From a virus: a stretch of DNA of 64,000 bases. The translations under genes and the position numbers were made by a program. Each line of letters opens with the position of its first letter. Within the stretch, counting starts at the first letter, position 1. The notes beneath the pieces were generated by a model. It was not told where the DNA came from. It made no database searches and saw only the letters and a list, made by a program, of their open reading frames with translations. Below, one piece after another: positions 1 through 64,000 of the stretch. The DNA lies in IMG/VR virus record IMGVR_UViG_3300029374_000001, positions 32,001 to 96,000 of that record. One strand, written 5' to 3'.

Positions 1-1862
1 CCCATTCTGGTAAGCGCAATCTAGTTCTTGTAGAACGAATCTGATTCATCAGAATAACTTCCAGATGAACCGATTGAATAGTCAACTTACCTTTGATAAT
101 GAGTTGAACCAATCTCTGTAGAAGAGAGTCTTTGTCGTAGTCAATCTCTCCTATACTACTCTTCTTATTGATCAGCTTCTCAATATCTTTCAGATTCTTA
201 CCAATATCATTATTCAATATCTGGATGAAGAAGATATTCATCATACTGTCTTCATCGACCAGATCTTTCAGATATACTAAATATTGATCATCTTCTGTTA
301 GTTCTGCTTTTGTAGTCAGATATGTATTAAACTCTTCCGTCAAATACATTTCTGTATCTTCTGCAGATTTAATAGTGTACCGATCGCCTTTTTTATCCAC
401 CAATATGAATTCCGTAATATATTTATCCAATGAAGTCTTCTGATCTTCCATACTATCTACATAAGAATCATCAGAATCTGAATAAATAGTGTTGGTGTCT
501 ATAAGAATATATGCTCCGTGCGTATCTTCTTTTGGAGATATAGAGTTTACATCAATTTCAAAATACTTATCAAATGGAGCAGCCCAATTGAATTTTTCTA
601 TCACCGTTTCCAACAAGTGCTTTGCTGATAACTGCTTCTGTGTTAGCTGTGCAGATAGTATTTCAGAAGCTAATTTACCAGGGCGAATGTTCCGATTGAT
701 ATAAGCTAACTCTCCATAACATCTTCTGCATATCCCATGCCCATGCGCTGCACTAGCACAAGTCATAGGAGAATATAAATAAATTGTTTTGCCTATCAGA
801 TACGTATCTTTCTTAGCGTTAATTAAGTAATCCATTCCATCTGGATCTAGTTTATAATATCGTCCATCTAACATGGATAAGAACTTTTTGTTTTCTACTA
901 AGATTGTTTGGAAATTGGATGTATTGCAACAATAGTCCATATCCTGGTTTAACATGGTATCCATATTATTGACACCAATAATACGAGCAAATGTACCCGA
1001 CTTGCCAGTATTCTTTTTTGTTTGAATCTGAGCGACTCTGGAAGATGCAGAATCTACAAACTGAGCAGCTACTGTATCCAATCCACCCATAATATAAGAC
1101 TTATCGATAACGTATGGATGAACTCCACCCTGTCCATTTGGTTTAGAACCAATATTAATTGCGAATTCTTTATACTGTCGTTTATTGATACCTTCCCCAG
1201 TCATAAAAGAATTCTTCATACAATGATCATGTCCTAAATACTTCTCAGATTCTTCAATAATTTCTATGCTATCTTCTGCTTTCTTTAATCCATCGTCTTT
1301 AACATCTTCTATCTTCGAATCCGATACAGATGTGTGGATTAATTCGTTAAACTCTTTCACCCTAGACATTAAGTCTATGGTGTCTTTTAAGTTGATTGTA
1401 TTGGATATATACATGGAAAAGAGATCAATATCTTTGAACTTATATAACGTATCATCTAAGATATTATTCAATTCTGTTGGAGATACGATTCTTTTGATCT
1501 TATCAATATAATGATCTAAATAATCTTTAATGGCATTTTGTGTCATAGCCTCAGGGAAGAACAACGCCTCTCCGCTGATAGGCTGGTTAGACCGTACAAC
1601 AATATACCACATCATAATATTAAAATATAAATCGAAAACTGATAACTGTATTATTCCATCATTTACCAGTTCTACATCAATCATAAAATTTTGTACTTCT
1701 TCTAATTCTATCCCATCTTTCATCAGATTTAATATTCCCTCATAATAATCTGACCAATTTGATGAGTTAATTTCGGATGTTTTAATATGACAACGTCCAT
1801 GAGTTGCCAAACTTGCAAACATGTAATAATTTTGTAAGTTTGATAATTGCGGATTAGACATC
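1..1862 (-). CDS. multisubunit RNA polymerase beta-prime subunit, C-terminal portion (split subunit). Start codon at 1862; the ORF runs off the window at position 1
   Basis: ATG at 1862-1860 preceded by GGAGAGAAAA. The frame is open to the window edge; the ORF track missed it because no stop lies in the window. Translation has a bridge-helix-like 'IMGGLDTVAAQFVDSASSRV' and 'CASAAHGHGICRRCYGELAYINRNIRPGKLASEILSAQLTQKQLSAKH'. The latter matches bacterial beta-prime region G 'CAHCYGRDLARG...AAQSIGEPGTQLTMRTFH'. Confidence 0.65.
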
Positions 1863-2037
1863 AGATTTTCTCTCCTATCATATTTTTACACATTTTCTAT
1901 GATACGTCCCTCGTAAAATCTTGTCAGTTATTTCATTTCATCTTCTTAAACTCCTTTTCTATAATTCGTTTACTTTCTGAGAACTCTTAATAAAAAGTTC
2001 CATTCTAAATCAATCTCGATTATATAATATATATTTG

Positions 2038-2083
2038 AATAAAAATATAAAAAGAGAGGTAGAGACTCATATGAGTCTCTACC
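2038..2083 (-). terminator. rho-independent terminator: palindrome GGTAGAGACTCATATGAGTCTCTACC (2058-2083) followed on the minus strand by TCTCTTTTTATATTTTT
   Basis: perfect 26-bp palindrome plus T-run, immediately downstream of minus gene 2186..2605. Confidence 0.6.
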
Positions 2084-2185
2084 AAAAGTCATAGCATATC
2101 AAAAGATTGTTTAAAAGATAAGAAGAACACAGCTGTGTGAAAACCAGTGTTCAAATAAAATCAAATAGAATATAAAATAAACATA

Positions 2186-2605
2186 TTAAGACGTAAAGTT
2201 CGTCTTGGAATAATATCTCGGATTGGTTTTAAGAATAGCCTTCTGGGCTTTGATAACATCACGTTTAACGTTGTTGCCATAACGGCGTACAATGTTAGCA
2301 ATAGCCTGCTTCTTAAGCATATGAGCTTTCTTCAAACGTTTCCAGTCAGCAGAATTAGACTCTTTGGCTTTCTGCATAGCAGCCAGCGTAATACGTCTAT
2401 TATAATCGTCAGTTCTGGAAAGACGGACGATTGTACGACGATTAACTGCTCCGCCTTCAACAAGAGCTTTAACTTCTGCGCTTTCCAAATACTGTACACG
2501 TTCTTCATCATCCATATGATTAACAAGATCAACAAACATTGATTCCAAGAGAGCGCCCATATCCTGGACTCCATCTCTCTCATTTTCATTATCGAGGAAT
2601 GACAC
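2186..2605 (-). CDS. hypothetical protein (139 aa)
   Basis: long ORF with codon usage like its neighbours; no recognisable motif. Confidence 0.5.
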   Translation of the reverse strand: MSFLDNENERDGVQDMGALLESMFVDLVNHMDDEERVQYLESAEVKALVEGGAVNRRTIVRLSRTDDYNRRITLAAMQKAKESNSADWKRLKKAHMLKKQAIANIVRRYGNNVKRDVIKAQKAILKTNPRYYSKTNFTS

Positions 2606-2748
2606 AGTATTTCACCTCCATTAGTGTTTTCAACATTCTTAATACATGACCACAATAAAATGTAGTTTAAATAAATGTTCTTATAATTGAATTAAAAAAT
2701 GATTTATTATAACACACTCCAATACATAGAGAAGAAAGGAGATATATA

Positions 2749-5352
2749 ATGAAACCTAGTCAAAGTATTGCTTTTCAAGATTATAAAGATACAATGAGAA
2801 GAAACATCAGATATTTATTTCCTCAATTAAGTAGTGACGAGTTGGAACGAGCTATAGAATATTCCATAAATAAGAGAATTATAAACTCAGCTTGTCAACT
2901 GAATGACACATATAAGAATGCTGTATATAATACTAATATGTTAGAATTAACAGAGTATATCATGCATGATCGACCAATACTGACATCCTTCGGATGTCTA
3001 TTTCATAGGCATGGAGATATAGATAATCCATTATACATGATGATACAAGAATTTGCAGATAGACGTAACAGATTTAAGAAAGAAATGCTAAAGCATAAAA
3101 AAGGTAGTGAGCAATATAAACATTTTGACTTAGCTCAAGCCGTCGCTAAGGTGGATGTCAATGCTGAAACAAACGCATTCTAATGCGTTTGGGATAGGCC
3201 TCTTTATAAAGTAATTTATAGAGAGAATCCTGGTGAATTGCTGGAAACCGGTAAAGATCTGATAACTACAATATATTTTTAATATATGAATGTGACGAAA
3301 GTCAGAAACAATATCAGATATAACCTAAGCTGAAATAAAAGAGTAGTATATATGAAATTCTTACTTATTTAAAAGAATATATATATTATTTGCTAAGGGT
3401 ATAATAAGAAAATCCGCAATCAGCAGCGAAGCTTCTATATATTATAGAAGAACGTTCAACGACTATTATGTAGAGTACAAGCGTATTCGAAGTGCCAGGC
3501 TCCAATATAATATTGGATGAAGATATAGTCTGTCCATGTATGAGAGTACATGAAGTTCATAAGAGAACTGGGTAGATGTAGCGAATCTATTCGAACACAT
3601 GAGATCTACGGCGCTATGGGGCAACCATCTTCTATATTTTATAACTTTGAAGTGGCAGCTTCCATTACCAGACAAGGAAGAGCTTCTATTGCAGCATCTA
3701 TTATGCTCTTTGAGTCTTTCTTAGCTAACAATATTAAATTTGGATCTTTGAACGAAGTGATTATGTTCATTGATCATATTGTATTAATGAAACCAACTAG
3801 ACAATATGAAGACCATCGAATCTTAGATAGAGATGTCTCTATCCAAGAAGTCTTTGATAAACTAATGAGTTCTTGTGGATATCGATGGAAACCAGATCAT
3901 ACAGAAGCCAATATTATCTGGAAAATTTTACATCAATTATCCCAATTTCATTTAAACAGACTCTATTATAAAAATAATATCTATGCTTTCTTTAATAATA
4001 CCGCACCCAAAGACTTCTTATTGGAGTTATTATATTCTTTGGATTCTCCATTTATCGATCCCAATTCTCCACCACCAATGATTAAGGCTAATTTGGATGT
4101 ATTGGTAGATATGGTCAAAGAGTATATTTATTATCCATATCAGATCATCGATAAAATAGAACGAGTAGAAACATTGTATCGTCAAATCGATTTAGTAACC
4201 GATACAGATTCTTGTATTATTTGTTTAAATCCATGGTATGAATATGTAGCCAATCTAACCAAAGATCTGGATATCGATCTGAAACATTATGAATTGGATA
4301 TAATTGGATTGTTGAATAAAGAAAATCCCAATGATGCATCTGATTTGAAAGAAGAAAGTAAAACAGAATATATCTACGATTTTAGAAATAAAGAAATTTT
4401 GGAAAGAAAACGATTAGTAGATCCATTTAAAATTATTCCAGAAGACGCTATGAGATATAGCATCATCAATATACTGGCATATATCATTAGTAAGCTATTA
4501 CGAGATTACTTCGATCGTATAAGCATTAAGAATAATGTAACTAATGATGCTCATAATTTTTGTTTGATGAATATGAAGAACGAATTCTTATTCTTACGGA
4601 TGTTATTGTCCGATGCTAAGAAGCATTATGCGTCTATTGTAGAACTTCAGGAAGGTCATAAAGTTCCCTTAGATAAGCAATTAGATATTAAAGGATTACA
4701 GATTGATAAGTCTGTTGTACCAGAATCTACTAAAGAAGCTCTTGGAAATATTTTACATGAAGATGTATTACGACCAAATTATATTGATCAAATGAAGATC
4801 ATCAATAAATTGGCTGTTCTGGAAAAGACCATCTATGATGATATCTATAATGGCGGATTGAAATACTATAGTCCTAAAAAGCTTAAACCATTTGTTACAT
4901 ATAAGAATCCAATGAGTACACAGCAGGTTAAAGCTTCTATTGTTTATAACTTATTTAGAGATGAAGATGAGGCATATATCAATATTGATGAAAATAATTC
5001 TGTATTGATTATTGGAGTTAATATTGATGCTCATTCATTAGAATCTTGTAAACTAAAAGAATCGGATCCTGAGAAATATGAAATCATGAGAAAGATTATT
5101 TATGAGAATCCAGTAATTGAAGTTTCTCAGAATAAAATTGCTGTGAAGATATTCAATGATAATCTAGCTCTAAATAGTCGAAAAATTACTAGTATAGCTA
5201 TTCCTAGAGATAGTCAAACACCTAAATGGATACTAGAGTTTATTGATTATGCCAGCATAGTTAAAGATAATATCGGTACCTTCCCATTGAAGAGTATTGG
5301 TATTACTAAGCTAGATACGAACAGTGCGTACAGTGGCATTATCAATCTATAA
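2749..5352 (+). CDS. family B DNA polymerase, C-terminal portion (fingers, motif B, motif C, thumb). Two exons, about 2749..3165 and 3604..5352, separated by a group I intron. The N-terminal exonuclease and motif A are not encoded here, so this is a split polymerase gene
   Basis: Own RBS AAAGGAG and ATG at 2749. Exon 1 ends '...FADRRNRFKKEML...AQAVAKVDVNA'. Exon 2 starts 'IYGAMGQPSSIFYNFEVAASITRQGRA'. Together these reconstitute Pol B motif B (KxxxNSxYG...A.SIT..GR). Motif C 'LVTDTDSCII' lies downstream. The in-frame TAA at 3181 and the ORF-less 3184..3549 are intron sequence. Confidence 0.7.
3166..3603 (+). ncRNA. group I self-splicing intron, ORF-less, in the DNA polymerase gene. The 3' boundary after G3603 is fairly firm; the 5' boundary is approximate
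   Basis: Canonical core elements: P-like 'GAATTGCTGGAAACC' (~3230), Q-like 'AATCCGCAATCAGCAGC' (~3410), R 'GTTCAACGACTA' (~3452), S 'GAAGATATAGTCTGTCC' (~3521). Phase-0 insertion splitting motif B. Homologous along its length to the intron at 49447..49845. Confidence 0.75.
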
Positions 5353-5361
5353 GGAGAAAAT

Positions 5362-5916
5362 ATGTTTACAAATAATGAAAAAGAAATTTTAAGAACAATA
5401 ATCAAAGATTGTAAGAAAGCTAATATTTCAAGATCTGCTATATTTGAATTTCTAAAATGGTATTTGTTTGTCGATTATACTTGTAATAATATAGATAGTT
5501 TTATTATGCGGTTCCATAAGTTGTCTTCTATAGATTTCAGTATATTCAATACTGATATTCTTAGAACAATAGCTGTTCATGTATCTCAATTCTTTATAAA
5601 TTCTTATATAATAGCAAATGCTATGGAATCTATTCTGAAAATAGGTGAACCAATATCAACAAAGCAAGTAATAAATACATATCATGAATTCATTGATAAA
5701 ATTAATCATAATCAGAAGATTCCAGTTATTGCTATAATTCACAATAAGCCTACAAATCAGCATACATATATAGTATTAAATAATATATCCGATGATTGCG
5801 ATTCTATTGAAGATTTGGATCTTTCTGACAACGCATTATCTTTTACTATCAATTTTATCAAAGATCATTATAACGATATTCAATCTAAGATAGACGAAAT
5901 ACAAAAAGCATATTAA
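5362..5916 (+). CDS. hypothetical protein (184 aa)
   Basis: ORF with RBS GGAGAAAA 6 nt upstream. Confidence 0.5.
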   Translation: MFTNNEKEILRTIIKDCKKANISRSAIFEFLKWYLFVDYTCNNIDSFIMRFHKLSSIDFSIFNTDILRTIAVHVSQFFINSYIIANAMESILKIGEPISTKQVINTYHEFIDKINHNQKIPVIAIIHNKPTNQHTYIVLNNISDDCDSIEDLDLSDNALSFTINFIKDHYNDIQSKIDEIQKAY

Positions 5917-5929
5917 TTTGTATCATTAT

Positions 5930-5959
5930 AATCCATAGACTCATATGAGTCTATGGATT
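5930..5959. terminator. bidirectional hairpin AATCCATAGACTCATATGAGTCTATGGATT between convergent genes
   Basis: perfect 30-bp palindrome between + gene 5362..5916 and - gene 5976..6410. Confidence 0.55.
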
Positions 5960-5975
5960 ATATGTGTAATTTTTT

Positions 5976-6410
5976 TTAATGATTATCTTTTTTATTTTTA
6001 ATTTCTTCTAAAAGTTTACGAGCACGTTCTCTAGCCTTAGGTAAATTCTTATTAATGAAATCATCATACTTTTTAATTTTGGGATCATTTTGCAATCCTT
6101 GACGTACTCTATCATGCCCACTTTTGAAATGAGATACAATTCGATTATACTCCGTATCATCATGCCGACGGGTTTTATCGTTTGTATGTTTCTCAGAGTT
6201 ATGTTTCGCTTCGTCTTCTATTTTACGAACGTTCCGATTAAAAATAGATCTTGCATTATCTTTAAGAGTAGACTCATCAGCTTCCATATATACATTACAT
6301 TCATCTTCTAATGAATATTCATTAGATTCTAACATACTTTCTAATTCATCACATGCATTATTATATCCTTCTATATAAGCTTGTTCTAAATCTTCTTTTG
6401 TATATAACAT
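5976..6410 (-). CDS. hypothetical acidic protein (144 aa) carrying the shared 'ESNEYSLEDECNVYME' module
   Basis: ORF; the module is repeated almost identically at nucleotide level in gene 8448..9194. Confidence 0.5.
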   Translation of the reverse strand: MLYTKEDLEQAYIEGYNNACDELESMLESNEYSLEDECNVYMEADESTLKDNARSIFNRNVRKIEDEAKHNSEKHTNDKTRRHDDTEYNRIVSHFKSGHDRVRQGLQNDPKIKKYDDFINKNLPKARERARKLLEEIKNKKDNH

Positions 6411-6604
6411 AGTTTAATATACCTCCTATAATATGATGATTATTATGATGTATAAAAAAAAAGAATAATCAAATAATCCATAATATTTTATTAAAAAAGA
6501 ATATTTATTGTTAAAATGGAATCTATCTTTTTTTCAATTATATATTATATAGGTGTAATAACCATAATAAATTTACATTTATTTTTAAAAGGAGGATAAT
6601 TATT

Positions 6605-7024
6605 ATGGATAATAAAACACTTATTACAAAACTCTTGGCAGACAAAACGGTTCAGCAAGGATTAGAAGTATTTATCAAAGCCAAATCATTATTTAATTTG
6701 CTTGATATAGAAATTAATCCATTTGATCGATATGTAAAAAAATATATACATATCGATTCGCTAACCAATGGTTTGAATGAAAATCAGATATTTAATCTGA
6801 AAAACAGAATATTTGAATTTATTATTAATCATCGAGACGATAAAAAGGATATTGAATTGAATGCGATAGCAGGAGATAATAATAACTTTATTCTTGAAGG
6901 AGAAAATAAGAAATTCTACGTATTCTACAACATTGGGTCAGAGCCAAGAGTAACAGTAACCAGCAGTAAAACGGATGCATTTGAAATTATGCGGAAAAAA
7001 CCATCTTTACTGATAGGTTACTAA
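6605..7024 (+). CDS. hypothetical protein (139 aa)
   Basis: RBS AAAGGAGG upstream of the ATG; followed by terminator 7033..7062. Confidence 0.5.
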   Translation: MDNKTLITKLLADKTVQQGLEVFIKAKSLFNLLDIEINPFDRYVKKYIHIDSLTNGLNENQIFNLKNRIFEFIINHRDDKKDIELNAIAGDNNNFILEGENKKFYVFYNIGSEPRVTVTSSKTDAFEIMRKKPSLLIGY

Positions 7025-7032
7025 AAATAAAA

Positions 7033-7062
7033 GAAGGGTATATACCCTTCTTTTATTTTTTA
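7033..7062 (+). terminator. rho-independent terminator AGAAGGGTATATACCCTTCT plus T-run
   Basis: perfect palindrome followed by TTTTATTTTTT after the stop of 6605..7024. Confidence 0.6.
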
Positions 7063-7070
7063 TAAAAAAT

Positions 7071-7102
7071 ATATCCAGAGGTTATATAACCTCTGGATAT
7101 AT
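7071..7102 (-). terminator. hairpin ATATCCAGAGGTTATATAACCTCTGGATATAT downstream of minus gene 7113..8234
   Basis: perfect 32-bp palindrome. Confidence 0.5.
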
Positions 7103-7112
7103 AATAAACACA

Positions 7113-8234
7113 TTATACTATAGTAATATCTACACTTTCATCGTGACTCTTTACAGCATATGCAGCTCTACGTTTCAGACCTTTAAGAGTTGCACCAAGA
7201 GCAGACTTATATACACTCATAAGAGTAGATGCGATAGCCTGTCCAACGGTTGCTACAGCGCTATGAATAATGGTCAACCCAGAACTAATGTATTTAAAAA
7301 GAACACTCAGAGTCTTATTAATTCCAGCTTTAATATTCTTCTGTCCTTCTTTTTTAATTCCAAGAAGTTCTTTAGTTTTCTTTTCAACGACTTTCTGGAT
7401 TTCATTTACATTCTTAAGATCCCAACTATGAAGTTTCATAACGCCATCATAGGCTTTATCAAGATTCTTCAAAAGATCATTAGAATAAATCTCTTTGAAA
7501 TTCTTTTCGGATGGAGCAATCGTTTTCTTTTCAATGAGTTTTTCTTTTAACTCAGAGATAAAGTTCTTTCCATCCAACCCCGGGAAGAAACGCTCATAAA
7601 CCAGTTGTCTAATATCATCAGAACCAATATTCTGTTTAACAATATCCATCACATCAGAAATTGCCTGGTTATTTGAATTGTTGCTAGCAGTTTTAAATGC
7701 CGCTTTAGCAGTAGCTTTAGCTTCGTCAGGAATAGAATCTTTCGGAATCGAATTCAAAATCTGTTCAACAATAGCCGGGGTAATTTTAACACCCTTTGGA
7801 ACGTCAGGAATATTTGCAATAAGTTTTGCAACATTTGCTGCGTTAAGGCCATTATATTCGATTTTTTCGTTTTCCATTTTCTTAGCATTAGTATGATTCT
7901 TAACGAATTCACCAATAGTTTTGAAAGCTTTAGCGGCGGCCATTGTTAATTTGCGACGAAGCATCATGAAGAATGCTTTAACTTTTGCCAAAACTTTTTT
8001 AATCAGTTCAAGAATCCAGTTGAAGAACTGCTTAATACGTTTCCAAATAGCATCAAATGCATCGCCAATAACATTTTCCTGCTGAACGCTCAGTTCACCA
8101 TATTCGATGCCTTCTTCAAGAGCAATCAGATTATGTGTGGATTCAACAACCATAGCCATAGCACCATCAGTACCTTCATAGCTGAAGTCCGGTTCTACAG
8201 CTTCTACGAATGATCTAATTTCATCATCGTACAT
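7113..8234 (-). CDS. hypothetical Lys/Ala-rich helical protein (373 aa), possibly a head-internal or scaffold-type protein
   Basis: ORF; low-complexity K/A/E composition; sits in a structural-looking block. Confidence 0.45.
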   Translation of the reverse strand: MYDDEIRSFVEAVEPDFSYEGTDGAMAMVVESTHNLIALEEGIEYGELSVQQENVIGDAFDAIWKRIKQFFNWILELIKKVLAKVKAFFMMLRRKLTMAAAKAFKTIGEFVKNHTNAKKMENEKIEYNGLNAANVAKLIANIPDVPKGVKITPAIVEQILNSIPKDSIPDEAKATAKAAFKTASNNSNNQAISDVMDIVKQNIGSDDIRQLVYERFFPGLDGKNFISELKEKLIEKKTIAPSEKNFKEIYSNDLLKNLDKAYDGVMKLHSWDLKNVNEIQKVVEKKTKELLGIKKEGQKNIKAGINKTLSVLFKYISSGLTIIHSAVATVGQAIASTLMSVYKSALGATLKGLKRRAAYAVKSHDESVDITIV

Positions 8235-8447
8235 GTTAACTTTCCTCCAATCATTTTAGTATTCTTCATATAGAAGAAATTTAGAGAATTTTTAGTATAT
8301 TCATAGAATATACCAGAATAAAATAGTTAGATCTATAAATAGATCAAATTATATTATACTAATTACTCACTCAGATTGGGGATGAATGAATATCTTCGTA
8401 AATAATTATCTAATATACTTAAGTGTTATCTATATAAATTAAGATTC

Positions 8448-9194
8448 TTAATCTTTACTTGGTTGCAATAAAGCTTGTTCTAATGCTGTATAATCTTCTT
8501 CATTAGATTCCATATACATATTACATTCATCTTCTAATGAGTATTCATTAGACTCTACACCAAAGAATAATTTCTTGGCCATCTGTTTGAGTCCATGACC
8601 AGAAATGCTAGCATCGACTAATTTAAGTTTTACACCAGCTCTTTTGCATATTTTATCAAATGTAGTCAATTCGGATTTAATACCAGTCTGTTTAGCAAAA
8701 GAAGTAGCTATAGGTTTCTCCCAAGAAAATGGGTCTTTCTTAAACATACCACCATGCTGAGCGTAAGGAGATGGAATTACTTTATCGCCTCCAAATGTAG
8801 CTTTAGCTACAGATGCACTAGGGCATTGTAAGAATACAACATCCGCATTCTTTTCTCTATCATACCAATCTTTATCTACGACAAGAATTTTCTTTTTCTT
8901 ATCATATTCTATAGAACGAATATGATTATAATCTACCCATCTAAATAATGCATCTGCTGGTGTATCGGCACTATATACAGACACAATACGATTATACATT
9001 GCCAATGGAATTATAAAACCAGGACCAACAATAGAAATACCATGAATAAGAGTACCCCAGCTTCTAGCCGAAACAATAGCATATTGTTTCTTATTATCTC
9101 CAGATTCTAAATAATAATCGCAATCATTTTCTAAAGAATATTCTAACAATCCGCGTTGATTTTCATCTTCTAATCTAAATTCTAAATCTTCCAT
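8448..9194 (-). CDS. hypothetical protein (248 aa) with the 'EYSLE(N/D)(D/E)C(D/N)xY(L/M)ES' module at both termini
   Basis: N-terminal 'LLEYSLENDCDYYLES' and C-terminal 'ESNEYSLEDECNMYMES'. The C-terminal copy is ~90% identical in DNA to 6290..6340. Confidence 0.5.
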   Translation of the reverse strand: MEDLEFRLEDENQRGLLEYSLENDCDYYLESGDNKKQYAIVSARSWGTLIHGISIVGPGFIIPLAMYNRIVSVYSADTPADALFRWVDYNHIRSIEYDKKKKILVVDKDWYDREKNADVVFLQCPSASVAKATFGGDKVIPSPYAQHGGMFKKDPFSWEKPIATSFAKQTGIKSELTTFDKICKRAGVKLKLVDASISGHGLKQMAKKLFFGVESNEYSLEDECNMYMESNEEDYTALEQALLQPSKD

Positions 9195-9211
9195 AATAAT
9201 TGACCCTTATA

Positions 9212-10063
9212 TTAACTATACTTCTGGCAGAATTTATCTATCTGATTTTCCACAAATCTACCAAGAGGAACAACAATTGTTTCATAAGATTCTGTCACCA
9301 TAGTAACAGATTTTTTATCTTCAGATAAAGTAATGCTCTTATAAATGGGAGAGAAGTCATTGCAGATCTGATAGAAGCTATAAGACTCTTTAATCAACAA
9401 GTCTACTACATCCTGATTCATAACAGGAGCTACAGCTTCAAATCCTTCTTTAACAATCTGCTGATTACCTTTAGAAGTAATCATATGATCTAAAGAATCT
9501 CCTTCAAATCCAGCAGATTCAGAAATAATGCGATTGGTATACGCATTATCATAAGATGGATAATAGACTCTATCATAAGTAACAATTCTTAAATTAGTTA
9601 CATTGGACTGCCCATTAACAATCTTGATAGAACCTAGGCTTCTTAATGAATAGGATGGCTTCTGTCCAGCTTTCAAATCTTCATTAAACGCTCTGCCGAG
9701 TTCGTTATTAGTTCCTCTGACATGAGCTTTAACATAATCTCCATCCATCCATAACTTAGTATACCAGACTTGCTCCAAAGTGGGGTCTACTTTCTGCTGT
9801 CTGGCTAAGTTCATATCCAACGGATGACCAGCTTCTCCTTTAAAGTTGCCAGTGCTTACCAATTCTCTGATACGATCAGAGTAAATTTCTTTACGCAAAT
9901 CTGCTTCTGTATAATAACGTCTGTTTCTATTTAATTTCATTGCCTGTTGTAGTGTACATTCAGCAACCAAGAAGCCATTATCATTACGAATTACGTCGCA
10001 AGAGACGCAATCTGCAACCCCTTCGTTGATAATATATGCTACAGGTTTATCTGATATTGGCAT
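9212..10063 (-). CDS. hypothetical protein (283 aa). A head-maturation protease is a possibility from position only, not supported by motifs
   Basis: ORF upstream of the acidic scaffold-like gene; contains 'GEAGHP' and 'SLRSLGS' but no confident protease signature. Confidence 0.4.
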   Translation of the reverse strand: MPISDKPVAYIINEGVADCVSCDVIRNDNGFLVAECTLQQAMKLNRNRRYYTEADLRKEIYSDRIRELVSTGNFKGEAGHPLDMNLARQQKVDPTLEQVWYTKLWMDGDYVKAHVRGTNNELGRAFNEDLKAGQKPSYSLRSLGSIKIVNGQSNVTNLRIVTYDRVYYPSYDNAYTNRIISESAGFEGDSLDHMITSKGNQQIVKEGFEAVAPVMNQDVVDLLIKESYSFYQICNDFSPIYKSITLSEDKKSVTMVTESYETIVVPLGRFVENQIDKFCQKYS

Positions 10064-10130
10064 AAGATATAACCTCCTTTATGTATTAGCAATTATAATT
10101 ATGTTTCAGTAGTAAAACTGTCAGAAGATA

Positions 10131-10156
10131 AGAAGAGATCTATATAGATCTCTTCT
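10131..10156. terminator. hairpin AGAAGAGATCTATATAGATCTCTTCT
   Basis: perfect 26-bp palindrome in the intergenic gap. Confidence 0.45.
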
Positions 10157-10177
10157 ATATTTCTTTTTTATAATAAA

Positions 10178-11446
10178 TTAGTTCTTAGCCATAGCTGCCT
10201 TATTTACATCCTGAGCCAGATCAAACATCTTTTCTTCTTCTCTTCCAACATTCAGGGAATCCTGAGAATTAAACGAGCCAGAAGGTTCATCTACATTCTT
10301 ATCCATTCCTTTCAGGAATCCTTTAGAACGTTCAGTTTCTGCATTGATATCAGAGCCTTCAAAATCATTAAACATTTCTACATCGTCCAGATCATCAGTA
10401 CCCATAGCATCAAACAGATCTTCTACCGCTCCATCAGAAGACATATCTTTACCTTTAACGTCTTCATTGGATACTTCCACACTATCTTCCAGTTCTTCAA
10501 AAGTTTCTTCCAAGCTGGCATTCAAATCTTCATCTTCAAACATATTTAAGTCTCCTTCTTCATGGGATTCAATTATTCCGGGTCTAGTTCCATCTGTTAA
10601 AGGAACAACAGGCCCTGCAGGCTCATTAGCCGGTGCATTGCTGCTGGTCAGATCGACCGTAGTATGTTTTTCTGGTGTATTATCAAACATATCGGGTTCT
10701 ACATCATCCAGATCAGTATCATCGTCGATGTCATCTTCAATATCGATATTGGGAGGAAGAACGGCATCATCATTATGATCTAAGCTGGCACCCTGTTTAG
10801 GATCAGCATCAGTCAAAATAGACCCAGGCACGTTATCTGTACCGGTATCATTATCTTCTGTCGGATTCATTTTAAATATAGGAGCATCCGATTTTACACC
10901 ATCATCTCCTAAGATTTCTCCATCCGTATCTACATCTTTGTCTACCAATTCTGTAGTATGGGGAGCTGTATGAGGAACATGAGCATCTCCACATTCACAA
11001 GGAGCATGATGACAGAATTCACATACTTTACCAGTATTTTCATCATTCAAAGAAAACGGAATATCTCCTACATCTTCATTAATTACTTTATCTACGTAAT
11101 CATAAATAGAAGCCCCTTCTTTGAGATCTTTAATATCATCTTTAGTTACAAGAGCATTGGCACTAACATCCTGCTCCAATTCTTGAATCTCTTTATCCTG
11201 TTCTGCTTCTCTGGCATCTACATCTACTGGGTCATAATCTCCCGGTTCTTTGCCAGCATCAATATCTTCAATATCTTTATCAGAAATCAGAACGTTATCT
11301 GTAATTCCAATAACAGCATCAAGAGCCTGATCATCTACTTCAGTAGAAGCTTCAAAGTCTACATCAGCATCTTCTTCGGCTGATTTATCTAAGACTACAT
11401 CGATAGCATCTTGTGCAGCTTCCATAATAGAATCAAAATCTACCAT
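10178..11446 (-). CDS. extremely acidic (D/E-rich) 422-aa protein with a Cys/His cluster 'CEFCHHAPCECGDAHVPHTAPH'. Scaffold-like or internal head protein candidate
   Basis: composition: long runs of D/E and few hydrophobic cores; single metal-binding-like cluster. Confidence 0.5.
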   Translation of the reverse strand: MVDFDSIMEAAQDAIDVVLDKSAEEDADVDFEASTEVDDQALDAVIGITDNVLISDKDIEDIDAGKEPGDYDPVDVDAREAEQDKEIQELEQDVSANALVTKDDIKDLKEGASIYDYVDKVINEDVGDIPFSLNDENTGKVCEFCHHAPCECGDAHVPHTAPHTTELVDKDVDTDGEILGDDGVKSDAPIFKMNPTEDNDTGTDNVPGSILTDADPKQGASLDHNDDAVLPPNIDIEDDIDDDTDLDDVEPDMFDNTPEKHTTVDLTSSNAPANEPAGPVVPLTDGTRPGIIESHEEGDLNMFEDEDLNASLEETFEELEDSVEVSNEDVKGKDMSSDGAVEDLFDAMGTDDLDDVEMFNDFEGSDINAETERSKGFLKGMDKNVDEPSGSFNSQDSLNVGREEEKMFDLAQDVNKAAMAKN

Positions 11447-11467
11447 TATATTATAATCCTCCTTCGA

Positions 11468-11668
11468 TTAATCTCCCAATTTTTCAAGTAAAACGGGATC
11501 TGTTATTTCTGTAGGAAATAAATTATCTAATTGTTCTTCCAAATAAGAACCATTATAAATATCTTCGTCTATAGCGAGATCTTCCACCATGGACACAGAT
11601 ATTTCAACATGATCTTCTTCATTCATGGTTTCATTAATGAGATCGACAAAACCATCCTTTAGATCCAT
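11468..11668 (-). CDS. small acidic protein (66 aa)
   Basis: ORF with upstream RBS; acidic. Confidence 0.35.
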   Translation of the reverse strand: MDLKDGFVDLINETMNEEDHVEISVSMVEDLAIDEDIYNGSYLEEQLDNLFPTEITDPVLLEKLGD

Positions 11669-11729
11669 CTCTCTATCTCCTTTCTATAGTCAAATAGATT
11701 TAATTATATGTTTATAATAAGCATTTTAA

Positions 11730-13250
11730 TTAGTCGGAAGGCTTATCTGTACAAGTTAAGCACCCTTTAGGACAGGAACGGAGAGATAAATTACCAGGAG
11801 ACCCATTAGATTTCTGAGATGATGGATCTTCCATAGAATTATTTGATGATGATGTACTAGGAAGATTGTTGATTGTCTGCTGTAGAATATAGATCAGCAT
11901 AGGAATTGCATAATATAATTCTTTACAAGGTTTGAAATCAATATTATTGATATCTGCAATCATTGTATATGTAATAGGCAATCCGGCAAAGTAATTATAA
12001 ATAATCTTATAGTACTTCTTATAATTAGGAAGCTTAGCCAATATATCTTGACAAGAGCATCCACATGGACAAGAAGAACTCTTAGGATCTTCGTTAGAAT
12101 ACCCTGGTAAGAGATTAATCATATCTGTATCAAATAACGGAATCTTCTCTAATAATGGAGAACCAAATGGAGATCCATCATCATCTCTATATGTAATCAT
12201 ATAGTATGGTTCAATACGATGTGTTAAGAGAGACATTGGATCTTGTACCAACATACCATAGCCATCATAATAACAAACTGTTGTATTGAGCGGATCTTCT
12301 AATAATCTAAAGATTGTTTTATTATAATCAATATGTAAATACATCGGCGGTAATGCTGGCTGAGATACATGGATATAGGGTACTCTGGATACTGAGAAGA
12401 TCTTATGTCTAATTAAGAACTCTATCAAGTACGGATCATAGAAAAAATAATCCCAGAATCCATATTTAAATACAAATGTCTGTGTAGATTGCTGGAAGAA
12501 CAATTCCACATAGGCTTGTTTCAACATCTCTATCAATTGGTTATACGAATTCATTAGGTTAAATGTATTCATATCAACCAATACATTATTATTGGATCCT
12601 GAAGAGGATGTATTCGGACCTGTACCAGATTTACCAATATTATCTGCCATATATTGGTATTCGTTGATTACTTGCGGATTGATATTTTCCCCAATAGATT
12701 CTAACTTATAAGAGATCTTATAAAAATTAGAACCATTTGGGAATGTATCTATATTGACAGAAGTAACGCGGAAGAGTACTTCTCTTCCAGATTTATTGAT
12801 ATAATCAATAGAGAAATAAGAATGCTGATAAGGAATAAATGTATTCGGAGGTAAATAAGCTTCTCCTTCTATTGGATCGGCTTCTGCGCCCCATTCTCCC
12901 ATATCAATGGATAATTCCATATTCTGAATGCCATAGAGAATAACTCCATTGATTTTATCAAATCTAAATCCGGATGCTGGTCCTATGAAATTATATGCAT
13001 TATCAATTACTTCATCTAATGTGGTATGTTCTTTATTGATATTATAGAACGTAACCTTAGTCATAGATAAATTATTGAAAAAATAAAACGGGTTATCTGT
13101 AATACGATTAATACTGGAATTGGTAAGAGACTCTACAATATTTGTTCTCTGATTCCCATTATTGGAAATAGAAGTTGCTGCAATGGTAGAGTTGTTTGTT
13201 ATTCTTGGTTGCGAGGGGTTAAGAATAGTTTGTTTGCTAAAAGAACCCAT
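11730..13250 (-). CDS. hypothetical protein (506 aa), probable virion structural protein
   Basis: long ORF; N/S/T-rich N-terminus; Cys clusters 'CPCGCSC' and 'CPKGCLTC'. Confidence 0.45.
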   Translation of the reverse strand: MGSFSKQTILNPSQPRITNNSTIAATSISNNGNQRTNIVESLTNSSINRITDNPFYFFNNLSMTKVTFYNINKEHTTLDEVIDNAYNFIGPASGFRFDKINGVILYGIQNMELSIDMGEWGAEADPIEGEAYLPPNTFIPYQHSYFSIDYINKSGREVLFRVTSVNIDTFPNGSNFYKISYKLESIGENINPQVINEYQYMADNIGKSGTGPNTSSSGSNNNVLVDMNTFNLMNSYNQLIEMLKQAYVELFFQQSTQTFVFKYGFWDYFFYDPYLIEFLIRHKIFSVSRVPYIHVSQPALPPMYLHIDYNKTIFRLLEDPLNTTVCYYDGYGMLVQDPMSLLTHRIEPYYMITYRDDDGSPFGSPLLEKIPLFDTDMINLLPGYSNEDPKSSSCPCGCSCQDILAKLPNYKKYYKIIYNYFAGLPITYTMIADINNIDFKPCKELYYAIPMLIYILQQTINNLPSTSSSNNSMEDPSSQKSNGSPGNLSLRSCPKGCLTCTDKPSD

Positions 13251-13301
13251 AGTTATATCACCTTCTTTTCATATTATAAGAATGTTTTACAATATGCTTA
13301 T

Positions 13302-13346
13302 TAGGGAGACAAAAAATAAACTAGAGCTATATAGCTCTAGTTTATT
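13302..13346 (-). terminator. rho-independent terminator AAATAAACTAGAGCTATATAGCTCTAGTTTATT with minus-strand T-run
   Basis: perfect palindrome; A-run on the plus strand upstream gives the minus-strand T-run; downstream of 13354..13989. Confidence 0.55.
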
Positions 13347-13353
13347 ATAATAA

Positions 13354-13989
13354 TTAAGGTTTGTCTTCTGGATGGATTATTTTGATATTTATTGGTTTGG
13401 CATCTTTAAACATTTTCCCATAATCAGGAGGATAGGGGATATAGTTTGCATTTTTTGTAGTATCTATTTTGACTGTATCATTTTCTTCTTCGTCATCGTT
13501 TAGATATTCTTCTCCCCATGTATTTAGTATACAATCACGATATTCCTCATCTGAGTGTTGCCAATCAATATGAAAATCGATAGAACCTTTTTCTTTATAG
13601 ATATGACCAGCATTTTCAGGAATTCCTTCATCGGCAAACCATATTTCAATTTCTCTATCTTGATATTTCTTAAATAGTTCTTTAAAGATAGGAATCGGAA
13701 TATTCCATGCAGTATCAAACTGCATTATATTATCATCGATACGTTCAAAACCACATGAATTCCACTTTGTACCCCAATATGTATTGGACCATACAAACCA
13801 ATCAGTACATCCTGTACTTATAAAGCAATGCATTATATTTGCAAAATAATTTAAAACCATTTTTGTACTCGGAGGATTTTCGTCAAACCTATTTGCTACA
13901 TATTTTTCAACCAAATCATAAATATTGTTATATCGTATTATATCTATAGAAGTGCGACTATTTCGAATTTCTTTATAAATTAAGTCCAT
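13354..13989 (-). CDS. hypothetical protein (211 aa)
   Basis: ORF. A single TAA at 14071..14073 separates it in frame from an upstream 35-codon ORF. Confidence 0.5.
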   Translation of the reverse strand: MDLIYKEIRNSRTSIDIIRYNNIYDLVEKYVANRFDENPPSTKMVLNYFANIMHCFISTGCTDWFVWSNTYWGTKWNSCGFERIDDNIMQFDTAWNIPIPIFKELFKKYQDREIEIWFADEGIPENAGHIYKEKGSIDFHIDWQHSDEEYRDCILNTWGEEYLNDDEEENDTVKIDTTKNANYIPYPPDYGKMFKDAKPINIKIIHPEDKP

Positions 13990-14070
13990 TATATTACTAT
14001 CATTAAAGATTGATGTACTTACTATTTCGGCTTTTCTTTCTTCTGAATCGAAAGGAACATCGATTGCTGT

Positions 14071-14178
14071 TTACTTAATACATTCTGGCATAGGAATGAA
14101 TTCATTAAAATCAAAACATTCTGGATATATCCTCCCGATATCTTTCATAATGATTCTATTACGTACATGATTTGGCAT
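14071..14178 (-). CDS. 35-codon ORF with its own RBS AGGAGA. It is in frame with 13354..13989 through one TAA stop (possible split or readthrough gene)
   Basis: ATG at 14178 seven nt after AGGAGA; stop TAA at 14071-14073; 27 in-frame sense codons then link to the ATG at 13989. Confidence 0.25.
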   Translation of the reverse strand: MPNHVRNRIIMKDIGRIYPECFDFNEFIPMPECIK

Positions 14179-14194
14179 AAAATTTCTCCTGAAG

Positions 14195-15190
14195 TTAAAA
14201 TACATCTAATGACTTATTTGGATAAGAAAAATTGTGAACATTTGAATTTCTTAATAAAATTGCATCTATAAACGAATCATAATTTAGAACGGTTATATTA
14301 AATTCCATATCTTTTGAATAATGTGGTTCTTCTCCAGACGCTTCATCGCATTCTGGTGGAATGAATTTAATAGTAGCGGATCCATCTTCATTTCGTACAA
14401 TTCCAGAACCATTAGTTCCCAACAGAATTTCTTTAAAAATTCTTAATATATACGATTTGTAAATATGGGCGGTTAATTCTGCAATTTCTTTGACTATAGT
14501 AAATTGAATGATATCCATATATTTATGATAATTCGAATAACCTATATTGTACGCCAATATATTATAAACAATTCTCACAAGTTCACTATATGGTGGAAAA
14601 TTTATATAATTAAATCGGCGATCATTATCTGATTTAATTATATCATTCCAATGCACCGGTTGTTCACAAAAGTTTTGATTTAACGCACGAATTACACATG
14701 ATGCAAATCTTATTATGTCGCCTCTTGTACGTGTTACTTTTTGATATACCTGCATGATATGAGAATAATCATATACAAAACACTCATTCTCATATTTCAT
14801 AACACTAGACGGATCTGTTTCTGCTCCTCTTACAGAGTGCAGCACAGTACATAAACATTCTGTTGATTCGATATCATCCGGAAATTCGAGTTTAAGACGC
14901 ATATATCCGGGCTTAAATTCGATATTACGATGTAAGATACAATGATAATGATTTGTCGATGTGTATACATCTATTTCAGAAATTGCAGGTCTATTATATT
15001 TAATAGTACTCTGAGATACCATATATTCGTTAGCATTTGGTTTATCCAATATAATATCGCCCGCAGTTTTGGTACCATTATTATCCTCATAATTCATATG
15101 TAATTTGATTAAGGCCTCATCTTCAATACGAATTCCACCTATTTTTATCAATACCGAAAATAAACTGCCTTCTAATTCAGAAATAATCAT
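14195..15190 (-). CDS. hypothetical protein. The start is corrected from 15229 to the Met at 15190 (MIISELEG...)
   Basis: The 13-codon N-terminal extension in the ORF track is the upstream terminator hairpin plus RBS AAGGAGAG. The corrected start has a good SD. Confidence 0.5.
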   Translation of the reverse strand: MIISELEGSLFSVLIKIGGIRIEDEALIKLHMNYEDNNGTKTAGDIILDKPNANEYMVSQSTIKYNRPAISEIDVYTSTNHYHCILHRNIEFKPGYMRLKLEFPDDIESTECLCTVLHSVRGAETDPSSVMKYENECFVYDYSHIMQVYQKVTRTRGDIIRFASCVIRALNQNFCEQPVHWNDIIKSDNDRRFNYINFPPYSELVRIVYNILAYNIGYSNYHKYMDIIQFTIVKEIAELTAHIYKSYILRIFKEILLGTNGSGIVRNEDGSATIKFIPPECDEASGEEPHYSKDMEFNITVLNYDSFIDAILLRNSNVHNFSYPNKSLDVF

Positions 15191-15206
15191 TTCTATTCTC
15201 TCCTTG

Positions 15207-15249
15207 TATATAAAAATAAAAATCTCCAAGAGTCATATGACTCTTGGAG
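15207..15249 (-). terminator. rho-independent terminator CTCCAAGAGTCATATGACTCTTGGAG plus minus-strand T-run
   Basis: perfect 26-bp palindrome, T-run on the minus strand, downstream of 15338..15766. Confidence 0.55.
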
Positions 15250-15337
15250 GTCTTATATAGCGAAAAATCTTTAGAAATTTCATGTGATATATAGATCAAA
15301 ATCCTGTCTTGGTATATTTTGGTTTTATACGATAATA

Positions 15338-15766
15338 TTAATAGAGACAGGTATATTCTCTACCGTTCTTAGATGTTCTTTTACCAATACGGCAAGTAAA
15401 CGGTTCGTCAATGACTTTACCTTCTAACTGATTTCTAATGGTAGACGAACCAGTATTGACATAGCTGTCTTCTCCATTTCCATCAACAAATTTCAAAGTC
15501 ATATATTCTTTATCATCACCCTGTTTGGACTTACGTATTCTTACTTCTGTTACGGTAATCTCTTGATCAAGAATATCATTCACATAATATTTCTTTCTAT
15601 TTTCTCTTTCTTCTGGACCATCATTCGGTGATCCATCTTTGTTAGCTAATTCTGAAAAAGACTTAGCTTTAACTGATGTTGTATCAGATGTCTCTACTTT
15701 TGTTTCATTTTCAGTTTGTTTGAAGTTGTTGTTTGATCCATTGTTATGAAATCTAAAATCTGCCAT
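15338..15766 (-). CDS. hypothetical protein (142 aa)
   Basis: ORF. Confidence 0.45.
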   Translation of the reverse strand: MADFRFHNNGSNNNFKQTENETKVETSDTTSVKAKSFSELANKDGSPNDGPEERENRKKYYVNDILDQEITVTEVRIRKSKQGDDKEYMTLKFVDGNGEDSYVNTGSSTIRNQLEGKVIDEPFTCRIGKRTSKNGREYTCLY

Positions 15767-15858
15767 TTAGAATTCCATCCTTTCTTTGTGTGTGATAAAT
15801 ATACGTAGACTAAAAATGATTTGATCTAATACATCAGTGTTATAATATATATTGGAAA

Positions 15859-16263
15859 TTATTTTTCCATCATATCCATATCTAATATTTTACCAATAGT
15901 AAATATAGATATAAGAATCCGACGGAATTCAATAGATAACGGTTGTAATGCATCCCATTTTGAATACATATCCAATAATTTATAATAATATTGCTTGAAT
16001 ACAGGAGTATATATAGAAATTTTATCTGAATCCTTACCATATATTTTAAAATAGTTCTTTTTAAGGAATCGTTCCCATATATCCAAAATAATTAAGGACT
16101 CACTTTTATTAATTTGAAGCGTAGTCATTTCATTAGATTCAGATACGGTGGATTCCTCAAGTTTGTTAAGAATTTCTTTAATATTCTCTATTTCATCTTG
16201 AATAATATGCAATTCACTGACTTCAATATGAACGTAGTTATTACCATTCCATTCATCATACAT
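15859..16263 (-). CDS. hypothetical protein (134 aa)
   Basis: ORF. Confidence 0.45.
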   Translation of the reverse strand: MYDEWNGNNYVHIEVSELHIIQDEIENIKEILNKLEESTVSESNEMTTLQINKSESLIILDIWERFLKKNYFKIYGKDSDKISIYTPVFKQYYYKLLDMYSKWDALQPLSIEFRRILISIFTIGKILDMDMMEK

Positions 16264-16447
16264 TTTCTTTTACCTCTTTCTTAGTTTTTGTAATCTTATC
16301 TTGTTCTTCTATATATTCTTGTTCTAATTTATCATATTCTTTTTTGACTTTTGGGTTCTTTAGCATTTCATCTCTAACTTCATCATACTTTTTCATTTTG
16401 GTTTTCCTTTTCAAATTTAACAGTGATTTTATATAGTGGAGTATCAT
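16256..16447 (-). CDS. small K/E-rich protein. Probable start at the internal Met (16396), preceded by AAAGGAAAA
   Basis: ORF overlaps both neighbours; the internal start reduces the overlap. Confidence 0.3.
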   Translation of the reverse strand: MILHYIKSLLNLKRKTKMKKYDEVRDEMLKNPKVKKEYDKLEQEYIEEQDKITKTKKEVKENV

Positions 16448-17144
16448 CTATCGAATATACTAATATAGAATCTTTATCAAAATTAACACGACAAAACGGA
16501 TGCCGATGCAATTGTGAAGTAGATCGATCGGCCATATCTTTGCAAGCTGAAGTCAACCGTTTATAATTGAGATTACGATACTTAAATAAGAATGTATTGG
16601 CCGTAATGATAGATTTATTGCTATAATCAGATATTATCATCTTCGTAGCAGGACTATCTAAGAATGAGTTAGACAACTCTCCAGTCTCTCTATATACAAT
16701 ATTGACATATAGCATAGATGCATATCTAACCATATTATCAATATCATTTATATAAATATTAGCGTTGAAATATTTATGCAAGAGATATTCTATGATGCAC
16801 TTTGCACTCAATTCCATATCTGATTCAAAATCGGTACACAGTGCCAATGTGGGAACTTTTTGCAATACTACACAATAATTTAAAAATAATATATCATCGC
16901 ATATATAATTATATAGATATATAGGAAATTCGTAATATGCTCTACTATATTTATAAATATCACTGTTCCATACTTCCATTAATTCGCTTATGAATGGCAT
17001 AGGCGTCTCATCATTGACCATATCAGGTTTTATAAAATACTTTTTAAACTCATCTAAACTATCGACTTTTTCAAATTTCAAATGCTTTTCGTAAACTGGA
17101 ATAAGCTTCTCATAGCAATCTTGAATGAGTTGATCTTCGTACAT
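16383..17144 (-). CDS. hypothetical protein (253 aa)
   Basis: ORF. Confidence 0.45.
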   Translation of the reverse strand: MYEDQLIQDCYEKLIPVYEKHLKFEKVDSLDEFKKYFIKPDMVNDETPMPFISELMEVWNSDIYKYSRAYYEFPIYLYNYICDDILFLNYCVVLQKVPTLALCTDFESDMELSAKCIIEYLLHKYFNANIYINDIDNMVRYASMLYVNIVYRETGELSNSFLDSPATKMIISDYSNKSIITANTFLFKYRNLNYKRLTSACKDMADRSTSQLHRHPFCRVNFDKDSILVYSIDDTPLYKITVKFEKENQNEKV

Positions 17145-17175
17145 AATATACTCCTCCTTTTATTTTGTTTCCCCT

Positions 17176-17643
17176 TTATAAAGAATCTTTCTTAGCAGAA
17201 ATATTTAAAATACTGCCAATAGCGTATAATTTTGTAACTATATCGGTCATTCCGTTTTCAAACGCAGAACGTTTATCAAAATTTGGAGTTGGTTTATGAT
17301 GAATACGCAACTTTTTACATAAATCAATTAATGTATAAAACTCATTAACAAATGGCGCGGTATAAATAATATAGCGATTTTCTTTTGTTTTAAAATATTC
17401 GTTCTCTGTTATTTCTGTCACAAATCCAGTCATTACTTTTAATGATGTTATCAAACGATTAGATGTCTCTGATTCTAAATACTCAACTTGTAATGATAAG
17501 ATTGTTGTAATATCTTCTATCTTTTTACAAATCATATTCATTTCTTCTGGTGAAATCAGTATATAATTTATATCCACCGAGTATGATTCTTCTGATTTAT
17601 TATCACTTTTTAGCCATCCGATTATTGAATTTATAATTTTCAT
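17176..17643 (-). CDS. hypothetical protein (155 aa), tandem paralog of 17640..18068
   Basis: shared 'N(R/Q)YIIY..PF(V/I)' and 'Y.IG.IL(N/D)I' blocks. Confidence 0.45.
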   Translation of the reverse strand: MKIINSIIGWLKSDNKSEESYSVDINYILISPEEMNMICKKIEDITTILSLQVEYLESETSNRLITSLKVMTGFVTEITENEYFKTKENRYIIYTAPFVNEFYTLIDLCKKLRIHHKPTPNFDKRSAFENGMTDIVTKLYAIGSILNISAKKDSL

Positions 17644-18068
17644 TTGTCCTCCTTTTTAAATTGGTCACACATTGGTATATCTAAAATACATCCAATAATA
17701 TATAAATAACCAATAACGCGTATGATATCGTACTGGAATTCTGCTTTGATCTTAATATCATCAATTGTATAATGATTATAAAATGAACTTTTAAAAGCAT
17801 TTGATAAACGATGATACGATTCGATGAACGGTACTTTATAAATAATATACTGATTATCTTCTGTTCTAAAATCTTGAGAATCAAGAATTATACTCATATA
17901 TCTATTCCATATTTTCAGATACATAACAATATCATTAGATGCTTGAGCAGAAAAATAAGATGAATACCTTGCGGCAATTCTGGTAATGTTATCGATACTA
18001 TTTGAAAGAGATAGTAGTCTTCCTACCCTTTCGGGTGGAATAATAATACTGTTTTCTAAATCACTCAT
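17640..18068 (-). CDS. hypothetical protein (142 aa), tandem paralog of 17176..17643
   Basis: ATGA start/stop overlap with the downstream gene; shared blocks. Confidence 0.45.
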   Translation of the reverse strand: MSDLENSIIIPPERVGRLLSLSNSIDNITRIAARYSSYFSAQASNDIVMYLKIWNRYMSIILDSQDFRTEDNQYIIYKVPFIESYHRLSNAFKSSFYNHYTIDDIKIKAEFQYDIIRVIGYLYIIGCILDIPMCDQFKKEDK

Positions 18069-18095
18069 ACTTATCTTTCCTCCTTTAAAAATAAT

Positions 18096-18587
18096 TTATA
18101 TTTTATTACGTTGTATATTTTCACTCAAATTTCGTAATCTGGCATGTATTAATTCAGAATTCATATTCGATCTTACTGATTTCTGAAATATAATATAAAT
18201 TTCTCTCATAGTAGATGGGAAATCGTCTTCAAAAATATACCCATATTCGTTCATTCGATCTGCATAATAATCTAGTATTTTATCCTTATACATATCATAC
18301 AATTTAGCATATTTCAATATTGCAAATAAGACTCCTATACTAATAATAAATTTATCATACTTATTCATAGTATAATCAAAAGAATAACCGTCATCGCTTA
18401 GTTCTATCGATTCTATAGTATCCATAAACGATTGAATGGTCTCAACATGATCTAACGGTTTTTTATTATCTACTAAATCCAATAAAAAATCCATTTTATG
18501 AACAATAAGATCACCAGTAATGGTCAAGATCGAACGTTTTAATACATAATATCTATACTTCTCGTTAATTAACCACAATAATTTCAT
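18096..18587 (-). CDS. hypothetical protein (163 aa)
   Basis: ORF. Confidence 0.45.
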   Translation of the reverse strand: MKLLWLINEKYRYYVLKRSILTITGDLIVHKMDFLLDLVDNKKPLDHVETIQSFMDTIESIELSDDGYSFDYTMNKYDKFIISIGVLFAILKYAKLYDMYKDKILDYYADRMNEYGYIFEDDFPSTMREIYIIFQKSVRSNMNSELIHARLRNLSENIQRNKI

Positions 18588-18670
18588 AATATCTTCTCCT
18601 TTTGTAAAATATAAATGAACTTCTCATACTTATAATATATAATTAAAAAAAAATAAAAGTCAATAGAATA

Positions 18671-18696
18671 TCCCATAGAGCCTATGCTCTATGGGA
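18671..18696. terminator. hairpin TCCCATAGAGCCTATGCTCTATGGGA
   Basis: perfect palindrome of the CCATAGA family. Confidence 0.5.
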
Positions 18697-18703
18697 GTTC
18701 GTA

Positions 18704-19114
18704 TTATTTCTTAAGTAAGTAAATAACTTTATCTGTAAGTTTGCTCATATAGCATACTCCAGTTCTATCTTTATCTTCTACATCTCCTAAACGAATATAT
18801 CCAATCTGATTACCTAATATAACTTTAGCTTTTAAGCCTGTTTTAACACTAGGCAGTATAGATATATTGAAGGGTGCTGTAAATTTGCTCTTAGGGAAAT
18901 GTATAGATCCCAAAGACTCAGTTTTAGGTAACTTTAGATCATCTAATTCTGATAAAAGTTTCTTATACTTATTTTTAAGCTCTACATAATCTTGTAAAAG
19001 ACTATCATACTTTAATCCTTTAGATTCTGCAATAGATCTTGAATTCATAAAAGTATTAAACTCTTTCTGAGTATATCCACCCAATATAGAGATAATCCAA
19101 TTTAAAATAAACAT
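18704..19114 (-). CDS. hypothetical protein with N-terminal TM/signal anchor (136 aa)
   Basis: hydrophobic N-terminus 'FILNWIISILGG'. Confidence 0.45.
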   Translation of the reverse strand: MFILNWIISILGGYTQKEFNTFMNSRSIAESKGLKYDSLLQDYVELKNKYKKLLSELDDLKLPKTESLGSIHFPKSKFTAPFNISILPSVKTGLKAKVILGNQIGYIRLGDVEDKDRTGVCYMSKLTDKVIYLLKK

Positions 19115-19144
19115 TGATAAACTTTCCTTTCTATAAATATGTAA

Positions 19145-20251
19145 TTATACACCTATAGCCAACCAAGAGAAACCAGAGAACCAGGGATCTGAATTTGCAG
19201 CTGGTATTTGTTTAAATACATTAAATCCATTTGTATTTAAATCCCATATTTGAAGTACATTATCATGAAGATTTGCATTCTCATTATTATTTTGGGTATC
19301 GTGGTTTAAGTCTTGTAAATACACATTAAAACATACGCTATTAAATTGTTTGGGAAAAGTAAACCACTGAGATATACCTTCATTACCATTACCTCCCAAA
19401 TTATCTCTACCCCATTGGAATAATAATCCGCTAGGCAATCTCTGATATCCTCTCTCGGCTAAACTGCAATCTGTAAATCCAGAAGCCGCAATTTCGCTCT
19501 TTAAGACATAATCTATTTGAGCAGGATCGCTAGCAAATACTGGAATCCACGTATCTACTGCATTATGCTGACCCCTCCAATTAAAATTAGTCCATTCTGT
19601 CTGGTTTTGTATCTTATCCCAATAGCTCCAACCATCATGTTGGTTGTCTAGCCTGCGATGATAAATGTTATTATCACCAATACAAATGAACTGATCTTTT
19701 TGACCTGTTTCTCCTGTTACGCCTTCTGTTCCCGTTTGCCAACCCGTCCAGTCTTGTCCTGTTTCTTTTATATCTAGAATATCAAAGTCACCATAAAAAT
19801 GAACGTTATCTTCTAGTGTATTAAGCTCATTCATATTATTAATTTTTCTTAAGATTAATCTACTAGCCGCAACACTAGTATCCGCAGATATACTATTAGC
19901 AATTTTATTGATCGTATTCTGCGTTCCGTTAGCTTTAGTGACAGTAATAACACCATTTCCATCTCCGGCGACTGTCTTAACTAAATTCTGTGTAGCTGTA
20001 GCAATAGCTTGTGGTAGTTGTGTTTGTAAATCAGTAATCCCTTTCATAGCATAATATAATTGAGGTTTGGGTACATATCCATTATTGTCTAAGGACGCTA
20101 ACCCGTTGGGTTTGCCTCTATACTCATTTAATTCGTTTTTATAAGATTCTCTCCAATCTACAATATTCTTAGTATCAGTTTGATAATGAACAATTTCTTC
20201 TTTGCTACCATTGGTAACAGTCATAATCATACTTCTCCAATTATCAGGCAT
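19145..20251 (-). CDS. hypothetical virion protein (368 aa), tail-fibre or receptor-binding candidate (Gly/Trp-rich C-terminal half)
   Basis: ORF in the tail-fibre block; 'GDGNGVITVTKANGTQNTINKIANSISADTS' fibre-like segment. Confidence 0.4.
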   Translation of the reverse strand: MPDNWRSMIMTVTNGSKEEIVHYQTDTKNIVDWRESYKNELNEYRGKPNGLASLDNNGYVPKPQLYYAMKGITDLQTQLPQAIATATQNLVKTVAGDGNGVITVTKANGTQNTINKIANSISADTSVAASRLILRKINNMNELNTLEDNVHFYGDFDILDIKETGQDWTGWQTGTEGVTGETGQKDQFICIGDNNIYHRRLDNQHDGWSYWDKIQNQTEWTNFNWRGQHNAVDTWIPVFASDPAQIDYVLKSEIAASGFTDCSLAERGYQRLPSGLLFQWGRDNLGGNGNEGISQWFTFPKQFNSVCFNVYLQDLNHDTQNNNENANLHDNVLQIWDLNTNGFNVFKQIPAANSDPWFSGFSWLAIGV

Positions 20252-20364
20252 ATTGTTAAACCTTCTTTCTATATATTCTATTTAGATAATTTTCCAGATT
20301 ATTAGAATGTTAAACTCACAAAAGTATATGGGTAGTCTATATAGACTACCCAGTTTATCATAGA

Positions 20365-21219
20365 TTATATTTCAAATTGATCAGCATACGTTGCCAGTTC
20401 GCCTCTATAGTTTTTAGTCAATACACATTCTTTAGCCCATTTCTTTTCACACATATATTTTATATATTTTTCAAAGGCTCCATTGGTGTTCTTGGTGTCT
20501 CTTTGTGCACTATGACCGGCCAATATAACTTTACAGTCATCATGAATTCTAGTCAATATTAATTTAAGACTGGATAGATCGCCATTCTGTGCTTCATCAA
20601 CAATAACTACAGATTTTTCTATATTTGTTCCTCTTAATCCAATATCTGTACACAATATAAATGATTGATTATTTCTTCCATAGTCTACATCCTCTGGACG
20701 TAAACCTAAGTCTTCGCATATATCGTAGAATGGTCTGAAGTATATACTCTCCTTTTCTAATTCTGACCCAGGCAAGAATCCTAACTTTAGAGAACGTAAG
20801 TCAGGAATTCGTATATAATAGACATGATTCATACATCCTTGTCTGAGCATTTCTAATGCTGCCATAATTCCAATATACGTTTTACCAGTTCCAGCAGGAC
20901 TGTTGATGCCAATAAACTTTAGATTCTTATCCATAATAGAATGATAATATTCTTTTTGATATACATCCAATTTAGAATAAGCTCTTCCTAAGATTTTGTC
21001 ATCCACATAAAAAGCTCCACCACTGTCTTTGCTACTGCCAGAATGTCTGTTATTCATTATAATACCAGCTCTCTTCCTATATAGAATTAAGTATTGTAAG
21101 AGGAATACTTTACTATATTGTTTATCAATCAAAACATGCATAGAATCTATAGATTTGAAGGTTTTTATAAAAATAAAAAGAACTAATAGTACAATTATAC
21201 CATAAGTATCTTTTATCAA
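20365..21219 (-). CDS. phoH: PhoH-family ATPase. The true start is probably the Met at 21057; the first 54 codons are hydrophobic and promoter-like
   Basis: Walker A 'GINSPAGTGKTYIG' and Walker B 'VVIVDEAQN', in the spacing typical of PhoH. Confidence 0.7.
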   Translation of the reverse strand: MIKDTYGIIVLLVLFIFIKTFKSIDSMHVLIDKQYSKVFLLQYLILYRKRAGIIMNNRHSGSSKDSGGAFYVDDKILGRAYSKLDVYQKEYYHSIMDKNLKFIGINSPAGTGKTYIGIMAALEMLRQGCMNHVYYIRIPDLRSLKLGFLPGSELEKESIYFRPFYDICEDLGLRPEDVDYGRNNQSFILCTDIGLRGTNIEKSVVIVDEAQNGDLSSLKLILTRIHDDCKVILAGHSAQRDTKNTNGAFEKYIKYMCEKKWAKECVLTKNYRGELATYADQFEI

Positions 21220-21248
21220 ATATCAAAATATATAAAATGATAATAGAG

Positions 21249-21276
21249 TCTCCATAGACCATATGGTCTATGGAGA
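21249..21276. terminator. hairpin TCTCCATAGACCATATGGTCTATGGAGA
   Basis: perfect palindrome. Confidence 0.5.
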
Positions 21277-21284
21277 ATTTTATA

Positions 21285-22049
21285 TTATACAATAATACTA
21301 TCCCAAATTGACTGCAATTCTGTTTTAGATAATTCTACGAAATCATCCTTATTCAGTTTCTTGTCTAATTCTGTATTGACCTGTGCTTTGGTATAATAAT
21401 TGGTAGCCTGATTTGTTGATACGACGGCAACCTTATTATCTACATACAACTTAATTCCCTTAGACTTAACGGGGTTATCAGAATTCTCTGTTGGATCATT
21501 ATCAAAGGTTAACTTATCTTGTTTGCCTGATATATCTTGATGTGTAGTCAAATAATTTTTATCATTAGTTAACTGAGATACTTTGGTAGGAATATCAGAT
21601 TTATCCGCCTTATTAGTATTTACTACGGCAATTTTATCGTCCACATATTTCTTAATTCCTTTAGACTTTACAGGATTATCGGAACTATCTGTAGGATCAT
21701 TATCGAACGTTAATTTATCCTGTTTACCAGAGATATCCTGATGAGTAGTTAAGAATCCAGCATCATTTGTCAATTGAGATGTTTTTGTTAAAATCTCAGA
21801 ACGATTGGCTTTATCAGAAATAGCAGCTGTTACATAAGTCTTTGTAGCATAATTGGTTAAATCAACTGTACCACTGGTTACTGTATCATCTACATACTTC
21901 TTGATGCCTTTGGATGTAACAGGATTTGTTGAGTTATCTGTAGGAGCCTCATCAAACGTTAATTTATTCTGCTTTGTATTAGCCAAATTGCCAATATTTC
22001 TAATTAAATCTTTAAGTCGTTCTTCGCCTATAAAATGTTGTTCTGCCAT
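21285..22049 (-). CDS. tail fibre protein with 3 tandem ~45-aa repeats 'ISGKQDKLTFDNDPT(D/E)(S/N)SDNPVKSKGIK(K/L)YVD'
   Basis: internal repeats visible in the translation; C-terminal 'LSKTELQSIWDSIIV' shared with paralogs. Confidence 0.6.
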   Translation of the reverse strand: MAEQHFIGEERLKDLIRNIGNLANTKQNKLTFDEAPTDNSTNPVTSKGIKKYVDDTVTSGTVDLTNYATKTYVTAAISDKANRSEILTKTSQLTNDAGFLTTHQDISGKQDKLTFDNDPTDSSDNPVKSKGIKKYVDDKIAVVNTNKADKSDIPTKVSQLTNDKNYLTTHQDISGKQDKLTFDNDPTENSDNPVKSKGIKLYVDNKVAVVSTNQATNYYTKAQVNTELDKKLNKDDFVELSKTELQSIWDSIIV

Positions 22050-22076
22050 AATATATTCCTTCTTCCTTTATTGTTT

Positions 22077-23393
22077 TTAACTAATAATGCTGTTCCAAAT
22101 AGATTCAAATTCTGATTTAGTCATCTCTTTAAATTCTCCAACCTGTACAGCTGCTATTTTACTATCTACTTCTGATTTATTATAATAATTAGAAATATTA
22201 ATAGCTTTCTTAGTATCGTCAATAGCTTTCCATACGCCACCAGAATATACAGGATTGCCAGAATCTTTAGTCGGATTTTCATCAAAAGTTAGTTTATCTT
22301 GTTTAGTAGCTATAGCTGCTGGCAAATCTGCTGTTTTCATATAGACACTTAATTCAGACTTATCTGCTTTAGCTTGTAATGCATTATAAATGCCTTTAGA
22401 CTTAACAGGATTATCTGATGTGGCACTAGGAGCATCATCCATTGCGCCAAATAAACTTAAATTATTAATAGCCGTAGTAATCGATGAATCTACATAAGAC
22501 TTAATTCCCTTAGACTTTACAGGATTATCAGAAGCAGCCGTAGGGGCTTCATCATATGTTAATTTGTCTTGTTTCAGAGTCAGCTTATTATTTACTTCTG
22601 TAGTCTTAGCATATTCTGCCAATTTAGCATCTACATCTGCTGGCTTAACATATTTCTTAAATTCATTAAAAATACCTTTAGACTTAACTGGATTATTTGA
22701 TAGGTCAGTAGGAACTTCATCAAAAGTCAATACGTCCTGTTTACCAGAAATATCTTGATGACTTGTTAAGAAACCCACATCATTGGTAAATTCAGATAAC
22801 TTTGTATGTAAGTCAGTCTTCTTAGCATAATCTTTAAATGTATTAAAGATACCTTTAGACTTAACAGGATTATCAGAATTCTCTGTGGGAGCATTATCAA
22901 AGGTCAACTTATCTTGTTTATTCTGTACTGCTGTAGATAATGCTGTCGTTGTTACCAGATTAGTTAATTCAGATTTATCTGCTTTAGTCTTAATTGCATT
23001 ATATACTCCACCGGATGTTACAGGATGCAATGAATTCTCTGTAGGAAGACTATCAAAGGTCAATATATCCTGTTTCAAAGCCAATGCAGATGTAACAGAA
23101 GAGTTCATAGCATAAGGAGTTAAAGCAGAAGTCAGTTCAGACTGTTTAACACAATTGGTCAATGCGTCATATACTCCATCAGATGTAATCAAGTTATTTG
23201 ATCCATCTGTAGGAGTACTATCTATACCGATAGTATTCATTTTACCATTTAATCTGGTATCTACTTCTGATTTATTATAATACTTATCTGCTAAATCTAC
23301 CACTTGAGAAGTTTCTGTTTCCGGATGTATTCCAGCAACCGTATTGTCTTTTAATCTGGTTTTTAATAATGCTTTCTTTTTTTTCATAGCCAT
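22077..23393 (-). CDS. tail fibre protein (438 aa) with ~7 copies of the same 'QDKLT(F/Y)D(E/N)xPTxxSxNPVKSKGI' repeat
   Basis: repeats; C-terminal 'MTKSEFESIWNSIIS'. Confidence 0.6.
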   Translation of the reverse strand: MAMKKKKALLKTRLKDNTVAGIHPETETSQVVDLADKYYNKSEVDTRLNGKMNTIGIDSTPTDGSNNLITSDGVYDALTNCVKQSELTSALTPYAMNSSVTSALALKQDILTFDSLPTENSLHPVTSGGVYNAIKTKADKSELTNLVTTTALSTAVQNKQDKLTFDNAPTENSDNPVKSKGIFNTFKDYAKKTDLHTKLSEFTNDVGFLTSHQDISGKQDVLTFDEVPTDLSNNPVKSKGIFNEFKKYVKPADVDAKLAEYAKTTEVNNKLTLKQDKLTYDEAPTAASDNPVKSKGIKSYVDSSITTAINNLSLFGAMDDAPSATSDNPVKSKGIYNALQAKADKSELSVYMKTADLPAAIATKQDKLTFDENPTKDSGNPVYSGGVWKAIDDTKKAINISNYYNKSEVDSKIAAVQVGEFKEMTKSEFESIWNSIIS

Positions 23394-23407
23394 TATTAAA
23401 TCTCCTT

Positions 23408-26245
23408 TTACTTCGTTTCAATCGTGATATAATCTAAATAATATCCTGGTTTAGGATCTATAGAAACGGTCAATTCTTTATTTCTCATTGTCTGATACTT
23501 AGTAGGAGAAATCTTAACATCATACCCATACAACGTAGATATTGCTCCTTCTACTTGAGACATCTCTACTGTACAAATATCAGCAGAAGCAGCTCCTGCA
23601 TCAATTGTAATATTTTCATTTAATTCTGTAATTGCATTGCCAACGATAGAATGTTTAACTCCATCTGCTCCAGTATAGTACAGTTTACCAGGAATATATC
23701 CAAGATCTCCTATTAGCAATACTTTCAGAGATCTCTTATATCCGACAGTAAATTCAATCTTACCATCCTTATTTGTTCTGGTAATGCCTTCTGTAACTAC
23801 TTTGATATATTGATGTACTGTGGGAAGTACAGTAACTTTATATCGTACTGTTTCGTTCAATGAAGCATAGATAATAATATCATGAGATACATCTATTTCT
23901 GTAATATTCAAAGTACCCTTATTAAATCCAGGTTTAACTTCTGTAATCTCTGCTTTAATATGAGGATATCTAGATGTAACGATAAATGAGTCTTCATGAT
24001 CTTCAACGATTCCATTGGCTTTATAATGATGAACCACAATCTTCTGGGTATCAGAATGAGCAATATTGACAGTATATTCTGCATAGGTTGCAGGAGTAGC
24101 GGTAATATATAAAATAGATCCAACAACTGCTTTAGATATATTCGGAGTTCCAGGGAAATGTGCATATGTTAATCCAGGTTTTGTAACCACTCTGACTTTT
24201 ATCAATGCATTTTCTGGAGCATCAAAAGAATCTTCATATGCTTTTCCATTCATATAGACAATAATCTTTTGATTAGTATACTTAGCAATATTAACTCTAT
24301 ACTTCTTAACTCCTTCAAATCTAGAAGCAATAGAATTCTCTTTATGCTCTGGAATATATCCATTATAATCTCTGGAGATTGTATCTAACATTCGAGGAAT
24401 AAAGTCTGTATTGATATCGTAGTAATGAGGAAATTTATCTTCAATGATATTATCAGAATCAATCAGTCTATTCATACCTTCGGGAATCTTCAGCATTGTA
24501 TTGATTCTAAGATCAGCAAATAGATAAGAGTTAACCATCTTTTCTGACTTAATAAGAACTTCTGCATCCCAATCTTTACAATACAGACGTCTCTTATCTA
24601 CATTATAGAAGTCCCACAGTGTTGTATATCCTTTAGGAGGTTTAAAGCTAAACGTTGTTTCTCCAAAGTTAAATTTACCAGCAGCTCTGCCAGTAAACGC
24701 ACCTTCATCATGAATAAAGAAATACGCATATTCTGTTCTACCATCTATTGATTTATTTACATCGACTGTAAATGGATTTCTGGGAGTAGATTTTGTAGGA
24801 AATTTTAATTTAGTAAAGTCTATTCCATCAATAATAACTTTCATTATATTATTGGCTAAGTCTAAGCATACGCCAATAACACTTCCCTGTTCAGGAGATA
24901 CAGAAGTTTCTATGTCTTCTAATACAAATAAATTATTAGCATTAGAATTCTGTAAGCCATCATTAATAATATGATACTGGAAATATCCAGCAGAATCTAA
25001 TAATCCGGTTTGAATAAATGGAGTTCCTCTATACAAATTCATTCGTATAGATTCTGTCATAATCGTTCCAGGATTAATCGCATTCATATATGTCGGAGAT
25101 ACAGCAGGATCTCTGGGTATAGAAGTAATACCCATAGACATCGGAATGCCTACTGTCTTTGGTTTTAATTGAGATTCTTTGACTGTATATTCAAAATAAA
25201 TCTTTTCTGTCTTAGGAATAGGATAATTGATATAAATATTAGATCCTACTAAATGAGAATTTGTATCTCCATAATCTGTAGTAGCTACAATACCCTCAGA
25301 AGCAGGCATCTTATATAACGTCTTATTGATAATATCTACTGTAGTAGAATCAGACACCAAAGAAATATTCTTGGCGATAGGATCTAATTCATTTTCTACA
25401 TGTACATCAGCATCTATATCTTTAGATAATAATTCAAAATTATCTCCAGTTATTGTTACCGTACATGGTTCATCCTTTGTGCCTATTTCTACAGGATCCA
25501 TTTCATGAGTAGCATACTTAGCATAATAAGCAGAATATAAAGATGTATACCCAGGAACAGGATGCTTTAATCCTGTCTCTCCAAAGTTACAATATCCTTT
25601 GATATGCTTTCTACCTTCTATGAACTCTATTCCAGATCTAAAGTTATTATCATCCGTAATTTGTTTGTAATAAATATCACTCCATATACAGAACCGCAAT
25701 CCTGTTTCTGTTTTCATATTAAACGGAGGATGGAATGAATAAAATGGCTTATTATAAGCAGGTTTTTCTGAGTCTGTAGTATAATTGACAAAGAATGTAA
25801 TCGTATTAGTTTTCAGATTTACTCCTACACCAATCGTGTCCATAATACCAGGTTTTCTACAGCCTACTTTTTCTTGTCCATCAGCATCTGTATAACTTCC
25901 ATCTATATATTGATGATATTCTACAGGAGCCCCATCATGATTAGACATGATGTCATACTTCGGATTCGATATATCATAATAAATTGACCCAACTGAGAAA
26001 GTTCCAGCTAATATTCCTGTAGAGATCTGTTTGCTTACACCTACATAAAGAGGAATATGCCTAAAATCGGCTATAGGATAATAATCCTGCACAGTGAACT
26101 CAAACATAGTCTTGTCTTTGATGGGTATATTACAAATCAGAAAGAATGGTTTATCCGAATCAAACTTGAGTCTGTCTCTGGATAACACATCATCATCTGC
26201 TACATAGCTGTTTATATCGTATGCACTCATATAAACACTCTTCAC
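23408..26245 (-). CDS. large virion structural protein (945 aa), baseplate or fibre candidate
   Basis: long ORF between the fibre genes and the amidase. Confidence 0.45.
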   Translation of the reverse strand: MKSVYMSAYDINSYVADDDVLSRDRLKFDSDKPFFLICNIPIKDKTMFEFTVQDYYPIADFRHIPLYVGVSKQISTGILAGTFSVGSIYYDISNPKYDIMSNHDGAPVEYHQYIDGSYTDADGQEKVGCRKPGIMDTIGVGVNLKTNTITFFVNYTTDSEKPAYNKPFYSFHPPFNMKTETGLRFCIWSDIYYKQITDDNNFRSGIEFIEGRKHIKGYCNFGETGLKHPVPGYTSLYSAYYAKYATHEMDPVEIGTKDEPCTVTITGDNFELLSKDIDADVHVENELDPIAKNISLVSDSTTVDIINKTLYKMPASEGIVATTDYGDTNSHLVGSNIYINYPIPKTEKIYFEYTVKESQLKPKTVGIPMSMGITSIPRDPAVSPTYMNAINPGTIMTESIRMNLYRGTPFIQTGLLDSAGYFQYHIINDGLQNSNANNLFVLEDIETSVSPEQGSVIGVCLDLANNIMKVIIDGIDFTKLKFPTKSTPRNPFTVDVNKSIDGRTEYAYFFIHDEGAFTGRAAGKFNFGETTFSFKPPKGYTTLWDFYNVDKRRLYCKDWDAEVLIKSEKMVNSYLFADLRINTMLKIPEGMNRLIDSDNIIEDKFPHYYDINTDFIPRMLDTISRDYNGYIPEHKENSIASRFEGVKKYRVNIAKYTNQKIIVYMNGKAYEDSFDAPENALIKVRVVTKPGLTYAHFPGTPNISKAVVGSILYITATPATYAEYTVNIAHSDTQKIVVHHYKANGIVEDHEDSFIVTSRYPHIKAEITEVKPGFNKGTLNITEIDVSHDIIIYASLNETVRYKVTVLPTVHQYIKVVTEGITRTNKDGKIEFTVGYKRSLKVLLIGDLGYIPGKLYYTGADGVKHSIVGNAITELNENITIDAGAASADICTVEMSQVEGAISTLYGYDVKISPTKYQTMRNKELTVSIDPKPGYYLDYITIETK

Positions 26246-26296
26246 GTTAGCTTAACCTCCTTTTTAAGAATTTATTATAATGTTTTATAAGGCATT

Positions 26297-26320
26297 CTCT
26301 ATCGGGATATCCCGATAGAG
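26297..26320. terminator. hairpin CTCTATCGGGATATCCCGATAGAG
   Basis: perfect palindrome downstream of the amidase gene. Confidence 0.5.
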
Positions 26321-26336
26321 AAGCTTATTTGAAGTT

Positions 26337-26927
26337 TTACTGGTTACTGTAGAATATAGCATTTCCTCGTAAGGTGTCTCCACCACTACGCCAAGCGTCA
26401 CCATCCTGAAGAACGGCAAGATCCCATCTTGTAATTCCATCAGCAGGTTGTGGATCAGACCATACAGCATATGGCTCATGAGGAGCAATATCATCTTCGT
26501 TGTTTGCTGCTTCACCATGAGTCATAACTCTGTTCTTATCTATAGTTAAGTCTAAAGCATGAGCTGCTTCGGCAATCAACATAGACATCGATTCAATCTG
26601 CGCTTCTGTAGGAGGACATGGTCCCAGATCATAAGTACCATCTTCATAACATACTGCATCGTATGCTGCACAAAGAGAGATAGACAATGATCCAGAATTT
26701 CTTCTATATGTAGAAGATACAGGAGAGAACAAATCCCCAGTATAAACGATGGTACCATCTCCTAAAATACAGAAATGGTAATCATCAAATGTAGCATCAT
26801 ATCCACCAGCTGTCCAATGAAGATAGATTTTAACATCTCTTCCATAGGCTCTGGCATTATCCCAAAGATAATCATAAGCATCAGAAATCAATGATTTCGC
26901 TTCTTCTAAACTTACTACCTGATACAA
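26337..26927 (-). CDS. N-acetylmuramoyl-L-alanine amidase (PGRP / T7-lysozyme-like Amidase_2). Endolysin or virion-associated lysin
   Basis: 'KIYLHWTAGGYD...YHFCILGDGTIVYTGDL', 'NSGSLSISLCAAYD', 'PTEAQIESMSMLIAEAAHALDLTIDKNRVMTHGE' follow the Amidase_2 zinc-ligand pattern. The gene is visibly less AT-rich than the flanking DNA. Confidence 0.65.
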   Translation of the reverse strand: MYQVVSLEEAKSLISDAYDYLWDNARAYGRDVKIYLHWTAGGYDATFDDYHFCILGDGTIVYTGDLFSPVSSTYRRNSGSLSISLCAAYDAVCYEDGTYDLGPCPPTEAQIESMSMLIAEAAHALDLTIDKNRVMTHGEAANNEDDIAPHEPYAVWSDPQPADGITRWDLAVLQDGDAWRSGGDTLRGNAIFYSNQ

Positions 26928-26929
26928 AC

Positions 26930-27274
26930 TTATTTCACCTCCAAAATCAAATTATAAAGAGCTTCCTTTAAAGATTGATATGTGGAGAATGTTAAGGTAT
27001 ATACAGCATCATGATCTTCTGTAGAAATAAATCGTATATTAGACTCTTTAGAATAGTTTCTATATAGAGTTGGATTCTCTTCTACAAATAAGATATTAGG
27101 ATACGTAAAGAATATATTAGAAGGAAACGTATTGATCAGATATTGATTGATCGATCGAATAATATCACTCAAATATAAATCATTATATTTTTTGAAGACA
27201 AATTTAATCCATACATATTCGTTTTGTTCATTACGTGCTTCTATATAAAAACACTTCATCTCAGCATTCTCCAC
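26930..27274 (-). CDS. hypothetical protein (114 aa)
   Basis: ORF. Confidence 0.4.
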   Translation of the reverse strand: MENAEMKCFYIEARNEQNEYVWIKFVFKKYNDLYLSDIIRSINQYLINTFPSNIFFTYPNILFVEENPTLYRNYSKESNIRFISTEDHDAVYTLTFSTYQSLKEALYNLILEVK

Positions 27275-27285
27275 ATAAACAAGTA

Positions 27286-27783
27286 TTAATTCATATTATT
27301 AATATTTTTTACATGATGCCAGAACTGCGGAGATTTAACAACCATCTGATCCGGAGGAGTTGGAGGAGCGGGGGCATTTTTAGCCGTAATCATTACGGTT
27401 ACTGCATTGATTTTGTATTTATTTTTTACAGAATCAAATGTAGCCCCAGTAACCTGATCGATTTCATATCCAGGTTTAGCCGTAATAGTAATGAATTCGT
27501 TGACTCTTGCTCCTGTAGGATTAACCTCGATTTTATCTGCCGGATATGTAATAGTTGCATGAGGTCCAGCATGCTCGATTTTTACATTCTTAGCATCGCA
27601 CTTATACAATGCACCAGATGCGCTAGCACCAGTAATAGATATGATTGCAAATCCAGGTTTAGGCAGAATTTTAACTTTCTGACCAACCTCTACTGTGGAT
27701 TCTACTCCAGTAGTAACAGGAGTTCCATTAAAAGTAACATCAACAAATGCCGAATCAAAGACAAACGTAACTTTATCAGCCAT
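27286..27783 (-). CDS. Ig-like domain protein (165 aa). Its Pro-rich/aromatic C-terminus resembles that of the giant fibre protein
   Basis: 'KILPKPGFAI...TITAKPGYEIDQVTGA' like the repeats of 27873..37499. C-terminal 'APAPPTPPDQ...FWHHV' resembles 'PTPPAPPPGSTHNAILWY' of the giant protein. Confidence 0.5.
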   Translation of the reverse strand: MADKVTFVFDSAFVDVTFNGTPVTTGVESTVEVGQKVKILPKPGFAIISITGASASGALYKCDAKNVKIEHAGPHATITYPADKIEVNPTGARVNEFITITAKPGYEIDQVTGATFDSVKNKYKINAVTVMITAKNAPAPPTPPDQMVVKSPQFWHHVKNINNMN

Positions 27784-27872
27784 CGTATTTTATTCCTTTC
27801 TGAATTAAAATAATTCTGAGCTATTAAGATTATACTCAATAGCTCAGACTGATTTACCATTTATTTTTCTTA

Positions 27873-30800
27873 TTATACTCCATCATAGAATAACGACTTC
27901 AAATACCAAAGAATAGCATTATGTGTCGATCCTGGAGGTGGAGCTGGAGGAGTTGGAATCTCTTCCACTTCTATAGTTACGCTTGCATTCGCAATCTTGT
28001 ATAACTTAGAAGGTTTACTTAATAGTTCAAGTCCTACTTTTTGTTTAAGTCTATATCCGGATTTAGGAATAACGGTAATAGTATCTCCAACGAACATGAG
28101 TGTATCGTTATCCAGAATAACTCGTCCAGAAGTAGCATCGGCAACGTCTACATGATCACCATCAATGATATGAATGGTAGCCGGTGGGAACTTGGCTTCT
28201 GCTTTAACAGTTATATTTGCCGTGGTGGCTTTGTAAATATTACCAGCAACTCGAGTAGCTCCGGTAACAATTATATCATACTTAGCCGCATTAGAAGCCA
28301 ACTTAAAGGATACAATGAAGTTTTCATCTTCATGAACCTTATCGGAGCACGGGAATACCGTAAGCTCTTCAGATGGTACAGAAGTAGTTACCACTTTAAG
28401 CAGATCTATAGAATCGTTGTTAATAGTAACAAATGGAATCAGAACAGCTTCGATCGTAACATTCTCATCCATAATCTTATAGATATTATTAGAAGCATCT
28501 TCTACAACTATACCAGTCAGTGGAAGCTTAAGCTTATATCCGTGTTTCGGAACAATCTTAAGTTTGTTTCCAACGAACTGAGAAGTATCTCCATTATGAA
28601 TAGCGACTCCGGCAGGTACTGTCGTTACATCTATATTTGTATCCCCAATAATATTGATTGTTGCAGGAACTGGTTTGAGTTCAGCACCAACTACGACATT
28701 GGAAGATGAAACTTTATACTTATGCTTATTACCCACGGTTGCTATGAATGTAGCACCTGTAACATTAAGATCATACTTGGGATCAAGCGAAGAATCAAAG
28801 AACGAGATAACAAACTCTTCATTCATATGCAGATGTGTAGAATCTGGGAATGTATTGAGAGTCTGTGCGCCCACTTCGATTTTAAGCAGAGCAGACTTCA
28901 AGTTATTAATAGTAACTGTTGGGTCTTCTTCAACATCGATGAATACTTCACGTTCAACGACCATGAACTTATTTGCTTCGGATGTAGCTTCTAATCCACG
29001 CAATAATGCAGGTTTCATATGCCAATATGATTTTGGAGTAATAGTGATGAATTGCGTTGTACTTACAGATGTATCTCCATCATGTAATTCTCTACCATCA
29101 TCTACGGCCTTAACTGTTACATGTTCTGCATGACCGATATGAATTGTAGCACTCAATACTTTTCGAGAAGCAGATACCGTAATATCAACCGCTCCTGCTT
29201 TATAGCTATATTCTTCTGTATTGGCTGTTGCACCTACTACAGAAATATCATATACAGGTTTCTGTGTAGCTTCATTTACATACTTAACATAGATATCCTG
29301 ATTCTGATGAACTTTATCGGTACACGGGAATACTGTAATACGTCCACCATTTCCTGGTTTGGTATAAACAGCCACAATATCCTGATTATTATTGTTGATA
29401 GTAATAAACGGCACCGGTTCAGCTTCGATAGTAACATCTACTGCTGTAATCTTATAGATACCATTATCTGCGTCTACTACAGTAGCACCTGCCACAGGTT
29501 TAAGTTTGTATTCCCATTTAGGAATAGCAACAATCTTAATCTGACTATCAATGCTTAACGTATTATCATTATTATGAATCGGAGTATTTTCTGGAACCTT
29601 AGTTACTTGAACATGAGTTTCATCGGGAATATGAATAACGACTTTACGAACAGCTTTAACAGTAATTGAATTAGCTGTAGGAGTGTACTGCTCTCCTGTA
29701 GTATGATTTGCACCAACAACAGATATTGTATACTGAGCAGCATCGGCAGGATCTTTGAATGTAACGCTAAACAATTGTCCCTCATGGAGTTTATCATTAC
29801 ATGGGAATGTATTGATTTCCATATCAGGATTAATTGTTTTTATGGTCAGAAGAGCCGTACTTTCATTATCGATGGTTATATATGGCACTTCTGTGCCAGT
29901 TACGACTACAGATGTCGTATTATCAATAACTCTATAAACCTCTATCAGATCGGTTGCTGCTGGATGATCAGGTATACGCTCTGCGCCAGTGACTGTAATT
30001 GTAACAAACCTGTTATTCTTGATAACTTTAAATACTTCTCCAACTGTAAATACATAAGCCGTTGTAATAGGACTATCATATATATTATAGCAACTATGTC
30101 CTACATTATTCGTAGTCAACTCAATCAGTTTATGCTTCGATTTAACCGTTACGTTATCCGCAGTTACTTTATATTTGTTTCCAGATACTAGCGTAGCATT
30201 GGTAGCAATCACATCGTAATAGTTGGCTTTATCTGCGACTTTGAAATCTACAGTAAACTCATCGTCTATATAAAGCTTATCAGAACACGGGAATGTTGTG
30301 ATTTCTTCTACAGGATCGACCGTCTTGATAGCCAGCATCTCTTTAGATAAATTATCGATTGTTATACGTTGTCCTCGAACATTTATGACAACCTCATCTG
30401 CAAATTTATCTACTAGATAATACGCATTAAGCTCATCGGTTCCGACATGTCCAGCATCAACATTTGCTCCTGTTACTGTATATTGTACGTTAGCATTCGT
30501 TTTCTGAATTTTGAAGTAACTGTTAGGATGTGCCGTAGAACCATTGGGCAGTGGCGAATCTGACGAATCGAATAAAGATACATATGATGTACCACCAACT
30601 ATTCTGATCGTAATGTTTCTTTTATAAGCAGAAATATGTACCGTATCTTCTTTTACAGTAAAGATTCCAGGGCTATGCGGTACTGCCCCCTCTACATCTA
30701 AATTGTAGTCGGTACTAGTATATGGAGATCTAAAATCAACACTGATATTAGCGCCCTTACGAACTTTATCAGAGCATGGGAATACTGTAAGTTCTTCTTC

Positions 30801-33800
30801 AGGATCAACTGTTTTAACTATAGTTTTAGTCGGAGTCTCATTCTCTATAGTTACAAAACTTGTACGACCAATTTTAATATTGACTTCTGTATCGGTAATT
30901 TTATATTCATTATCGGTTCCGGTTGTTTCTACTCCTGTCATAGCCACTTCGAACTTATAGGTTGGTTTGAGTACAACAGTAATCTTATCATCTACATTGA
31001 CAGACGTATCTCCATTATGTAGTTCTCTACCATCATCTACAGCTTTGACTGTAACTCCTGCTATTTCTCCAGAGATATTAATCTTGGATGGAGTAAACTT
31101 AGGCACAGCTTTGACTTCAACAGTATCTTCATCTGCAATATATTTATTTCCAGATACTAACGTAGCACCAGTAACAACGATGTTATGTGTGGTTGCATTA
31201 TTAGAGCCTTTATAAAGAATATAGAATGAAGCTGTCTTTCTGATTGTATCGGAATTCGGGAATGTACTAATTGCTGTAGATATATTGTCTGCTGTACAAA
31301 CTGCCAATACATCTGTGGTCTGATTATTGATAGTAACAAACGGATGAAGCTCAACATCAATAACTACATTAGTCGCTTTAACCTTATAACAGTTTTCGTT
31401 AAGAGGATCTGCTTCCAAACCAGTAGTTGTACTTAACTTATAGCCTTCTTCCGGTATAATCTTAAGTATATCCAGTATCTTTACAGTCGTATCTCCATCA
31501 ACTACAGGAGTACTAGACGGATGCTTAGTTACGGTAACATGAGTTGAATTGGGAATATGAACAGTAACCTGTTTCTCTACAGCAATAATACTTACGACAT
31601 TCGATCTAACTTGATAAGTATTCCCAGATACTAAATCAGCACCAGTAATTTCTACATTGCACTTGAGTTCATCATCAGAATTCTTAAATTCAAGAGTGAA
31701 TTGATCGGTAACACGAAGAGTATTATTATTCGGGAAAGTTGTTATTTCCTGAATCGGAGGTCTTACTGTTTTGACTTTGAATATACCAGATGGTAGTACA
31801 TCAATAGAAGCAAACTCGAGTTCTTCCAATTCGATATTTACATTATATCCTGTAATCTTATAAATACCATTATCTGCATCTGCAACTTCCATACCAACAA
31901 TCGTATCATTCTTAAGCTTATATGGATATTTAGGAATAACCTTAAGCTGATTATTGATCTGCTGACTAAAATCGTTGTTATGAATCTGCTCATTTCCAGG
32001 AACAGTAAACACATCAACATGAGCTTCATCAGGAATATGAATAATAACTTTGTCTCGTTTACATTCTACTTTAGGATTAAGTCCGGTAATCTTATAAATA
32101 GACTGACCAGCATCTACAACTTCAATATCAGCGATCTTAGCCAGATCAACTGCGAATCCTAATTTAGGAAGAATCTTAATCTGAGTACCTATCTCTAATT
32201 GATCTGAAGTATGATATTCGGTATCGCCAGCTACATTAGTGACTTTAACTTCATCAGCAGATTCATTAGTGACTATGGTTAGCGTTCCTTTGGCAACTGT
32301 TACATTGATCATAACCGTTGTCGGAAGCGGATCATTAAATTTATAGATATTATTAAATCCAGTATCAGTAGCTCCTGTTACAGTAAACGAGTAGAATGAG
32401 TGATCTAATCCATCTTTCAAATATACACGAATAGAGTGGCTCAAACTACTAAAATTATATGAAGAACTATCTGGAAGCGTTAACTCTATCGCTCCATATT
32501 CATCCATTACTTTAAGGAGTTCTGGATGGTTAGAGTCAATCGTAATTGGAGTGCGATCTTCTATTAATATAGTAGGATTACCATCACCGGTTACTTTATA
32601 TGTATACTTATTTCCTACATGAGAAATTTGAGTTAAACAATTAATAGTGGGAACAAATTTCGAATCAATAACTTTAACAACAACAATTTCGTCTTTTGCT
32701 ATATAATCCGAACTTTCTAATGTATCTGTTTCATTTTCTCTGAATACTTCAGCACTACCAGGAGTACTAATAGTAATCTGTATTTCAAAGACATCATCTT
32801 TAAGTGTTGTTGTAAATACGGCACTAGGATGCACCAGTTTATAAGCAACAAAATCACCTTCTGGTCCAACCAATTCAATACCAGAAGATTGATCATCGTC
32901 TAATTTTACATACTTATGGAATTTAACGTAGATCTTAGTACCCAATTCAAATTCTGGATTAGTATCTGGGTCAATCGGAGGATCTCCAGGAGTTGTCGAT
33001 TTATACAGAGTAATTTCGCCATCATCAATTCCACAGGTAGCATTAACGGTAATATGAGCTTTCTTCTTTTCCGTCATAACTTTACATTCCGGACCAGTCA
33101 ACACCCAATGTTCCCCATCCTGTGTTGCATTGGTTATGGATGTAATCTCCCAGAGTTCTTGTAATTCTGTTGTCTTGAATATGGCTTTAACCTTTTCGCC
33201 AACATGAATACTCTGATCTGGGAAAACAGATATGATTCTATTACCATCTTCTACAGCCAATACATGTATCTGATCGGTATGCTCTACATCCAATTTAACC
33301 TTATCTGTTTCTGTAGGATATGGAATAGTAATAGAGGTTGCTGTGATATCTGGATTAATCTTAAATGTATATATCGGAAGATGAGTATCTGTTTGTTCTT
33401 CAGTATTAATCAAAGTACAATCTGTGATACTATTGGCTTCATATTTAAAGAATTTCTTTTTTAGCTTAATTTTAAACGTATTTCCTGCTTTGAGGACAGT
33501 ACCATCAGGAAGCACAGATCCATCATCTTTTAATACTTCATAGACAACATCGTTCGGAGTAGGAATATTAACAGTTACATTTACTTCTGCCTTAGAAGCA
33601 ATCGTTGGATCTGGTCCGGTTATAGTAAATACACCGGAATCATAAGTAACATCTTTACATCTATCCAAGTCTACTTTATATTTAGGATCTTTCGGAACAA
33701 ATTTCATTTTTGTTCCAATAGGATAAGCATCGTCCGGATTATATACCTGCAAAGCATTGTCTGGGTCAACAAGATCGAATTCTTCTTCCGTAGAAGATGG

Positions 33801-36800
33801 AGACGACTTCAAAATATGTAATACACCTTTGGTCAGAGTAACGGTAATATGTACATCCTCTTCTATAGGATGCTCTGCTTCTCTATATTGACCAGGTCCA
33901 TATTCAATTACACCAGTGGCTGTTATCTCATAACAACGAGGATCAAATTCGTCTTTTAATTCGATACTCAACTGCACATTCATATATTTACGGAATGTGG
34001 TATTATCCGGAAGAGTCAATACTGGTCCTGTAGAATCATCCTTTCTAACAACGATCCAATCTGGATGATTGGAGTCTATAAGGACTGGAGTATGATCATT
34101 GAATGAAATATTTGGGGATCCGCCAGAAAGAACTTTAAATTTATATGTATTATTCTCATGAGAAATCAGTTCTAACTCTGTCACATCAGGAACAATTTTC
34201 GGATCTTCTACTTTAGCTACAATGATTTCATCTTTTTCTACATAATAATGGTTTTCTATAAGTGTAGTTTCATCCGCTCTATAAACATGCCCTATTCCAT
34301 CAGTAGCATTATCTACAGTCAGCATGTAAGTATTAGCTTTTAACTTAGTATAAAGTGTACATCCTTCTCCTTTAAGAGTGTAACAGACGACATCATCTCG
34401 TTCATCCGTATATACTATTAAATTAGAATTATCTGTATCAACTTCTACCCACTTACATAACCGGAAGAAAATACGATCATCTTTTGCAAAATTAATCAGA
34501 TTAATATTAGGTATTACTTCACTTTCTAACCCATCTATGCTTTGATAGAAAACGATTTCTTTGGGATCATTGCCACCCGCTGTATATACAGTAAGACGGA
34601 AAGATTTCTCTACTATAATATTACATGGATCACCAGTAGACTGCCAAATTCCATCACTAACTCTCGATCCATTGAAAACATCTTTGACTTTCCATTCAGA
34701 GAATTCTGGTTTGAAGTCTATTTTAAACTGTTCTCCAGTATGTAAACTATTGTTAGGGAAAGTAGTTATTAGTCTATTACCATCTTCTATAGCGGTGACT
34801 GTCAGCTTATCTGAATTGCCATCTGGAAGTATATTCAGGGTTATCTTTGCACTCTCTGTAGGCGAAGGAATAGTAATGGAATCTTCTACAATATCTTCTT
34901 TAATCGTGAAGGTATATATAGGAATATTGTGTTCGCCATAATATGATGTAGAAGAAAGTGTACAGTCGATTATGCTATCGCTTTCATATTTGCAGAACCT
35001 ATTAATCATTTTAATTTTGAATGATTGTCCAGATTTCAATACTGTACCATCTGTAATAGGAGTATCATCTGCTTGAAGAACAGTATATTTAGTATCATCA
35101 GGGCTAGGAATATAAACAGTTACATTTTTAGGCTTAGGCACAGCCTTTACTGTAGGATTAGCACCTGTAATTTTATAAATATATGTACGGTTATTTACCC
35201 CATTTTCTACAAATTCGGTATTAGTGACTTTGATAGCATAGTCTTCGGGATGTTCTATAGTATAATCATAGGTTACTCTGAATTTTTCTCCTATATGAAG
35301 AATATCTTCTGGGAAATCGGTCTCTATAGTGGATATTGTAATAATACCTGGAGTAAGATTATTTAAATGAGCTTTAGGAGTTTCAGCCCATGTCAGTTTT
35401 ACTTCTGTAGCATCTTCACTAACTTTATATATATTTTGATAACCAGGGCTCTCACTTATCGTATCAAGCCCAACTGCTTCAGTTATAGTTATAAATTTAT
35501 TACGATATCTAAATATAATTCGTTCGTCTTCATAGATGAGGTCATTATCCTCAACGCCTCGACCTATACTATCATTGTATACAGCATTATTATATTCATC
35601 AGGACCCGATAATCTGATATGAAGAGGTGGTTTTTTAGGAGCAGTTTTTACATTTACATTCATTCCAATTACTTTGTAATAAGAACCGAAGTTCTGATCT
35701 TCAAGTCCAGTATGTATTATTTTAAAAGCTCTAGTGGTCTCCGTATACCCTTTAATATACATTGTAATTTGATTATCAAGTCGTACATGAGTATTATCTG
35801 GATATGTAGATAACGTAACCTGAGGATACTGTGTAGTGCTAATTACAATTTGATCGGGGTTCTCATTAGTAATAGTAACAAAAGGTGCCGCTTTTGTAGC
35901 TACTGTAGGATTAAGACCAGTAACTTTATATGTATTTATATTAGGATCAACAAGTTCTAAATCTACAAATCTATCCTGATCAATTATAAAGTTATCTTTA
36001 GGAATGACTCTAATTATCTTATCTAATGCGAGTATGGCTCCATCTGGATATTTTTTATTAACCTCAGCAGGATCATATACTCCACATTCTTCTTCTGTAA
36101 CTCCTGGAGCAGATTTCAATATATGTAACTTATAGTCGGTTACTTCTGTTACATTAATGATACATTCAGGAGAAGTTGCGTAATAATAATCTTCGCCCAT
36201 GTGTACCGCATTTTGGACACTTTCGATTTTATATCCAGTAACACCGTAATTACCCTTAAAAGAAATTTTAACAACTTCGAACTGACTAAACCAGGTAGGA
36301 TCTGATGGAAGTGAGTCTGCAGTTACATGATTTATGTGCGATTCTACCGTCACTTTATCATTATACTTATTTGCGTTAGTTTTAAATACAGTACTAGGTG
36401 TAGGCTGCGGAGGTTTTAATACAATTGTAGTTAAATCCTCTTCTTCATTAATCCTGACATTATAATCTTTTCGCAAGTCATAAGGATCGTCGTCGGTATT
36501 CCAAAAAGTCTGGCTAACCAGTGTAGTATGTTCGGGCATGTCTTTTAAATCGACATTATCGCGTGCTAATCGTATTTTGATTATACTACCAACTGGCAAC
36601 ATGTCATTATTGCTAATAAGACCTCCGTCAGCAACACGATATTCAACATTATAATTTGACGGATCTTGTATTACAATTTTAACTTTACCAGCATATTTTA
36701 TATTGAAAAAAGGATTATTATCTGTTATTCTATATAAATTTGCCGATTTGTCCACTAATTCTATAAACTGTGAATTATCTGGATCAAACGCATAATTTTC

Positions 36801-37499
36801 ATTCATTGTTGCATGGAAGAAATTATGCTTATAGAATACAACATCTCCCGTATGAACAACTTTATTATTATCATACGGATTTGTAATTACAATATTAGCC
36901 TTTGAATTGTTTACTATAGTAAACGGAGTTTTAGGATCTTGGTCTATACTTGTTAACTCCACTTTCTGGTAGTTTAATTGTATTTCACCATAATCTGTAA
37001 TTGTTTTAGCCTTTGTCCAAGTAATAGAGTCGGGCTCGTGTGCTTCTGTATCATATCTTTGTATGTTAGACGACGCGGTTGGGGCAAAATGAATTTTATC
37101 TCCTATGTGGAGAATAGTACTCGGCGTTACTTCTTGATTATTCGCAGTTTCGACTCGTTCTTTTACGCCATTTATGGTAAGTTCTACTCTTGGGGTAGCT
37201 TCGTCTTTTCTTTTCCACCCAATCACCAAGTCCTTGTTTTTGTCGATTTGATAAACACTGAGATTTGGTTCTATTTCTTTTACTTTTGTTAAGCAGTTAT
37301 TATAAAAATATAGTTCTTCTTGATCATTACCAATCCATCTGATGACTATTTTTTCGTTATTAATAGTATCTTCTTCATGAATTTGCGTATCATCATAGGG
37401 GGGGTATTGAAAAAGCTTATAATGAGAATTGTCTCCAAAAGCTTTTTTAATTATTTTTGACATTAGCACATCACCTCTTTTATTACTCGTAAGGACCAA
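27873..37499 (-). CDS. giant 3208-aa fibre/adhesin-like protein built from dozens of alternating Ig-like repeats
   Basis: single uninterrupted 9.6-kb ORF; periodic 'VTVHIP..(T/E)HV.V..VP....IHNGDT...KI.PK.GYKL......G..V.DA.NGIYKIT' / 'PFVTINN....LL.V.TV.P.EE.TTFPCSDK' modules. Confidence 0.6.
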   Translation of the reverse strand: MVLTSNKRGDVLMSKIIKKAFGDNSHYKLFQYPPYDDTQIHEEDTINNEKIVIRWIGNDQEELYFYNNCLTKVKEIEPNLSVYQIDKNKDLVIGWKRKDEATPRVELTINGVKERVETANNQEVTPSTILHIGDKIHFAPTASSNIQRYDTEAHEPDSITWTKAKTITDYGEIQLNYQKVELTSIDQDPKTPFTIVNNSKANIVITNPYDNNKVVHTGDVVFYKHNFFHATMNENYAFDPDNSQFIELVDKSANLYRITDNNPFFNIKYAGKVKIVIQDPSNYNVEYRVADGGLISNNDMLPVGSIIKIRLARDNVDLKDMPEHTTLVSQTFWNTDDDPYDLRKDYNVRINEEEDLTTIVLKPPQPTPSTVFKTNANKYNDKVTVESHINHVTADSLPSDPTWFSQFEVVKISFKGNYGVTGYKIESVQNAVHMGEDYYYATSPECIINVTEVTDYKLHILKSAPGVTEEECGVYDPAEVNKKYPDGAILALDKIIRVIPKDNFIIDQDRFVDLELVDPNINTYKVTGLNPTVATKAAPFVTITNENPDQIVISTTQYPQVTLSTYPDNTHVRLDNQITMYIKGYTETTRAFKIIHTGLEDQNFGSYYKVIGMNVNVKTAPKKPPLHIRLSGPDEYNNAVYNDSIGRGVEDNDLIYEDERIIFRYRNKFITITEAVGLDTISESPGYQNIYKVSEDATEVKLTWAETPKAHLNNLTPGIITISTIETDFPEDILHIGEKFRVTYDYTIEHPEDYAIKVTNTEFVENGVNNRTYIYKITGANPTVKAVPKPKNVTVYIPSPDDTKYTVLQADDTPITDGTVLKSGQSFKIKMINRFCKYESDSIIDCTLSSTSYYGEHNIPIYTFTIKEDIVEDSITIPSPTESAKITLNILPDGNSDKLTVTAIEDGNRLITTFPNNSLHTGEQFKIDFKPEFSEWKVKDVFNGSRVSDGIWQSTGDPCNIIVEKSFRLTVYTAGGNDPKEIVFYQSIDGLESEVIPNINLINFAKDDRIFFRLCKWVEVDTDNSNLIVYTDERDDVVCYTLKGEGCTLYTKLKANTYMLTVDNATDGIGHVYRADETTLIENHYYVEKDEIIVAKVEDPKIVPDVTELELISHENNTYKFKVLSGGSPNISFNDHTPVLIDSNHPDWIVVRKDDSTGPVLTLPDNTTFRKYMNVQLSIELKDEFDPRCYEITATGVIEYGPGQYREAEHPIEEDVHITVTLTKGVLHILKSSPSSTEEEFDLVDPDNALQVYNPDDAYPIGTKMKFVPKDPKYKVDLDRCKDVTYDSGVFTITGPDPTIASKAEVNVTVNIPTPNDVVYEVLKDDGSVLPDGTVLKAGNTFKIKLKKKFFKYEANSITDCTLINTEEQTDTHLPIYTFKINPDITATSITIPYPTETDKVKLDVEHTDQIHVLAVEDGNRIISVFPDQSIHVGEKVKAIFKTTELQELWEITSITNATQDGEHWVLTGPECKVMTEKKKAHITVNATCGIDDGEITLYKSTTPGDPPIDPDTNPEFELGTKIYVKFHKYVKLDDDQSSGIELVGPEGDFVAYKLVHPSAVFTTTLKDDVFEIQITISTPGSAEVFRENETDTLESSDYIAKDEIVVVKVIDSKFVPTINCLTQISHVGNKYTYKVTGDGNPTILIEDRTPITIDSNHPELLKVMDEYGAIELTLPDSSSYNFSSLSHSIRVYLKDGLDHSFYSFTVTGATDTGFNNIYKFNDPLPTTVMINVTVAKGTLTIVTNESADEVKVTNVAGDTEYHTSDQLEIGTQIKILPKLGFAVDLAKIADIEVVDAGQSIYKITGLNPKVECKRDKVIIHIPDEAHVDVFTVPGNEQIHNNDFSQQINNQLKVIPKYPYKLKNDTIVGMEVADADNGIYKITGYNVNIELEELEFASIDVLPSGIFKVKTVRPPIQEITTFPNNNTLRVTDQFTLEFKNSDDELKCNVEITGADLVSGNTYQVRSNVVSIIAVEKQVTVHIPNSTHVTVTKHPSSTPVVDGDTTVKILDILKIIPEEGYKLSTTTGLEADPLNENCYKVKATNVVIDVELHPFVTINNQTTDVLAVCTADNISTAISTFPNSDTIRKTASFYILYKGSNNATTHNIVVTGATLVSGNKYIADEDTVEVKAVPKFTPSKINISGEIAGVTVKAVDDGRELHNGDTSVNVDDKITVVLKPTYKFEVAMTGVETTGTDNEYKITDTEVNIKIGRTSFVTIENETPTKTIVKTVDPEEELTVFPCSDKVRKGANISVDFRSPYTSTDYNLDVEGAVPHSPGIFTVKEDTVHISAYKRNITIRIVGGTSYVSLFDSSDSPLPNGSTAHPNSYFKIQKTNANVQYTVTGANVDAGHVGTDELNAYYLVDKFADEVVINVRGQRITIDNLSKEMLAIKTVDPVEEITTFPCSDKLYIDDEFTVDFKVADKANYYDVIATNATLVSGNKYKVTADNVTVKSKHKLIELTTNNVGHSCYNIYDSPITTAYVFTVGEVFKVIKNNRFVTITVTGAERIPDHPAATDLIEVYRVIDNTTSVVVTGTEVPYITIDNESTALLTIKTINPDMEINTFPCNDKLHEGQLFSVTFKDPADAAQYTISVVGANHTTGEQYTPTANSITVKAVRKVVIHIPDETHVQVTKVPENTPIHNNDNTLSIDSQIKIVAIPKWEYKLKPVAGATVVDADNGIYKITAVDVTIEAEPVPFITINNNNQDIVAVYTKPGNGGRITVFPCTDKVHQNQDIYVKYVNEATQKPVYDISVVGATANTEEYSYKAGAVDITVSASRKVLSATIHIGHAEHVTVKAVDDGRELHDGDTSVSTTQFITITPKSYWHMKPALLRGLEATSEANKFMVVEREVFIDVEEDPTVTINNLKSALLKIEVGAQTLNTFPDSTHLHMNEEFVISFFDSSLDPKYDLNVTGATFIATVGNKHKYKVSSSNVVVGAELKPVPATINIIGDTNIDVTTVPAGVAIHNGDTSQFVGNKLKIVPKHGYKLKLPLTGIVVEDASNNIYKIMDENVTIEAVLIPFVTINNDSIDLLKVVTTSVPSEELTVFPCSDKVHEDENFIVSFKLASNAAKYDIIVTGATRVAGNIYKATTANITVKAEAKFPPATIHIIDGDHVDVADATSGRVILDNDTLMFVGDTITVIPKSGYRLKQKVGLELLSKPSKLYKIANASVTIEVEEIPTPPAPPPGSTHNAILWYLKSLFYDGV

Positions 37500-37671
37500 A
37501 TGCCTCTTCTATTGTAGCATATGCTTCTTCTATTTTTTGTTTAAGTTTAGCATATGCTTCATTGTCCTTATAAACTATATCATCAAACCACTCTTGCATA
37601 GATGGAGATAATTGATCATATCTTACTCTTCGAATTTCTTTTTCTTCGTTAGTCATACTGATCATCTCCAA
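37483..37671 (-). CDS. small protein (62 aa)
   Basis: ORF with GGAGA RBS; overlaps the giant gene start by 17 nt. Confidence 0.4.
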   Translation of the reverse strand: MEMISMTNEEKEIRRVRYDQLSPSMQEWFDDIVYKDNEAYAKLKQKIEEAYATIEEAFGPYE

Positions 37672-38598
37672 TTATGAAGAACGATACCATGCATAAATAG
37701 GTACTCGTAATGGAGCTATTTCAAATTCTTTTCCTTCTCCTGCGCTATCTGTAGTAAAGGTATGAGCATGTTGCCCAGCATTATCTACAGAAAAATCCAC
37801 ATCGCCCCACCAATCATCACCACCAAAAGGACATATTTCTGGTTTATTAATACCAGCAGAGGTATCTGGGTCAAATTTGGCGTGTAAAGTATGACTATGA
37901 ATTCCATCCGCAGAAGTACTGCCGGTATGAGAATGGGCCGGCATATTGGCCGCATTCAGTTTAACTTTGTTCGATCCTTCTCTAACAGTAGAAGCATTGA
38001 TGTCGCCCATATCGGCTCCAGTAGCATACAGATAAGCTCCTTTAATCTGTACCCATATTCCATAACCAATTACATTGGCTGGATTGCCTGGTTTAGTTGT
38101 CATATAGATACTGCCAATTGGATAAGCAGATTCTTCTGTCAATAGTTTCTTAAATGGTTGATTGTTGACTTTTATATCACTATTTCCGCCACGAACTCTA
38201 ATGTCGCCACCATTCTGATCTATCCAGATCTGTGTAGATTCATTAGAACTTGTTCCTGGCTCTCCATAGGGTATATTCAATAATTGCCCGTATTGCTTAG
38301 GCTGTTTATTGATCTTTCCATCAATAGAGTAATTAATAATACAAAATCCTAATTTATTCCAACCTTGATTAGATGTATCGGCCGGGACATAGTTGGTTGG
38401 ATATCTATGTAATGCCTGCCAGATTTTATCTTTCTGGATATAGTTGTCTAATGTTTGATCTAATTTTCCATCAATTTTTTGCAGCTTGTCAATTAAGACA
38501 AGCAGATCTGATAGTTTCACTTTGTTTTTCAATAGAGCTTGTAATGAGGGTGATAAATCCTCATAAATAAGTTTATTTTCTTTATCAAATCCTGCCAT
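37672..38598 (-). CDS. tail fibre protein with a C-terminal phage tail-collar domain. The start is corrected to the ATG at 38598 (MAGFDKEN...)
   Basis: RBS AAAGGAGG seven nt upstream of the ATG at 38598. The C-terminus 'SNKVKLNAANMPAHSHTG...HSHT' matches the collar-domain '..LT..QMP.H.H.' signature. The 124-codon N-terminal extension in the ORF track crosses the divergent promoter. Confidence 0.6.
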   Translation of the reverse strand: MAGFDKENKLIYEDLSPSLQALLKNKVKLSDLLVLIDKLQKIDGKLDQTLDNYIQKDKIWQALHRYPTNYVPADTSNQGWNKLGFCIINYSIDGKINKQPKQYGQLLNIPYGEPGTSSNESTQIWIDQNGGDIRVRGGNSDIKVNNQPFKKLLTEESAYPIGSIYMTTKPGNPANVIGYGIWVQIKGAYLYATGADMGDINASTVREGSNKVKLNAANMPAHSHTGSTSADGIHSHTLHAKFDPDTSAGINKPEICPFGGDDWWGDVDFSVDNAGQHAHTFTTDSAGEGKEFEIAPLRVPIYAWYRSS

Positions 38599-38640
38599 AG
38601 GATACCTCCTTTTTGAGCGTATTTCAATAGCTTTAGCTTC

Positions 38641-38703
38641 GATTACTACTATGTTAGTATGGGCACTTTTGCACTTGACATAGTAGTAATCCGGCATATA
38701 GAT
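38641..38703. promoter_or_regulatory. divergent control region. 13-bp inverted repeat GATTACTACTATG...CATAGTAGTAATC flanks and overlaps a TTGACA (38675-38680)-N16-TATAGAT (38697-38703) promoter reading toward 38741
   Basis: arms at 38641-38653 and 38679-38691; sigma-A-like hexamers; between divergent genes 38598(-) and 38741(+). Confidence 0.45.
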
Positions 38704-38740
38704 GCCGTTATAATTTTGAGAAAGGGGGTATATTATTGAA

Positions 38741-39757
38741 ATGACAGAAATTCGTAAACTTAAATCGTTAACCAAAAGAACCTGTAAAAAACGGCTAAAA
38801 TTGCCATTAAATATTTTAATGGTTATTATACCAATTATCTGCTTATATTTTACGGTCGTTCTTACCTTTGATAACTTAGATTCTATTAAAAAAGATATCG
38901 GATATAATGTAGATCGTATGCAGCATAGCAAAGCAGAAAATATAGAATATATCTTGCATAATCGAATCAATCAAGGCAAGATGCAAAATGAGTTTATTTC
39001 TAGTGCGATTAAACTTCATTTGACTGATGAGAATAAGAGATTATTGGCAGACTCCATTAACCGTAATGAAACAGATATTATATCCCAAGACTTGACCCGT
39101 ATATTAAGTCGTATTACCATATACGATATGAAAATAACAAAAATGTTTAATATAAATTTAACGGATCATATCTTGTTTATTTCCAATAAATATGGTATAC
39201 TGGATATAAAAGATATAGGAACTCTATATCCTCATACCGAACTGATCCCTTGGTCTGAGATAGTTAATAATAAGATCAATAAAACATTGGCTCAAAATGC
39301 AATCTTTGAGCTATTATCAAACAGACATAATTTAATTTTTTGGGAATCTGATGTGGCTACACAAAATCGGTTTATTATAGGCATTACTAATCCGAATAAG
39401 TATAGCCTAGAAAGTATTATTCATGCAACCCCAACTAGAGAACTAATCAACTATAATATCCTTGTACCTATTTATGTATCTTTAAATGACAGTCCTGATG
39501 ACTATGATTTTATCATAGTCAGAGAAATCAATGTTTTTTATGCGATTAAGCCGTTCATATATGATATCAATCGGTACGATTTTTTAATAGATGAGTATAA
39601 GTATAATATGAATGCATTGTTATTCTTAACAGCCTTCATAGGAACACTTATTTCGTTGCTCCTGCTTGGATGTATTTTGGTTGGCGTTATGAGTTCTAAT
39701 ATATATATCAGACACACCAAACATCGAACAGGTGGTGATGTACATGCCGCAGAATGA
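38741..39757 (+). CDS. bitopic membrane protein (338 aa): basic N-terminus, TM1, ~240-aa extracytoplasmic domain, C-terminal TM2
   Basis: RBS AAAGGGGG; hydrophobic segments 'LNILMVIIPIICLYFTVVLTF' and 'LLFLTAFIGTLISLLLLGCILVGVM'. Confidence 0.5.
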   Translation: MTEIRKLKSLTKRTCKKRLKLPLNILMVIIPIICLYFTVVLTFDNLDSIKKDIGYNVDRMQHSKAENIEYILHNRINQGKMQNEFISSAIKLHLTDENKRLLADSINRNETDIISQDLTRILSRITIYDMKITKMFNINLTDHILFISNKYGILDIKDIGTLYPHTELIPWSEIVNNKINKTLAQNAIFELLSNRHNLIFWESDVATQNRFIIGITNPNKYSLESIIHATPTRELINYNILVPIYVSLNDSPDDYDFIIVREINVFYAIKPFIYDINRYDFLIDEYKYNMNALLFLTAFIGTLISLLLLGCILVGVMSSNIYIRHTKHRTGGDVHAAE

Positions 39758-40238
39758 CGCAGAATTATGGGAAGAGATATTTACAATTGTCACTATTCTT
39801 ATTTTTGCGTTAATTGGGAGCTTTTTGAAAGGCTATGTATCGAAAGTCATTGACCAAAGAAAATTCAAACTCAGTGAAGTATTCATATCTACTATTATGA
39901 GTACACTGATTTCTTATTATATTGCTTATCCTTTATGTAAACGGTATGAGCTCGGTGTAAAAGCTCTTACTGGTATTATTATTCTGATTGGATTTTTAGG
40001 ATACAATTTAACAGAAACTATTCTAAAAATAGTAAAAGAAATTCATACATTAAAACCAAAAGGTATTATTATAATCATTATCGGATTCTTACTGAAACTG
40101 ATTGGATTAAATATCAATATCAAAGAGCTCATAGAAGAACATAGAAAGAATCCAACTTCTGATGTACATGATAACCATTATACTACAATTAATAATACAT
40201 ATATCCAAACAGACAATCATTCTAAGACTAATAAATAA
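39732..40238 (+). CDS. 4-TM small membrane protein (168 aa) with a charged hydrophilic C-terminal tail; holin-like
   Basis: four hydrophobic helices then 'EEHRKNPTSDVHDNHY...KTNK'; overlaps the upstream gene. Confidence 0.4.
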   Translation: MVMYMPQNDAELWEEIFTIVTILIFALIGSFLKGYVSKVIDQRKFKLSEVFISTIMSTLISYYIAYPLCKRYELGVKALTGIIILIGFLGYNLTETILKIVKEIHTLKPKGIIIIIIGFLLKLIGLNINIKELIEEHRKNPTSDVHDNHYTTINNTYIQTDNHSKTNK

Positions 40239-40287
40239 TGGTCTCTAAAACATACAGGTAATAGTGACCTATTAAAGGAGGAATATA

Positions 40288-41445
40288 ATGGTGGAATACT
40301 TAAAAACTCTTTGGCTGGTAGATACTAAGCAAAATAAATTAATGGCCTATAAAACAGAAGATATGAGTTTGATTGACTCATATGATTTTCCTGTGTTACC
40401 AGATGTATTGGGTAAATGCCATATTACAGTAACGTCAGACGGTAAATCAGTATATATACTGTCTTGTAATCTGCATAAAATATTTAAGTTTGATATTGCA
40501 TCCGAGAAGTTTACCAAAACTATTAGAGTAGCTGATGGTGCTTCTTACATTTCAGAAGGATATCCGACTTGTGATTCTAATACTGGTGTATATAGCACAC
40601 CATTCTTTGTATCTAATACAGAAGAGAATAGAATATCTATTATTCATGATGATCAAATTCGATATGAAACTATAATATCTAATCAAATTGGTCCTGGAAA
40701 AAGTATTATAGACTCTGACGGAACTGGATATGTATGTGGTACATTACCGGATGGTCATGGTAATGAGATTGCTATACTTAACTCATTCTCTTGTAAATAT
40801 ACCAACTACAAAAATATCTATACAGACTCGGTAAAACCTGTAGATGTTATTGTAGATAATCATAGAAATCTCTATATTCTTAGAGAAGATGGATCTTTGT
40901 TTAAAGTTCATTATAGTACAGCATCGTTAGAGATTGCCTATTGTTCCAATCCAATTAAATTGGTAGAAAAAGCATTAACATTATCTAAAGAGATGGCTTT
41001 TGATAACCAAGACCATATCTGGATTATTGGTTCAGATGAAGAAGGAAATAACTTAGCTAAAGTAGATGTTAAATCTGGAGATCTTCAGAAGTTTAAATTG
41101 CCTATTGATACATTAAATGCAATTACTTGTGATGATTCTGGAAGAATCTTTGTATTAGCTGGGAATACTGTTTACTCTGTAACCAAAGATGGTACAGCAA
41201 CTCCTCATATCATTGGAGAAGAGTTAAACTGTTCTGGAGATATGACAGGATACCGTTTTGCTGTAGTAAATAAGAAGCAAGAAGATATAGATTCTAAATT
41301 AGACTCTATCATTCAGTTTGTAGATTCTTATGAAGCATTGACGGCTTTACCGTCTCCTTCTGAGAATAAATTATATATTACCAAGAAATGTGTATATCGT
41401 TATGTGGAGAACAAGTTTGTTCCCCTGATTACGAAAGAGGGGTGA
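40288..41445 (+). CDS. beta-propeller-like repeat protein (385 aa)
   Basis: RBS AAAGGAGG; recurring 'DSDGTGYV', 'DNHRNLYILREDGSLFKV', 'DDSGRIFVLAGNTVYSVTKDG' blade-like motifs. Confidence 0.45.
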   Translation: MVEYLKTLWLVDTKQNKLMAYKTEDMSLIDSYDFPVLPDVLGKCHITVTSDGKSVYILSCNLHKIFKFDIASEKFTKTIRVADGASYISEGYPTCDSNTGVYSTPFFVSNTEENRISIIHDDQIRYETIISNQIGPGKSIIDSDGTGYVCGTLPDGHGNEIAILNSFSCKYTNYKNIYTDSVKPVDVIVDNHRNLYILREDGSLFKVHYSTASLEIAYCSNPIKLVEKALTLSKEMAFDNQDHIWIIGSDEEGNNLAKVDVKSGDLQKFKLPIDTLNAITCDDSGRIFVLAGNTVYSVTKDGTATPHIIGEELNCSGDMTGYRFAVVNKKQEDIDSKLDSIIQFVDSYEALTALPSPSENKLYITKKCVYRYVENKFVPLITKEG

Positions 41446-41452
41446 TCATTAT

Positions 41453-41980
41453 ATGCCAAGTAGTACAACACCAGTCATTTCCATTTGTGATGAGCATGAT
41501 ATAGAAATTACAAGACCTTGGAAAGTTGGAACTCTGGATGTAAACAGCGGATCCAGTCTTCCTGAGTCAGAAACAAAAGTTCTTCATATCTGGAATAATA
41601 GAGGAAACTCTACTGGTACAGCAGCAGATCTGGTAAGTGCCTATATTACTACAAAAAATATATCTGGAGATAACTTGAACGAACAGGTTGTTCTGGATAA
41701 ATGGGTACAAGCCTCCTGTGAAGCTTTATCTCCTGATTTGAATGGAGATGGAATCAAAGATATGACTCCAATTGGCGGAGATGATAAGTTAATGATCTGC
41801 GCCAATGATGGAGCTGCTTCTACAAAAGCTGATTTCAAAATCAGTGGAGCAGAAAATGCTGGTTCTTATGATGCTAATCCCGAGAACGTAGCAAAGATTT
41901 GTTTAAAAGTTGTTCCTAAGATTAATGCATTGAAAGGTCTGCATCAATTTAAGGTACGTGTATCTGGATACTATACTTAA
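41453..41980 (+). CDS. hypothetical secreted/Ig-like protein (175 aa) with a single dockerin/EF-hand-like loop 'DLNGDGIKD'
   Basis: ORF; the calcium-loop motif appears once. Confidence 0.4.
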   Translation: MPSSTTPVISICDEHDIEITRPWKVGTLDVNSGSSLPESETKVLHIWNNRGNSTGTAADLVSAYITTKNISGDNLNEQVVLDKWVQASCEALSPDLNGDGIKDMTPIGGDDKLMICANDGAASTKADFKISGAENAGSYDANPENVAKICLKVVPKINALKGLHQFKVRVSGYYT

Positions 41981-41997
41981 TATAGAGGGTATAGTAT

Positions 41998-42717
41998 ATG
42001 GATCATAACTTAGACTTGGTGCAAGACATACCATACTATACCAATATTTCGAATAAGCCATTCTTATGGTTTATTCGATACAAGAATGGAATAATTGTAA
42101 GAGAAGTAGATCGTTATACTTATACATCTTTTACATCAGTTCCTAAACAAGATATTCAATATTTTGGACTATATGGGTGTGGCCTGCATCTATATAGTTC
42201 TTTTAGTGATGGGTCTATGTATTTTTATGGATCGGGGTTTGATAAAGAATTCCGGTATTGCAATCAATCCAATATCTCTCAATCTTTATTTCAATCTTCT
42301 CATAATAATCAGTATATACAATTCTCTCCATTTCATCTTAAGGGTTTTGCCTATGATTTAGCTGTAGGAGAAAATATATACAATGATCAAATGATGAAGA
42401 ATACAACTACACAATATTATGCTGGATATAACTGTTATCTTCTGATAGATCAAAAATATCCAGTCAAATTTCAACGATACTTTTCTATCAATATATTCAA
42501 ATATCCAAGATCAATTGGACTGCTATCTAAGATACAACCAATTGATGGAGTGGAATATCCAGACATAGATTTCTTCTTTCTATTCTCAGAAACGATAGAA
42601 AAGAATTATAACTATCAATCGAATTGCAATGCAGTACATCCAGATTATAGATTCCCTCAGATTAATCTTAAAAGTATGAATAAAACTTTTACACATAAAT
42701 GTGTACTTAGATTTTAA
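41998..42717 (+). CDS. hypothetical protein (239 aa)
   Basis: ORF. Confidence 0.4.
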   Translation: MDHNLDLVQDIPYYTNISNKPFLWFIRYKNGIIVREVDRYTYTSFTSVPKQDIQYFGLYGCGLHLYSSFSDGSMYFYGSGFDKEFRYCNQSNISQSLFQSSHNNQYIQFSPFHLKGFAYDLAVGENIYNDQMMKNTTTQYYAGYNCYLLIDQKYPVKFQRYFSINIFKYPRSIGLLSKIQPIDGVEYPDIDFFFLFSETIEKNYNYQSNCNAVHPDYRFPQINLKSMNKTFTHKCVLRF

Positions 42718-42735
42718 ACTACTTAGAAGAAGGGT

Positions 42736-43035
42736 ATGATAATTATGGAACTTTCAATTCACACAATGGAATCTAAGATATCGATTACATTGTTCACATG
42801 TATGCTGATCTTAGCCGGCTTACTGGGAATCTACTATAACTTTACATACAAACACACAATAACTGCTCTTGATAATGAGATAAACAACTCCAGAACAAGT
42901 ATTACCAGATACTTAAAGGAGAGCATCAACAATCAGAATGCTTTGGTTACTAGCTTCTATGACAAAAAAGAATTTCAAGAGAAAGCAAATACAGTCATAT
43001 ACTCTATGGTCACTCCAACAGGGTTTACCAATTAA
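42736..43035 (+). CDS. small membrane-anchored protein (99 aa)
   Basis: N-terminal TM 'ISITLFTCMLILAGLLGIYY'. Confidence 0.4.
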   Translation: MIIMELSIHTMESKISITLFTCMLILAGLLGIYYNFTYKHTITALDNEINNSRTSITRYLKESINNQNALVTSFYDKKEFQEKANTVIYSMVTPTGFTN

Positions 43036-43047
43036 CACAAATAATAT

Positions 43048-43071
43048 CCACTGGGTCATATGACCCAGTGG
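43048..43071. terminator. bidirectional hairpin CCACTGGGTCATATGACCCAGTGG between convergent transcription units
   Basis: perfect 24-bp palindrome between the + island and - gene 43084..44421. Confidence 0.55.
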
Positions 43072-43083
43072 AATTCATAATGC

Positions 43084-44421
43084 TTATACCATATTATTAT
43101 TGTCTTCTACTCTCTTAGAATATCCTTTTTGTGTATTGATTGCATAGTTATTGATAAACTCTAAGTCTACATAGAAAACCAATTGAGATGACTGTTCTTT
43201 TAATACTTCTAACGTTTTGATTGTATACGTATTCCAATCAATCTCTATAGGAACCTCTTTAGAACCATTGAATAGTTTAATATCCATAAACGATGCTGGA
43301 GATATAAAGATCGACTTAGTATACTCTGCAATCTTAAATAACGAGTTCTTTATAGCTGTAGTTTCTATAACTTCTCTAAACATAATTTCTGATAATTCAT
43401 GTCTATTGTATTCATCATTATCTTCAGTATATGTAGTTTCCATATACCGATTCCATCCAGAAGCATTCTTCATAGGAATGGGTCCTGTATATAGGTTATA
43501 AATTGTACATTGAAGAGTATTATCAATTAATCCAAAATCATGTTTATCTTTCGCATAGTAGGCATAGAACTTAGGAGCAGAAAAAAGAAGTTCTACTTGC
43601 GTAGATACAACAAAGTTATTATCTGTTTGTCCTTCTCGTTCTCCATCATCCAAATCAACCTCTGCACAACGGAAGTGAGTATATACATTTGTCATCTTTA
43701 AGAAATACTCGTATTCTCCCTTAGTTCCTCTGAATTTACATACAATAGGAAGTCTGGAGTGTTTATTCATGAATGCTAAGAATGCACAATTATCTGCTAC
43801 ATTTGTTCCAATGATTTCAAATCCAGCATCTCTGGCTATTTGCAGCATAAGTGCTCTTGGAATCTGAAAATCTATATCAGCAAATCTAGTTTCTGTGGCT
43901 TGTGAACGAAAAGCCATCTGCATGAACTTATAGAGATCTACTCCTGTATTATAAGATGATACTTTAATACGTACAGCAAACTCTACTCGAATCTGTTCTA
44001 ATTCTACGCTAAGCATATTCTTATTAATCGGATTTACAAAGAAACAGTCTTTAAATCTGGTTCTGTTATTGTAGATATTCCGACCATATAAATATAGATC
44101 TGTGTTCTCTCTATTAAAGCTATAGTCTAACTGCGGTTTAATGGCCAATGCTGGTTTATTCTTTCTTAAGTTATCAATCATATCTTTGCTTAAGAAATCT
44201 CTCAATATATTTCTGCCAGCAATATACTCAGACTTAAAAAAGTCTGGTTGGAATTTATTCTTAACCCATTTTCTAAAGTATTCGGTGCATACGGAATAAG
44301 AAGAAGATACGGAAGGAATACACAATGATACAGCATACTCTTTCTTAAATTCTCTTATTTCAGTTAAAGGAGATTGATATAATCCTACTAAGAACTTAGG
44401 ATTGTCTTTATTATATCCCAA
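43084..44421 (-). CDS. hypothetical protein (445 aa), probably starting at TTG 44421 with RBS AAAGGAG
   Basis: ORF; the TTG start has an SD 9 nt upstream. Confidence 0.45.
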   Translation of the reverse strand: MGYNKDNPKFLVGLYQSPLTEIREFKKEYAVSLCIPSVSSSYSVCTEYFRKWVKNKFQPDFFKSEYIAGRNILRDFLSKDMIDNLRKNKPALAIKPQLDYSFNRENTDLYLYGRNIYNNRTRFKDCFFVNPINKNMLSVELEQIRVEFAVRIKVSSYNTGVDLYKFMQMAFRSQATETRFADIDFQIPRALMLQIARDAGFEIIGTNVADNCAFLAFMNKHSRLPIVCKFRGTKGEYEYFLKMTNVYTHFRCAEVDLDDGEREGQTDNNFVVSTQVELLFSAPKFYAYYAKDKHDFGLIDNTLQCTIYNLYTGPIPMKNASGWNRYMETTYTEDNDEYNRHELSEIMFREVIETTAIKNSLFKIAEYTKSIFISPASFMDIKLFNGSKEVPIEIDWNTYTIKTLEVLKEQSSQLVFYVDLEFINNYAINTQKGYSKRVEDNNNMV

Positions 44422-44489
44422 TTTATATGAGCTCCTTTCTATATTATAGAATTTAATAGTATGTCAAAGTTGTCAAAGACACAAAAAAT

Positions 44490-44512
44490 AAAGAGGTCAT
44501 TAAGACCTCTTT
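44490..44512 (-). terminator. terminator AAAGAGGTCATTAAGACCTCTTT with minus-strand T-run
   Basis: palindrome with an A-run on the plus strand upstream, downstream of 44527..45129. Confidence 0.5.
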
Positions 44513-44526
44513 ATTTATAAGAAGAT

Positions 44527-45129
44527 TTATTTCTTCTTACCAGTTGTACCACCAGCATCTTCCAATGCATAGGGAGTCAGCAGCGCAACAAATAGATCGT
44601 TGTTATTGACCCCAATAGCAGCTTCGCCATCGGCTTCGATATGATCAATATTGATACGGAATTTACCAGCTTCCGGAATATCTCTGTAGGTAAAGACTGC
44701 TTCGACATATGGTTTGTCTGAATTATACTTAGACTTCATAATACCAGAGAAATATACTTTCTTGATATTATCCTTCTTAGTAGATTCGACTTTCCATTTA
44801 ATCTTATCAAAAGATCCATCGATCGCTTCACCCCAAGTTACTTTCGGGTTAGAACTTACTTTCAGACTGCGGATGTTTTCTACTTCCGCAGGATCTCCAA
44901 AGATCGCTGCCAATGCAATAAAGATAAATACAATCCCAGTAAAGATCTTAGTATACTTACTGCCTACAATTCTTCTGATCAGACTGGGGTTCTGTATTGC
45001 TTCTTCAGAAGCGGGCTGAGCTTCTGTATTCTGTACCGGAGGCGTTGCTTCTGCCGGCTTATTTGGATTTTCTTCTTTTGCTGCTTCAATAGCTGCCTTT
45101 GCAGCATCTTTCATTTTTTCTATATTCAT
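44527..45129 (-). CDS. membrane-anchored protein (200 aa): acidic/Pro N-terminus, one TM, C-terminal domain
   Basis: TM 'IFTGIVFIFIALAAIF'. Confidence 0.45.
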   Translation of the reverse strand: MNIEKMKDAAKAAIEAAKEENPNKPAEATPPVQNTEAQPASEEAIQNPSLIRRIVGSKYTKIFTGIVFIFIALAAIFGDPAEVENIRSLKVSSNPKVTWGEAIDGSFDKIKWKVESTKKDNIKKVYFSGIMKSKYNSDKPYVEAVFTYRDIPEAGKFRINIDHIEADGEAAIGVNNNDLFVALLTPYALEDAGGTTGKKK

Positions 45130-45156
45130 TTTATGTACTCCTTTTGAAATTAATAC

Positions 45157-45279
45157 TTATTTTAACTTAAATAATTTGGAAATAGTATCTCGGAAATTTG
45201 ATTGAATATATTTTCCAAGATAGCCAAGAGTAAAGATAGTGAGCAATGCTACGAATAATGCACTAAGTTGCTTTTTCAT
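45157..45279 (-). CDS. 40-aa TM mini-protein 'MKKQLSALFVALLTIFTLGYLGKYIQ...'; truncated relative of the signal-anchor paralog family
   Basis: RBS AAAGGAG seven nt upstream; not in the ORF track (below the length cutoff). Confidence 0.4.
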   Translation of the reverse strand: MKKQLSALFVALLTIFTLGYLGKYIQSNFRDTISKLFKLK

Positions 45280-45294
45280 ATTCAACAACTCCTT

Positions 45295-45813
45295 TTAGTA
45301 GTTATCGCTACGATCCAATGCATAAGATGCTTTTTTCTGCATGTCTAGCCAATATTTCTCGGCATCCATCGTTCCCATTGTTTTATTCTGAGAAGGAATT
45401 TCGATGTATTTAATTGGATAATACATAGGATTATCTTTCTTAAATACATACCGCATCATTGGCTGTTTTTCTGCAGCCAGCTGGAAAACGCCTTCAACTA
45501 CAATATCACCATTTTCTTTGGCGTAGTATTCCAAAGTCTGTCCGAACAACTTTTGCAAAATCTGCATAGTTGTATATGGACGGCTGTTTTTAAATGCTAC
45601 GCCAAGGCTCATAAATGCATCCAAATCTGGGCTCTGTTTAATCTTTTTCTCTACAGCCGGTTCATCTTTTTTACTAACAGTTTCTTCTACCTGAGCCTTG
45701 GGTTTATGAATATCAATACCAATCTTATTGGCAATTTTGTCTCCATAAAGATATCCTGCTCCTACAATAGCTATTGCTATCATTGCGCCACTAATCATTG
45801 TTTCCTTTTTCAT
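45295..45813 (-). CDS. signal-anchored paralog family member (172 aa)
   Basis: N-terminal 'AIAIVGAGYLYGDKIANKIGIDIHKP', C-terminal 'NGDIVVEG....YVF'. Confidence 0.5.
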   Translation of the reverse strand: MKKETMISGAMIAIAIVGAGYLYGDKIANKIGIDIHKPKAQVEETVSKKDEPAVEKKIKQSPDLDAFMSLGVAFKNSRPYTTMQILQKLFGQTLEYYAKENGDIVVEGVFQLAAEKQPMMRYVFKKDNPMYYPIKYIEIPSQNKTMGTMDAEKYWLDMQKKASYALDRSDNY

Positions 45814-45837
45814 AATAATATCTCTCCTTTTTAATAA

Positions 45838-46473
45838 TCAATTACCACTTAATGCCTGGGCTCCGCCTTCTAATACAGTTGTCCACAATATCTGTGATTC
45901 AGACCGAGAAGCGCGCCGATTGCTTGTAATAGATTCTACATATTTAACAGAGAAAGCACCATTACCATCGACTTGGAATACAAAGTATACTCTATCTTTA
46001 TCTCCTGCTAATACAGCGATACCTTCCAATACAATATCACCATTAGGAATTCCATAGCAGAACCAAGTTCTTCCAAATACTTTATTCACAATATCAATGA
46101 CCTTATAACTACGTCCTCCATTGGAATAAATTGTGTTAAGAAAAACATTTCTGTTTGGATCCATTGTGTTTTTCTCGTTATCGCTAAGATCGCGAATCAA
46201 TCGTCCTTCCATAGAATAGTTATTTGCAGGTCTACTGTTTCCCCCAGTAGTTAGACTGGGACCAGCATTTACATTAGATTGTACTGGTTCGTTCTTAACT
46301 TCTGTTATCTTAGACGCAGTCTTGTCTTCTTTTTTATCGACAGATTCTTCTACTTGTACATCTGGTTTATGACCAATTCCTAATGTATTGGCGATTTTAT
46401 CGCTGTATACATATCCTGCTGCTAAGATAGCAGCAGCTAATAAACCACCATTAATCAACAATTTCTTATCCAT
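45838..46473 (-). CDS. signal-anchored paralog family member (211 aa)
   Basis: 'AAILAAGYVYSDKIANTLGIGHKP' ... 'NGDIVLEG....YFVF'. Confidence 0.5.
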   Translation of the reverse strand: MDKKLLINGGLLAAAILAAGYVYSDKIANTLGIGHKPDVQVEESVDKKEDKTASKITEVKNEPVQSNVNAGPSLTTGGNSRPANNYSMEGRLIRDLSDNEKNTMDPNRNVFLNTIYSNGGRSYKVIDIVNKVFGRTWFCYGIPNGDIVLEGIAVLAGDKDRVYFVFQVDGNGAFSVKYVESITSNRRASRSESQILWTTVLEGGAQALSGN

Positions 46474-46492
46474 AACTCTTCTCCTTTTGAAA

Positions 46493-47095
46493 TTAATACT
46501 TATTCAAATCAAGTTCTTTATCCCATGCTTCATAGGATGTTTTGACAATATAATCCCAGCTTCTCTGGGCTGCTTCCGCTTCTACAACAATACCTTTGGA
46601 AGGAACTTCTTTACGTTTTACTTTAAAGTTATCCTCTCCTACTTTTTCGAATACATAGTAAACGGTTGGTTTGTTGTTATCCATACTTAATGGATCTGGC
46701 CCTTCTATAACATATTCTCCATTAGGAGTTAAATAGAAAGTCCCAGGCTTCTTGCCAAAAGCCTTATCTGCTAATGCACAATAGTCTAACGCCATCTTAT
46801 TCTTACTGGGAGAATAACGAACGCATCTAAGTTCATTGATTTTTCTACTATATGCATCTCTTTTCATATTGGGGATGTCTTTAATCCACTTATAATCTGA
46901 ACCAACTTTTCCGCCTTCTTCTTTCTTTTCCTCTTTCTTAGGCTCATCCTTTTTAGCAGTTTCTACTACTTTTGTTGTCTCAGATTTATGGAGATCAATA
47001 CCAACTTTACTAGCTATCTTATCCCCATAAAGATATCCAGCAGCAACGATAGCGATAACTATCATTAGAATGCTAACAATATTTCCTCTTTTCAT
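46493..47095 (-). CDS. signal-anchored paralog family member (200 aa)
   Basis: 'AIVAAGYLYGDKIASKVGIDLHK' ... 'NGEYVIEG....YYVF'. Confidence 0.5.
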   Translation of the reverse strand: MKRGNIVSILMIVIAIVAAGYLYGDKIASKVGIDLHKSETTKVVETAKKDEPKKEEKKEEGGKVGSDYKWIKDIPNMKRDAYSRKINELRCVRYSPSKNKMALDYCALADKAFGKKPGTFYLTPNGEYVIEGPDPLSMDNNKPTVYYVFEKVGEDNFKVKRKEVPSKGIVVEAEAAQRSWDYIVKTSYEAWDKELDLNKY

Positions 47096-47113
47096 CTTTT
47101 GACTTCTCCTCCC

Positions 47114-47230
47114 TTAGTCATCAAATTTATGATTCCAACCAATAAATTTTGTTATCTTATCTTGATAAAGATAAGCACAACAACAAATAAAACCTATAAT
47201 ACAAATAAATAAACCAGCATCTACTTTCAT
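47114..47230 (-). CDS. 38-aa TM mini-protein 'MKVDAGLFICIIGFICCCAYLYQDKITKFIGW...' with the family's anchor motif
   Basis: RBS AAAGGAGG; 'AYLYQDKITKFIG' resembles 'AGYLYGDKIANKIG'. Confidence 0.4.
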   Translation of the reverse strand: MKVDAGLFICIIGFICCCAYLYQDKITKFIGWNHKFDD

Positions 47231-47305
47231 AATTAATAGCCTCCTTTTGACTATACTATAATCTCTAGTATCATAGAAAATTTGATACTATTATATCTCT
47301 TCATC

Positions 47306-47355
47306 TCTATATTATATAATTTATAAAAGATTAGATTACAAAAAAGAAAATAACG
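47306..47355 (-). promoter_or_regulatory. sigma-A-like promoter (minus strand): A/T UP tract, TTGTAA, 17-nt spacer, TATATAAT
   Basis: reverse complement of the plus-strand motif TATATTATATAAT...TTAGATTACAAAAAAGAAAATAA. Confidence 0.5.
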
Positions 47356-47585
47356 TATATATAAGAGAGATAAACTATGACCAAATACACGAGCTCATGA
47401 ATAAAGTCCTCCCAGCTTATATTTAACCAAATATTAAATAAAGCTTTACGATTAATAATATAATACTCTCGTACCGTTTAAGTACTATACATATTAATCT
47501 TAGATACTTATAATTCATAACACCCCTTTCAGATACTACAATATGCGGGCATATCGATAATATCTAAAATATAGTTTATCTCTCA

Positions 47586-47640
47586 TCCTTATAATATATA
47601 CTTTAAAAGAACTTAGATTACAAAAATAAAAATAAGAAAG
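47586..47640 (-). promoter_or_regulatory. sigma-A-like promoter (minus strand), repeat copy 2: UP tract, TTGTAA, N17, TATATA
   Basis: same element as 47306..47355. Confidence 0.5.
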
Positions 47641-47865
47641 GTGTATATGACTTTAGAAAATAGTATTCCTCTACTTAAAATTTGTTTCTCTTTTTAGCCT
47701 AAAATAAGATACAGTTTGATAATGAGTAGTATAATACTTTCATATCGTTTAAGCACTATACATACTATATTTAAGTATTTGGAGTTCATATTATTCCTTT
47801 CAGATACTATGCGTCCATAAAAGTTTTATCATAATATCGAAAAGTCATATATACCTTTCTTATTT

Positions 47866-47912
47866 CTATAATATATGCTTTCAAAGAACTTAGATTACAA
47901 AATAATATATGA
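47866..47912 (-). promoter_or_regulatory. sigma-A-like promoter (minus strand), repeat copy 3; adjacent hairpin GAGAAGCTCATATGAGCTTCTC (47911-47932)
   Basis: same element. Confidence 0.45.
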
Positions 47913-47938
47913 GAAGCTCATATGAGCTTCTCATATTC

Positions 47939-48595
47939 TTATGACTTTTTATGTTTTACTATTCTTATACTGATACGATTAGCTATCATGGATTGGCATT
48001 CTTTATTGGGATCTATATCCGTTGGCTCTATAGGAATCTTCCATCCAATATAATTATTCCATCTAAGCCTACCGTGGAAAAAAGTTAAATCAGCATAAAT
48101 CTTAAATGGTCTAAATAAAATACATTTAACTGATTTGTCTATATAGATATCTTTAGCTCTGCCATATTGATCTTCTTTATGATAAATATTCTTCATATCG
48201 ACCGGTTTTGCTTTGACTCCAAATACAAACTGAGCCCATCCATATGCACAATTTCTGGTTAACCATGCTACACGATTCAGATAACGTAAAAATCTTTCTT
48301 TTATAGTGAATGTGGCTCCTGGCTTGAGTGTAACGTATTTAACCCATTTACATATCTTAGGATCTAATCTTCTATGTACAGTATACTTCTCATAATAGTT
48401 ATATCTCATCCATTTAGGAGAATAATCTGTACACCAGTCTTCTGCATCACATGTATCATCCCAAGTTTGCCACAAATGTAAGAATCCTTTTAATTCTCCA
48501 CATTCATCACAAAATAGAGCGACAATCGGATTTGTTATATAACAAATCATCATAATAATCAACATACATGGTAAATACACAATATATCTAAGCAT
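47939..48595 (-). CDS. hypothetical Cys/Trp-rich protein with hydrophobic N-terminus (218 aa)
   Basis: ORF preceded by a ~300-nt structured leader and promoter copy 4. Confidence 0.45.
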   Translation of the reverse strand: MLRYIVYLPCMLIIMMICYITNPIVALFCDECGELKGFLHLWQTWDDTCDAEDWCTDYSPKWMRYNYYEKYTVHRRLDPKICKWVKYVTLKPGATFTIKERFLRYLNRVAWLTRNCAYGWAQFVFGVKAKPVDMKNIYHKEDQYGRAKDIYIDKSVKCILFRPFKIYADLTFFHGRLRWNNYIGWKIPIEPTDIDPNKECQSMIANRISIRIVKHKKS

Positions 48596-48904
48596 TCTCT
48601 ATAACACCTCCATAAAAAATAATTGGTATTATAAGAATGTCACAAAAAAATAATCCAGGTGACCTGACAGTCACCTGATATATTTCTGATTACTCTATGT
48701 GTCTTCAGAATCTCCTGGATTATTTTCTTAAAATTATATCGTTTGTTACTCTTCTATGAGCTATGTTACAATCATTCAACGATATCGGATAAATCTGTTC
48801 CTGTATCCCACATTTCCAGATCCACCTCCTTATTGTCTATACTCTATATAGACTTATAATAAGTATATAAAATATTACCTCTGAATATCTTATATACTCA
48901 GAGA

Positions 48905-48952
48905 TATATTATATTATTTCAGAAAAATTAGATTACAAAATAAAAAATAAAG
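48905..48952 (-). promoter_or_regulatory. fourth copy of the UP-TTGTAA-N17-TATAAT promoter element, serving 47939..48595
   Basis: plus-strand 'ATATATTATATTATTTCAGAAAAATTAGATTACAAAATAAAAAATAA'. Confidence 0.45.
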
Positions 48953-48990
48953 AGAGTCAAAAGGAGTACAACTAAAAGCTCTCTTTATTT
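48953..48990 (-). terminator. terminator of the beta-prime N gene: AAAGAGAG...CTCTCTTT stem plus T-run (minus strand)
   Basis: 8-bp arms AAAGAGAG/CTCTCTTT with ATTTTTT on the minus strand. Confidence 0.4.
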
Positions 48991-49200
48991 TTTCTGCCCT
49001 ATACTTATTAGGCAGCTTGGTGTGTGGAGACGAAGAGGGTATAATATGTACTACGTAGTTAAAATCAGTTTCCTTTTTGAGTTTGTTATAGAAGCCTCTG
49101 AATAGGCTTTAGTTCTCTCCCCCTCGGAAGCAGCTTTTATAACCGTAGTACATACTATTCTTTCTCATCTCGCTGATATAATATATAACTCAAAGAATAT

Positions 49201-51144
49201 TTATCTGGCATACTTTTTCTTCAAAGCAATAATCTTATCCATTTGTGTGGGTGTATACTTGTTTCTGGATAAATAGATCAATGCATTTGAATTAATCAAG
49301 GTATCTTTGAATACATTCATAGAGTTATTGAATTTCCCATCATCTCTGGAAATCATCATAGCATTTCTGGGATCAAATACTTCTTGTGCAGACTTCCAAA
49401 ATTCATCATTGACGATATAAATAATATTAAGTGTATCTCCATCGAACGTTGTGGTCAAATAGATTCGCTACATCTACCCAGTTCTCTTATGAACTTCTAT
49501 ATACTTTCATATACAGACCAGACTATATCACATCCATAATTGTATGGAGCCTTGCATTTCGAGTACGCTGTACTCTACACCCCGCGACGGGTTAGTCGTT
49601 GAACCTGTTTGAACAGGTGCTGATTGTCCATTTTCTCATTATACCCTTAGCAAATTAGATATATCTCTTTAATAAGTAAGATTTACATATATCTAACTCT
49701 TGTATTTCAGCATAGGTTATCTTATAAATCGTTTCTACTTTCGTAACCATATAGGTTTTGTAAGCTTTAGGAGTTTCCAGCTTTTAACAAGGTTACTCAC
49801 ACATGTTACCATATATGAGGACTTTTGTATTTTCTAAATACGTTAATCCGCAGCAAATGACGACAATACCTGTAATGGCATACCCATAGTATAATTATCA
49901 TTTATTCCGATACACTTCATAGCTTTGATGGAACCATAATCAATTGTCGGGTTCCTGTTAATAAGTACTGGTATACCACCATCGCTAGTCGCAATGATAT
50001 TTTCAATAATATCTCGGATTCGTTGATCGGGCACAATCTGAGCTTGTTTAAATCTCATATATGCATCATTATACCCAATATTATACGTTCGAACCAAGAT
50101 ATTGATGATTGTTTGTTGTAATAACTCTAAGAGTGTATGATAACTCAATGTGACTTGATTAACTCTTAGGGTTGGATCTGGAACAATAACAGACCGAGAT
50201 GTAAAACTACATCTGCCTCCTATCAGATTTCTTATAATACCTTTCTTACCAGAACAGATATTAACGACTTCTGTGTACAAAGCATTGTATCGATCCTGCA
50301 TATTCCATAGAATAACATTTCTGTATTTAGGAATGTTATACATAGACAACTTATCATTTCTAATCATAGCAGCAATCTTAGCCATCATATTAAAGATCGC
50401 ATTTGTTTCTTCAAAGGTAAATCTGGTTCCTTCTACTTTAAATGGTCGTAAACCTGTAGAATATACTGGTACATTATGAATGAATACTTTTTCTCTATTC
50501 TTCATAATGTCTTTATAGTAGTCTTCTTTCTTACCTTTGAATTTACTATGATAATATTCCATAATCTCATCAAACTTCTGTTCAAATTCAATGAGACCAA
50601 TACCTTTATAGGTATCGTCTAACTTTGTTTTTCTATATTTTCTTTTAGTCTGAGATTGAACTAACTTAGAACTATATTTTTGTATAGGATTTCCATTGGC
50701 ATCCAAATCAATCTCTGGTTGAATGATAGATTCTAATAGCTGTTGCCCTAAATACTTAGATAAAGACTGATAGATATTTGGATGAATGATAGCATACTTT
50801 CCAGTAGGAATCCATCCTGTAATACTGAAGTCTTCTCCAACGAACTTAACTTTAGTTCTACATCTAGGGCAAATCATTCCCTCATTATTTTTGCCCTGTA
50901 ATTCTTTACAATCACAAGAATATCGATCTGCATATGCATCGGGATCTTGTAATGTTTTCATATACTTTTCAGAATAAATCGAGTCGGATCTGGATAACGT
51001 TTTCTTAATATCCAATGGTTCGCTGATAATGAAACCTTTACCAGATTCCATATCTTTTTCTTTTTCTTTGTCTAAATCAATTCTCTCCAATCTTGTTGTA
51101 AATTTACATCCTTCTGGATATTTTACATTTAGATTGATTTCCAT
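49201..51144 (-). CDS. multisubunit RNA polymerase beta-prime subunit, N-terminal portion (split subunit). Two exons, 51144..49846 and 49446..49201, joined across a group I intron
   Basis: N-terminal Zn finger 'CDCKELQGKNNEGMICPRCRTKV'; 'GKKGIIRNLIGGRCSFTSRSVIVPDP' matching '[22 protein letters not shown]'; 'VLINRNPTIDYGSIKAMK'. Exon 1 ends '...FAAD' and exon 2 begins 'FDGDTLNII', restoring the catalytic NADFDGD motif. Confidence 0.75.
49447..49845 (-). ncRNA. group I self-splicing intron (ORF-less) inserted in phase 0 inside the codons of the RNAP catalytic DFDGD motif
   Basis: minus-strand R 'GTTCAACGACTAA' (~49590-49602), S 'GATATAGTCTGG' (~49525), P-like 'GCTGGAAAC'. The 3' ~40 nt 'AGTTCATAAGAGAACTGGGTAGATGTAGCGAATCTATT' are nearly identical to intron 3166..3603. 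The exon U precedes the 5' splice site and the intron ends in G. Confidence 0.75.
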
Positions 51145-51222
51145 CCATACTCCTCCTTTTTGATAAAAATAAAAATGAGAAGACTGTAATTAGCCTTCTC
51201 ATAGCTATAATATATGGTTGAA

Positions 51223-51630
51223 TTAAGAATTGACATTAACAAAGTCAAACCAGAGTTCATTAGAATTTCCAGTATTGTCTTCCTCTTCTGCAATAATGTA
51301 TACAGGGTCATTATTCACACAGTATACACAATCCAAAACAGATGGTTGATCTTCTCTAGGAATATACACGTTAGCATGTTTCTTAAGAGGATCATCAATG
51401 TCAATCTTAATTCCTCTCTTACCAATATTCAATACGACATTATTGTTTACGTCAACCACTCTGATCAAATCATCAGAGACAATAACTTTCGTACCAAATT
51501 TAGAATTAACGACAATATCTTTATTAGATTCGGTTATTATATCTGGAGGGGTTGTACCCTCCAGATCCATCTTTTTATTTTTTATCTGCTGCATTTGGTC
51601 TATCCTTCTTATTGGAATAATGAATATCAA
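51223..51630 (-). CDS. hypothetical protein; likely start at the internal Met (51594) with a GAAGGA RBS
   Basis: ORF. Confidence 0.4.
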   Translation of the reverse strand: MIFIIPIRRIDQMQQIKNKKMDLEGTTPPDIITESNKDIVVNSKFGTKVIVSDDLIRVVDVNNNVVLNIGKRGIKIDIDDPLKKHANVYIPREDQPSVLDCVYCVNNDPVYIIAEEEDNTGNSNELWFDFVNVNS

Positions 51631-51811
51631 TATCTACCAAATCAGTTCCTTTTCTTTTAGAAACTGTGACTTCTGCGCCTTTATAAATGTCTTTCAGTGC
51701 AGATACAAGGGAATCTGTTATAGACTCCTCATTTTGTTTTTTGCCATTCCCAATCTCCTTAGTTACGGGTGTTTCAGGAATAGTAATTACGTCTTTTTTC
51801 TTATTCATCAT
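51575..51811 (-). CDS. small basic protein (78 aa)
   Basis: ORF. Confidence 0.35.
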   Translation of the reverse strand: MMNKKKDVITIPETPVTKEIGNGKKQNEESITDSLVSALKDIYKGAEVTVSKRKGTDLVDIDIHYSNKKDRPNAADKK

Positions 51812-52223
51812 AATTCTCCTTTAAATATTCTTCAAATAATGCTTGATCTTGGAAGCATTCGTCAGGCATCTTTTTAAAGATTTCTGGTACTGGAATATCT
51901 AATACTACATCTGAAGTGATACAGCTTCGAATGCTGATATGATCTTTATCGGAATATGGATCATATTCTGCATAGTAATAGCTTCCTTTATAATAAAATT
52001 GAGTATAATAATTCTCGGGATTAGAATAGAAATCATAAGCAAAACTCTTAAAATCTGTTTGAACTGAATTGGAATCTACCAAATCATGCTTCTTATTATA
52101 CTCTTCTACATATTCGTTAAACTTTCTCATATCTGTTAAGATATCATGTGGAATTGTTTTAAGTTCTTTTGGGGCTTTAATGGTACAAACAACTTCATGG
52201 TGTCCATCTTCGCAAATATCCAA
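51801..52223 (-). CDS. hypothetical protein (140 aa)
   Basis: ORF. Confidence 0.4.
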   Translation of the reverse strand: MDICEDGHHEVVCTIKAPKELKTIPHDILTDMRKFNEYVEEYNKKHDLVDSNSVQTDFKSFAYDFYSNPENYYTQFYYKGSYYYAEYDPYSDKDHISIRSCITSDVVLDIPVPEIFKKMPDECFQDQALFEEYLKENYDE

Positions 52224-52298
52224 ATAGTTATTATCTTCGTTATTCCAATGAGCGCACCATAGTTTATTATTATACCAATATGCAGTATGGAATCTTCT

Positions 52299-52802
52299 CT
52301 AATCACTAAACCAATTCTTTGCCAATAACTTAATTCCTTCTTCAGGAGTTTTGATCAATGCGTCATTAATATCTGAAATCATATTGATCGATATATTTCT
52401 GAGACTCATTGTATCGTCCATAGAAGTTTGAGTGTCATTGTTAACGATATCCATGGTACAATCATTCATAGATTCAATATCTATTTTATCATCATGAATA
52501 AATACAATTTCATCAAAGTTATCTGTACTAATCCGTATCTTACCATTCTTCTGGATGTTAATTATCTTTCCATCTCCAAAATCTACAGATACACCATCCA
52601 AAACAGGTTCAAACTTATTATTTGTTGTTTTAGGTACATAATCAAGTAAGATGTCTTCAGAATGTTTAGTCTTACCAGATTCAATATAATCATATATCTT
52701 ATGAATAGCTTCATCTTCTGTATCAGCAAAAACCTTATATCTCAAAGGCCTCTCTACCGCATCAACTTTATAAATTTTATTTATTTTGAATTGATCTTCC
52801 AT
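52299..52802 (-). CDS. hypothetical protein (167 aa)
   Basis: ORF. Confidence 0.4.
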   Translation of the reverse strand: MEDQFKINKIYKVDAVERPLRYKVFADTEDEAIHKIYDYIESGKTKHSEDILLDYVPKTTNNKFEPVLDGVSVDFGDGKIINIQKNGKIRISTDNFDEIVFIHDDKIDIESMNDCTMDIVNNDTQTSMDDTMSLRNISINMISDINDALIKTPEEGIKLLAKNWFSD

Positions 52803-53170
52803 TTTTGAATCTCCTTATACTTAGTATCTCCATGCCTATAAATATAATATACGAATGCACACATCATACTTTTAGTAGGAATCTTCATTTGTTTACAAAT
52901 ATCAATGAACTTCTTCTGATCAAGATCTGTATCTAAAGGATTCACCAATACTTTCACTAAATTGACGGGATTATATTTAACAAACGCCTTATAAGATTTA
53001 TAGATTTCATCTATCTCTTCTATTGGTGTTCGGCATACTGCCCGTATAATATCTGTCAATAAAAATCCCGGTTGTCTCTGTATTTTGCCTATATAGATAT
53101 CAATCACTTTATCTAATATATCCATATCTACAGAGACATATTCCGGTATCTTATAAAGATTTCGAAGCAT
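52781..53170 (-). CDS. hypothetical protein (129 aa)
   Basis: ORF. Confidence 0.4.
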   Translation of the reverse strand: MLRNLYKIPEYVSVDMDILDKVIDIYIGKIQRQPGFLLTDIIRAVCRTPIEEIDEIYKSYKAFVKYNPVNLVKVLVNPLDTDLDQKKFIDICKQMKIPTKSMMCAFVYYIYRHGDTKYKEIQKWKINSK

Positions 53171-53745
53171 TATTCACCATCCCCATTAGTTGATTGATTT
53201 GGTTTCTGATGACGCATAGCATTCATTTTCAGCTTAATAAGCTCATTGGTAGTTTCTTTAGATTTCAAAGTATCTACCAAATGAGAAACAGCATTTGAAG
53301 CATCTGCTAATATGCGTTCTGTTGCTGTTTCCGGTTCTTTCTTAGGTAGTTCTTTACCACCGACATCATGCGAAGTAATACGCAAAACCCTATCCGAGAT
53401 TATTTCCCGTCCATCTCCATCTGCTATCGCAATTTCGATATTATCATTTGGAATAATAGCCCATTTCCGATTATAAGGAAGTCTTATAGTCATACGATCA
53501 TCAGAAACAATAGCCTCATAAATAAAGACTTGAATAGTTGGTAAATCAATATGATTCATTTGATCTGCTTTTTCTCTTTGTAAATTTGTGAATAAATCTT
53601 CTGTAACACTAGTTTTATATGGATTTGGAGTATCATTCCAATAATCAATAGCTGCTCTTTTAGCTTCTTCTACTCCAGTTGCGTTTCTTACATTTAAAAC
53701 TTCTCTTGTAGGAATTTTAACTAAACAAGATATAGATATCTCCAT
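53170..53745 (-). CDS. hypothetical protein (191 aa)
   Basis: ORF. Confidence 0.4.
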   Translation of the reverse strand: MEISISCLVKIPTREVLNVRNATGVEEAKRAAIDYWNDTPNPYKTSVTEDLFTNLQREKADQMNHIDLPTIQVFIYEAIVSDDRMTIRLPYNRKWAIIPNDNIEIAIADGDGREIISDRVLRITSHDVGGKELPKKEPETATERILADASNAVSHLVDTLKSKETTNELIKLKMNAMRHQKPNQSTNGDGE

Positions 53746-53747
53746 GA

Positions 53748-54098
53748 TTATTTCTCCTTCTGTTCTAATACATACTTATCTACACTACCATCCGGTTTCT
53801 TAACCAGTACTTTATCCGGCAATATAACTACCTTTGGATCCTCTGCTCCTCCAATAATAGTAGAAGATTCTCCCACTAATAAAATACCATCTATATCCCA
53901 ACCCAAATCAAATACAACATGATCACCCCATTCTTGACCATATTCTACAGAAGCTTTCTTTTTAGCTTCTTCAATATTTTTTGCTTCTACTGTGAATCTA
54001 TGTAATTTAGATTCTGTTACTTCGACTTCATATACTCCATAATATTTGGATTCATATTCTTTTACAGCCTGTTCCATTTCATCATTAATGTTTTCCAT
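53748..54098 (-). CDS. hypothetical protein (116 aa)
   Basis: ORF. Confidence 0.4.
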   Translation of the reverse strand: MENINDEMEQAVKEYESKYYGVYEVEVTESKLHRFTVEAKNIEEAKKKASVEYGQEWGDHVVFDLGWDIDGILLVGESSTIIGGAEDPKVVILPDKVLVKKPDGSVDKYVLEQKEK

Positions 54099-54201
54099 AA
54101 TATTCTCTCCTTTTGTTTAAAACAAATATAAATATATAGATACTACCTATATAATATATAATTTCAATAGAATATATCCATAGCCAATATTGGCTATGGA
54201 T

Positions 54202-54450
54202 CTATCTCTTCATATATGGGAATATTCTATTTCCTATAGCATGATTAAATACATAAGCATATACTTGATCATCTTCTTGTAAAGGAATATTGACTTGTAT
54301 AGCTCTTGGACCTTTCATTAAAAACTCATCGCTATTTAATTTTCGTCCATTTAATTCTACTTCCATAATCCGTATATATTTCTGATGTATATAGGATTGA
54401 TCTATAAAGAATTCATTATTGATTCCTCTGGTTAATCTAAGTCGGTACAT
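54202..54450 (-). CDS. hypothetical protein (82 aa)
   Basis: ORF. Confidence 0.35.
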   Translation of the reverse strand: MYRLRLTRGINNEFFIDQSYIHQKYIRIMEVELNGRKLNSDEFLMKGPRAIQVNIPLQEDDQVYAYVFNHAIGNRIFPYMKR

Positions 54451-55067
54451 GATTTTACCTTTCTATTACTCATTACAATATCACAATTTAATGGAGAAAA
54501 TACTTCTTTGATATTTCTTCTCATAACTCGACAGCGATTGGTATAATTCGGATTGGATAAAATAAATTTCTCAAATTCCAAATAATTATCTTTCCATTCT
54601 TTACACATATCTGATTTAGGAATAGATCGATATAATAACGATACATGTTTATTCTTCCAAATATTATGATGTTTATGAGTTGTGCCATGATGGCATTCAT
54701 TATTATTTCTTTCTTTTTTGGCTTTACGACGCATTTCAGCAATTCTTGTATTTGGATATATGAATCCACATTTAATACATTTAAAGTCATATAGACGGTC
54801 ATTATATGTATTACGTCCGCATTCTCTTATAATCATATATCGATCTTCAATAACTTCTCCTATTCTATTTATACTAGAACGTATTCTATGATTACATTCA
54901 TTAGTGCATTTACAAATATACAGAAGTCTTTTATAAGTACAAATATTTATATACCCACATTTAATGCATCTAAACTTATATATGTTTTCATTAGTTGTTT
55001 GATCTATGGATACTATAGATTCTACCAGATATCTGTTATCAACAATTCCTCCTACATTAATTTCCAT
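54432..55067 (-). CDS. Cys-rich protein with an internally duplicated zinc-ribbon-like unit 'Y(K/D)F(R/K)CIKCG(Y/F)I' (211 aa). Nucleic-acid-binding or nuclease-like candidate
   Basis: two copies of the CxxC...C unit plus His clusters 'ECHHGTTHKHH'. Confidence 0.4.
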   Translation of the reverse strand: MEINVGGIVDNRYLVESIVSIDQTTNENIYKFRCIKCGYINICTYKRLLYICKCTNECNHRIRSSINRIGEVIEDRYMIIRECGRNTYNDRLYDFKCIKCGFIYPNTRIAEMRRKAKKERNNNECHHGTTHKHHNIWKNKHVSLLYRSIPKSDMCKEWKDNYLEFEKFILSNPNYTNRCRVMRRNIKEVFSPLNCDIVMSNRKVKSCTDLD

Positions 55068-55123
55068 TCCACTGTTCCTCCTATTAATTATTTTTAATTA
55101 TATGTATAATATATAATTAAAAG

Positions 55124-55157
55124 TTATAACAGATGTGTTTAAACACATCTGTTATAA
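55124..55157. terminator. hairpin TTATAACAGATGTGTTTAAACACATCTGTTATAA
   Basis: perfect 34-bp palindrome. Confidence 0.5.
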
Positions 55158-55184
55158 TATAAATAATTAATATATGAGTAAACA

Positions 55185-56438
55185 TTATTTTAAATTAAAT
55201 GCTTTATTTATATCTATATCATGTAGCTTAACAGTGGAATCATGAAAGGCCTTTAGGCTCAAAACTTTTAGTGTACTAGCAACCTGAGGTGCGGCTGTTC
55301 CGATGTTCTCATATCCTGCTCTATAAAACAAATTACCAGCACACGCATTACAGATTTGGTTATTGGTGTGATATTCACATAAAGAAGCAAATCTAAACTT
55401 TACTTTCTTATTCAGATATTTATCTAAATTTTCTGAAGTTAGTTCTACTAGTTTGTTTCCTTCTACTATATAAGAATACATCATCATATCCGCATACTGT
55501 TTGGTTAAAGTGATTTCTATTGTTCTTGAAGTCCCACAATCAGAGCCTTTTGGGGCTAGTGTTAAGTGCTGGAAGGCTCTAAGAAATAACTTCTCCCAGT
55601 ATCCACCTTTAGGGGTCTTTTTAGCTCTAGAATAAGGCCCTGCTGCTAATGAACGAGCCATAGCAGAATAATCTTCTTTTGATACGCCATCCATATAGTT
55701 AGATTTAACTACGGTATATCCTTTAGTAGGATCGGGATCTTTCATAGCGCCCTTCATTACAAAGATATTCTTAAAGTTATTAGAGAAAGATCCTTTAGCT
55801 TTAGAGTCATACATATCCATAGATACATCATTCTTTAGTTCTTGTTTAGCATAGTCTAATAATTCTTTCTCTATCTTATCTGCGGCATACATATTCTTCA
55901 TAGGATCAGCTAATTCATCTTTATATTGTTTGAAAAGCTGATCCTTCTTCTTATTGATCTTAGCAGACATATTCAGCATATTTGTAGTAAATCCAGAACA
56001 TAGGATATTACAATATGGCTGGAACTTCTGCTGTCTCATTAAATATCTCTTCAATACTTCTACAGCGATCTTATCTTCCATTAAAGCAAAAGACAACTTC
56101 TTATTTATATCACCCAATACATCATCATCAATTGGTTTATTGATATAATGGAAAAGATCAAACAAGTCTTGTTCTATGAATGTCTTATTCCACCACCATC
56201 TTCCTACTGTGGTAGTAAAAGAATTCTTATTCTTCTTATTTCCAGGACCATAAGAATTTGGTGGAATAGTAATGATATCATAGGTATGAAATCTAGGTTC
56301 TTTTCCATCTAGTGTGCCAAATGTTTCCATCATAGCAGATAGAGATTCTAATTGTAATTGTGATAGATTAAGAAAATAATCAATATCTTCTTTTTTCTTT
56401 ATAATCTTAGGAATTCTGACATTTGTTTTAGTAGCCAT
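55185..56438 (-). CDS. second RNA polymerase beta-prime-like polypeptide (bridge helix through region G/Zn site), paralogous in function to the product of 1..1862
   Basis: 'MKGAMKDPDPTKGYTVVKSNYMDGVSKEDYSAMARSLAAGPYSRAKKTPKGGYWEKLFLRAFQ...GSDCGT' matches '[64 protein letters not shown]...DDCGT'. 'CEYHTNNQICNACAGNLFYRAGYENIGTAAPQVASTLKVLSLKAFH' matches region G. Confidence 0.65.
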   Translation of the reverse strand: MATKTNVRIPKIIKKKEDIDYFLNLSQLQLESLSAMMETFGTLDGKEPRFHTYDIITIPPNSYGPGNKKNKNSFTTTVGRWWWNKTFIEQDLFDLFHYINKPIDDDVLGDINKKLSFALMEDKIAVEVLKRYLMRQQKFQPYCNILCSGFTTNMLNMSAKINKKKDQLFKQYKDELADPMKNMYAADKIEKELLDYAKQELKNDVSMDMYDSKAKGSFSNNFKNIFVMKGAMKDPDPTKGYTVVKSNYMDGVSKEDYSAMARSLAAGPYSRAKKTPKGGYWEKLFLRAFQHLTLAPKGSDCGTSRTIEITLTKQYADMMMYSYIVEGNKLVELTSENLDKYLNKKVKFRFASLCEYHTNNQICNACAGNLFYRAGYENIGTAAPQVASTLKVLSLKAFHDSTVKLHDIDINKAFNLK

Positions 56439-56501
56439 TTAGACATAGTCCTCCTATAATAAATTTCTGATTTATTAATAGAATGTAAATGAACTGAGAA
56501 A

Positions 56502-56533
56502 ATATCCCAGACTCTATATAGAGTCTGGGATAT
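56502..56533. terminator. hairpin ATATCCCAGACTCTATATAGAGTCTGGGATAT
   Basis: perfect 32-bp palindrome. Confidence 0.5.
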
Positions 56534-56562
56534 AATACAATATATTCTGTATTAACTTTTAG

Positions 56563-57462
56563 TTACAAGTAGACTGAATAGCGAACACTGATTGAGAGCC
56601 GAGTATCAATAAGAGGCAAATTAGCCATATTCAATCTTGTTACAGGTCTGATGTTCTCATATGTATACTCTTTAATTCCTCCAGCCAATGTACGTCCTGT
56701 AGCATGAGGATAAGCAACACATAAAGACATAGAGTTTACTCTGGCATCATTCAGTCCCGTACCATAGAAAAAGAAGTCTCTGCAATCGTCTTTAGAGATA
56801 GACATCTGCATAGATACAATCGTTTCTACTTCTGTATCTGTAGACTCCTGTGTAGTATATACATTTGCATCTATAGGAGTACCGTCTGTAAACTGTTGCG
56901 TAAAGGTAGGAACAGAATCAAACTTCTTAAAGTAGTATGCAATACGTCCATCAGAATTGGCATTTTTCTTTCTACCAAAATATGTACCAGCTTTTGTATA
57001 ATCTCTCTGTACAGCTGTCAAATCAGAATCGGCTGTAGTAAACCGGAAGGGAATAATACCACCGTATGTATCATCATAGTCTGGTTTAATCCAGGATGCA
57101 TAACGAGCCGCAAAGACCTGCGAGTTTTCTCTACCGCATCCATCGGTTCCTACACAGAAGAGATACACTTTTTCAGGAGTTTTAGATACATTAGAAGGTT
57201 GTTCATCATCTAACGCTAAAGCTGAATTGTAAGTAGGAGTTTTTTCAGGTTCATCAATATCAAACAAAGCTCTGGCAATAAATCCACCGCCAACCAATGT
57301 CATGATGTTATGCTGTCTAAAGAGTTCTTCTCCTGTATCGGTATAATAGGCTACCACTTCTGTTTTAAATTTAGAATGGGTAGCCAATTTATCTTTAATT
57401 ATAGACGATATATCTTCATTAGATATACCCACTTTATCAGAAAGATGTATAAGTTTATTCAT
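56563..57462 (-). CDS. hypothetical protein (299 aa), probable virion protein
   Basis: ORF upstream of the giant LRR fibre gene. Confidence 0.4.
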   Translation of the reverse strand: MNKLIHLSDKVGISNEDISSIIKDKLATHSKFKTEVVAYYTDTGEELFRQHNIMTLVGGGFIARALFDIDEPEKTPTYNSALALDDEQPSNVSKTPEKVYLFCVGTDGCGRENSQVFAARYASWIKPDYDDTYGGIIPFRFTTADSDLTAVQRDYTKAGTYFGRKKNANSDGRIAYYFKKFDSVPTFTQQFTDGTPIDANVYTTQESTDTEVETIVSMQMSISKDDCRDFFFYGTGLNDARVNSMSLCVAYPHATGRTLAGGIKEYTYENIRPVTRLNMANLPLIDTRLSISVRYSVYL

Positions 57463-57491
57463 TATTATATAAATCTCCTTTCAGAAATTGA

Positions 57492-60400
57492 TCAGGTCCT
57501 ATATACAGCATATAGAGAAACATCCAGAATTCCATTATTAATCATAATCATAAAGAATCCAGAAGCTTCTACTTGCGCCGGTGTATAATCAACCGCATTA
57601 TTGAATGTCCATCCAAAGAAATGCTTTCCGGCTGGAGCATCCGTAACCGATGGAATGGGTGAAGATAATAATAACGTTCCATTTTTATCAAATGCAATTC
57701 TACCAATAGTTTCTCCATGATTATTTATGAATTTGCAATATCCTTTTATTTTGCTTTGTACAGATACCGTACCATCTCCAGGTCTATTGATTGTATAATA
57801 CTCCATAGGTTCTATTTTAGAAGCATGATTTAACCAATGGGGTTCTGTTTGATACTGTAGAACAAGATCATTAGGAACTAATATCTTGCATGTAGCCGGA
57901 ATATGCGATTCGTCTGATGTTAAATTAAATTTAAAGATTGTGGATTCTATAATCAAATATTTTAATGAAATACATCCGTCAAATATATGATTAGTCAATG
58001 CCAATTTTGTCAGTGTATCAAAACTGCCAATATCTATAACTTTTATAGAAGAGCAACGATTAAATAATTCATAAGCCATATCATCTATTATAATATTCCA
58101 TTTGCTTAAATCGATAGATGTTAATTTTTCACAACCTTCAAACAAATTTTCAATTCTTTTTGCATTTGTAGTAGAATTCCAAGCTGGTAGATTGACTTTA
58201 ACCAAATTTTTGCATTTTTTAAATAAGTATGCAATACTTATTAATTTATCGCCGATATTCCATGATGATAAATCTAATGATGTAACCGATTCGCATCCAC
58301 TAAATACTCCATTAGCGCTAATAAGTTCATTTGTATTAACCATTTTTAAAATAGGATTAATGACAGACGAAGATAACAATTTACAATTATAAAATGTATA
58401 ATCCATACCTGTAACTTTAATTGAATTTAACGAGTTTGGAATATCTATAGATGTTAATTTTATACATCCACTAAATGTGCTCTCAAAATAAACAGTAAAT
58501 GTACTCGGTATAATTGGTAATTTAGCGGATACTAATTCAATGCAATCGGAGAACGAATTATACATATCTATATGCGATACCAATCCAATATGGGATATAT
58601 CTATATTTGTTAATTTATAACAATCTTTAAATATATGTGATAAATCACCATACGTATTACTTAAATTCATCGCATGTATGACATGCACAATTTGATCTGT
58701 TGGAAGATTTTTGCATCCATTAAATAACGTAGCTATCCTGTGCATAGAATTATTATTTCCAAAATTAGATGGTATTTTTATTTCTGTTAAATTTTCATTG
58801 TCTTGAAACATTCCTGAAATTTTAGCAATATTTGTTAAATTTAACATAGATAAATCTATTTTATTTATTTTTTTACAATATCTAAACATACTGTATGCTG
58901 TATTTACATTTTTAGTATTAAAAGACGCAGAAAACTTAATTGACGTAAGATTTTTACACCCCTCAAATAATCCTGAAGTATTTGTTAGCTTATCTGATGT
59001 TGTTATATGAGATAAATCTATCGATTCCAAAGATTCACAATTACCAAACATGCGTTGTATAGTTATAGCATTTGAAAGATTTAACCATGTTAAATCTATA
59101 TTACTCAAATGCGTACAATATGACGCAAAATATGAAAAAATTTCAACATATTTTGTATCTATATTTAATCTAGGAATAGAATTTAATTTTGTATCATATG
59201 ATGTATATTCTAACTCATTCTTAGGATGTGCCGCAAACATACACATCATATTATTAGCCAATAATCCAGAATTCAAATAGGCTAATTTATCCGCTGGAAT
59301 AGTTGTAGCATTTGCATAGTTAAAAATATTATCATATGCCCATCCGCTTAAATTCGCAGTTATATCCTTTAACTTCTTAAATACGACTTCACTATTTGCG
59401 GACGCCATAATCTGAACAGATCGATTATTGACAGGAATCCATTGCATAGGAACACTCGGGGTAGCTTCTATCCAATCATTGCTTATATTATCTGGTTTCT
59501 TATATCGTTCATCTTTAGGAGAAATTGCTACAAATATTTTACCATTACTGGTTATCTTGCAATCAATTCCTTCTGTACTTCCTATAGAATTCATTGTTTC
59601 AACTGCAAGTGTTCCGTCCGGTTTGGTGTATTGTATAGTTAAAATTCCTTGGAAACTATTTAATTTCTTAATTCTAATCGTTTTGGCCAATACAGCAGCA
59701 CTTACTTTAATCTTTACGTTGTCTCTAACGGTATATGTATTATTAGCATTTTTATGAGCACCACTAACTGTTGCGTCTCCTGGGCTATAATTACTAGGAT
59801 CGTCTGTAGATAGCTTATATCTAATAATATCATCATAATAAATATCATTTGGATATAAAGTAGTAATTTCTGTATATATATCAGAAGATGTACCATTACC
59901 ATTAATATTTACATAGAGTTTATTATGAGATTGTAATTCTGCTTCTAATTTGTATTTTCTCTTAGATGCAGGGTCAGATTTTATTGTACACGGTCCAGTA
60001 ATCTTATATGCTTTCTTACCAGCAATTGTAACTTCCGTATAAGATCCTGTGATCTTATATTTCCCAGCTGCCCAAATTTTCTTATCTTTAGGAACTACAG
60101 AGATATAGATAACTTCTTGATATTCAATATCAAAATTATCGGTATATACGACACCATTCTTATCTGTAATTTTGATAAATTGTTTGTCAGCATCCGTATT
60201 GATCAAGGTAATTCGTTCTTTTTCTAAAGTGGCTGGAGTAACAATACATTCCATATCTCCTGCAGAGAATTTAAATCCACCGGGCCCATCGCTATGAGGA
60301 CCAGAATAAGATACTTTACCTACTACATAATGAGCATCCGGAACCAAATCAACTCTAACCAATGTCATACGTGGAATATTGAAGAAATGAATACTTCCAT

Positions 60401-63400
60401 CTACAGGAACAACATCCGTTAGAATATGAACCAAATCTTCTCCATGTAAGAACTTGATGCCCTGATGTTTATAGATCGTATCCTTTTCTGTTGTATCTAT
60501 CTTAAACCGATATTGATGAACAGTAGCTGGAGTCGCTGTTACTGTCAGATCAGAATGTACACTAAACAATGGTTGATGGCCAGATTTCTGTACAGCTGAT
60601 CCTGTAATATGATGATTTCCGGGATCATATCCTTCATCGGCTCTTATTGGAATCAAAATAATCGCACCATCTGGTACATCTAAAGAATCTGTATAATAGT
60701 TACCTAAGTATACAACAGTAATTGTTTCATGAGGTTGCTGAACAATTGTTATATGTCTCATAATAGGAGCAGCATCAGTAACATATAATGAGCAATCACT
60801 CTTAATGGTATATGTACCATCTACATGATCAATAACATCTCCATCAAAATAGATATTTCCTGCTGTATATCCGGCATCCGCCGTTACCGATGCACTAATT
60901 GTATCGCCATGTGTTACGGTAACTGATTGTCCGGGATTATAAGTAATTCCTTTATAAACAACCTTAACCGTCTGGTGTTGATACTGAGGAACAGAGATAA
61001 CATACTTCTTAAGTTCATTAGCGGATGCTGTCAATGTAACATCGCCCGTTACATAAAACCGTCCAGATTCTATAAGATCATATACACCCGTTATATTTAC
61101 AGTATTTGTTGTATACCCAGTATCTGCACTATAAAAATAATCAATATGATCTCTATAATAGGCATCAAACGATGTGCTAAGAATATTGTTATTATTAACT
61201 CGGCATACTACATGACCATGTGGGGCATGTACTAAGGTAATATGATATTTCTTTCGAGTAGCCTTAGTGGCTCTAATCATACAATCTCCAATAAGATTAT
61301 ATTTATTACCAATTTCCAGCATCATTTCAGGAGCGGGAATAATTGAACCCGCATTAAATCCTGTATCTGCACTAATTTCTACCCATATAGGAGAATTGTA
61401 TGCTGTATATGCAGAACCGTTTGTAATCTGTCTAAGAACTCCATTATAGTAATACGTTACTTTAATGGTCTGATGATCTGAAGGAACAATAGAGAATTTA
61501 AATTTCTTAATATCTACTACAGCTGTACTCTGAATATTTACATCTCCAGTAATTACCCATCCGCTGTCAGTCTTTGTAAATCCTCCAGTAACGGTATAAT
61601 TATTAGAGTTATCTATAGTATATCCAGCTTCTGGAACTACTTTAATTGATGTAATAGTAGAATTGTATGGGAACGTTTTATTTACACTATACGTATTTCC
61701 ATTAACCACATACTCAATCTTCTGATGAGGTTTAGTCTGTAAAGTAATTTGATAATTCTTAGGTGTAGCCGCAGTAGCAGATAATATCGTTGTATCTGTA
61801 ACGATTATAGTAGGCTGAGGTACATGTCCAGGATTATAGTGTTCATTAGTCGATACAACTTCTACTGTAATGGTATCACCATTCTTAACTATGAAATCTG
61901 TATAATATTTCTTACCATTATACGTTACAACCAACTTCTGATTGGGATACTCTGGAACAACTACTTTACACTTAGCTAATTTAACTGGAGTAGCTTGCAA
62001 TGTAATGGTATGATCTACAGTAATCTCTGCATTCTCGGGAACATTTAGCGTACCTTTGATATACTTATCGGAATCTGCTAAAGTTAATGTAGCTTTAATT
62101 TTAGCTCCCTTGGGAACTACAATACTTTTAGTTGTCTTCATTCCGTTATACTCCACAGTAATTGTCTGATTAGGAGATTGTATAATATGAACCACGCAAT
62201 GAGTAATCTTATTTTCTTCATCCAAATGATTCAAGAAGAACCATTCAAATTCTTCTGGTTTCAAATTGAAATGTCTAAAGTTAGTTGCTTTAACATTGGG
62301 AGTTAAAGACAATTGTGTATACAATGGTTCATCTTTATGAGGATGAGCCAAATCAATCATAATCTGTGGTTGTGTTTCATCCAACTCATGATAGTGAGTA
62401 TACCAATCACAAAAACGTTCTGTTTTCTTATCTCCATCTAAGAAGTCTGTTAATAATATACCAGAGTCTATTTTAACTTCATCAGATGCATAGAACTGTA
62501 TATCATTATAAGCAGTTCCATTTAACTTTTCAGTAGATTCTGCTTGAGAAGTTTTATAGTTTAATACTGGTCTTAATCTTCCAGGTACATATCCTTTATC
62601 CACTTCTAGCTTAGAAGTATAAGAACTTCCATAAGGCACTTCTACAGGAGAATTAGCAGATGTATATGTATTAGCCCCTACAGTAACAGATACTTTCTGA
62701 TGAGCATAAGAAGGAATATAAAACTTTACTTTCTTCTGAGATACAGAAGATACTGTTAAAGTTAACGTTAATGTAGATAAATCAAAACAAGGAGATCCAG
62801 AATGAATTGTATATGGCTTATTCACATCATGATCTTTAATTGCTCCTGGAATATAACCAGGCTTTGTCAATTTTGCTTCTACAAAGTATTCTGTATCATA
62901 AGGGACTGTATATGTCTTATCTGCTGTAGTAGAAGAAGAGTATACACCATGAGTAGATACAAAAGATATAATTTGATTAGTCGTCTTAGGAATCTTAATT
63001 GTACATGTTTTAGGAACAGCTTCTTCTTTTGCATAGATATATTTATTCTTAAAGATCTTATGCTTCTTATTGTCTATATTCTTTAATACAGACTTTGTAT
63101 ATCCTTCTTCTCCAACTAGATCTACAGAATATTGTGAATTTATTTTTAATGTAACTACTTCTTTTTTCTTTAGTACTTCATCCACTTCTCCAGCTCTATT
63201 ATATGTAGTCACCTGGATATACTGATGATTATATTGCTTCAATACCAAATGAGCAACAGAAGAAGTAGCAGGTGATGCATATATAGTTGTATTCGAGTCT
63301 AATACTCCAGATTCTTTATTTAATCGTCCGGCAGTATATTCTTCAGAGTCTGCTTGAATAGATGCTCTATATTTTGTAGACTTAGGAAGCTTAGTAGATG

Positions 63401-63434
63401 TAGTTAGATCTATATGCTCTGCCACTATATTCAC
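57492..63434 (-). CDS. giant 1980-aa protein: N-terminal array of Ig-like ~95-aa repeats plus C-terminal ~700 aa of DUF285/BspA-type leucine-rich repeats. Putative adhesin or fibre
   Basis: repeats 'KKY(H/V)I(T/S)(L/V)..(P/A)(H/Q).HQ...V.Y.G..Y'. C-terminal 'LDLSSWNIGDKLISIAYLFKKCKNLVKVNLPAWNSTTNAKRIENLFEGCEKLTSIDLSKWN' tandem units are typical of the Mycoplasma-lipoprotein/BspA LRR family. Confidence 0.6.
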   Translation of the reverse strand: MNIVAEHIDLTTSTKLPKSTKYRASIQADSEEYTAGRLNKESGVLDSNTTIYASPATSSVAHLVLKQYNHQYIQVTTYNRAGEVDEVLKKKEVVTLKINSQYSVDLVGEEGYTKSVLKNIDNKKHKIFKNKYIYAKEEAVPKTCTIKIPKTTNQIISFVSTHGVYSSSTTADKTYTVPYDTEYFVEAKLTKPGYIPGAIKDHDVNKPYTIHSGSPCFDLSTLTLTLTVSSVSQKKVKFYIPSYAHQKVSVTVGANTYTSANSPVEVPYGSSYTSKLEVDKGYVPGRLRPVLNYKTSQAESTEKLNGTAYNDIQFYASDEVKIDSGILLTDFLDGDKKTERFCDWYTHYHELDETQPQIMIDLAHPHKDEPLYTQLSLTPNVKATNFRHFNLKPEEFEWFFLNHLDEENKITHCVVHIIQSPNQTITVEYNGMKTTKSIVVPKGAKIKATLTLADSDKYIKGTLNVPENAEITVDHTITLQATPVKLAKCKVVVPEYPNQKLVVTYNGKKYYTDFIVKNGDTITVEVVSTNEHYNPGHVPQPTIIVTDTTILSATAATPKNYQITLQTKPHQKIEYVVNGNTYSVNKTFPYNSTITSIKVVPEAGYTIDNSNNYTVTGGFTKTDSGWVITGDVNIQSTAVVDIKKFKFSIVPSDHQTIKVTYYYNGVLRQITNGSAYTAYNSPIWVEISADTGFNAGSIIPAPEMMLEIGNKYNLIGDCMIRATKATRKKYHITLVHAPHGHVVCRVNNNNILSTSFDAYYRDHIDYFYSADTGYTTNTVNITGVYDLIESGRFYVTGDVTLTASANELKKYVISVPQYQHQTVKVVYKGITYNPGQSVTVTHGDTISASVTADAGYTAGNIYFDGDVIDHVDGTYTIKSDCSLYVTDAAPIMRHITIVQQPHETITVVYLGNYYTDSLDVPDGAIILIPIRADEGYDPGNHHITGSAVQKSGHQPLFSVHSDLTVTATPATVHQYRFKIDTTEKDTIYKHQGIKFLHGEDLVHILTDVVPVDGSIHFFNIPRMTLVRVDLVPDAHYVVGKVSYSGPHSDGPGGFKFSAGDMECIVTPATLEKERITLINTDADKQFIKITDKNGVVYTDNFDIEYQEVIYISVVPKDKKIWAAGKYKITGSYTEVTIAGKKAYKITGPCTIKSDPASKRKYKLEAELQSHNKLYVNINGNGTSSDIYTEITTLYPNDIYYDDIIRYKLSTDDPSNYSPGDATVSGAHKNANNTYTVRDNVKIKVSAAVLAKTIRIKKLNSFQGILTIQYTKPDGTLAVETMNSIGSTEGIDCKITSNGKIFVAISPKDERYKKPDNISNDWIEATPSVPMQWIPVNNRSVQIMASANSEVVFKKLKDITANLSGWAYDNIFNYANATTIPADKLAYLNSGLLANNMMCMFAAHPKNELEYTSYDTKLNSIPRLNIDTKYVEIFSYFASYCTHLSNIDLTWLNLSNAITIQRMFGNCESLESIDLSHITTSDKLTNTSGLFEGCKNLTSIKFSASFNTKNVNTAYSMFRYCKKINKIDLSMLNLTNIAKISGMFQDNENLTEIKIPSNFGNNNSMHRIATLFNGCKNLPTDQIVHVIHAMNLSNTYGDLSHIFKDCYKLTNIDISHIGLVSHIDMYNSFSDCIELVSAKLPIIPSTFTVYFESTFSGCIKLTSIDIPNSLNSIKVTGMDYTFYNCKLLSSSVINPILKMVNTNELISANGVFSGCESVTSLDLSSWNIGDKLISIAYLFKKCKNLVKVNLPAWNSTTNAKRIENLFEGCEKLTSIDLSKWNIIIDDMAYELFNRCSSIKVIDIGSFDTLTKLALTNHIFDGCISLKYLIIESTIFKFNLTSDESHIPATCKILVPNDLVLQYQTEPHWLNHASKIEPMEYYTINRPGDGTVSVQSKIKGYCKFINNHGETIGRIAFDKNGTLLLSSPIPSVTDAPAGKHFFGWTFNNAVDYTPAQVEASGFFMIMINNGILDVSLYAVYRT

Positions 63435-63493
63435 TCTCCTTATATAAAGAATTATTGAAATTACTAAAGTGTTTCAAAGCTAAAGAATGTTTA

Positions 63494-63523
63494 TTTCCCA
63501 AGAGCATTATAGCTCTTGGGAAA
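63494..63523. terminator. hairpin TTTCCCAAGAGCATTATAGCTCTTGGGAAA
   Basis: perfect palindrome. Confidence 0.5.
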
Positions 63524-63537
63524 TAATTGATAGCATA

Positions 63538-63945
63538 TTAGTATTTCAGCAAATCTGCAATCTTAACATCTTCTCCCCAAACTTCTTGGAGATCTTCTAA
63601 AGTTAACGGAATAAAATCTTCTTTCTTCAGATAACCACTCATATCTAGTTTCTGAGTACCCAAGATTTCCCAATTATTATCTACAAAAATATATTCTGTA
63701 AATAAGTTATTGAGATGAGCATCTGGTCCTTTGAGCAAATATATTGTGTCTGTAGAAATATTTTCTGTAGGAAGCATATCTACCACTTTGAAAGAAAGCT
63801 TCGGAATTGTAGAAACTTTAGAATCTACATATGTTTTAATTCCTTCAGAAGTTACAGGATTCTTGCTGGATTCTGTCGGAACAGCATCAAATATAAGTTT
63901 ATCCTGTTTAGCTTCTAAATCTTCTTTTTTAACAAAATGATTCAT
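63538..63945 (-). CDS. small tail-fibre paralog (135 aa) with one 'KQDKLIFDAVPTESSKNPVTSEGIKTYVD' repeat and the shared C-terminal 'LEDLQEVWGEDVK' tail
   Basis: repeat and C-terminal tail shared with 21285..22049 and 22077..23393. Confidence 0.5.
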   Translation of the reverse strand: MNHFVKKEDLEAKQDKLIFDAVPTESSKNPVTSEGIKTYVDSKVSTIPKLSFKVVDMLPTENISTDTIYLLKGPDAHLNNLFTEYIFVDNNWEILGTQKLDMSGYLKKEDFIPLTLEDLQEVWGEDVKIADLLKY

Positions 63946-64000
63946 AATTGTATCCAGTGTAGATTTAATATATGCTTTAATAATTTTAATATGAGCATTC

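Follow-up and report, generated by a model that had tools for sequence, protein, structure and literature searches.

At positions 2749-5352 of a giant phage genome, gene callers cut a polymerase gene into ORFs of 144 and 600 aa, the latter form standing for a cluster of 115 database sequences. Are these two genes, a dead gene or the exons of one gene, and how is the segment between them related to a similar one in an RNA polymerase gene of the same phage? The window in which both loci lie, i.e. the whole stretch of DNA analysed, comprises 64,000 nucleotides (positions 32,001 to 96,000 of IMG/VR virus record IMGVR_UViG_3300029374_000001). We find that 2749-5352 is one gene, which encodes a divergent family-B DNA polymerase and is interrupted inside motif B by an intron. 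Very probably, it is the catalytic-subunit gene of the two-piece polymerase of an AR9-like giant phage, and the interruption is an ORF-less group I intron from a mobile family.

The gene begins with a ribosome-binding site (AAAGGAG, read directly from the sequence) placed 7 nt before ATG 2749. Since the upstream neighbour in the ORF list (2186-2605, minus strand) is divergent, this ATG can be taken as the true start, and the family alignment shows conservation of the N-terminus from residue 1 on. The initial annotation had thus rightly given exon 1 its own ribosome-binding site and start codon, while its view that exon 1 encodes only the fingers is too narrow: about 90 family-conserved N-terminal residues come first, followed by the first fingers helix and by half of motif B (...KVDVNA, with K134 at 3148-3150). 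Exon 2 supplies the rest of motif B (IYGAMGQ), a multi-helical insert, motif C (DTDS, 4201-4212) and the thumb. The spliced product of 721 aa matches PF20286 co-linearly from its first residue (Pfam, E 1.1e-33) and carries the PHROG label DNA polymerase; residues 97-176 match PF00136 (Pfam, E 3.4e-14) and residues ~93-180 the family-B fingers of PDB entries. The AlphaFold2 model (pLDDT 82) finds RB69/T4 gp43 and Pol alpha as top Foldseek matches, a search that confirms the family-B fold and gives no residue-level answer. In 39 homologues, K134, N138, Y141 and G142 of motif B and D339-T340-D341-S342 of motif C are invariant.

Removal of 3166-3603 joins 2749-3165 to 3604-5352 in frame (...AQAVAKVDVNA/IYGAMGQPSSIFYNFEVAASITRQGR... 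in translation) and restores motif B as KVDVNA/IYG. The same join exists at the DNA level in an intron-less allele of the same phage species, L003, which has GTCAATGCG/ATCTACGG in place of the window's GTCAATGCT, 438 nt and ATCTACGG. Thus, exactly 438 nt are absent from L003 at the junction, and the only further difference is a synonymous G to T change at position -1, which supplies the U needed for a U.G wobble. Indeed, the -1 base is T in every intron-bearing allele, while intron-less alleles have G at the polymerase site and C at the RNA polymerase site, where an intron-less relative reads GAC and the intron-bearing alleles GAT. In addition, about 30 uninterrupted metagenomic clusters, all exactly 721 aa long, share 96-99% identity with the spliced product. 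L003 is the one allele whose intron-less junction was read as DNA; for these clusters it follows from protein length and identity. AR9 g152 aligns over the junction without a break, and other homologues are likewise uninterrupted there. From these comparisons of sequences we infer splicing at 3165/3604, in agreement with the junction first proposed for motif B. Other boundaries were discarded in its favour: 3164/3603 reproduces the intron-less DNA exactly but requires C at -1 and A at the omega position, and those within the AATG/CATG repeat would turn Ala into Glu or shift the frame.

It is extremely improbable that the locus is not spliced and instead encodes separate polypeptides of 144 aa (2749-3183) and 600 aa (from ATG 3550), or is a dead gene. 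These are exactly the ORFs that gene callers predict, and the polymerase of this clade already consists of two chains; however, the chain would then be cut halfway through the motif B helix (KxxxNA/xYG), the gap holds a complete ribozyme core with covariation, and the sibling allele is continuous in DNA and differs by the insert, with the 721-aa clusters matching the spliced product. Moreover, ATG 3550 lies in helix P9 without a ribosome-binding site, the 600-aa ORF being an in-frame read-in from the 3' end of the intron, and the interrupted allele is abundant in an essential gene. The 144-aa ORF ends at an in-frame TAA (3181-3183), six codons inside the intron. By reading, the intron-encoded peptide would be MKFIRELGRCSESIRTHE, the exon-1 tail ...VNAETNAF and the spliced junction peptide VDVNAIYGAMGQ.

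Table 1. Coordinates of the polymerase gene, of its intron and of the related intron in the window, with the basis of each assignment.
Feature	Position	Strand	Basis
Ribosome-binding site	2735..2741	+	read from sequence
Exon 1, 139 codons, ends with U3165	2749..3165	+	translation, family alignment, PF00136, PDB matches
Group I intron, ORF-less, 438 nt, omega-G 3603	3166..3603	+	Rfam RF00028, L003 allele, covariation
P1	3163..3199	+	hand pairing; guide covariation
P10 partner GGAU	3192..3195	+	hand pairing with exon 2 AUCU, 3604-3607
P2 hairpin, GUAA (GNRA) loop	3200..3225	+	RNAalifold, 14 copies
P3 5' strand CCUGGUG; partner UGCCAGG 3493-3499	3229..3235	+	Rfam alignment, RNAduplex
P4 (3239-3244/3420-3425) and P5 (3248-3251/3414-3416)	3239..3425	+	Rfam alignment
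P6/P6a hairpin, empty in window copy	3426..3455	+	comparison with L006/L011, L013
P7 (GACUA 3461-3465/UAGUC 3526-3530)	3461..3530	+	RNAalifold
P9 hairpin, GAGA (GNRA) loop	3535..3552	+	Rfam; compensatory pairs
P9.1 (AGUUC-AUAAGA-GAACU, 3554-3569) and P9.2 (3571-3591)	3554..3591	+	exact repeat, family alignment
Exon 2, 582 codons and stop	3604..5352	+	translation, PF20286, AlphaFold2 model
RNA polymerase beta' intron	49447..49845	-	translation, alignment, family profile

The ribozyme itself is recognised by Rfam, as RF00028 matches 3179-3552 on the plus strand with 61.3 bits (cmscan, model positions 1-253, i.e. the full model; E 4.1e-13) against a gathering score of 50. The ordered P, Q, R and S elements described in the initial annotation fall on P4-5', P4-3', P7-5' and P7-3', respectively (Table 1), and its reading as an ORF-less group I intron holds; the ORF list has no plus-strand ORF of at least 40 aa within 3184-3549, the region it had delimited, while the intron proper is longer, from 3166 to 3603. 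P1 is short, with the three base pairs G3163-C3199, C3164-G3198 and the wobble U3165.G3197 formed by the guide G3197-G3198-C3199, and encloses an extension hairpin (3170-3191). The exon end and the guide covary across five insertion sites (GCU/GGC, GGU/GCC, GAU/GUC(C), UGGGU/GCCCA and GGUGAU/GUCACC), and P10 is AAAU/AUUU in distant polymerase-site copies, a compensatory change. RNAduplex prefers an alternative P1 between exon AAUGC and intron GCAUU (3175-3179), which was rejected as it leaves U3165 opposite C and most family members lack its segment; this segment may compete with the local hairpin 3170-3191.

Compensatory changes among family copies are seen in P2, P3, P7.1, P7.2, P9 and P9.2. 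In particular, RNAalifold on 14 copies finds double compensatory changes in 7/7 predicted pairs of P2, and 17/30 predicted pairs of the 3' domain have them as well, while P3 varies between lineages as CCUAGUG/CGCUAGG, UUCAGUG/GUGCUGAA and CCUUGU/GCAAGG (RNAduplex). The P5 extension (3252-3413) consists of 162 A+U-rich nucleotides, is an insertion in the Rfam model and is shortened in distant copies. P7 encloses P7.2 (3473-3488), the 3' strand of P3 and P8 (3501-3517), the last paired by hand. The intron ends in G in 15/15 family copies, this being G3603 in the window. The polymerase intron of the window lacks the P7.1 of most family members, and its P1 loop contains an additional hairpin of 22 nt; because of these two features its activity may be reduced.

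On this anatomy, the pre-mRNA would fold into a subgroup-IA-like ribozyme made of P1-P10, P7.2, P9.1 and P9.2. The guide GGC (3197-3199) would pair with the exon end GCU (3163-3165), free guanosine would attack after U3165, and the 3'-OH of U3165 would in turn attack after omega-G 3603, with P10 (3192-3195/3604-3607) aligning exon 2. The resulting mRNA would be translated into the 721-aa protein with motif B KVDVNAIYG, while the stop codon at 3181-3183 would halt ribosomes that enter the unspliced intron.

A second intron interrupts the RNA polymerase beta' gene on the minus strand, between exons 51144-49846 and 49446-49201 (...SSFAAD/FDGDTLN...). It begins with the stop codon TAA, contains no ORF either and has P7.1 at 49591-49581. 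The family profile matches 49447-49845 with E 6e-105 (nhmmer); RF00028 has no match on this intron even at E<=1, and the Rfam hits at that threshold in the region, mir-46 and RAGATH-12, are chance hits. Being unrecognised by Rfam, this intron owes its identity to homology to the polymerase intron. The two align lengthwise and are 72% identical over the shared columns of a 13-sequence alignment, which bears out the homology noted by eye in the initial annotation. A run of 40 identical columns lies at their 3' end (permutation p < 5e-5), and the 38-mer AGTTCATAAGAGAACTGGGTAGATGTAGCGAATCTATT has two exact copies in all, one at 3554-3591 (+) and the other at 49495-49458 (-), with none expected in shuffles, so the nearly exact sharing of the last ~40 nt was also well seen. 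The window holds these two copies only, a third one having been sought with nhmmer --max.

The identical 3' end had been taken as a sign of recent intron spread between two essential genes. If one intron had recently jumped from one of these genes to the other within this genome, this would account for the 38-mer and for P9.2 being the same in both window introns while the orthologous polymerase intron of L013 has three differences; moreover, the RNA polymerase intron shares 70-74% identity with the polymerase introns of its own lineage and 59-66% with those of distant ones. Such a jump is nevertheless very unlikely, as the paralogues are 72% identical overall against 91-97% for orthologous copies within the species, i.e. 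between strains. In addition, P9.1-P9.2 is the best conserved segment in every pairwise comparison (85-98%, and 85-87% in distant pairs), with P9.1 invariant in 15/15 copies, loop included, and P9.2 covarying. Since P9.1-P9.2 is conserved throughout the family, the shared 3' end is no evidence of recent spread, and it represents mostly a family-wide conserved module. Both sites are also occupied elsewhere: homologous introns sit in the same polymerase codon in four further lineages whose polymerases are 50-60% identical, and L019 (68% protein identity) as well as L020 have one at this RNA polymerase site too. Within the species, the only match of >90% identity at the RNA polymerase site is a 433-aa exon-1 ORF with a cluster of 124 members, and no intron-less RNA polymerase allele was seen. 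Thus, the RNA polymerase intron appears to be an older paralogue, apparently fixed in the species, and not a fresh copy.

Gene conversion between the two copies in this phage lineage, on top of functional constraint, is a possible though somewhat doubtful contribution. P9.1-P9.2 is identical at 40/41 positions between the window paralogues and at 37/41 between the orthologous introns of the window and L013, and the RNA polymerase intron looks like a mosaic, with an L013-like 5' start (TAAC...) and P7.1 and a window-like P9.2. Concerted evolution is known for phage T4 introns, and recombination between them was reportedly described by Bryk and Belfort in 1990. However, about three P9.2 positions alone separate conversion from constraint plus divergence of L013, and no flanking tract is visible, the paralogues being 71% identical in P9 upstream of the shared block and 70% in the tail downstream.

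The intron family extends to related giant phages and was found at five insertion sites, one in DNA polymerase and at least four in RNA polymerase beta', and one lineage has three tandem copies separated by micro-exons of 11 and 12 nt. The RNA polymerase intron shares helix P7.1 with L013 and L015-L019. Rfam misses most family members as well as the RNA polymerase paralogue, and the membership of the copies it misses rests on our own alignments. In L006/L011 and in L013, an insertion in P6a, between window positions 3427 and 3454, carries an endonuclease gene of ~810 nt, a 275-aa ORF with NUMOD4 and HNH_3 domains (Pfam), the HNH_3 score for L006 (22.7 bits) being just below the 24.8-bit cutoff. 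At the polymerase site, a single species-level group (94-99% identity) includes alleles with no intron, with an intron lacking the endonuclease and with an intron carrying it, and these three coexisting states are the pattern expected from a homing cycle of gain and loss. By analogy, the P6a gene of the sibling copies would encode a nicking homing enzyme of the I-HmuI type. The window copy has no endonuclease and thus cannot home on its own; it would be maintained vertically or, during co-infection, through recombination or trans mobilisation. The element would belong to a mobile intron family that has colonised the polymerase genes of this clade at codons of their catalytic motifs.

No description of an intron family with the invariant P9.1 hairpin was found in the databases and literature searched. 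A stronger reading would be that this is an undescribed and unusually invasive group I family that has moved repeatedly into at least five catalytic-motif codons, retuning its guide each time, with P9.1 maybe a functional module; we consider it unlikely. The hairpin could be a family-specific module, e.g. one that docks a protein cofactor or acts as a tertiary clamp. If true, this reading would make the family well suited to studying the way in which introns spread to new sites, i.e. reverse splicing versus retargeting of the endonuclease.

The initial annotation had also placed the exonuclease and motif A on a separate polypeptide, and homology agrees with this. Indeed, the spliced product has no PF03104 exonuclease match (Pfam), and no acidic residue before motif B is conserved in >=90% of 39 homologues; the motif A candidates AIEYSI (35-40) and LNDTY (51-55) were discarded, their acidic positions varying among homologues (E/N/D/Q and D/N, respectively). 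The AR9 record annotates g132 as 'DNA polymerase, contains DnaQ-like exonuclease and partial catalytic domain' and, separately, g152 as 'catalytic subunit'. The g132 homologue UFVDC4_00046 of Staphylococcus phage DC4 contains Exo I-III and motif A (DFDLSALYPSII), motif A can also be read in Goe21 (P0264) and L024, and there are >400 homologues of ~560 aa, of which some have PF03104 and one is called 'DNA polymerase exonuclease domain protein'. According to Iyer et al. 2021 (PMC7824862), a fused exonuclease is lacking from the polymerases of the group. The split polymerase is therefore a known and annotated trait of the group (PMC7824862; AR9 record), and was overstated at first.

The gene for the partner was sought around the locus. 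Neither tblastn with DC4_00046 or the AR9 g158 exonuclease, in the window and sibling loci, nor a profile HMM of 30 N-subunits run on all six frames of the window (nothing below E 1) detected it, and no exonuclease turned up when ten further window ORFs were scanned with Pfam. The sibling contig L130 carries gyrase A, dUTPase and helicase in the 10 kb upstream and no polymerase N-subunit, nor does a degenerate motif-A DNA pattern match in the sibling contig. Generic family-B polymerases dominated the results of a profile-guided scan across viral contigs, and P0312, on a 259-kb contig, was discarded as it belongs to a different phage with 23% G+C. As the partner was not found in the window or in the 10 kb upstream in L130, the two-piece enzyme is assigned to this phage by homology only.

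How does this gene compare with known systems? Positions 2000-12000 of the window have no DNA similarity match among 50,697 phage records, thus indicating that no close relative is in culture. AR9/PBS1 and the Staphylococcus phages MarsHill, Madawaska and Machias belong to the same phage group, the closest cultured relatives having 27% polymerase identity and the same syntenic order of beta'-C, a small gene and polymerase-C as the window. The protein shares motifs B and C, the lack of a fused exonuclease and a long helical insert before motif C with the PhiKZ/AR9-type two-chain polymerase (PF20286), and does not differ from it materially. In AR9-like phages introns are common in RNA polymerase and DNA polymerase genes: AR9 and the Staphylococcus giant phages have multiple introns in the multisubunit RNA polymerase genes, the Staphylococcus phages also in DNA polymerase, and presence and position differ between strains (bioRxiv 10.1101/2020.12.14.422802). 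The AR9 g145 record lists three exons and intron endonucleases. AR9 g152 is uninterrupted, unlike the window polymerase gene, while the Staphylococcus polymerase-C genes are split elsewhere, in PB50 near motif C (pieces of 342 and 298 aa).

In phages SPO1/SP82 and Bastille (I-HmuI, I-HmuII, I-BasI), the DNA polymerase gene is likewise interrupted in a conserved part by a group I intron, and there is an HNH endonuclease with NUMOD-type DNA-binding modules, a type that here occurs in sibling alleles only; similar introns with divergent or absent ORFs are reported from related phages. Their polymerases belong to family A and the present one to family B, the window copy has no ORF, and nicking by the sibling HNH protein is putative. 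The T4 td, nrdB and sunY introns, of subgroup IA2, are related to one another and interrupt different essential genes of a single genome. They have P7.1/P7.2 and P9.1/P9.2 helices, ORFs, if any, looped out of peripheral helices, and a stop codon directly after the 5' splice site, and their presence varies in close relatives; the td and sunY endonucleases are of the GIY-YIG type. Compared with T4, the host genes and endonuclease families are different here, and P7.1 has been lost from the polymerase copy. In the giant phage PhiPA3, the gp210 intron is a group I intron in a multisubunit (virion) RNA polymerase gene; it carries an HNH nicking endonuclease and is missing from a related phage, and its endonuclease has a competitive function (Birkholz et al. 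2024, PMC11620839). A role of this kind cannot be ascribed to either window intron, as both lack an endonuclease.

All in all, the intron is correct as first reported but ordinary for this phage group, and current understanding is unchanged. Its practical weight lies in annotation: because Rfam misses most of the intron family, polymerase and RNA polymerase genes of these metagenomic giant phages will be mis-annotated as fragments, and exact junctions permit the correct proteins to be reconstructed. The locus also offers a well-resolved population example in which one phage species comprises alleles with no intron, with the intron alone and with the intron plus endonuclease. Finally, the invasion of polymerase active-site codons by introns, known in cultured AR9-like phages, extends to their uncultivated relatives.

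The gene for the catalytic subunit of the family-B DNA polymerase (2749-5352) is interrupted by an intron that belongs to group I, as the RF00028 core match at 3179-3552 and the end in omega-G 3603 indicate; the Rfam model covers this core full length (61.3 bits, E 4.1e-13). The observation made in the initial annotation is thus confirmed as real and its main interpretation is correct. No plus-strand ORF is present between the TAA at 3181-3183 and 3550, in agreement with the claim that the intron is ORF-less, and the strings first taken as P, Q, R and S elements coincide with P4, P4', P7 and P7', respectively.

The same holds for the proposed junction 3165/3604 rebuilding motif B. With 3165 joined to 3604, the reading frame is preserved and a 721-aa protein results (...AKVDVNA/IYGAMGQ...AASITRQGR), with matches to Pfam PF20286 (E 1e-33; divergent family-B DNA polymerase), PF00136 (E 3e-14) and DNA polymerase PHROGs. 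When 5.8 billion proteins were searched with this spliced query, about 30 clusters with a length of exactly 721 aa proved to be 96-99% identical to it across 100% of the query; several of them come from contigs of 256-262 kb. The search also brought up a cluster of 600 aa (115 members), equal to the exon-2 ORF of the window. At the DNA level, an intron-less allele on a 258-kb contig (L003) reads GTCAATGCG/ATCTACGG, where the window has GTCAATGCT, 438 nt and ATCTACGG; the intron-less site sequence is GTCAATGCGATCTACGG. The sole difference between the flanks is a synonymous G to T change at -1 and, since the group I 5' splice site requires U, the T of the window allele supplies the base that is needed. 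Moreover, g152 of the cultured relative AR9 and 22 other homologues run uninterrupted across KVDxNAIYG. The DNA polymerase splice product would accordingly read ...GTCAATGCT/ATCTACGG..., and that of the paralogous RNA polymerase intron is predicted as ...GCTGCGGAT/TTCGATGG... Other splice boundaries for the polymerase intron either violate the U/omega-G rule or alter the protein.

Features of the polymerase locus and of its intron; the helix map was drawn from 15 related introns.
Feature	Position	Strand	Remarks
Upstream gene, divergent	2186-2605	-	read from sequence
RBS AAAGGAG	2735-2741	+	read from sequence
ORF, start ATG 2749, stop TAA 3181-3183	2749-3183	+	read from sequence
ORF, open 3550 to 5352	3550-5352	+	read from sequence
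P1	3163-3165 / 3197-3199	+	loop hairpin 3170-3191
P10	3192-3195 / 3604-3607	+	
P2	3200-3225	+	GUAA loop
P3	3229-3235 / 3493-3499	+	
P4	3239-3244 / 3420-3425	+	
P5	3248-3251 / 3414-3416	+	162-nt extension
P6/P6a	3426-3455	+	
P7	3461-3465 / 3526-3530	+	
P7.2	3473-3488	+	
P8	3501-3517	+	
P9	3535-3552	+	GAGA loop
P9.1	3554-3569	+	
P9.2	3571-3591	+	
omega-G	3603	+	

In the 3' domain, 17 of 30 pairs show compensatory double changes (RNAalifold), as do all seven pairs of P2, and the P3 pairing is kept across lineages despite differing sequences. Exon and guide pairs covary at five insertion sites (GCU/GGC, GGU/GCC, GAU/GUCC, UGGGU/GCCCA and GGUGAU/GUCACC). P7.1, present in most family members, is absent in the window polymerase intron. 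Window-type polymerase introns carry a 22-nt hairpin in the P1 loop (3170-3191, CAAACGCATTCTAATGCGTTTG), the 3' arm of which, AATGCG, is a copy of the intron-less exon junction AATGCG, and the 5' arm of which, GCATT, is able to pair with the exon end AATGC; judging from these complementarities, GCATT/AATGC could be an alternative pairing that competes with P1.

The homologous intron described in the RNA polymerase beta' gene is also borne out. A 38-mer occurs twice in the window, the second time as the 3' part of a 399-nt intron at 49447-49845 (-), and the family profile picks out both introns and no further copy in the 64-kb window (nhmmer --max). The proposed recent spread between the two genes does not follow. 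The two paralogues are 72% identical, as compared with 91-97% for orthologous polymerase introns within the species, 84% between the window polymerase intron and L013, and 61-66% between the former and distant lineages. The P9.1-P9.2 segment is the best-conserved block in every pair compared, its identity being 98% for the two paralogues, 90% for the window polymerase intron and L013, and 85-87% in distant pairs, with other segments ranging from 46 to 87%; P9.1 is identical in 15 of 15 copies, loop included, and P9.2 covaries. Since this block is conserved everywhere and P9.1 is invariant, the shared 3' end would mainly reflect constraint, and P9.2 may have undergone some gene conversion in this lineage; a recent jump between the two genes is not supported. 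Only a 433-aa exon-1 ORF (124 members) exceeds 90% identity to the RNA polymerase protein, the nearest full-length protein being 78% identical, and the RNA polymerase intron appears to be fixed in the species, unlike the polymerase intron, which is polymorphic.

The polymerase protein begins at the start position of all family members, and its chain contains motifs B and C (the latter DTDS, at 4201-4212). An exonuclease domain is lacking, and ahead of motif B none of the acidic residues reaches 90% conservation. Its AlphaFold2 model (pLDDT 82) best matches the structures of RB69/T4 gp43 and Pol alpha; PDB sequence matches are to the fingers only. Relatives encode the part lacking here in a gene of its own: AR9 g132 is annotated as 'DNA polymerase; contains DnaQ-like 3'-5' exonuclease and partial catalytic domain', and UFVDC4_00046 (573 aa) of the cultured relative DC4 has FDIEVD, NLDYD, YNIKD and, near the C-terminus, DFDLSALYPSII. 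Homologues of about 560 aa number more than 400, many of them with PF03104 and one named 'DNA polymerase exonuclease domain protein'. By homology to these proteins, the initial annotation would be right in placing the exonuclease/motif A part on a separate polypeptide; the partner of this phage was found neither in the window nor within 10 kb upstream in the sibling contig L130. The split polymerase is an already known trait, and these polymerases have no fused exonuclease (Iyer et al. 2021, PMC7824862).

As for the surroundings, the window is A+T-rich (28-38% G+C), has no tRNA genes and finds no DNA-level match among 50,697 phage records. The order beta'-C (-), small gene and polymerase-C is that of AR9 g154-g153-g152. 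A large ORF whose N-terminal part occupies 1-1860 (-), extending past the left window edge, has the motif ...GHGICRRCYGELAY... and no Pfam match; its counterpart by synteny is AR9 g154, the C-terminal part of the non-virion RNA polymerase beta'. A 417-aa ORF at 55185-56438 (-), with a weak RNA_pol_Rpb1_4 match (E 0.003), is probably a further beta' fragment gene. Nine copies of a repeat of about 91 nt, 60-80% identical, lie within minus-strand ORFs (21434-23075 and 63819-63909), and several repeat families lie inside a 3208-aa ORF (27873-37499, -); both probably represent repeated structural-protein domains. An A+T-rich intergenic repeat of about 65 nt, ending in TTAGATTACAAAA, is present four times at 47289-48950; the copies precede minus-strand genes for small, paralogous, membrane-protein-like products and may serve as promoters or regulatory elements. 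Farther upstream, beyond the left edge of the window, the sibling contig has a dUTPase gene near the polymerase (L130:1555-2133), which is noteworthy because the DNA of the nearest cultured relatives, AR9/PBS1, contains uracil.

Outside the window, the ORF-less polymerase-site intron is also present in L004, L010, L012 and L014, while in L006/L011 and L013 the P6a loop of this polymerase-site intron holds a NUMOD4-HNH ORF of about 810 nt, the L006 protein being 275 aa long. ORF-less homologous introns interrupt the identical codon in L015-L018, four lineages with polymerases of only 50-60% identity, and L019 (68% protein identity) has a homologous intron at the same RNA polymerase site. The RNA polymerase gene of a sibling holds an additional 1044-nt family intron (L009:2846-3878, IMGVR_UViG_3300045988_113656) at ...LINRN/PTIDY..., with a 213-aa NUMOD4 + HNH_3 ORF antisense to the intron; the site corresponds to about 49947/49952 in the window, which has no insertion, and many database proteins end there (77% coverage matches). 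This sibling contig is 260,656 bp long, and another, ENA ERZ18533916 NODE_9, has 258,057 bp. In L020 (3786-4866, ENA ERZ28563922 scaffold_1906), the NADFDGD motif of the RNA polymerase is interrupted by three tandem family introns, each of which has a guide sequence that fits its site; an 11-nt (TAAATGCCGAT) and a 12-nt (TTCGATGGTGAT) micro-exon lie between them. In a different phage (L024:6396-7400, 259-kb contig, 23% G+C), a family intron with a 176-aa AP2-domain ORF interrupts the gene for the N-terminal polymerase subunit immediately ahead of motif A (...GA/...DMDLTALYPSII), and the same 11 kb contains two or more additional copies of the family.

Introns are frequent in the RNA and DNA polymerase genes of AR9-like phages (bioRxiv 10.1101/2020.12.14.422802), an HNH intron endonuclease is found in a PhiPA3 RNA polymerase gene (Birkholz et al. 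2024, PMC11620839), and gut 'Jug' phages have about 18 group I introns per genome, with metatranscriptome support. The present introns are a newly delineated family of this well-known kind of element. RF00028 does not detect the window RNA polymerase intron at E≤1 and gives no match in L013 and L015-L018 at the gathering threshold, Rfam detection within the family being confined to the window-type polymerase intron. As the model misses family members, screens that rely on Rfam will under-count introns in such phages.

What the first reader, a model, noticed from the sequence alone, without database searches (positions are those of the whole stretch)
47231..47938. 700-bp non-coding tandem repeat (about 280 bp x 2.3) carrying an array of strong sigma-A-like promoters
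Each unit contains, on the minus strand, an A/T UP tract, TTGTAA, a 17-nt spacer and TATATA/TATAAT (plus-strand view: TATAATATAT..AAAGAnnTTAGATTACAAAAWAAAAATAA). Copies sit at 47306, 47586 and 47866, with a fourth solitary copy at 48905. The 13-mer TTAGATTACAAAA occurs four times and nowhere else in the window. The three tandem copies all read toward the signal-anchor paralog family. They would generate nested transcripts with ~230-nt repeated leaders containing conserved blocks (CGTTTAAGYACTATACATA..., CCTTTCAGATACTA). Plausible roles: stacked early promoters for very high early expression, repeated leader sRNAs, or an origin-like iteron region.
Basis: seen in the sequence. Interest (0 to 1): 0.6.

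Follow-up and report, generated by a model that had tools for sequence, protein, structure and literature searches.

The report
Tandem phage mini-genes for 31-residue peptide
The supposed non-coding promoter repeat in this gut jumbo-phage genome is really two back-to-back copies of a tiny gene for a 31-amino-acid membrane-type peptide. Each copy has its own phage-type early promoter, and its messenger RNA folds so that its first and last bases pair, much like bacterial small-toxin (type I toxin) genes.

Summary
The repeat is real. There are two ~280-bp units plus a third promoter copy, and a fourth copy lies 1 kb upstream. The 13-mer occurs 4 times against 0.03 expected. The region is not non-coding. 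Each unit carries, on the minus strand, a ribosome-binding site and a 31-codon ORF under clear purifying selection (pN/pS 0.11-0.43; variable sites by codon position 12/3/22). The peptide is a hydrophobic, cationic single helix with no homologues outside this phage lineage.

The promoter core is not sigma-A-like. It matches the AR9 jumbo-phage virion-RNA-polymerase early consensus AAATATATATTAT-N6-G, which is over-represented in the window (10 vs 1.6 expected). The phage encodes an AR9/phiR1-37-like split RNA polymerase. A box found only at this locus, TTGTAATCTAA, lies at -39..-29.

The predicted +1 is the first base of a 14-21-bp helix formed with the transcript's 3' end and followed by a U-rich tail. 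The arms differ between cassette types A, B and C but stay complementary.

Related gut contigs carry 0, 1 or 2 cassettes. The best reading is a set of autonomous early mini-genes with "panhandle" mRNAs, resembling type I toxin genes. No antisense antitoxin was found, so membership in that family is not established. Interest is moderate.

The parts
47907..47936 (-). Intrinsic terminator of the upstream DUF7338 gene (47939-48595): perfect 13-15-bp hairpin followed by AUUAUUUUGU, which runs directly into the cassette-B promoter
   Evidence: (I16)
47862..47900 (-). Promoter of cassette B: upstream box TTGTAATCTAA (47900-47890, -39..-29) and AR9-type early motif AAGCATATATTAT (47880-47868); predicted +1 = A at 47861
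47624..47861 (-). Cassette B transcript (~238 nt). 5' arm 47861-47841 pairs with 3' arm 47654-47634 (20 of 21 standard pairs), then U-tail 47633-47624. SD GAAAGGAA at ~47801-47794
   Evidence: (I2)
47694..47789 (-). ORF B, 31 codons plus stop: MNSKYLNIVCIVLKRYESIILLIIKLYLILG
47585..47623 (-). Promoter of cassette A: TTGTAATCTAA (47623-47613) and AAGTATATATTAT (47603-47591; 12 of 13 matches to the AR9 early consensus); predicted +1 = G at 47584
47342..47584 (-). Cassette A transcript (~243 nt). 5' arm 47584-47571 pairs with 3' arm 47378-47365 (14 uninterrupted pairs from +1), then U-rich tail 47364-47342. 5' hairpin ~47569-47527 ends in the SD (GAAAGGGG ~47530-47523). An ORF-internal hairpin lies at ~47491-47459
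   Evidence: (I3)
47423..47518 (-). ORF A, 31 codons plus stop: MNYKYLRLICIVLKRYESIILLIVKLYLIFG
47303..47341 (-). Third promoter copy: TTGTAATCTAA (47341-47331) and AATTATATAATAT (47321-47309); predicted +1 = G at 47302. It drives the 38-aa membrane ORF (47230-47114) and the signal-anchor paralogue operon. The 5' UTR hairpin at 47267-47289 shows a compensatory A-U to G-C change in relatives
48900..48938 (-). Fourth, solitary promoter copy: TTGTAATCTAA (48938-48928); predicted +1 = G at 48899. It is preceded by the terminator 48993-48942. It drives a 13-codon ORF (48813-48772), then terminator 48678-48655, then the DUF7338 gene

Best explanation
The region is a short array of self-contained early mini-genes, not a non-coding promoter stack.

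Each ~280-bp cassette, read on the minus strand, consists of five elements:
- (i) A promoter. Its core is the AR9/phiKZ-type virion-RNA-polymerase early motif (AAGTATATATTAT-N6-+1). A box found only at this locus, TTGTAATCTAA, lies at -39..-29.
- (ii) A transcript whose very first nucleotides form the 5' arm of a 14-21-bp closing helix.
- (iii) A 5' hairpin that ends in the Shine-Dalgarno sequence.
- (iv) A 31-codon ORF for a hydrophobic, cationic, single-helix peptide.
- (v) A 3' UTR whose end forms the 3' arm of the closing helix, followed by a U-rich tail that abuts the next promoter.

Inferred mechanism:
- The injected or early phage polymerase fires each promoter on entry.
- The closing helix plus U-tail ends the transcript. 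The result is a monocistronic 'panhandle' mRNA with both ends buried in duplex, hence probably long-lived.
- In cassette types A and C, the start codon region is additionally paired with the 3' UTR. Translation is therefore predicted to be restrained until the structure is opened or trimmed.
- The peptide most likely inserts into the host membrane, like the other small or signal-anchored proteins of the operon immediately downstream.
- The directly repeated promoter-terminator modules allow unequal recombination. This would explain why relatives carry 0, 1 or 2 cassettes of three diverged types.

Shown: the repeat, the ORF and its purifying selection, the match and over-representation of the promoter motif, arm covariation, strand-specific folding, copy-number polymorphism, and orphan status.

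Inferred: which polymerase is used, the +1 position, termination, mRNA stability, translational masking, membrane targeting and any toxicity.
For: Coding:
- 31-codon ORFs with SDs are present in both units.
- All 12 units from 8 contigs keep the frame and length.
- pN/pS is 0.11-0.43 in every informative pair. pS reaches 0.9 between the two window copies. Variable sites by codon position are 12/3/22.

Promoter:
- The AR9 early consensus is AAATATATATTAT-(6N)-G+1, used by the virion RNAP (PMC5312081).
- Cassette A has AAGTATATATTAT-AAGGAT-G.
- The same motif lies upstream of other genes in the window, including the RNAP beta' gene, where the predicted +1 is 51200.
- TATATATTAT-N6-R occurs 10 times against 1.6 expected; 0 of 100 shuffles reach 10.
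- The phage encodes a split beta' subunit ~30% identical to those of phiR1-37 and AR9.

Structure:
- Fold z-scores are -5.2 and -6.4.
- In all 7 distinct units the MFE closing helix starts at the predicted +1.
- 10 of the first 14 helix positions show both-side changes among types A, B and C, with 14, 16 and 20-of-21 standard pairs.
- Cognate arm duplexes score -19.7 to -22.3 kcal/mol. Non-cognate ones score -4.2 to -14.9.
- A +1-anchored helix this strong occurs only at these two promoters among 22 motif sites in the window.
- The sense RNA folds 15-31 kcal/mol better than the antisense for types A and C.
- The probability that the SD/AUG region is unpaired is 0.13-0.26 in full-length transcripts and 0.34-0.58 in 3'-truncated ones, for A and C.

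Peptide:
- AlphaFold predicts a helix over residues 3-30, pLDDT 89.
- GRAVY is ~1.1 and net charge +3 to +4.
- It meets the 10-of-15 hydrophobic criterion of Fozo et al. 2010.

Modularity:
- Arrays are B+A, B+C or C alone. The related phage L010 has none.
Against: - There are no transcript data. The +1, termination and timing all rest on analogy with AR9.
- Only one RNAP subunit fragment was seen in the window. A virion-packaged polymerase is therefore assumed, not shown.
- Covariation rests on only three independent cassette types, and part of each arm is low-complexity UAUA.
- In types A and C an 11-nt spacer (UUAUAUAUACG) separates the helix from the main U-run. The terminator scan cannot score such long-range stems.
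- Cassette B shows no predicted masking of its SD/AUG (0.44 vs 0.40) and no sense/antisense asymmetry.
- The peptide has charged residues spread along the helix; the longest uncharged run is 7-9 residues. A classical transmembrane segment is therefore not assured.
- The function of TTGTAATCTAA is unknown.
Confidence: 0.6

Rival explanations
1. A genuine type I toxin-antitoxin module carried by the phage. The 31-aa peptide is a membrane toxin. Its panhandle mRNA is translationally inert. A cis-antisense RNA, not yet identified, neutralises it.
For: - The peptide is small and hydrophobic and meets the Fozo criterion.
- It is duplicated in tandem, with similarity extending beyond the ORF, and occurs as single or tandem copies among relatives. 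The zor locus (z3289/z3290) is described the same way in PMC2887945.
- The 5'-3' long-distance pairing and SD/AUG masking match the T1TA mRNA descriptors in PMC8594479.
- A sigma-70-like -10 (TATAAT) is positionally conserved on the antisense strand in 6 of 7 units.
Against: - No phage-type early motif lies on the antisense strand.
- No terminator-like site lies on the antisense strand inside the cassettes.
- The antisense TATAAT is simply the reverse complement of the Ile-Ile codons ATT-ATA, and its -35 is poor and variable.
- There is no homology to any Pfam or NCBIfam toxin family.
- No copies occur in 185,579 bacterial and archaeal genomes.
- As far as I know (from memory, not tested here), the setting is a virulent-type jumbo phage under an early promoter, where post-segregational logic does not obviously apply.
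Confidence: 0.2
2. This is a stack of host sigma-A promoters that all feed the signal-anchor operon. They would give nested transcripts with repeated, non-coding ~230-nt leaders or leader sRNAs.
For: - TTGTAA followed by 17 nt and an A/T-rich hexamer is present in all four copies and is enriched (6 matches vs 0.64 expected).
- All copies point toward the operon.
- If the U-tails terminate poorly, nested read-through transcripts would exist.
Against: - The hexamers at the 17-nt spacing lack the -7 T, and the consensus scan does not report them.
- The conserved core equals the AR9 virion-RNAP early motif, which occurs elsewhere in the window without TTGTAA.
- The 'leaders' are under protein-level purifying selection.
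- Each is bounded by a helix and a U-tail.
Confidence: 0.1
3. The functional product is the structured RNA itself (a phage sRNA or decoy), and the ORF is incidental.
For: - Folding is very stable, with z-scores of -5 to -6.
- The closing helix covaries.
- A neighbouring non-coding RNA candidate of similar panhandle design lies at 49171-48942.
Against: - The codon-position bias (12/3/22) and low pN/pS cannot be explained by RNA structure alone.
- The SD and the 31-codon frame are preserved in all 12 units.
- There is no Rfam match.
- A dual function remains possible.
Confidence: 0.05
4. A DNA-level element: a replication origin with iterons, or miniature mobile cassettes bounded by terminal inverted repeats.
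For: - Direct repeats and flanking inverted repeats are present.
- Cassette number varies between genomes.
Against: - The repeats are 277-282 bp apart and number only three or four.
- Cumulative GC skew does not turn here.
- The inverted arms differ between cassette types while the interior is conserved, which is the opposite of a transposon family.
- The arms begin exactly at the predicted +1.
- G-U pairs make the fold specific to one strand.
- Copy-number changes are explained by recombination between the promoter repeats. L023 has a partly deleted inter-cassette promoter.
Confidence: 0.03

Closest known systems
Tandemly duplicated type I toxin loci (zor-orz / z3289-z3290, ibs-sib, ldr-rdl; Fozo et al. 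2010, PMC2887945)
   Same: - The peptides are ~30 aa and hydrophobic.
- Two copies lie in tandem in one intergenic region.
- Similarity extends beyond the ORF.
- Copies are single or tandem in different strains.
- Each copy has its own promoter.
   Different: - No antisense RNA gene was found.
- There is no sequence homology.
- The locus lies in a jumbo-phage genome under a phage-polymerase-type early promoter, not in a bacterial chromosome or plasmid.
hok and aapA1 toxin mRNAs with 5'-3' long-distance interaction (features listed in PMC8594479; details of hok and aapA1 from my own knowledge)
   Same: - The extreme 5' end pairs with the 3' end.
- The SD/start region is masked in the full-length RNA and predicted to open on 3' truncation (types A and C).
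- A 5' stem-loop lies next to the SD.
   Different: - Here the closing helix starts at +1 and is followed directly by the U-tail, so it may double as the terminator stem.
- Masking is not predicted for type B.
- No processing data exist.
AR9 / phiKZ / phiR1-37 virion-RNAP early promoters (Lavysh et al. 2017, PMC5312081)
   Same: - The core is an extended AT-rich motif, AA(A/g/t)TATATATTAT, with a purine start 6 nt downstream.
- It recurs upstream of several genes.
- The phage encodes the homologous split multisubunit RNAP.
   Different: - At this locus only, there is an extra conserved box, TTGTAATCTAA, at -39..-29.
- The phage is an uncultured human-gut relative with only ~30% protein identity to AR9 and phiR1-37.
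5' stem-loop stabilisers of Gram-positive and phage mRNAs (ermC, aprE, SP82 early RNA; from my own knowledge, not tested here)
   Same: A base-paired 5' terminus is expected to protect against 5'-end-dependent RNases.
   Different: Here the partner of the 5' end is the transcript's own 3' end, about 220 nt away, so both ends are protected at once.

Membership tests
Type I toxin-antitoxin system | Small (<60-70 aa) hydrophobic peptide with a predicted membrane helix | tested here: met
   31 aa; 10 of 15 hydrophobic residues in the best stretch, the Fozo criterion. GRAVY ~1.1 and best 19-residue Kyte-Doolittle window 1.7-1.9. Helix over residues 3-30, pLDDT 89. Charged residues are interspersed along the helix.
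Type I toxin-antitoxin system | Antisense (cis or trans) small RNA antitoxin that pairs with the toxin mRNA | tested here: inconclusive
   No phage early motif and no terminator on the antisense strand. Only weak sigma-70-like hits; one -10 is positionally conserved but coincides with Ile-Ile codons. Strand-specific RNA data are needed.
Type I toxin-antitoxin system | Structured toxin mRNA with 5'-3' long-distance interaction and SD sequestration | tested here: met
   In silico only. The closing helix starts at +1 in all units. SD/AUG is masked in types A and C but not in B.
Type I toxin-antitoxin system | Toxicity of the peptide on expression | not testable with these tools
   Needs expression in a host.
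Type I toxin-antitoxin system | Homology to a described toxin family | tested here: not met
   No Pfam, PHROG or NCBIfam hit at E<=1-10. The only cluster among 1.84 billion representative proteins is this phage lineage itself. Nothing was found in GTDB genomes.
AR9/phiKZ-type virion-RNAP early promoter | Extended AT-rich consensus AAATATATATTAT with the start 6 nt downstream (G) | tested here: met
   11-12 of 13 matches in three of the four copies, with a purine 6 nt downstream in all four. The motif is over-represented, 10 vs 1.6 expected.
AR9/phiKZ-type virion-RNAP early promoter | Phage encodes AR9/phiKZ-like multisubunit RNAPs | tested here: met
   A split beta' N-terminal fragment at 49843-51144 is 30% identical to phiR1-37 and AR9. 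Only this subunit was examined. A virion set was not identified in the window.
AR9/phiKZ-type virion-RNAP early promoter | Transcription within minutes of infection, independent of protein synthesis, starting at the predicted +1 | not testable with these tools
   Requires dRNA-seq or primer extension with and without chloramphenicol.
Sigma-70/sigma-A promoter | -35 TTGACA, 16-18 nt spacer, -10 TATAAT with conserved A at position 2 and T at position 6 | tested here: not met
   -35 is TTGTAA (4 of 6). At 17 nt the -10 is TATATA, CATATA or AATATA, with no T at position 6. The sites are not reported by the scan.
Iteron-type replication origin | Clustered short direct repeats next to an AT-rich unwinding region or initiator gene; strand-skew switch | tested here: not met
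   Repeat spacing is 277-282 bp and the interior is coding. Cumulative GC skew is monotonic through 47-48 kb.
Known RNA families (Rfam 15) | Match to a covariance model | tested here: not met
   Nothing at gathering score. Only chance-level hits at E<=10 in 47000-49300.
Intrinsic (rho-independent) terminator | G+C-containing stem immediately followed by a U-run | tested here: inconclusive
   Type B: a 21-bp helix directly followed by AUUUUUAUUU. Types A and C: a 14-16-bp helix, then UUAUAUAUACG, then UUAUUUUCUUUU. The stem is long-range (~190-nt 'loop'), which the scan cannot score.

The most novel reading that the evidence does not exclude
The cassettes may be antitoxin-less, time-locked toxin genes. 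On this reading, the injected virion polymerase makes a very stable panhandle mRNA at the start of infection. The mRNA stays translationally closed until 3' trimming or a later phage or host factor opens it. An early promoter would thus produce delayed synthesis of a membrane-active peptide. Possible uses are lysis timing, exclusion of superinfecting phages, or killing of cells in which infection stalls. The +1-anchored closing helix would at once be terminator, stabiliser and translational lock. I know of no such combination described for phage early genes.
Probability: 0.12. Interest if true: 0.7.

Novelty: new variant of a known kind. Interest (0 to 1): 0.42.

Why it matters
- It corrects an apparent non-coding regulatory repeat into a pair of real but tiny genes. 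Such ORFs are easily missed or mis-called: Logan gene calls extend it to 46 aa, and one NCBI record lists it as a hypothetical protein.
- It shows that the AR9-type early promoter grammar extends to uncultured human-gut jumbo phages.
- It identifies an orphan peptide family with the gene architecture of type I toxins, but in a jumbo-phage early region.
- If the panhandle acts as a combined terminator, stabiliser and translational lock, it would be a compact RNA design of general interest.
- The 0/1/2-copy polymorphism with three diverged alleles suggests the locus is under ongoing selection in the gut.

Tried and rejected
- Tandem Repeats Finder finds no 280-bp array; the units are too diverged.
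- Rfam at gathering and at E<=10 gives nothing relevant in the region.
- There are no tRNA or tmRNA genes.
- blastn against INPHARED phages finds no DNA match.
- An exact degenerate DNA pattern for the peptide core finds no hit in IMG/VR, because relatives differ at the fixed positions.
- Exact look-up of the window peptide finds nothing on record.
- A profile search of 1.84 billion representative proteins finds only the phage's own cluster.
- The GTDB genome scan finds no relatives.
- Pfam, PHROGs and NCBIfam give nothing for the peptide.
- The 42-44% relatives of the DUF7338 gene (L004-6, L017-22) belong to unrelated phages with sigma-70-like promoters and no cassettes.
- My first panhandle scan used a wrong motif regex and was redone.
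- My first arm-pair table had a typing error at position 15 and was redone from the sequences.
- A MAFFT alignment of the arms alone introduced gaps and was unusable for the count of structure pairs.
- RNase III processing of the closing helix was considered. It is thought unlikely for types A and C, whose 14-16 bp are shorter than typical substrates (my own knowledge).

Full report
**Context**

The window is AT-rich (~32% G+C). It comes from a large tailed phage. It encodes:
- a family-B DNA polymerase and baseplate and tail-fibre proteins;
- group I introns;
- a split RNA polymerase beta' fragment at 49843-51144(-), ~30% identical to the multisubunit RNAP subunits of phiR1-37, AR9/PBS1 and Staphylococcus jumbo phages.

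There is no nucleotide match to sequenced phages. Near-identical contigs of up to 260 kb occur in IMG/VR and in human-gut metagenomes.

**Checking the observation**

The repeat is real.
- TTAGATTACAAAA occurs four times exactly (47331, 47613, 47890, 48928). Expected 0.03.
- The repeat finder reports a 65-nt family at four sites with spacings 282, 277 and 1038. It also reports a 117-nt internal repeat, 74% identical.
- The units are diverged: promoter 87%, 5' UTR ~75%, ORF 72%, 3' UTR unalignable, ~69% overall.
- That divergence is why Tandem Repeats Finder misses the array.

**The units are genes**

- On the minus strand each unit has a Shine-Dalgarno sequence (GAAAGGGG or GAAAGGAA) and a 31-codon ORF, at 47518..47423 and 47789..47694.
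- I collected 12 units from 8 contigs: the window, L001-3, L014/15 and L023-25.
- All 12 keep the 31-codon frame.
- pN/pS is 0.11-0.43 in every informative pair. Synonymous sites are nearly saturated between the two window copies (pS 0.91).
- Variable sites fall 12/3/22 on codon positions 1/2/3.

**The peptide**

- It is MN(Y/S)..L..(I/V)CI.LKRYES.ILLI.KLYLI.G.
- It is hydrophobic (GRAVY ~1.1) and cationic (+3 to +4).
- It is predicted as one helix over residues 3-30 (pLDDT 89).
- It satisfies the 10-of-15 hydrophobic rule that Fozo et al. used for short membrane peptides.
- It is an orphan. There are no Pfam, PHROG or NCBIfam hits.
- A profile search of 1.84 billion representative proteins finds one cluster, made of this phage lineage only. 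That cluster includes NCBI DAR06426.1, 'hypothetical protein, Caudoviricetes sp.'.
- Nothing is found in 185,579 bacterial and archaeal genomes.

**The promoters**

- Lavysh et al. (PMC5312081) define the AR9 virion-RNAP early consensus as AAATATATATTAT-(6N)-G+1. They note that phiKZ-related phages share extended AT-rich early promoters with a start 6 nt downstream.
- The copies here read:
  - cassette A: AAGTATATATTAT-AAGGAT-G
  - cassette B: AAGCATATATTAT-AGAAAT-A
  - operon: AATTATATAATAT-AGAGAT-G
- The same motif, without any TTGTAA box, precedes other genes in the window. Predicted starts include 18625, 54144, 55099, 6555, 15835, 49171, and 51200 in front of the RNAP beta' gene.
- TATATATTAT-N6-R occurs 10 times against 1.6 expected.
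- Read as a sigma-A promoter, the hexamer at the 17-nt spacing lacks the essential last T. The consensus scan does not report these sites.
- I therefore read them as AR9-type early promoters.
- TTGTAATCTAA at -39..-29 is an additional box peculiar to this locus. It is invariant in all relatives, including the more distant L010. Its role is unknown.

**The RNA**

- Taking +1 six nucleotides after the motif, every cassette transcript begins with the 5' arm of a helix whose partner is the end of the 3' UTR:
  - type A: 14 uninterrupted pairs
  - type C: 16 uninterrupted pairs
  - type B: 20 of 21 standard pairs
- The arm sequences differ between types. 10 of the first 14 positions have changed on both sides while keeping pairing.
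- Cognate arms pair at -19.7 to -22.3 kcal/mol. Non-cognate arms pair at -4.2 to -14.9.
- Whole units fold with z-scores of -5.2 and -6.4.
- The MFE structure of each of 7 distinct units has the closing helix starting at nucleotide 1.
- Among 22 early-motif sites in the window, only these two have such a +1-anchored helix; only 0-0.6% of random window positions score as well.
- For types A and C the sense RNA is 15-31 kcal/mol more stable than the antisense. This shows the G-U pairs are specific to the transcribed strand and argues against a DNA-level palindrome.
- RNAalifold also recovers a 5' hairpin whose 3' strand runs into the SD, and a hairpin inside the ORF.
- The helix is followed by a U-rich tail that abuts the next TTGTAATCTAA box.
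- The two other promoter copies are likewise preceded by ordinary hairpin-plus-U terminators, at 47936-47907 and 48993-48942.
- The locus is therefore a chain of terminator-promoter modules. In the cassettes the terminator stem is the panhandle itself.
- In types A and C the start-codon region pairs with a conserved 3' UTR segment (..UUCAU..). Its accessibility rises from 0.13-0.26 to 0.34-0.58 when the 3' end is removed. Type B shows no such effect.

**Modularity**

- Arrays are B+A (window, L001, L014), B+C (L023, L025) or C alone (L002, L003, L015, L024).
- In L023 the inter-cassette promoter has lost the TTGTAATCTAA box.
- The related phage L010 has the same RNAP gene, promoter 4, the 12-13-codon ORF, the terminator and the membrane-protein operon. 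It lacks both the DUF7338 gene and the cassettes.
- Flanking genes are 92-95% identical between contigs, while cassette types are 69-79% identical.
- The cassettes are therefore accessory, diverged alleles or paralogues. They were probably shuffled by recombination between the directly repeated promoter modules.

**Comparison with known systems**

The architecture matches what is described for type I toxin loci (PMC2887945 and PMC8594479):
- a ~30-aa hydrophobic peptide;
- tandem copies with similarity beyond the ORF;
- single or double copies among strains;
- 5'-3' long-distance pairing and SD masking.

The defining antitoxin RNA was not found.
- There is no phage-type motif or terminator on the antisense strand.
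- There are only weak sigma-70-like hits. The one positionally conserved -10 is the reverse complement of two Ile codons.
- There is no homology to known toxins.

I therefore say it works like a type I toxin gene but do not file it as one.

Other alternatives are disfavoured by the evidence listed under the rival explanations. These are a sigma-A promoter stack with non-coding leaders, an RNA-only product, an origin with iterons, and a mobile element with terminal inverted repeats.

**Verdict**

- The main content was missed: two small genes with an unusual panhandle mRNA.
- Interest is moderate. The finding is a new orphan peptide family and a neat RNA design in an uncultured gut jumbo phage, but function remains inferred.

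Noticed in passing
window 49171-48942 (minus strand); L010 3499-3730; L001 5427-5654: Candidate ~230-nt non-coding RNA. It starts at the predicted +1 of an AR9-type early motif (TATATATTAT at 49187-49178). It has a rod-like panhandle domain (nt 1-145), a small hairpin and an intrinsic terminator (48993-48942). It is conserved in all relatives and in the more distant L010, with compensatory changes. Its 19-codon ORF is destroyed in L010. No Rfam match at E<=10.
   Followed up: partly
window 49498-49866 (minus strand): The RNAP beta' gene is interrupted inside the catalytic NADFDGD motif (...SFAAD | FDGDTLN...). The interrupting element scores as a sub-threshold group I intron (31 bits, E=4e-6; gathering score 50). 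In L010 the same gene is interrupted at a different site (...VLINRN | PTIDYG...).
   Followed up: partly
window 3179-3552 (+): A group I intron passing Rfam's gathering score (61 bits). It lies immediately upstream of the ORF that carries the C-terminal part of a divergent family-B DNA polymerase (3550-5352).
   Followed up: no
window 48813-48772 (minus strand); L010 3853-3891: A 13-codon ORF, MWDTGTDLSDIVE, with a strong SD (AAGGAGGTG). It lies downstream of the fourth promoter copy and is followed by terminator 48678-48655. It is conserved as MWDTGTDLSDII in L010. It may be another micro-gene or a leader peptide for the DUF7338 gene.
   Followed up: partly
window 47267-47289 (minus strand), 5' UTR of the 38-aa ORF / signal-anchor operon: A conserved 5' UTR hairpin (AGUAUCAAAUUUUCUAUGAUACU). 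L003 and L010 show a compensatory A-U to G-C change (GGUAUC...GAUACC).
   Followed up: no
window 47939-48595 plus 47342-47900, compared with L010 3700-4085: The DUF7338 gene and the peptide cassettes form an accessory insert. It is absent from a related phage that otherwise keeps the RNAP gene, promoter, micro-ORF, terminator and membrane-protein operon in the same order.
   Followed up: yes
L023 2960-2985: In one B+C array the inter-cassette promoter has lost the TTGTAATCTAA box, and its core reads TATATACTAT. It may be a decaying promoter or a recombination scar.
   Followed up: no
L023-L025 (Logan gene calls): Automatic gene callers extend the type C ORF to 46 aa from an upstream in-frame ATG. 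That ATG is out of frame in other type C units (L002), where the upstream sequence differs by a 1-bp indel. The SD-preceded 31-codon ORF is the conserved one.
   Followed up: yes

Follow-up and report, generated by a model that had tools for sequence, protein, structure and literature searches.

Several group I introns have been described in the polymerase genes of jumbo phages. The closest to the one reported here interrupts g270 of phages AR9 and PBS1, an orthologous gene, within the same DxDGD motif; a U likewise precedes it, its last nucleotide is G, and it shares the R and S cores GTTCAACGACTA and GATATAGTC. The two differ in that the annotated AR9 intron lies 6 nt downstream (DYDG/D versus D/FDGD here; slashes mark insertion points), is about 900 nt long, and carries the HNH/NUMOD4 homing endonuclease g271, whereas the present intron has 399 nt and no ORF. 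AR9 introns reportedly self-splice. The Staphylococcus jumbo phage Machias (MW349128.1) displays two unannotated small group I introns (180-182 nt) in the same gene, CPT_Machias_002, separated by the 6-nt micro-exon GCCGAT. The second occupies the same site as the present intron (AD/YDGD, after GAT, with a G end and no ORF), and both lack the P5 extension described below. In PhiPA3, a group I intron is located right after conserved Asp residues in gp210, which encodes the beta subunit of the virion RNA polymerase (RNAP); related phages possess intron-less alleles, and the intron encodes an active nicking HNH endonuclease that interferes with a competitor phage (Birkholz et al. 2024, PMC11620839). 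The present intron differs in residing in a beta' gene and in lacking such an endonuclease gene. Insertion at active-site codons is expected of phage group I introns (review PMC12908238).

We analyzed a 64,000-nt stretch (the window) of an uncultured AT-rich jumbo phage, comprising positions 32,001 to 96,000 of IMG/VR record IMGVR_UViG_3300029374_000001. A megablast search with 48600..51700 retrieved no match among GenBank phages, which makes this phage new at the DNA level. We are confident that 49201..51144 constitutes one beta'-N gene, interrupted at AAD/FDGD by an ORF-less phage IA-type group I intron that would be spliced out. The original prediction regarded an insertion within the active-site codons as striking; the location is real, but its novelty was overrated, given that the AR9 g270 intron had already been annotated in the same motif. 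The window intron is a further example of a known phage-intron habit and is not new in kind.

One beta' gene across two ORFs

The gene is divided as follows.

49846..51144, minus strand: exon 1 of the RNAP beta'-N gene, 433 codons (M...QVLSSFAAD), whose last codon, GAT, encodes the first catalytic Asp
49447..49845, minus strand: group I intron, 399 nt, no ORF, opening with UAA (an in-frame stop) and ending in ...ACG (omega-G at 49447)
49201..49446, minus strand: exon 2 (FDGDTLNII...KKKYAR), 81 codons plus TAA

A GGAGG ribosome-binding site is found upstream of the exon 1 ATG. Reading of the minus strand bore out the predicted end of ORF 49843..51144 (...TTT GCT GCG GAT TAA, FAAD and stop) and the TTG start of the mini-ORF 49201..49458, which reads MTTTFDGDTLNIIY. 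Joining across 49447..49845 restores the motif as anticipated (...QVLSSFAADFDGDTLNIIY...), connecting GAT to TTC in phase 0 and yielding a product of 514 aa. The predicted exon-exon junction is ...GCUGCGGAU followed by UUCGAUGGAGAU at the nucleotide level and ...VLSSFAADFDGDTLNIIY at the peptide level. The metal-binding AADFDGD (joined residues 431-437) is present only once this segment is removed. A candidate junction ...SSF/TTTFDGD gives the same protein length but was rejected, as it lacks both the first Asp and the P1 pairing, and TTT occurs in no homologue.

The claim that the two ORFs are one gene is supported by strong beta' similarity of the joined product. Residues 309-444 match the double-psi beta-barrel family RNA_pol_Rpb1_2 (PF00623) at 53 bits (cut-off 25.3, E 6e-14), and PHROG 2987 is matched with E 1e-64. 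Residues 105-484 align with positions 53-419 of the 426-residue beta'-N chain of the AR9 nonvirion RNAP (7S00_d/7S01_d, E 1e-42), placing fAADFDGDtLNII on lSGDYDGDvLNII; phiKZ gp55 (7OGP_A) is also matched (E 4e-18). The gene ends just past the barrel, as in the characterized beta'-N subunit. An intron-less homologue (P0002, 515 aa, 78% identical) is unbroken at exactly the same point (...SFGADFDGDTLNIV...) and reads ...FGADFDGDTLNIV over the motif. Judged by these similarities, 49201..51144 (minus strand) is a single gene encoding the predicted beta'-N subunit of a jumbo-phage nonvirion multisubunit RNAP, orthologous to AR9 gp270 and phiKZ gp55.

An alternative is a truly split gene, from which polypeptides of 433 aa and about 81-85 aa are made separately and assemble, the spacer being a dead intron relic or intergenic DNA. 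Jumbo-phage beta and beta' are indeed naturally divided into several genes (review PMC7598289), and a mechanical TTG-start ORF exists at 49458. However, the natural beta' split comes after the DPBB domain, where this gene already ends (PMC7598289; 7S00 alignment), whereas the break considered here would separate the first from the second catalytic Asp. Furthermore, no Shine-Dalgarno sequence precedes the TTG, the extra MTTT residues have no counterpart in any homologue, and the spacer retains a complete ribozyme core with compensatory changes, which together render separate polypeptides highly unlikely.

Architecture and class of the intron

As predicted, the intron is inserted in phase 0 after a U and has a terminal G (3' end ...CACAACG/UUC), and the intervening segment of ~400 nt carries no ORF: the three sense frames hold 12, 10, and 6 stops, and a search for an endonuclease gene revealed no sense-strand ORF of at least 40 aa. 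The in-frame reading stops at the first codon (UAA) of the frame with 12 stops, which rules out an intein. Both inteins and group II introns are known from the polymerase genes of jumbo phages (PMC12350094, PMC12880540), but the closed sense frames, the lack of an Rfam group II match at any threshold tried, and the group I core demonstrated below leave either element a vanishingly small probability.

The group I R (GTTCAACGACTA) and S (GATATAGTC) elements were likewise located on the minus strand; the combined R pattern has a single occurrence in the window, where 0 would be expected by chance. All four conserved elements, P, Q, R, and S, are present (GCUGG, UCAGC, GUUCAACGACUA, and GAUAUAGUC) within the following architecture, with the supporting evidence in parentheses.

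49827..49841, minus strand: P1 extension hairpin GUAUUU-AGA-AAAUAC (fold)
49819..49823, minus strand: internal guide sequence AGUCC, pairing with exon GGAU and intron U1 as P1, with a U.G wobble at the 5' splice site
49796..49819, minus strand: P2, 10 bp, capped by a GUAA tetraloop (fold; both-side changes in 6 of 7 counted pairs)
49787..49792, minus strand: P3 5' strand CCUUGU, partner GCAAGG at 49550..49555 (100% of cells paired, double changes in 4 of 6 pairs; fold)
49777..49781, minus strand: P4 5' strand GCUGG (P element), partner UCAGC (Q element) at 49619..49623 (covariation, fold)
49770..49772 with 49627..49629, minus strand: P5, UCC with GGA (4 of 4 P5 pairs covary)
49630..49769, minus strand: P5 extension, about 140 nt (sister-intron alignment, covariation, fold)
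49603..49618, minus strand: P6 hairpin ACCUGU-UCAA-ACAGGU (fold)
49593..49604, minus strand: R element GUUCAACGACUA, with the P7 5' strand GACUA at 49593..49597
49561..49591, minus strand: P7.1 and P7.2 hairpins, CCCG-UCG-CGGG and GAGUAC-AGC-GUACUC, peripheral elements typical of subgroup IA (fold)
49533..49548, minus strand: P8 hairpin UCCAUA-CAAU-UAUGGA (covariation, fold)
49521..49529, minus strand: S element GAUAUAGUC, with the P7 3' strand UAGUC at 49521..49525 forming a pseudoknot with 49593..49597
49460..49515, minus strand: P9 (GAAA tetraloop), P9.1, and P9.2 hairpins (fold; 3' tail almost identical in the sister intron)

The minimum-free-energy fold recovers the P1 extension, P2, P3, P4, P5, P6, P7.1, P7.2, P8, P9, P9.1, and P9.2 (z = -3.3). 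Folding the segment from exon position -6 through the guide sequence without constraints gives P1, formed by exon GGAU and intron U1 with AGUCC, as the minimum-free-energy structure. The GAU/GUC pairing recurs in seven same-site homologues, in which intron positions +1/+2 covary. The P1 placement given by Rfam, with a splice site after UCAU, was discarded as it contains mismatches and is out of frame. P10 is weak by eye, as UU of exon 2 could form only two pairs with AA located 5' of the guide sequence. UAUGG and CUAAG in the P5 extension resemble a GAAA-tetraloop receptor and may constitute one.

Covariation was assessed across nine introns. A MAFFT alignment of full introns (A2) was too misaligned in the variable loops for pair counts; peripheral loops were thus trimmed by hand before aligning (A3). 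Across 36 pairs, comprising P2-P8 and the P7 pseudoknot, 96.5% of positions were paired, compared to 28-42% when the partners were slid. Both sides changed in 18 of the 36 pairs, and the observed values were reached by 0 of 500 shuffles. P7 was 100% paired, with double changes in two pairs contributed by a single homologue (L009).

The group I covariance search called for by the original prediction returned RF00028 at 49498..49866 (minus strand) with 31.2 bits and E 4.7e-6, in a 701-nt local scan and below the 50-bit gathering cut-off, which reflects curation rather than biology. Rfam scans of the whole window missed the beta' intron, whether run at the gathering threshold or at E <= 0.1. When nine related loci were scanned together (45.9 kb, E <= 0.001), one intron was reported, because filters tighten as the sequence grows; the annotated AR9 intron was missed too, indicating that the RF00028 model and its filters are insensitive to such introns. 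A same-site intron at locus L138 scored 51.2 bits, over the gathering cut-off. A family model (R1) matched two introns in the 64-kb window with 52-53 bits (E about 1e-9) and gave no match on the intron-less allele L005. R1 does not include the 140-nt P5 extension and consequently splits each window intron into two matches; it was used as a detector only. A weak R1 match at 9855..10004, inside a 283-aa ORF, was taken as chance. The AR9 intron was unmatched by R1 at E <= 0.01 and therefore represents a different lineage of the same class.

Outside RNAP genes, intron positions 236-381 are 71-75% identical in DNA to the introns of T4 nrdB and the Brochothrix A9 ribonucleotide reductase (RNR) gene. 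The T4 nrdB (I-TevIII), Brochothrix A9 RNR, and Staphylococcus phage introns share the 3' core P6'-P7-P3'-P8-P7'-P9-P9.1 along with P7.1/P7.2. The T4 nrdB intron, which we take to be of subgroup IA2, differs in its host gene (ribonucleotide reductase rather than RNAP) and in holding a (defective) endonuclease ORF, and the window P5 extension is unmatched there. On this evidence, the 399 nt are assigned to a phage-type (IA-like) group I intron, for which we infer guanosine-dependent splicing.

The second R1 match, a sister intron, interrupts the family B DNA polymerase gene of the same window (3166..3603, plus strand); RF00028 detects it at 3179..3552 with 61.3 bits. It is 77-82% identical to the beta' intron (82% mean column identity), with an almost identical P9.1-P9.2 tail. 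The two share the same architecture, phase 0 insertion after a U, a G end, and the absence of an ORF. The sister intron differs in its guide sequence (GGC, pairing with GCU), in its site within motif B (KVDVNA/IYGAMG; junction GCU/...GAG/AUC), and in possessing a P6a hairpin and no P7.1.

Alleles with and without the intron

A 97%-identical strain on a 256-kb metagenome contig displays the same arrangement with its core unchanged. The P5 extension accounts for 11 of the 13 differences between the introns of the two strains, and the sole core-helix change, G-C to G.U, preserves pairing. These data bear on the alternative that the intron is real but has lost splicing, so that this beta'-N copy would be a pseudogene and the genome defective or decaying. 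The sub-threshold Rfam score is compatible with such decay, as are a C.C at the outermost P5 position, a shortened P6, and the absence of P6a, which the relatives retain. Nevertheless, neither exon is disrupted or out of frame, the catalytic-core elements are all canonical, as are the nucleotides at the two splice sites, the near-identical strain retains the arrangement and the core, and no second beta'-N copy was seen within the 64-kb window. We thus consider loss of splicing very unlikely.

Introns at the same site occur in L003, L007-L011, L013, L136, and L138, each after ..GAU and opening with U, with a GUC guide just 5' of P2; all except L136 have the terminal G. Intron-less alleles (L004-L006) encode proteins 78% identical to that of the window, with L005 reading GGAGCTGACTTTGATGGAGAT at the site. 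Presence of the beta' intron is polymorphic among relatives. The source is a metagenome assembly, and a chimeric contig could in principle have placed intron-like sequence into the gene; yet insertion at the same nucleotide recurs in assemblies obtained independently from different samples (L003, L007/L008, L009, L010, L011, L013, L136/L137, L138) and in the cultured phage Machias, and it is exactly in phase 0 with canonical splice-site bases. An assembly artefact is extremely unlikely.

Among cluster representatives of the 120 best homologue clusters, DxDGD is unbroken in 89, and roughly one in four related metagenomic alleles has an interruption at this site or at NRN/PT. In some related alleles, L138 and L013 among them, two or three introns are stacked, and introns at neighboring sites, such as those of L014 and AR9, carry HNH ORFs. 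These alleles show that DxDGD and the nearby NRN/PT have been invaded repeatedly and independently, at times leaving micro-exons of 6-12 nt.

Proposed splicing and history, and implications

Gene continuity and a ribozyme architecture with covariation are established here; splicing would proceed as follows. The gene would be transcribed as one pre-mRNA, in which AGUCC is predicted to pair with exon GGAU and intron U1, forming P1, whose U.G wobble lies at the splice site. From its binding site in P7, an exogenous guanosine would attack after the wobble U, and the terminal G (49447) would then take over the G-binding site, allowing the 5' exon to attack the 3' splice site and ligate GAU to UUC. 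On unspliced RNA, the intron-opening UAA would halt ribosomes, so that the 514-aa subunit with an intact DFDGD triad would arise only from spliced mRNA.

Having no homing endonuclease gene, the intron is not autonomously mobile. Most likely, it arrived by homing and subsequently lost an endonuclease gene, or it moved in trans; neighboring HNH endonucleases could have provided the latter route ("collaborative homing"). Its persistence would be explained by the active site staying intact only under exact deletion. More tentatively, the DxDGD-coding stretch of jumbo-phage beta' genes may be a hotspot for which homing introns compete, 12 nt holding at least four insertion points and as many as three introns being stacked, and the ORF-less intron of the window may serve there as a shield; we put this forward as a possibility that is rather less probable than not. 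By splitting the conserved DNA, the intron would remove the recognition site of neighboring-site HNH endonucleases of the L014 and AR9 types, and, if so, an essential RNAP gene would be protected during co-infection.

For annotation, the two ORFs must be recorded as a single spliced CDS, since listed separately they leave the phage seemingly without a catalytically competent beta' subunit. The same error stands in the public record, as GenBank lists CPT_Machias_002 as a truncated 373-aa protein reading into intron 1. Knowledge of how group I introns work is unchanged by this finding. The window contributes an ORF-less, well-structured case to the self-splicing introns that are increasingly recognized in the polymerase genes of jumbo phages. 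The alleles gathered around DxDGD offer a natural system for addressing the minimal exon length in group I splicing, the splicing order of stacked introns, and whether intron occupancy protects against the intron endonucleases of phage competition, as known from PhiPA3 and PhiKZ.

An RNA polymerase gene in two exons

The original prediction that two ORFs form one split RNAP beta′ gene proved exact in coordinates and description, namely the ORFs, the ~400-nt gap, phase 0 insertion after a U, the terminal G and the lack of an ORF in the gap.

49846..51144 (-): exon 1 ORF, ATG at 51144 to ...TCA TTT GCT GCG GAT, with a GGAGG ribosome-binding site; TAA follows at 49845..49843
49447..49845 (-): beta′ intron, 399 nt
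49201..49446 (-): exon 2 by sequence reading, TTC GAT GGA GAT ACA CTT AAT..., stop at 49201

The "ORF" 49201..49458 is a mechanical call that opens at the first TTG past a stop, and no Shine-Dalgarno sequence lies ahead of this TTG. Removal of 49447..49845 yields a phase 0 join and a 514-aa protein with ...GMPLQVLSSFAADFDGDTLNIIYIVNDEFW..., which scores over the cut-off of Pfam RNA_pol_Rpb1_2 (53 bits vs 25.3, residues 309-444), matches PHROG 2987 "RNA polymerase beta subunit" (E 1e-64), and has 948 relatives in a large protein collection. The top match among solved structures is the beta′ N-terminal subunit of the non-virion RNAP from Bacillus phage AR9 (7S00/7S01 chain d, E 1e-42, query 105-484), in which sGDYDGDvLNII aligns with AADFDGDtLNII of the joined protein; phiKZ gp55 (7OGP) was also retrieved (4e-18). 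The nearest full-length relative, P0002 (78% identical, 515 aa), was read on 15 contigs, one of 226 kb, and runs uninterrupted across the junction (...LQVLDSFGADFDGDTLNIVYIPNDNFWKSAEE...). Because P0002 is contiguous there, the junction is fixed at AAD/FDGD (slashes mark insertion points). An alternative junction, ...SSF/TTTFDGD, is excluded by P0002 and would leave the protein with no first catalytic Asp. The two exons constitute one gene for the beta′-N subunit.

The window has a G+C content of 32.6%. A query with 48600..51700 found no close match at the DNA level in GenBank phages; a 97%-identical strain was found on a 256,389-bp metagenome contig. Downstream of exon 2 lies an ORF-free 600-nt gap (48596..49200, (-)) with terminator-like hairpins at 48876..48906 and 48655..48678, the latter matching both strands, some long-range complementarity (GTACTACGG...CTACGTAGTAC), and no Rfam match. 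The corresponding gap in the relative L005, which carries an intron-less allele, is shorter (~370 nt).

Ribozyme architecture of the insert

The insert follows a U, terminates in G, and carries 12, 10, and 6 stops in its three sense frames. The Rfam group I covariance model RF00028 matched 49498..49866 (-) in a local scan with 31.2 bits (E 4.7e-6), below the gathering score of 50 bits, and the intron was absent from whole-window Rfam scans. Three observations keep this weak score from being decisive: the window's second group I intron reaches 61.3 bits, the intron at the identical site in metagenome contig L138 reaches 51.2 bits, and the annotated AR9 intron itself went unreported in a multi-locus Rfam scan including AR9 (E <= 0.001).

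Same-site introns from seven other metagenomic contigs were gathered for covariation analysis and trimmed of variable peripheral loops, giving a core alignment of nine sequences (A3) in which 36 pairs were counted across P2, P3, P4, P5, P6, P8, and the P7 pseudoknot. Standard pairs occupy 96.5% of cells, vs 28-42% after a shift of the 3′ partners by 1-3 columns; both sides change at half of the pairs (18 of 36), and none of 500 shuffles attains any of the five measures. R1, a covariance model specific to this intron family, was run without filters across the whole window and detects its two introns at 52-53 bits (E ~1e-9), with no match to the intron-less allele of L005. A further weak R1 match at 9855..10004 (-) (16.5 bits, E 0.08) falls wholly within a 283-aa ORF (9212..10063) and was taken as chance.

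Folded without constraints, the 399 nt reach an energy 3.3 sd under that of shuffles and form the P1 extension, P2, P3, P4, P5, P6, P7.1, P7.2, P8, P9, P9.1, and P9.2, including a 10-bp P2 with a GUAA loop and a P9 with a GAAA loop. In P1, AGUCC pairs with exon GGAU plus intron U1, placing a U.G wobble at the cleavage point, the 5′ splice site; this pairing is the unconstrained optimum for the segment. The pairing of GAU with GUC recurs among homologues, and the intron part of P1 covaries. The RF00028 match, covariation, R1, the fold, and P1 support the prediction of a group I intron. The T4 nrdB intron, the Brochothrix A9 RNR intron, and introns from many Staphylococcus phages share 71-75% identity with positions 236-381 of the beta′ intron, and at least 120 viral contigs contain the P8-J8/7-P7 motif; the beta′ intron is therefore an ordinary phage IA-type ribozyme. 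The two 97%-identical strains show 13 differences within the intron. The P5 extension accounts for 11, and the sole core-helix change keeps its pairing, a pattern consistent with selection on the ribozyme.

Related introns within and beyond the window

The same window carries a second group I intron closely related to that of the beta′ gene.

3166..3603 (+): sister intron, 438 nt, no ORF; RF00028 match 3179..3552

The interrupted gene encodes a family B DNA polymerase (ORFs 2749..3183 and 3550..5352; PF00136/PF20286 homologues), and the insertion falls within motif B. The junction, GTC AAT GCT/...GAG/ATC TAC GGC, gives AKVDVNA/IYGAMGQ, in agreement with the contiguous intron-less homologue P0123 (AKVDVNAIYGSMG), and the intron's guide sequence, GGC, base-pairs with exon GCU. 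Mean column identity to the beta′ intron is 82%, with an almost identical 3′ tail, and differences are compensatory, as in P5 (UCC with GGA in the beta′ intron, CGG with CCG in the sister).

Among the best 120 cluster representatives of beta′-N homologues, 89 are contiguous through the catalytic DxDGD motif, ~10 end at or near AAD/, and ~21 end right after ...LINRN/ within the conserved barrel motif NRNPT. Interrupted loci, the last in a cultured jumbo phage, are as follows.

L014, 2442..3471: 1030-nt intron at DFD/GD, 6 nt from the window's site
L013, 3809..4496: twin introns either side of a 12-nt exon, TTTGATGGAGAT (FDGD)
L136/L137, about 4150..4502: introns at NRN/PT and AAD/FDGD
L138 (ANDE20-1_SAMEA4689005 scaffold_1906), 3790..4870: three tandem group I introns in the beta′ active-site region
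Staphylococcus phage Machias (MW349128.1), 2799..3166: a pair of small group I introns, of 182 and 180 nt and both unannotated, in the non-virion RNAP beta′-N gene

The P6 loop of the L014 intron holds a 196-aa ORF for an HNH_3/NUMOD4 endonuclease, a domain pair also present in AR9 g271. The second L013 intron, whose insertion point is DFDGD/, likewise has an ORF that begins in the P6 loop; the contig ends inside this intron. In L138, two micro-exons separate the introns, one of 10 nt (AAATGCCGAT, which completes L-N-A-D) and one of 12 nt (TTCGATGGTGAT, FDGD). The middle intron shares the window's site and exceeds the Rfam cut-off. The Machias introns flank a 6-nt micro-exon, GCCGAT, the second lying at D/YDGD, the window's site; the GenBank entry gives a truncated 373-aa protein running into intron 1, and the predicted spliced product is 436 aa (...AGMGADYDGDTLNII...). 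The first Asp is GAT, the source of the U in the P1 U.G, in every DNA-checked intron-bearing allele at the site, vs GAC in the single intron-less allele examined (L005, ~2790..2810, n=1; window 49846..49848).

NRN/PT appears as a second insertion hotspot, checked at the DNA level in L136 only (~335-nt intron, L136 3710..4046). If its junction is AAD/FDGD, the second L136/L137 intron ends in ...GGAUCGA, with a terminal A rather than G, which is not an assembly slip because two independent samples give the identical sequence.

Splicing and mobility at the active site

The analysis demonstrates that the gene is continuous, that the ribozyme architecture is complete and conserved, and that the nucleotides at the splice sites are canonical, and the insert is very probably a splicing-competent group I intron that restores the beta′ active site. 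By established group I intron chemistry, exogenous guanosine would attack after U49846, whereupon omega-G 49447 would take the G-site and the exons would be ligated as GAU-UUC. The intron-opening UAA would stop translation of unspliced RNA.

In the orthologous AR9 g270, the annotated CDS is in two pieces, and the insert encodes the HNH endonuclease g271. Set against the intron-less phage Goe21, the AR9 intron maps to DYDG/D, 6 nt downstream of the window's site, and it likewise follows U and ends in G. In the virion RNAP beta gene of PhiPA3, Birkholz et al. (PMC11620839) characterized an HNH intron that follows conserved Asp residues. According to a review (PMC12908238), active-site codons are favored by introns because imprecise removal is lethal, and essential genes of huge gut phages contain a mean of 18.5 group I introns per genome (PMC12880540). 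Given these precedents, the beta′ intron belongs to an already known kind, and its newness is modest. It is unable to home by itself because it has no endonuclease gene. Speculatively, and with the odds against it, the DxDGD motif may be a contested homing hotspot at which an ORF-less intron would shield the gene from neighboring intron endonucleases.
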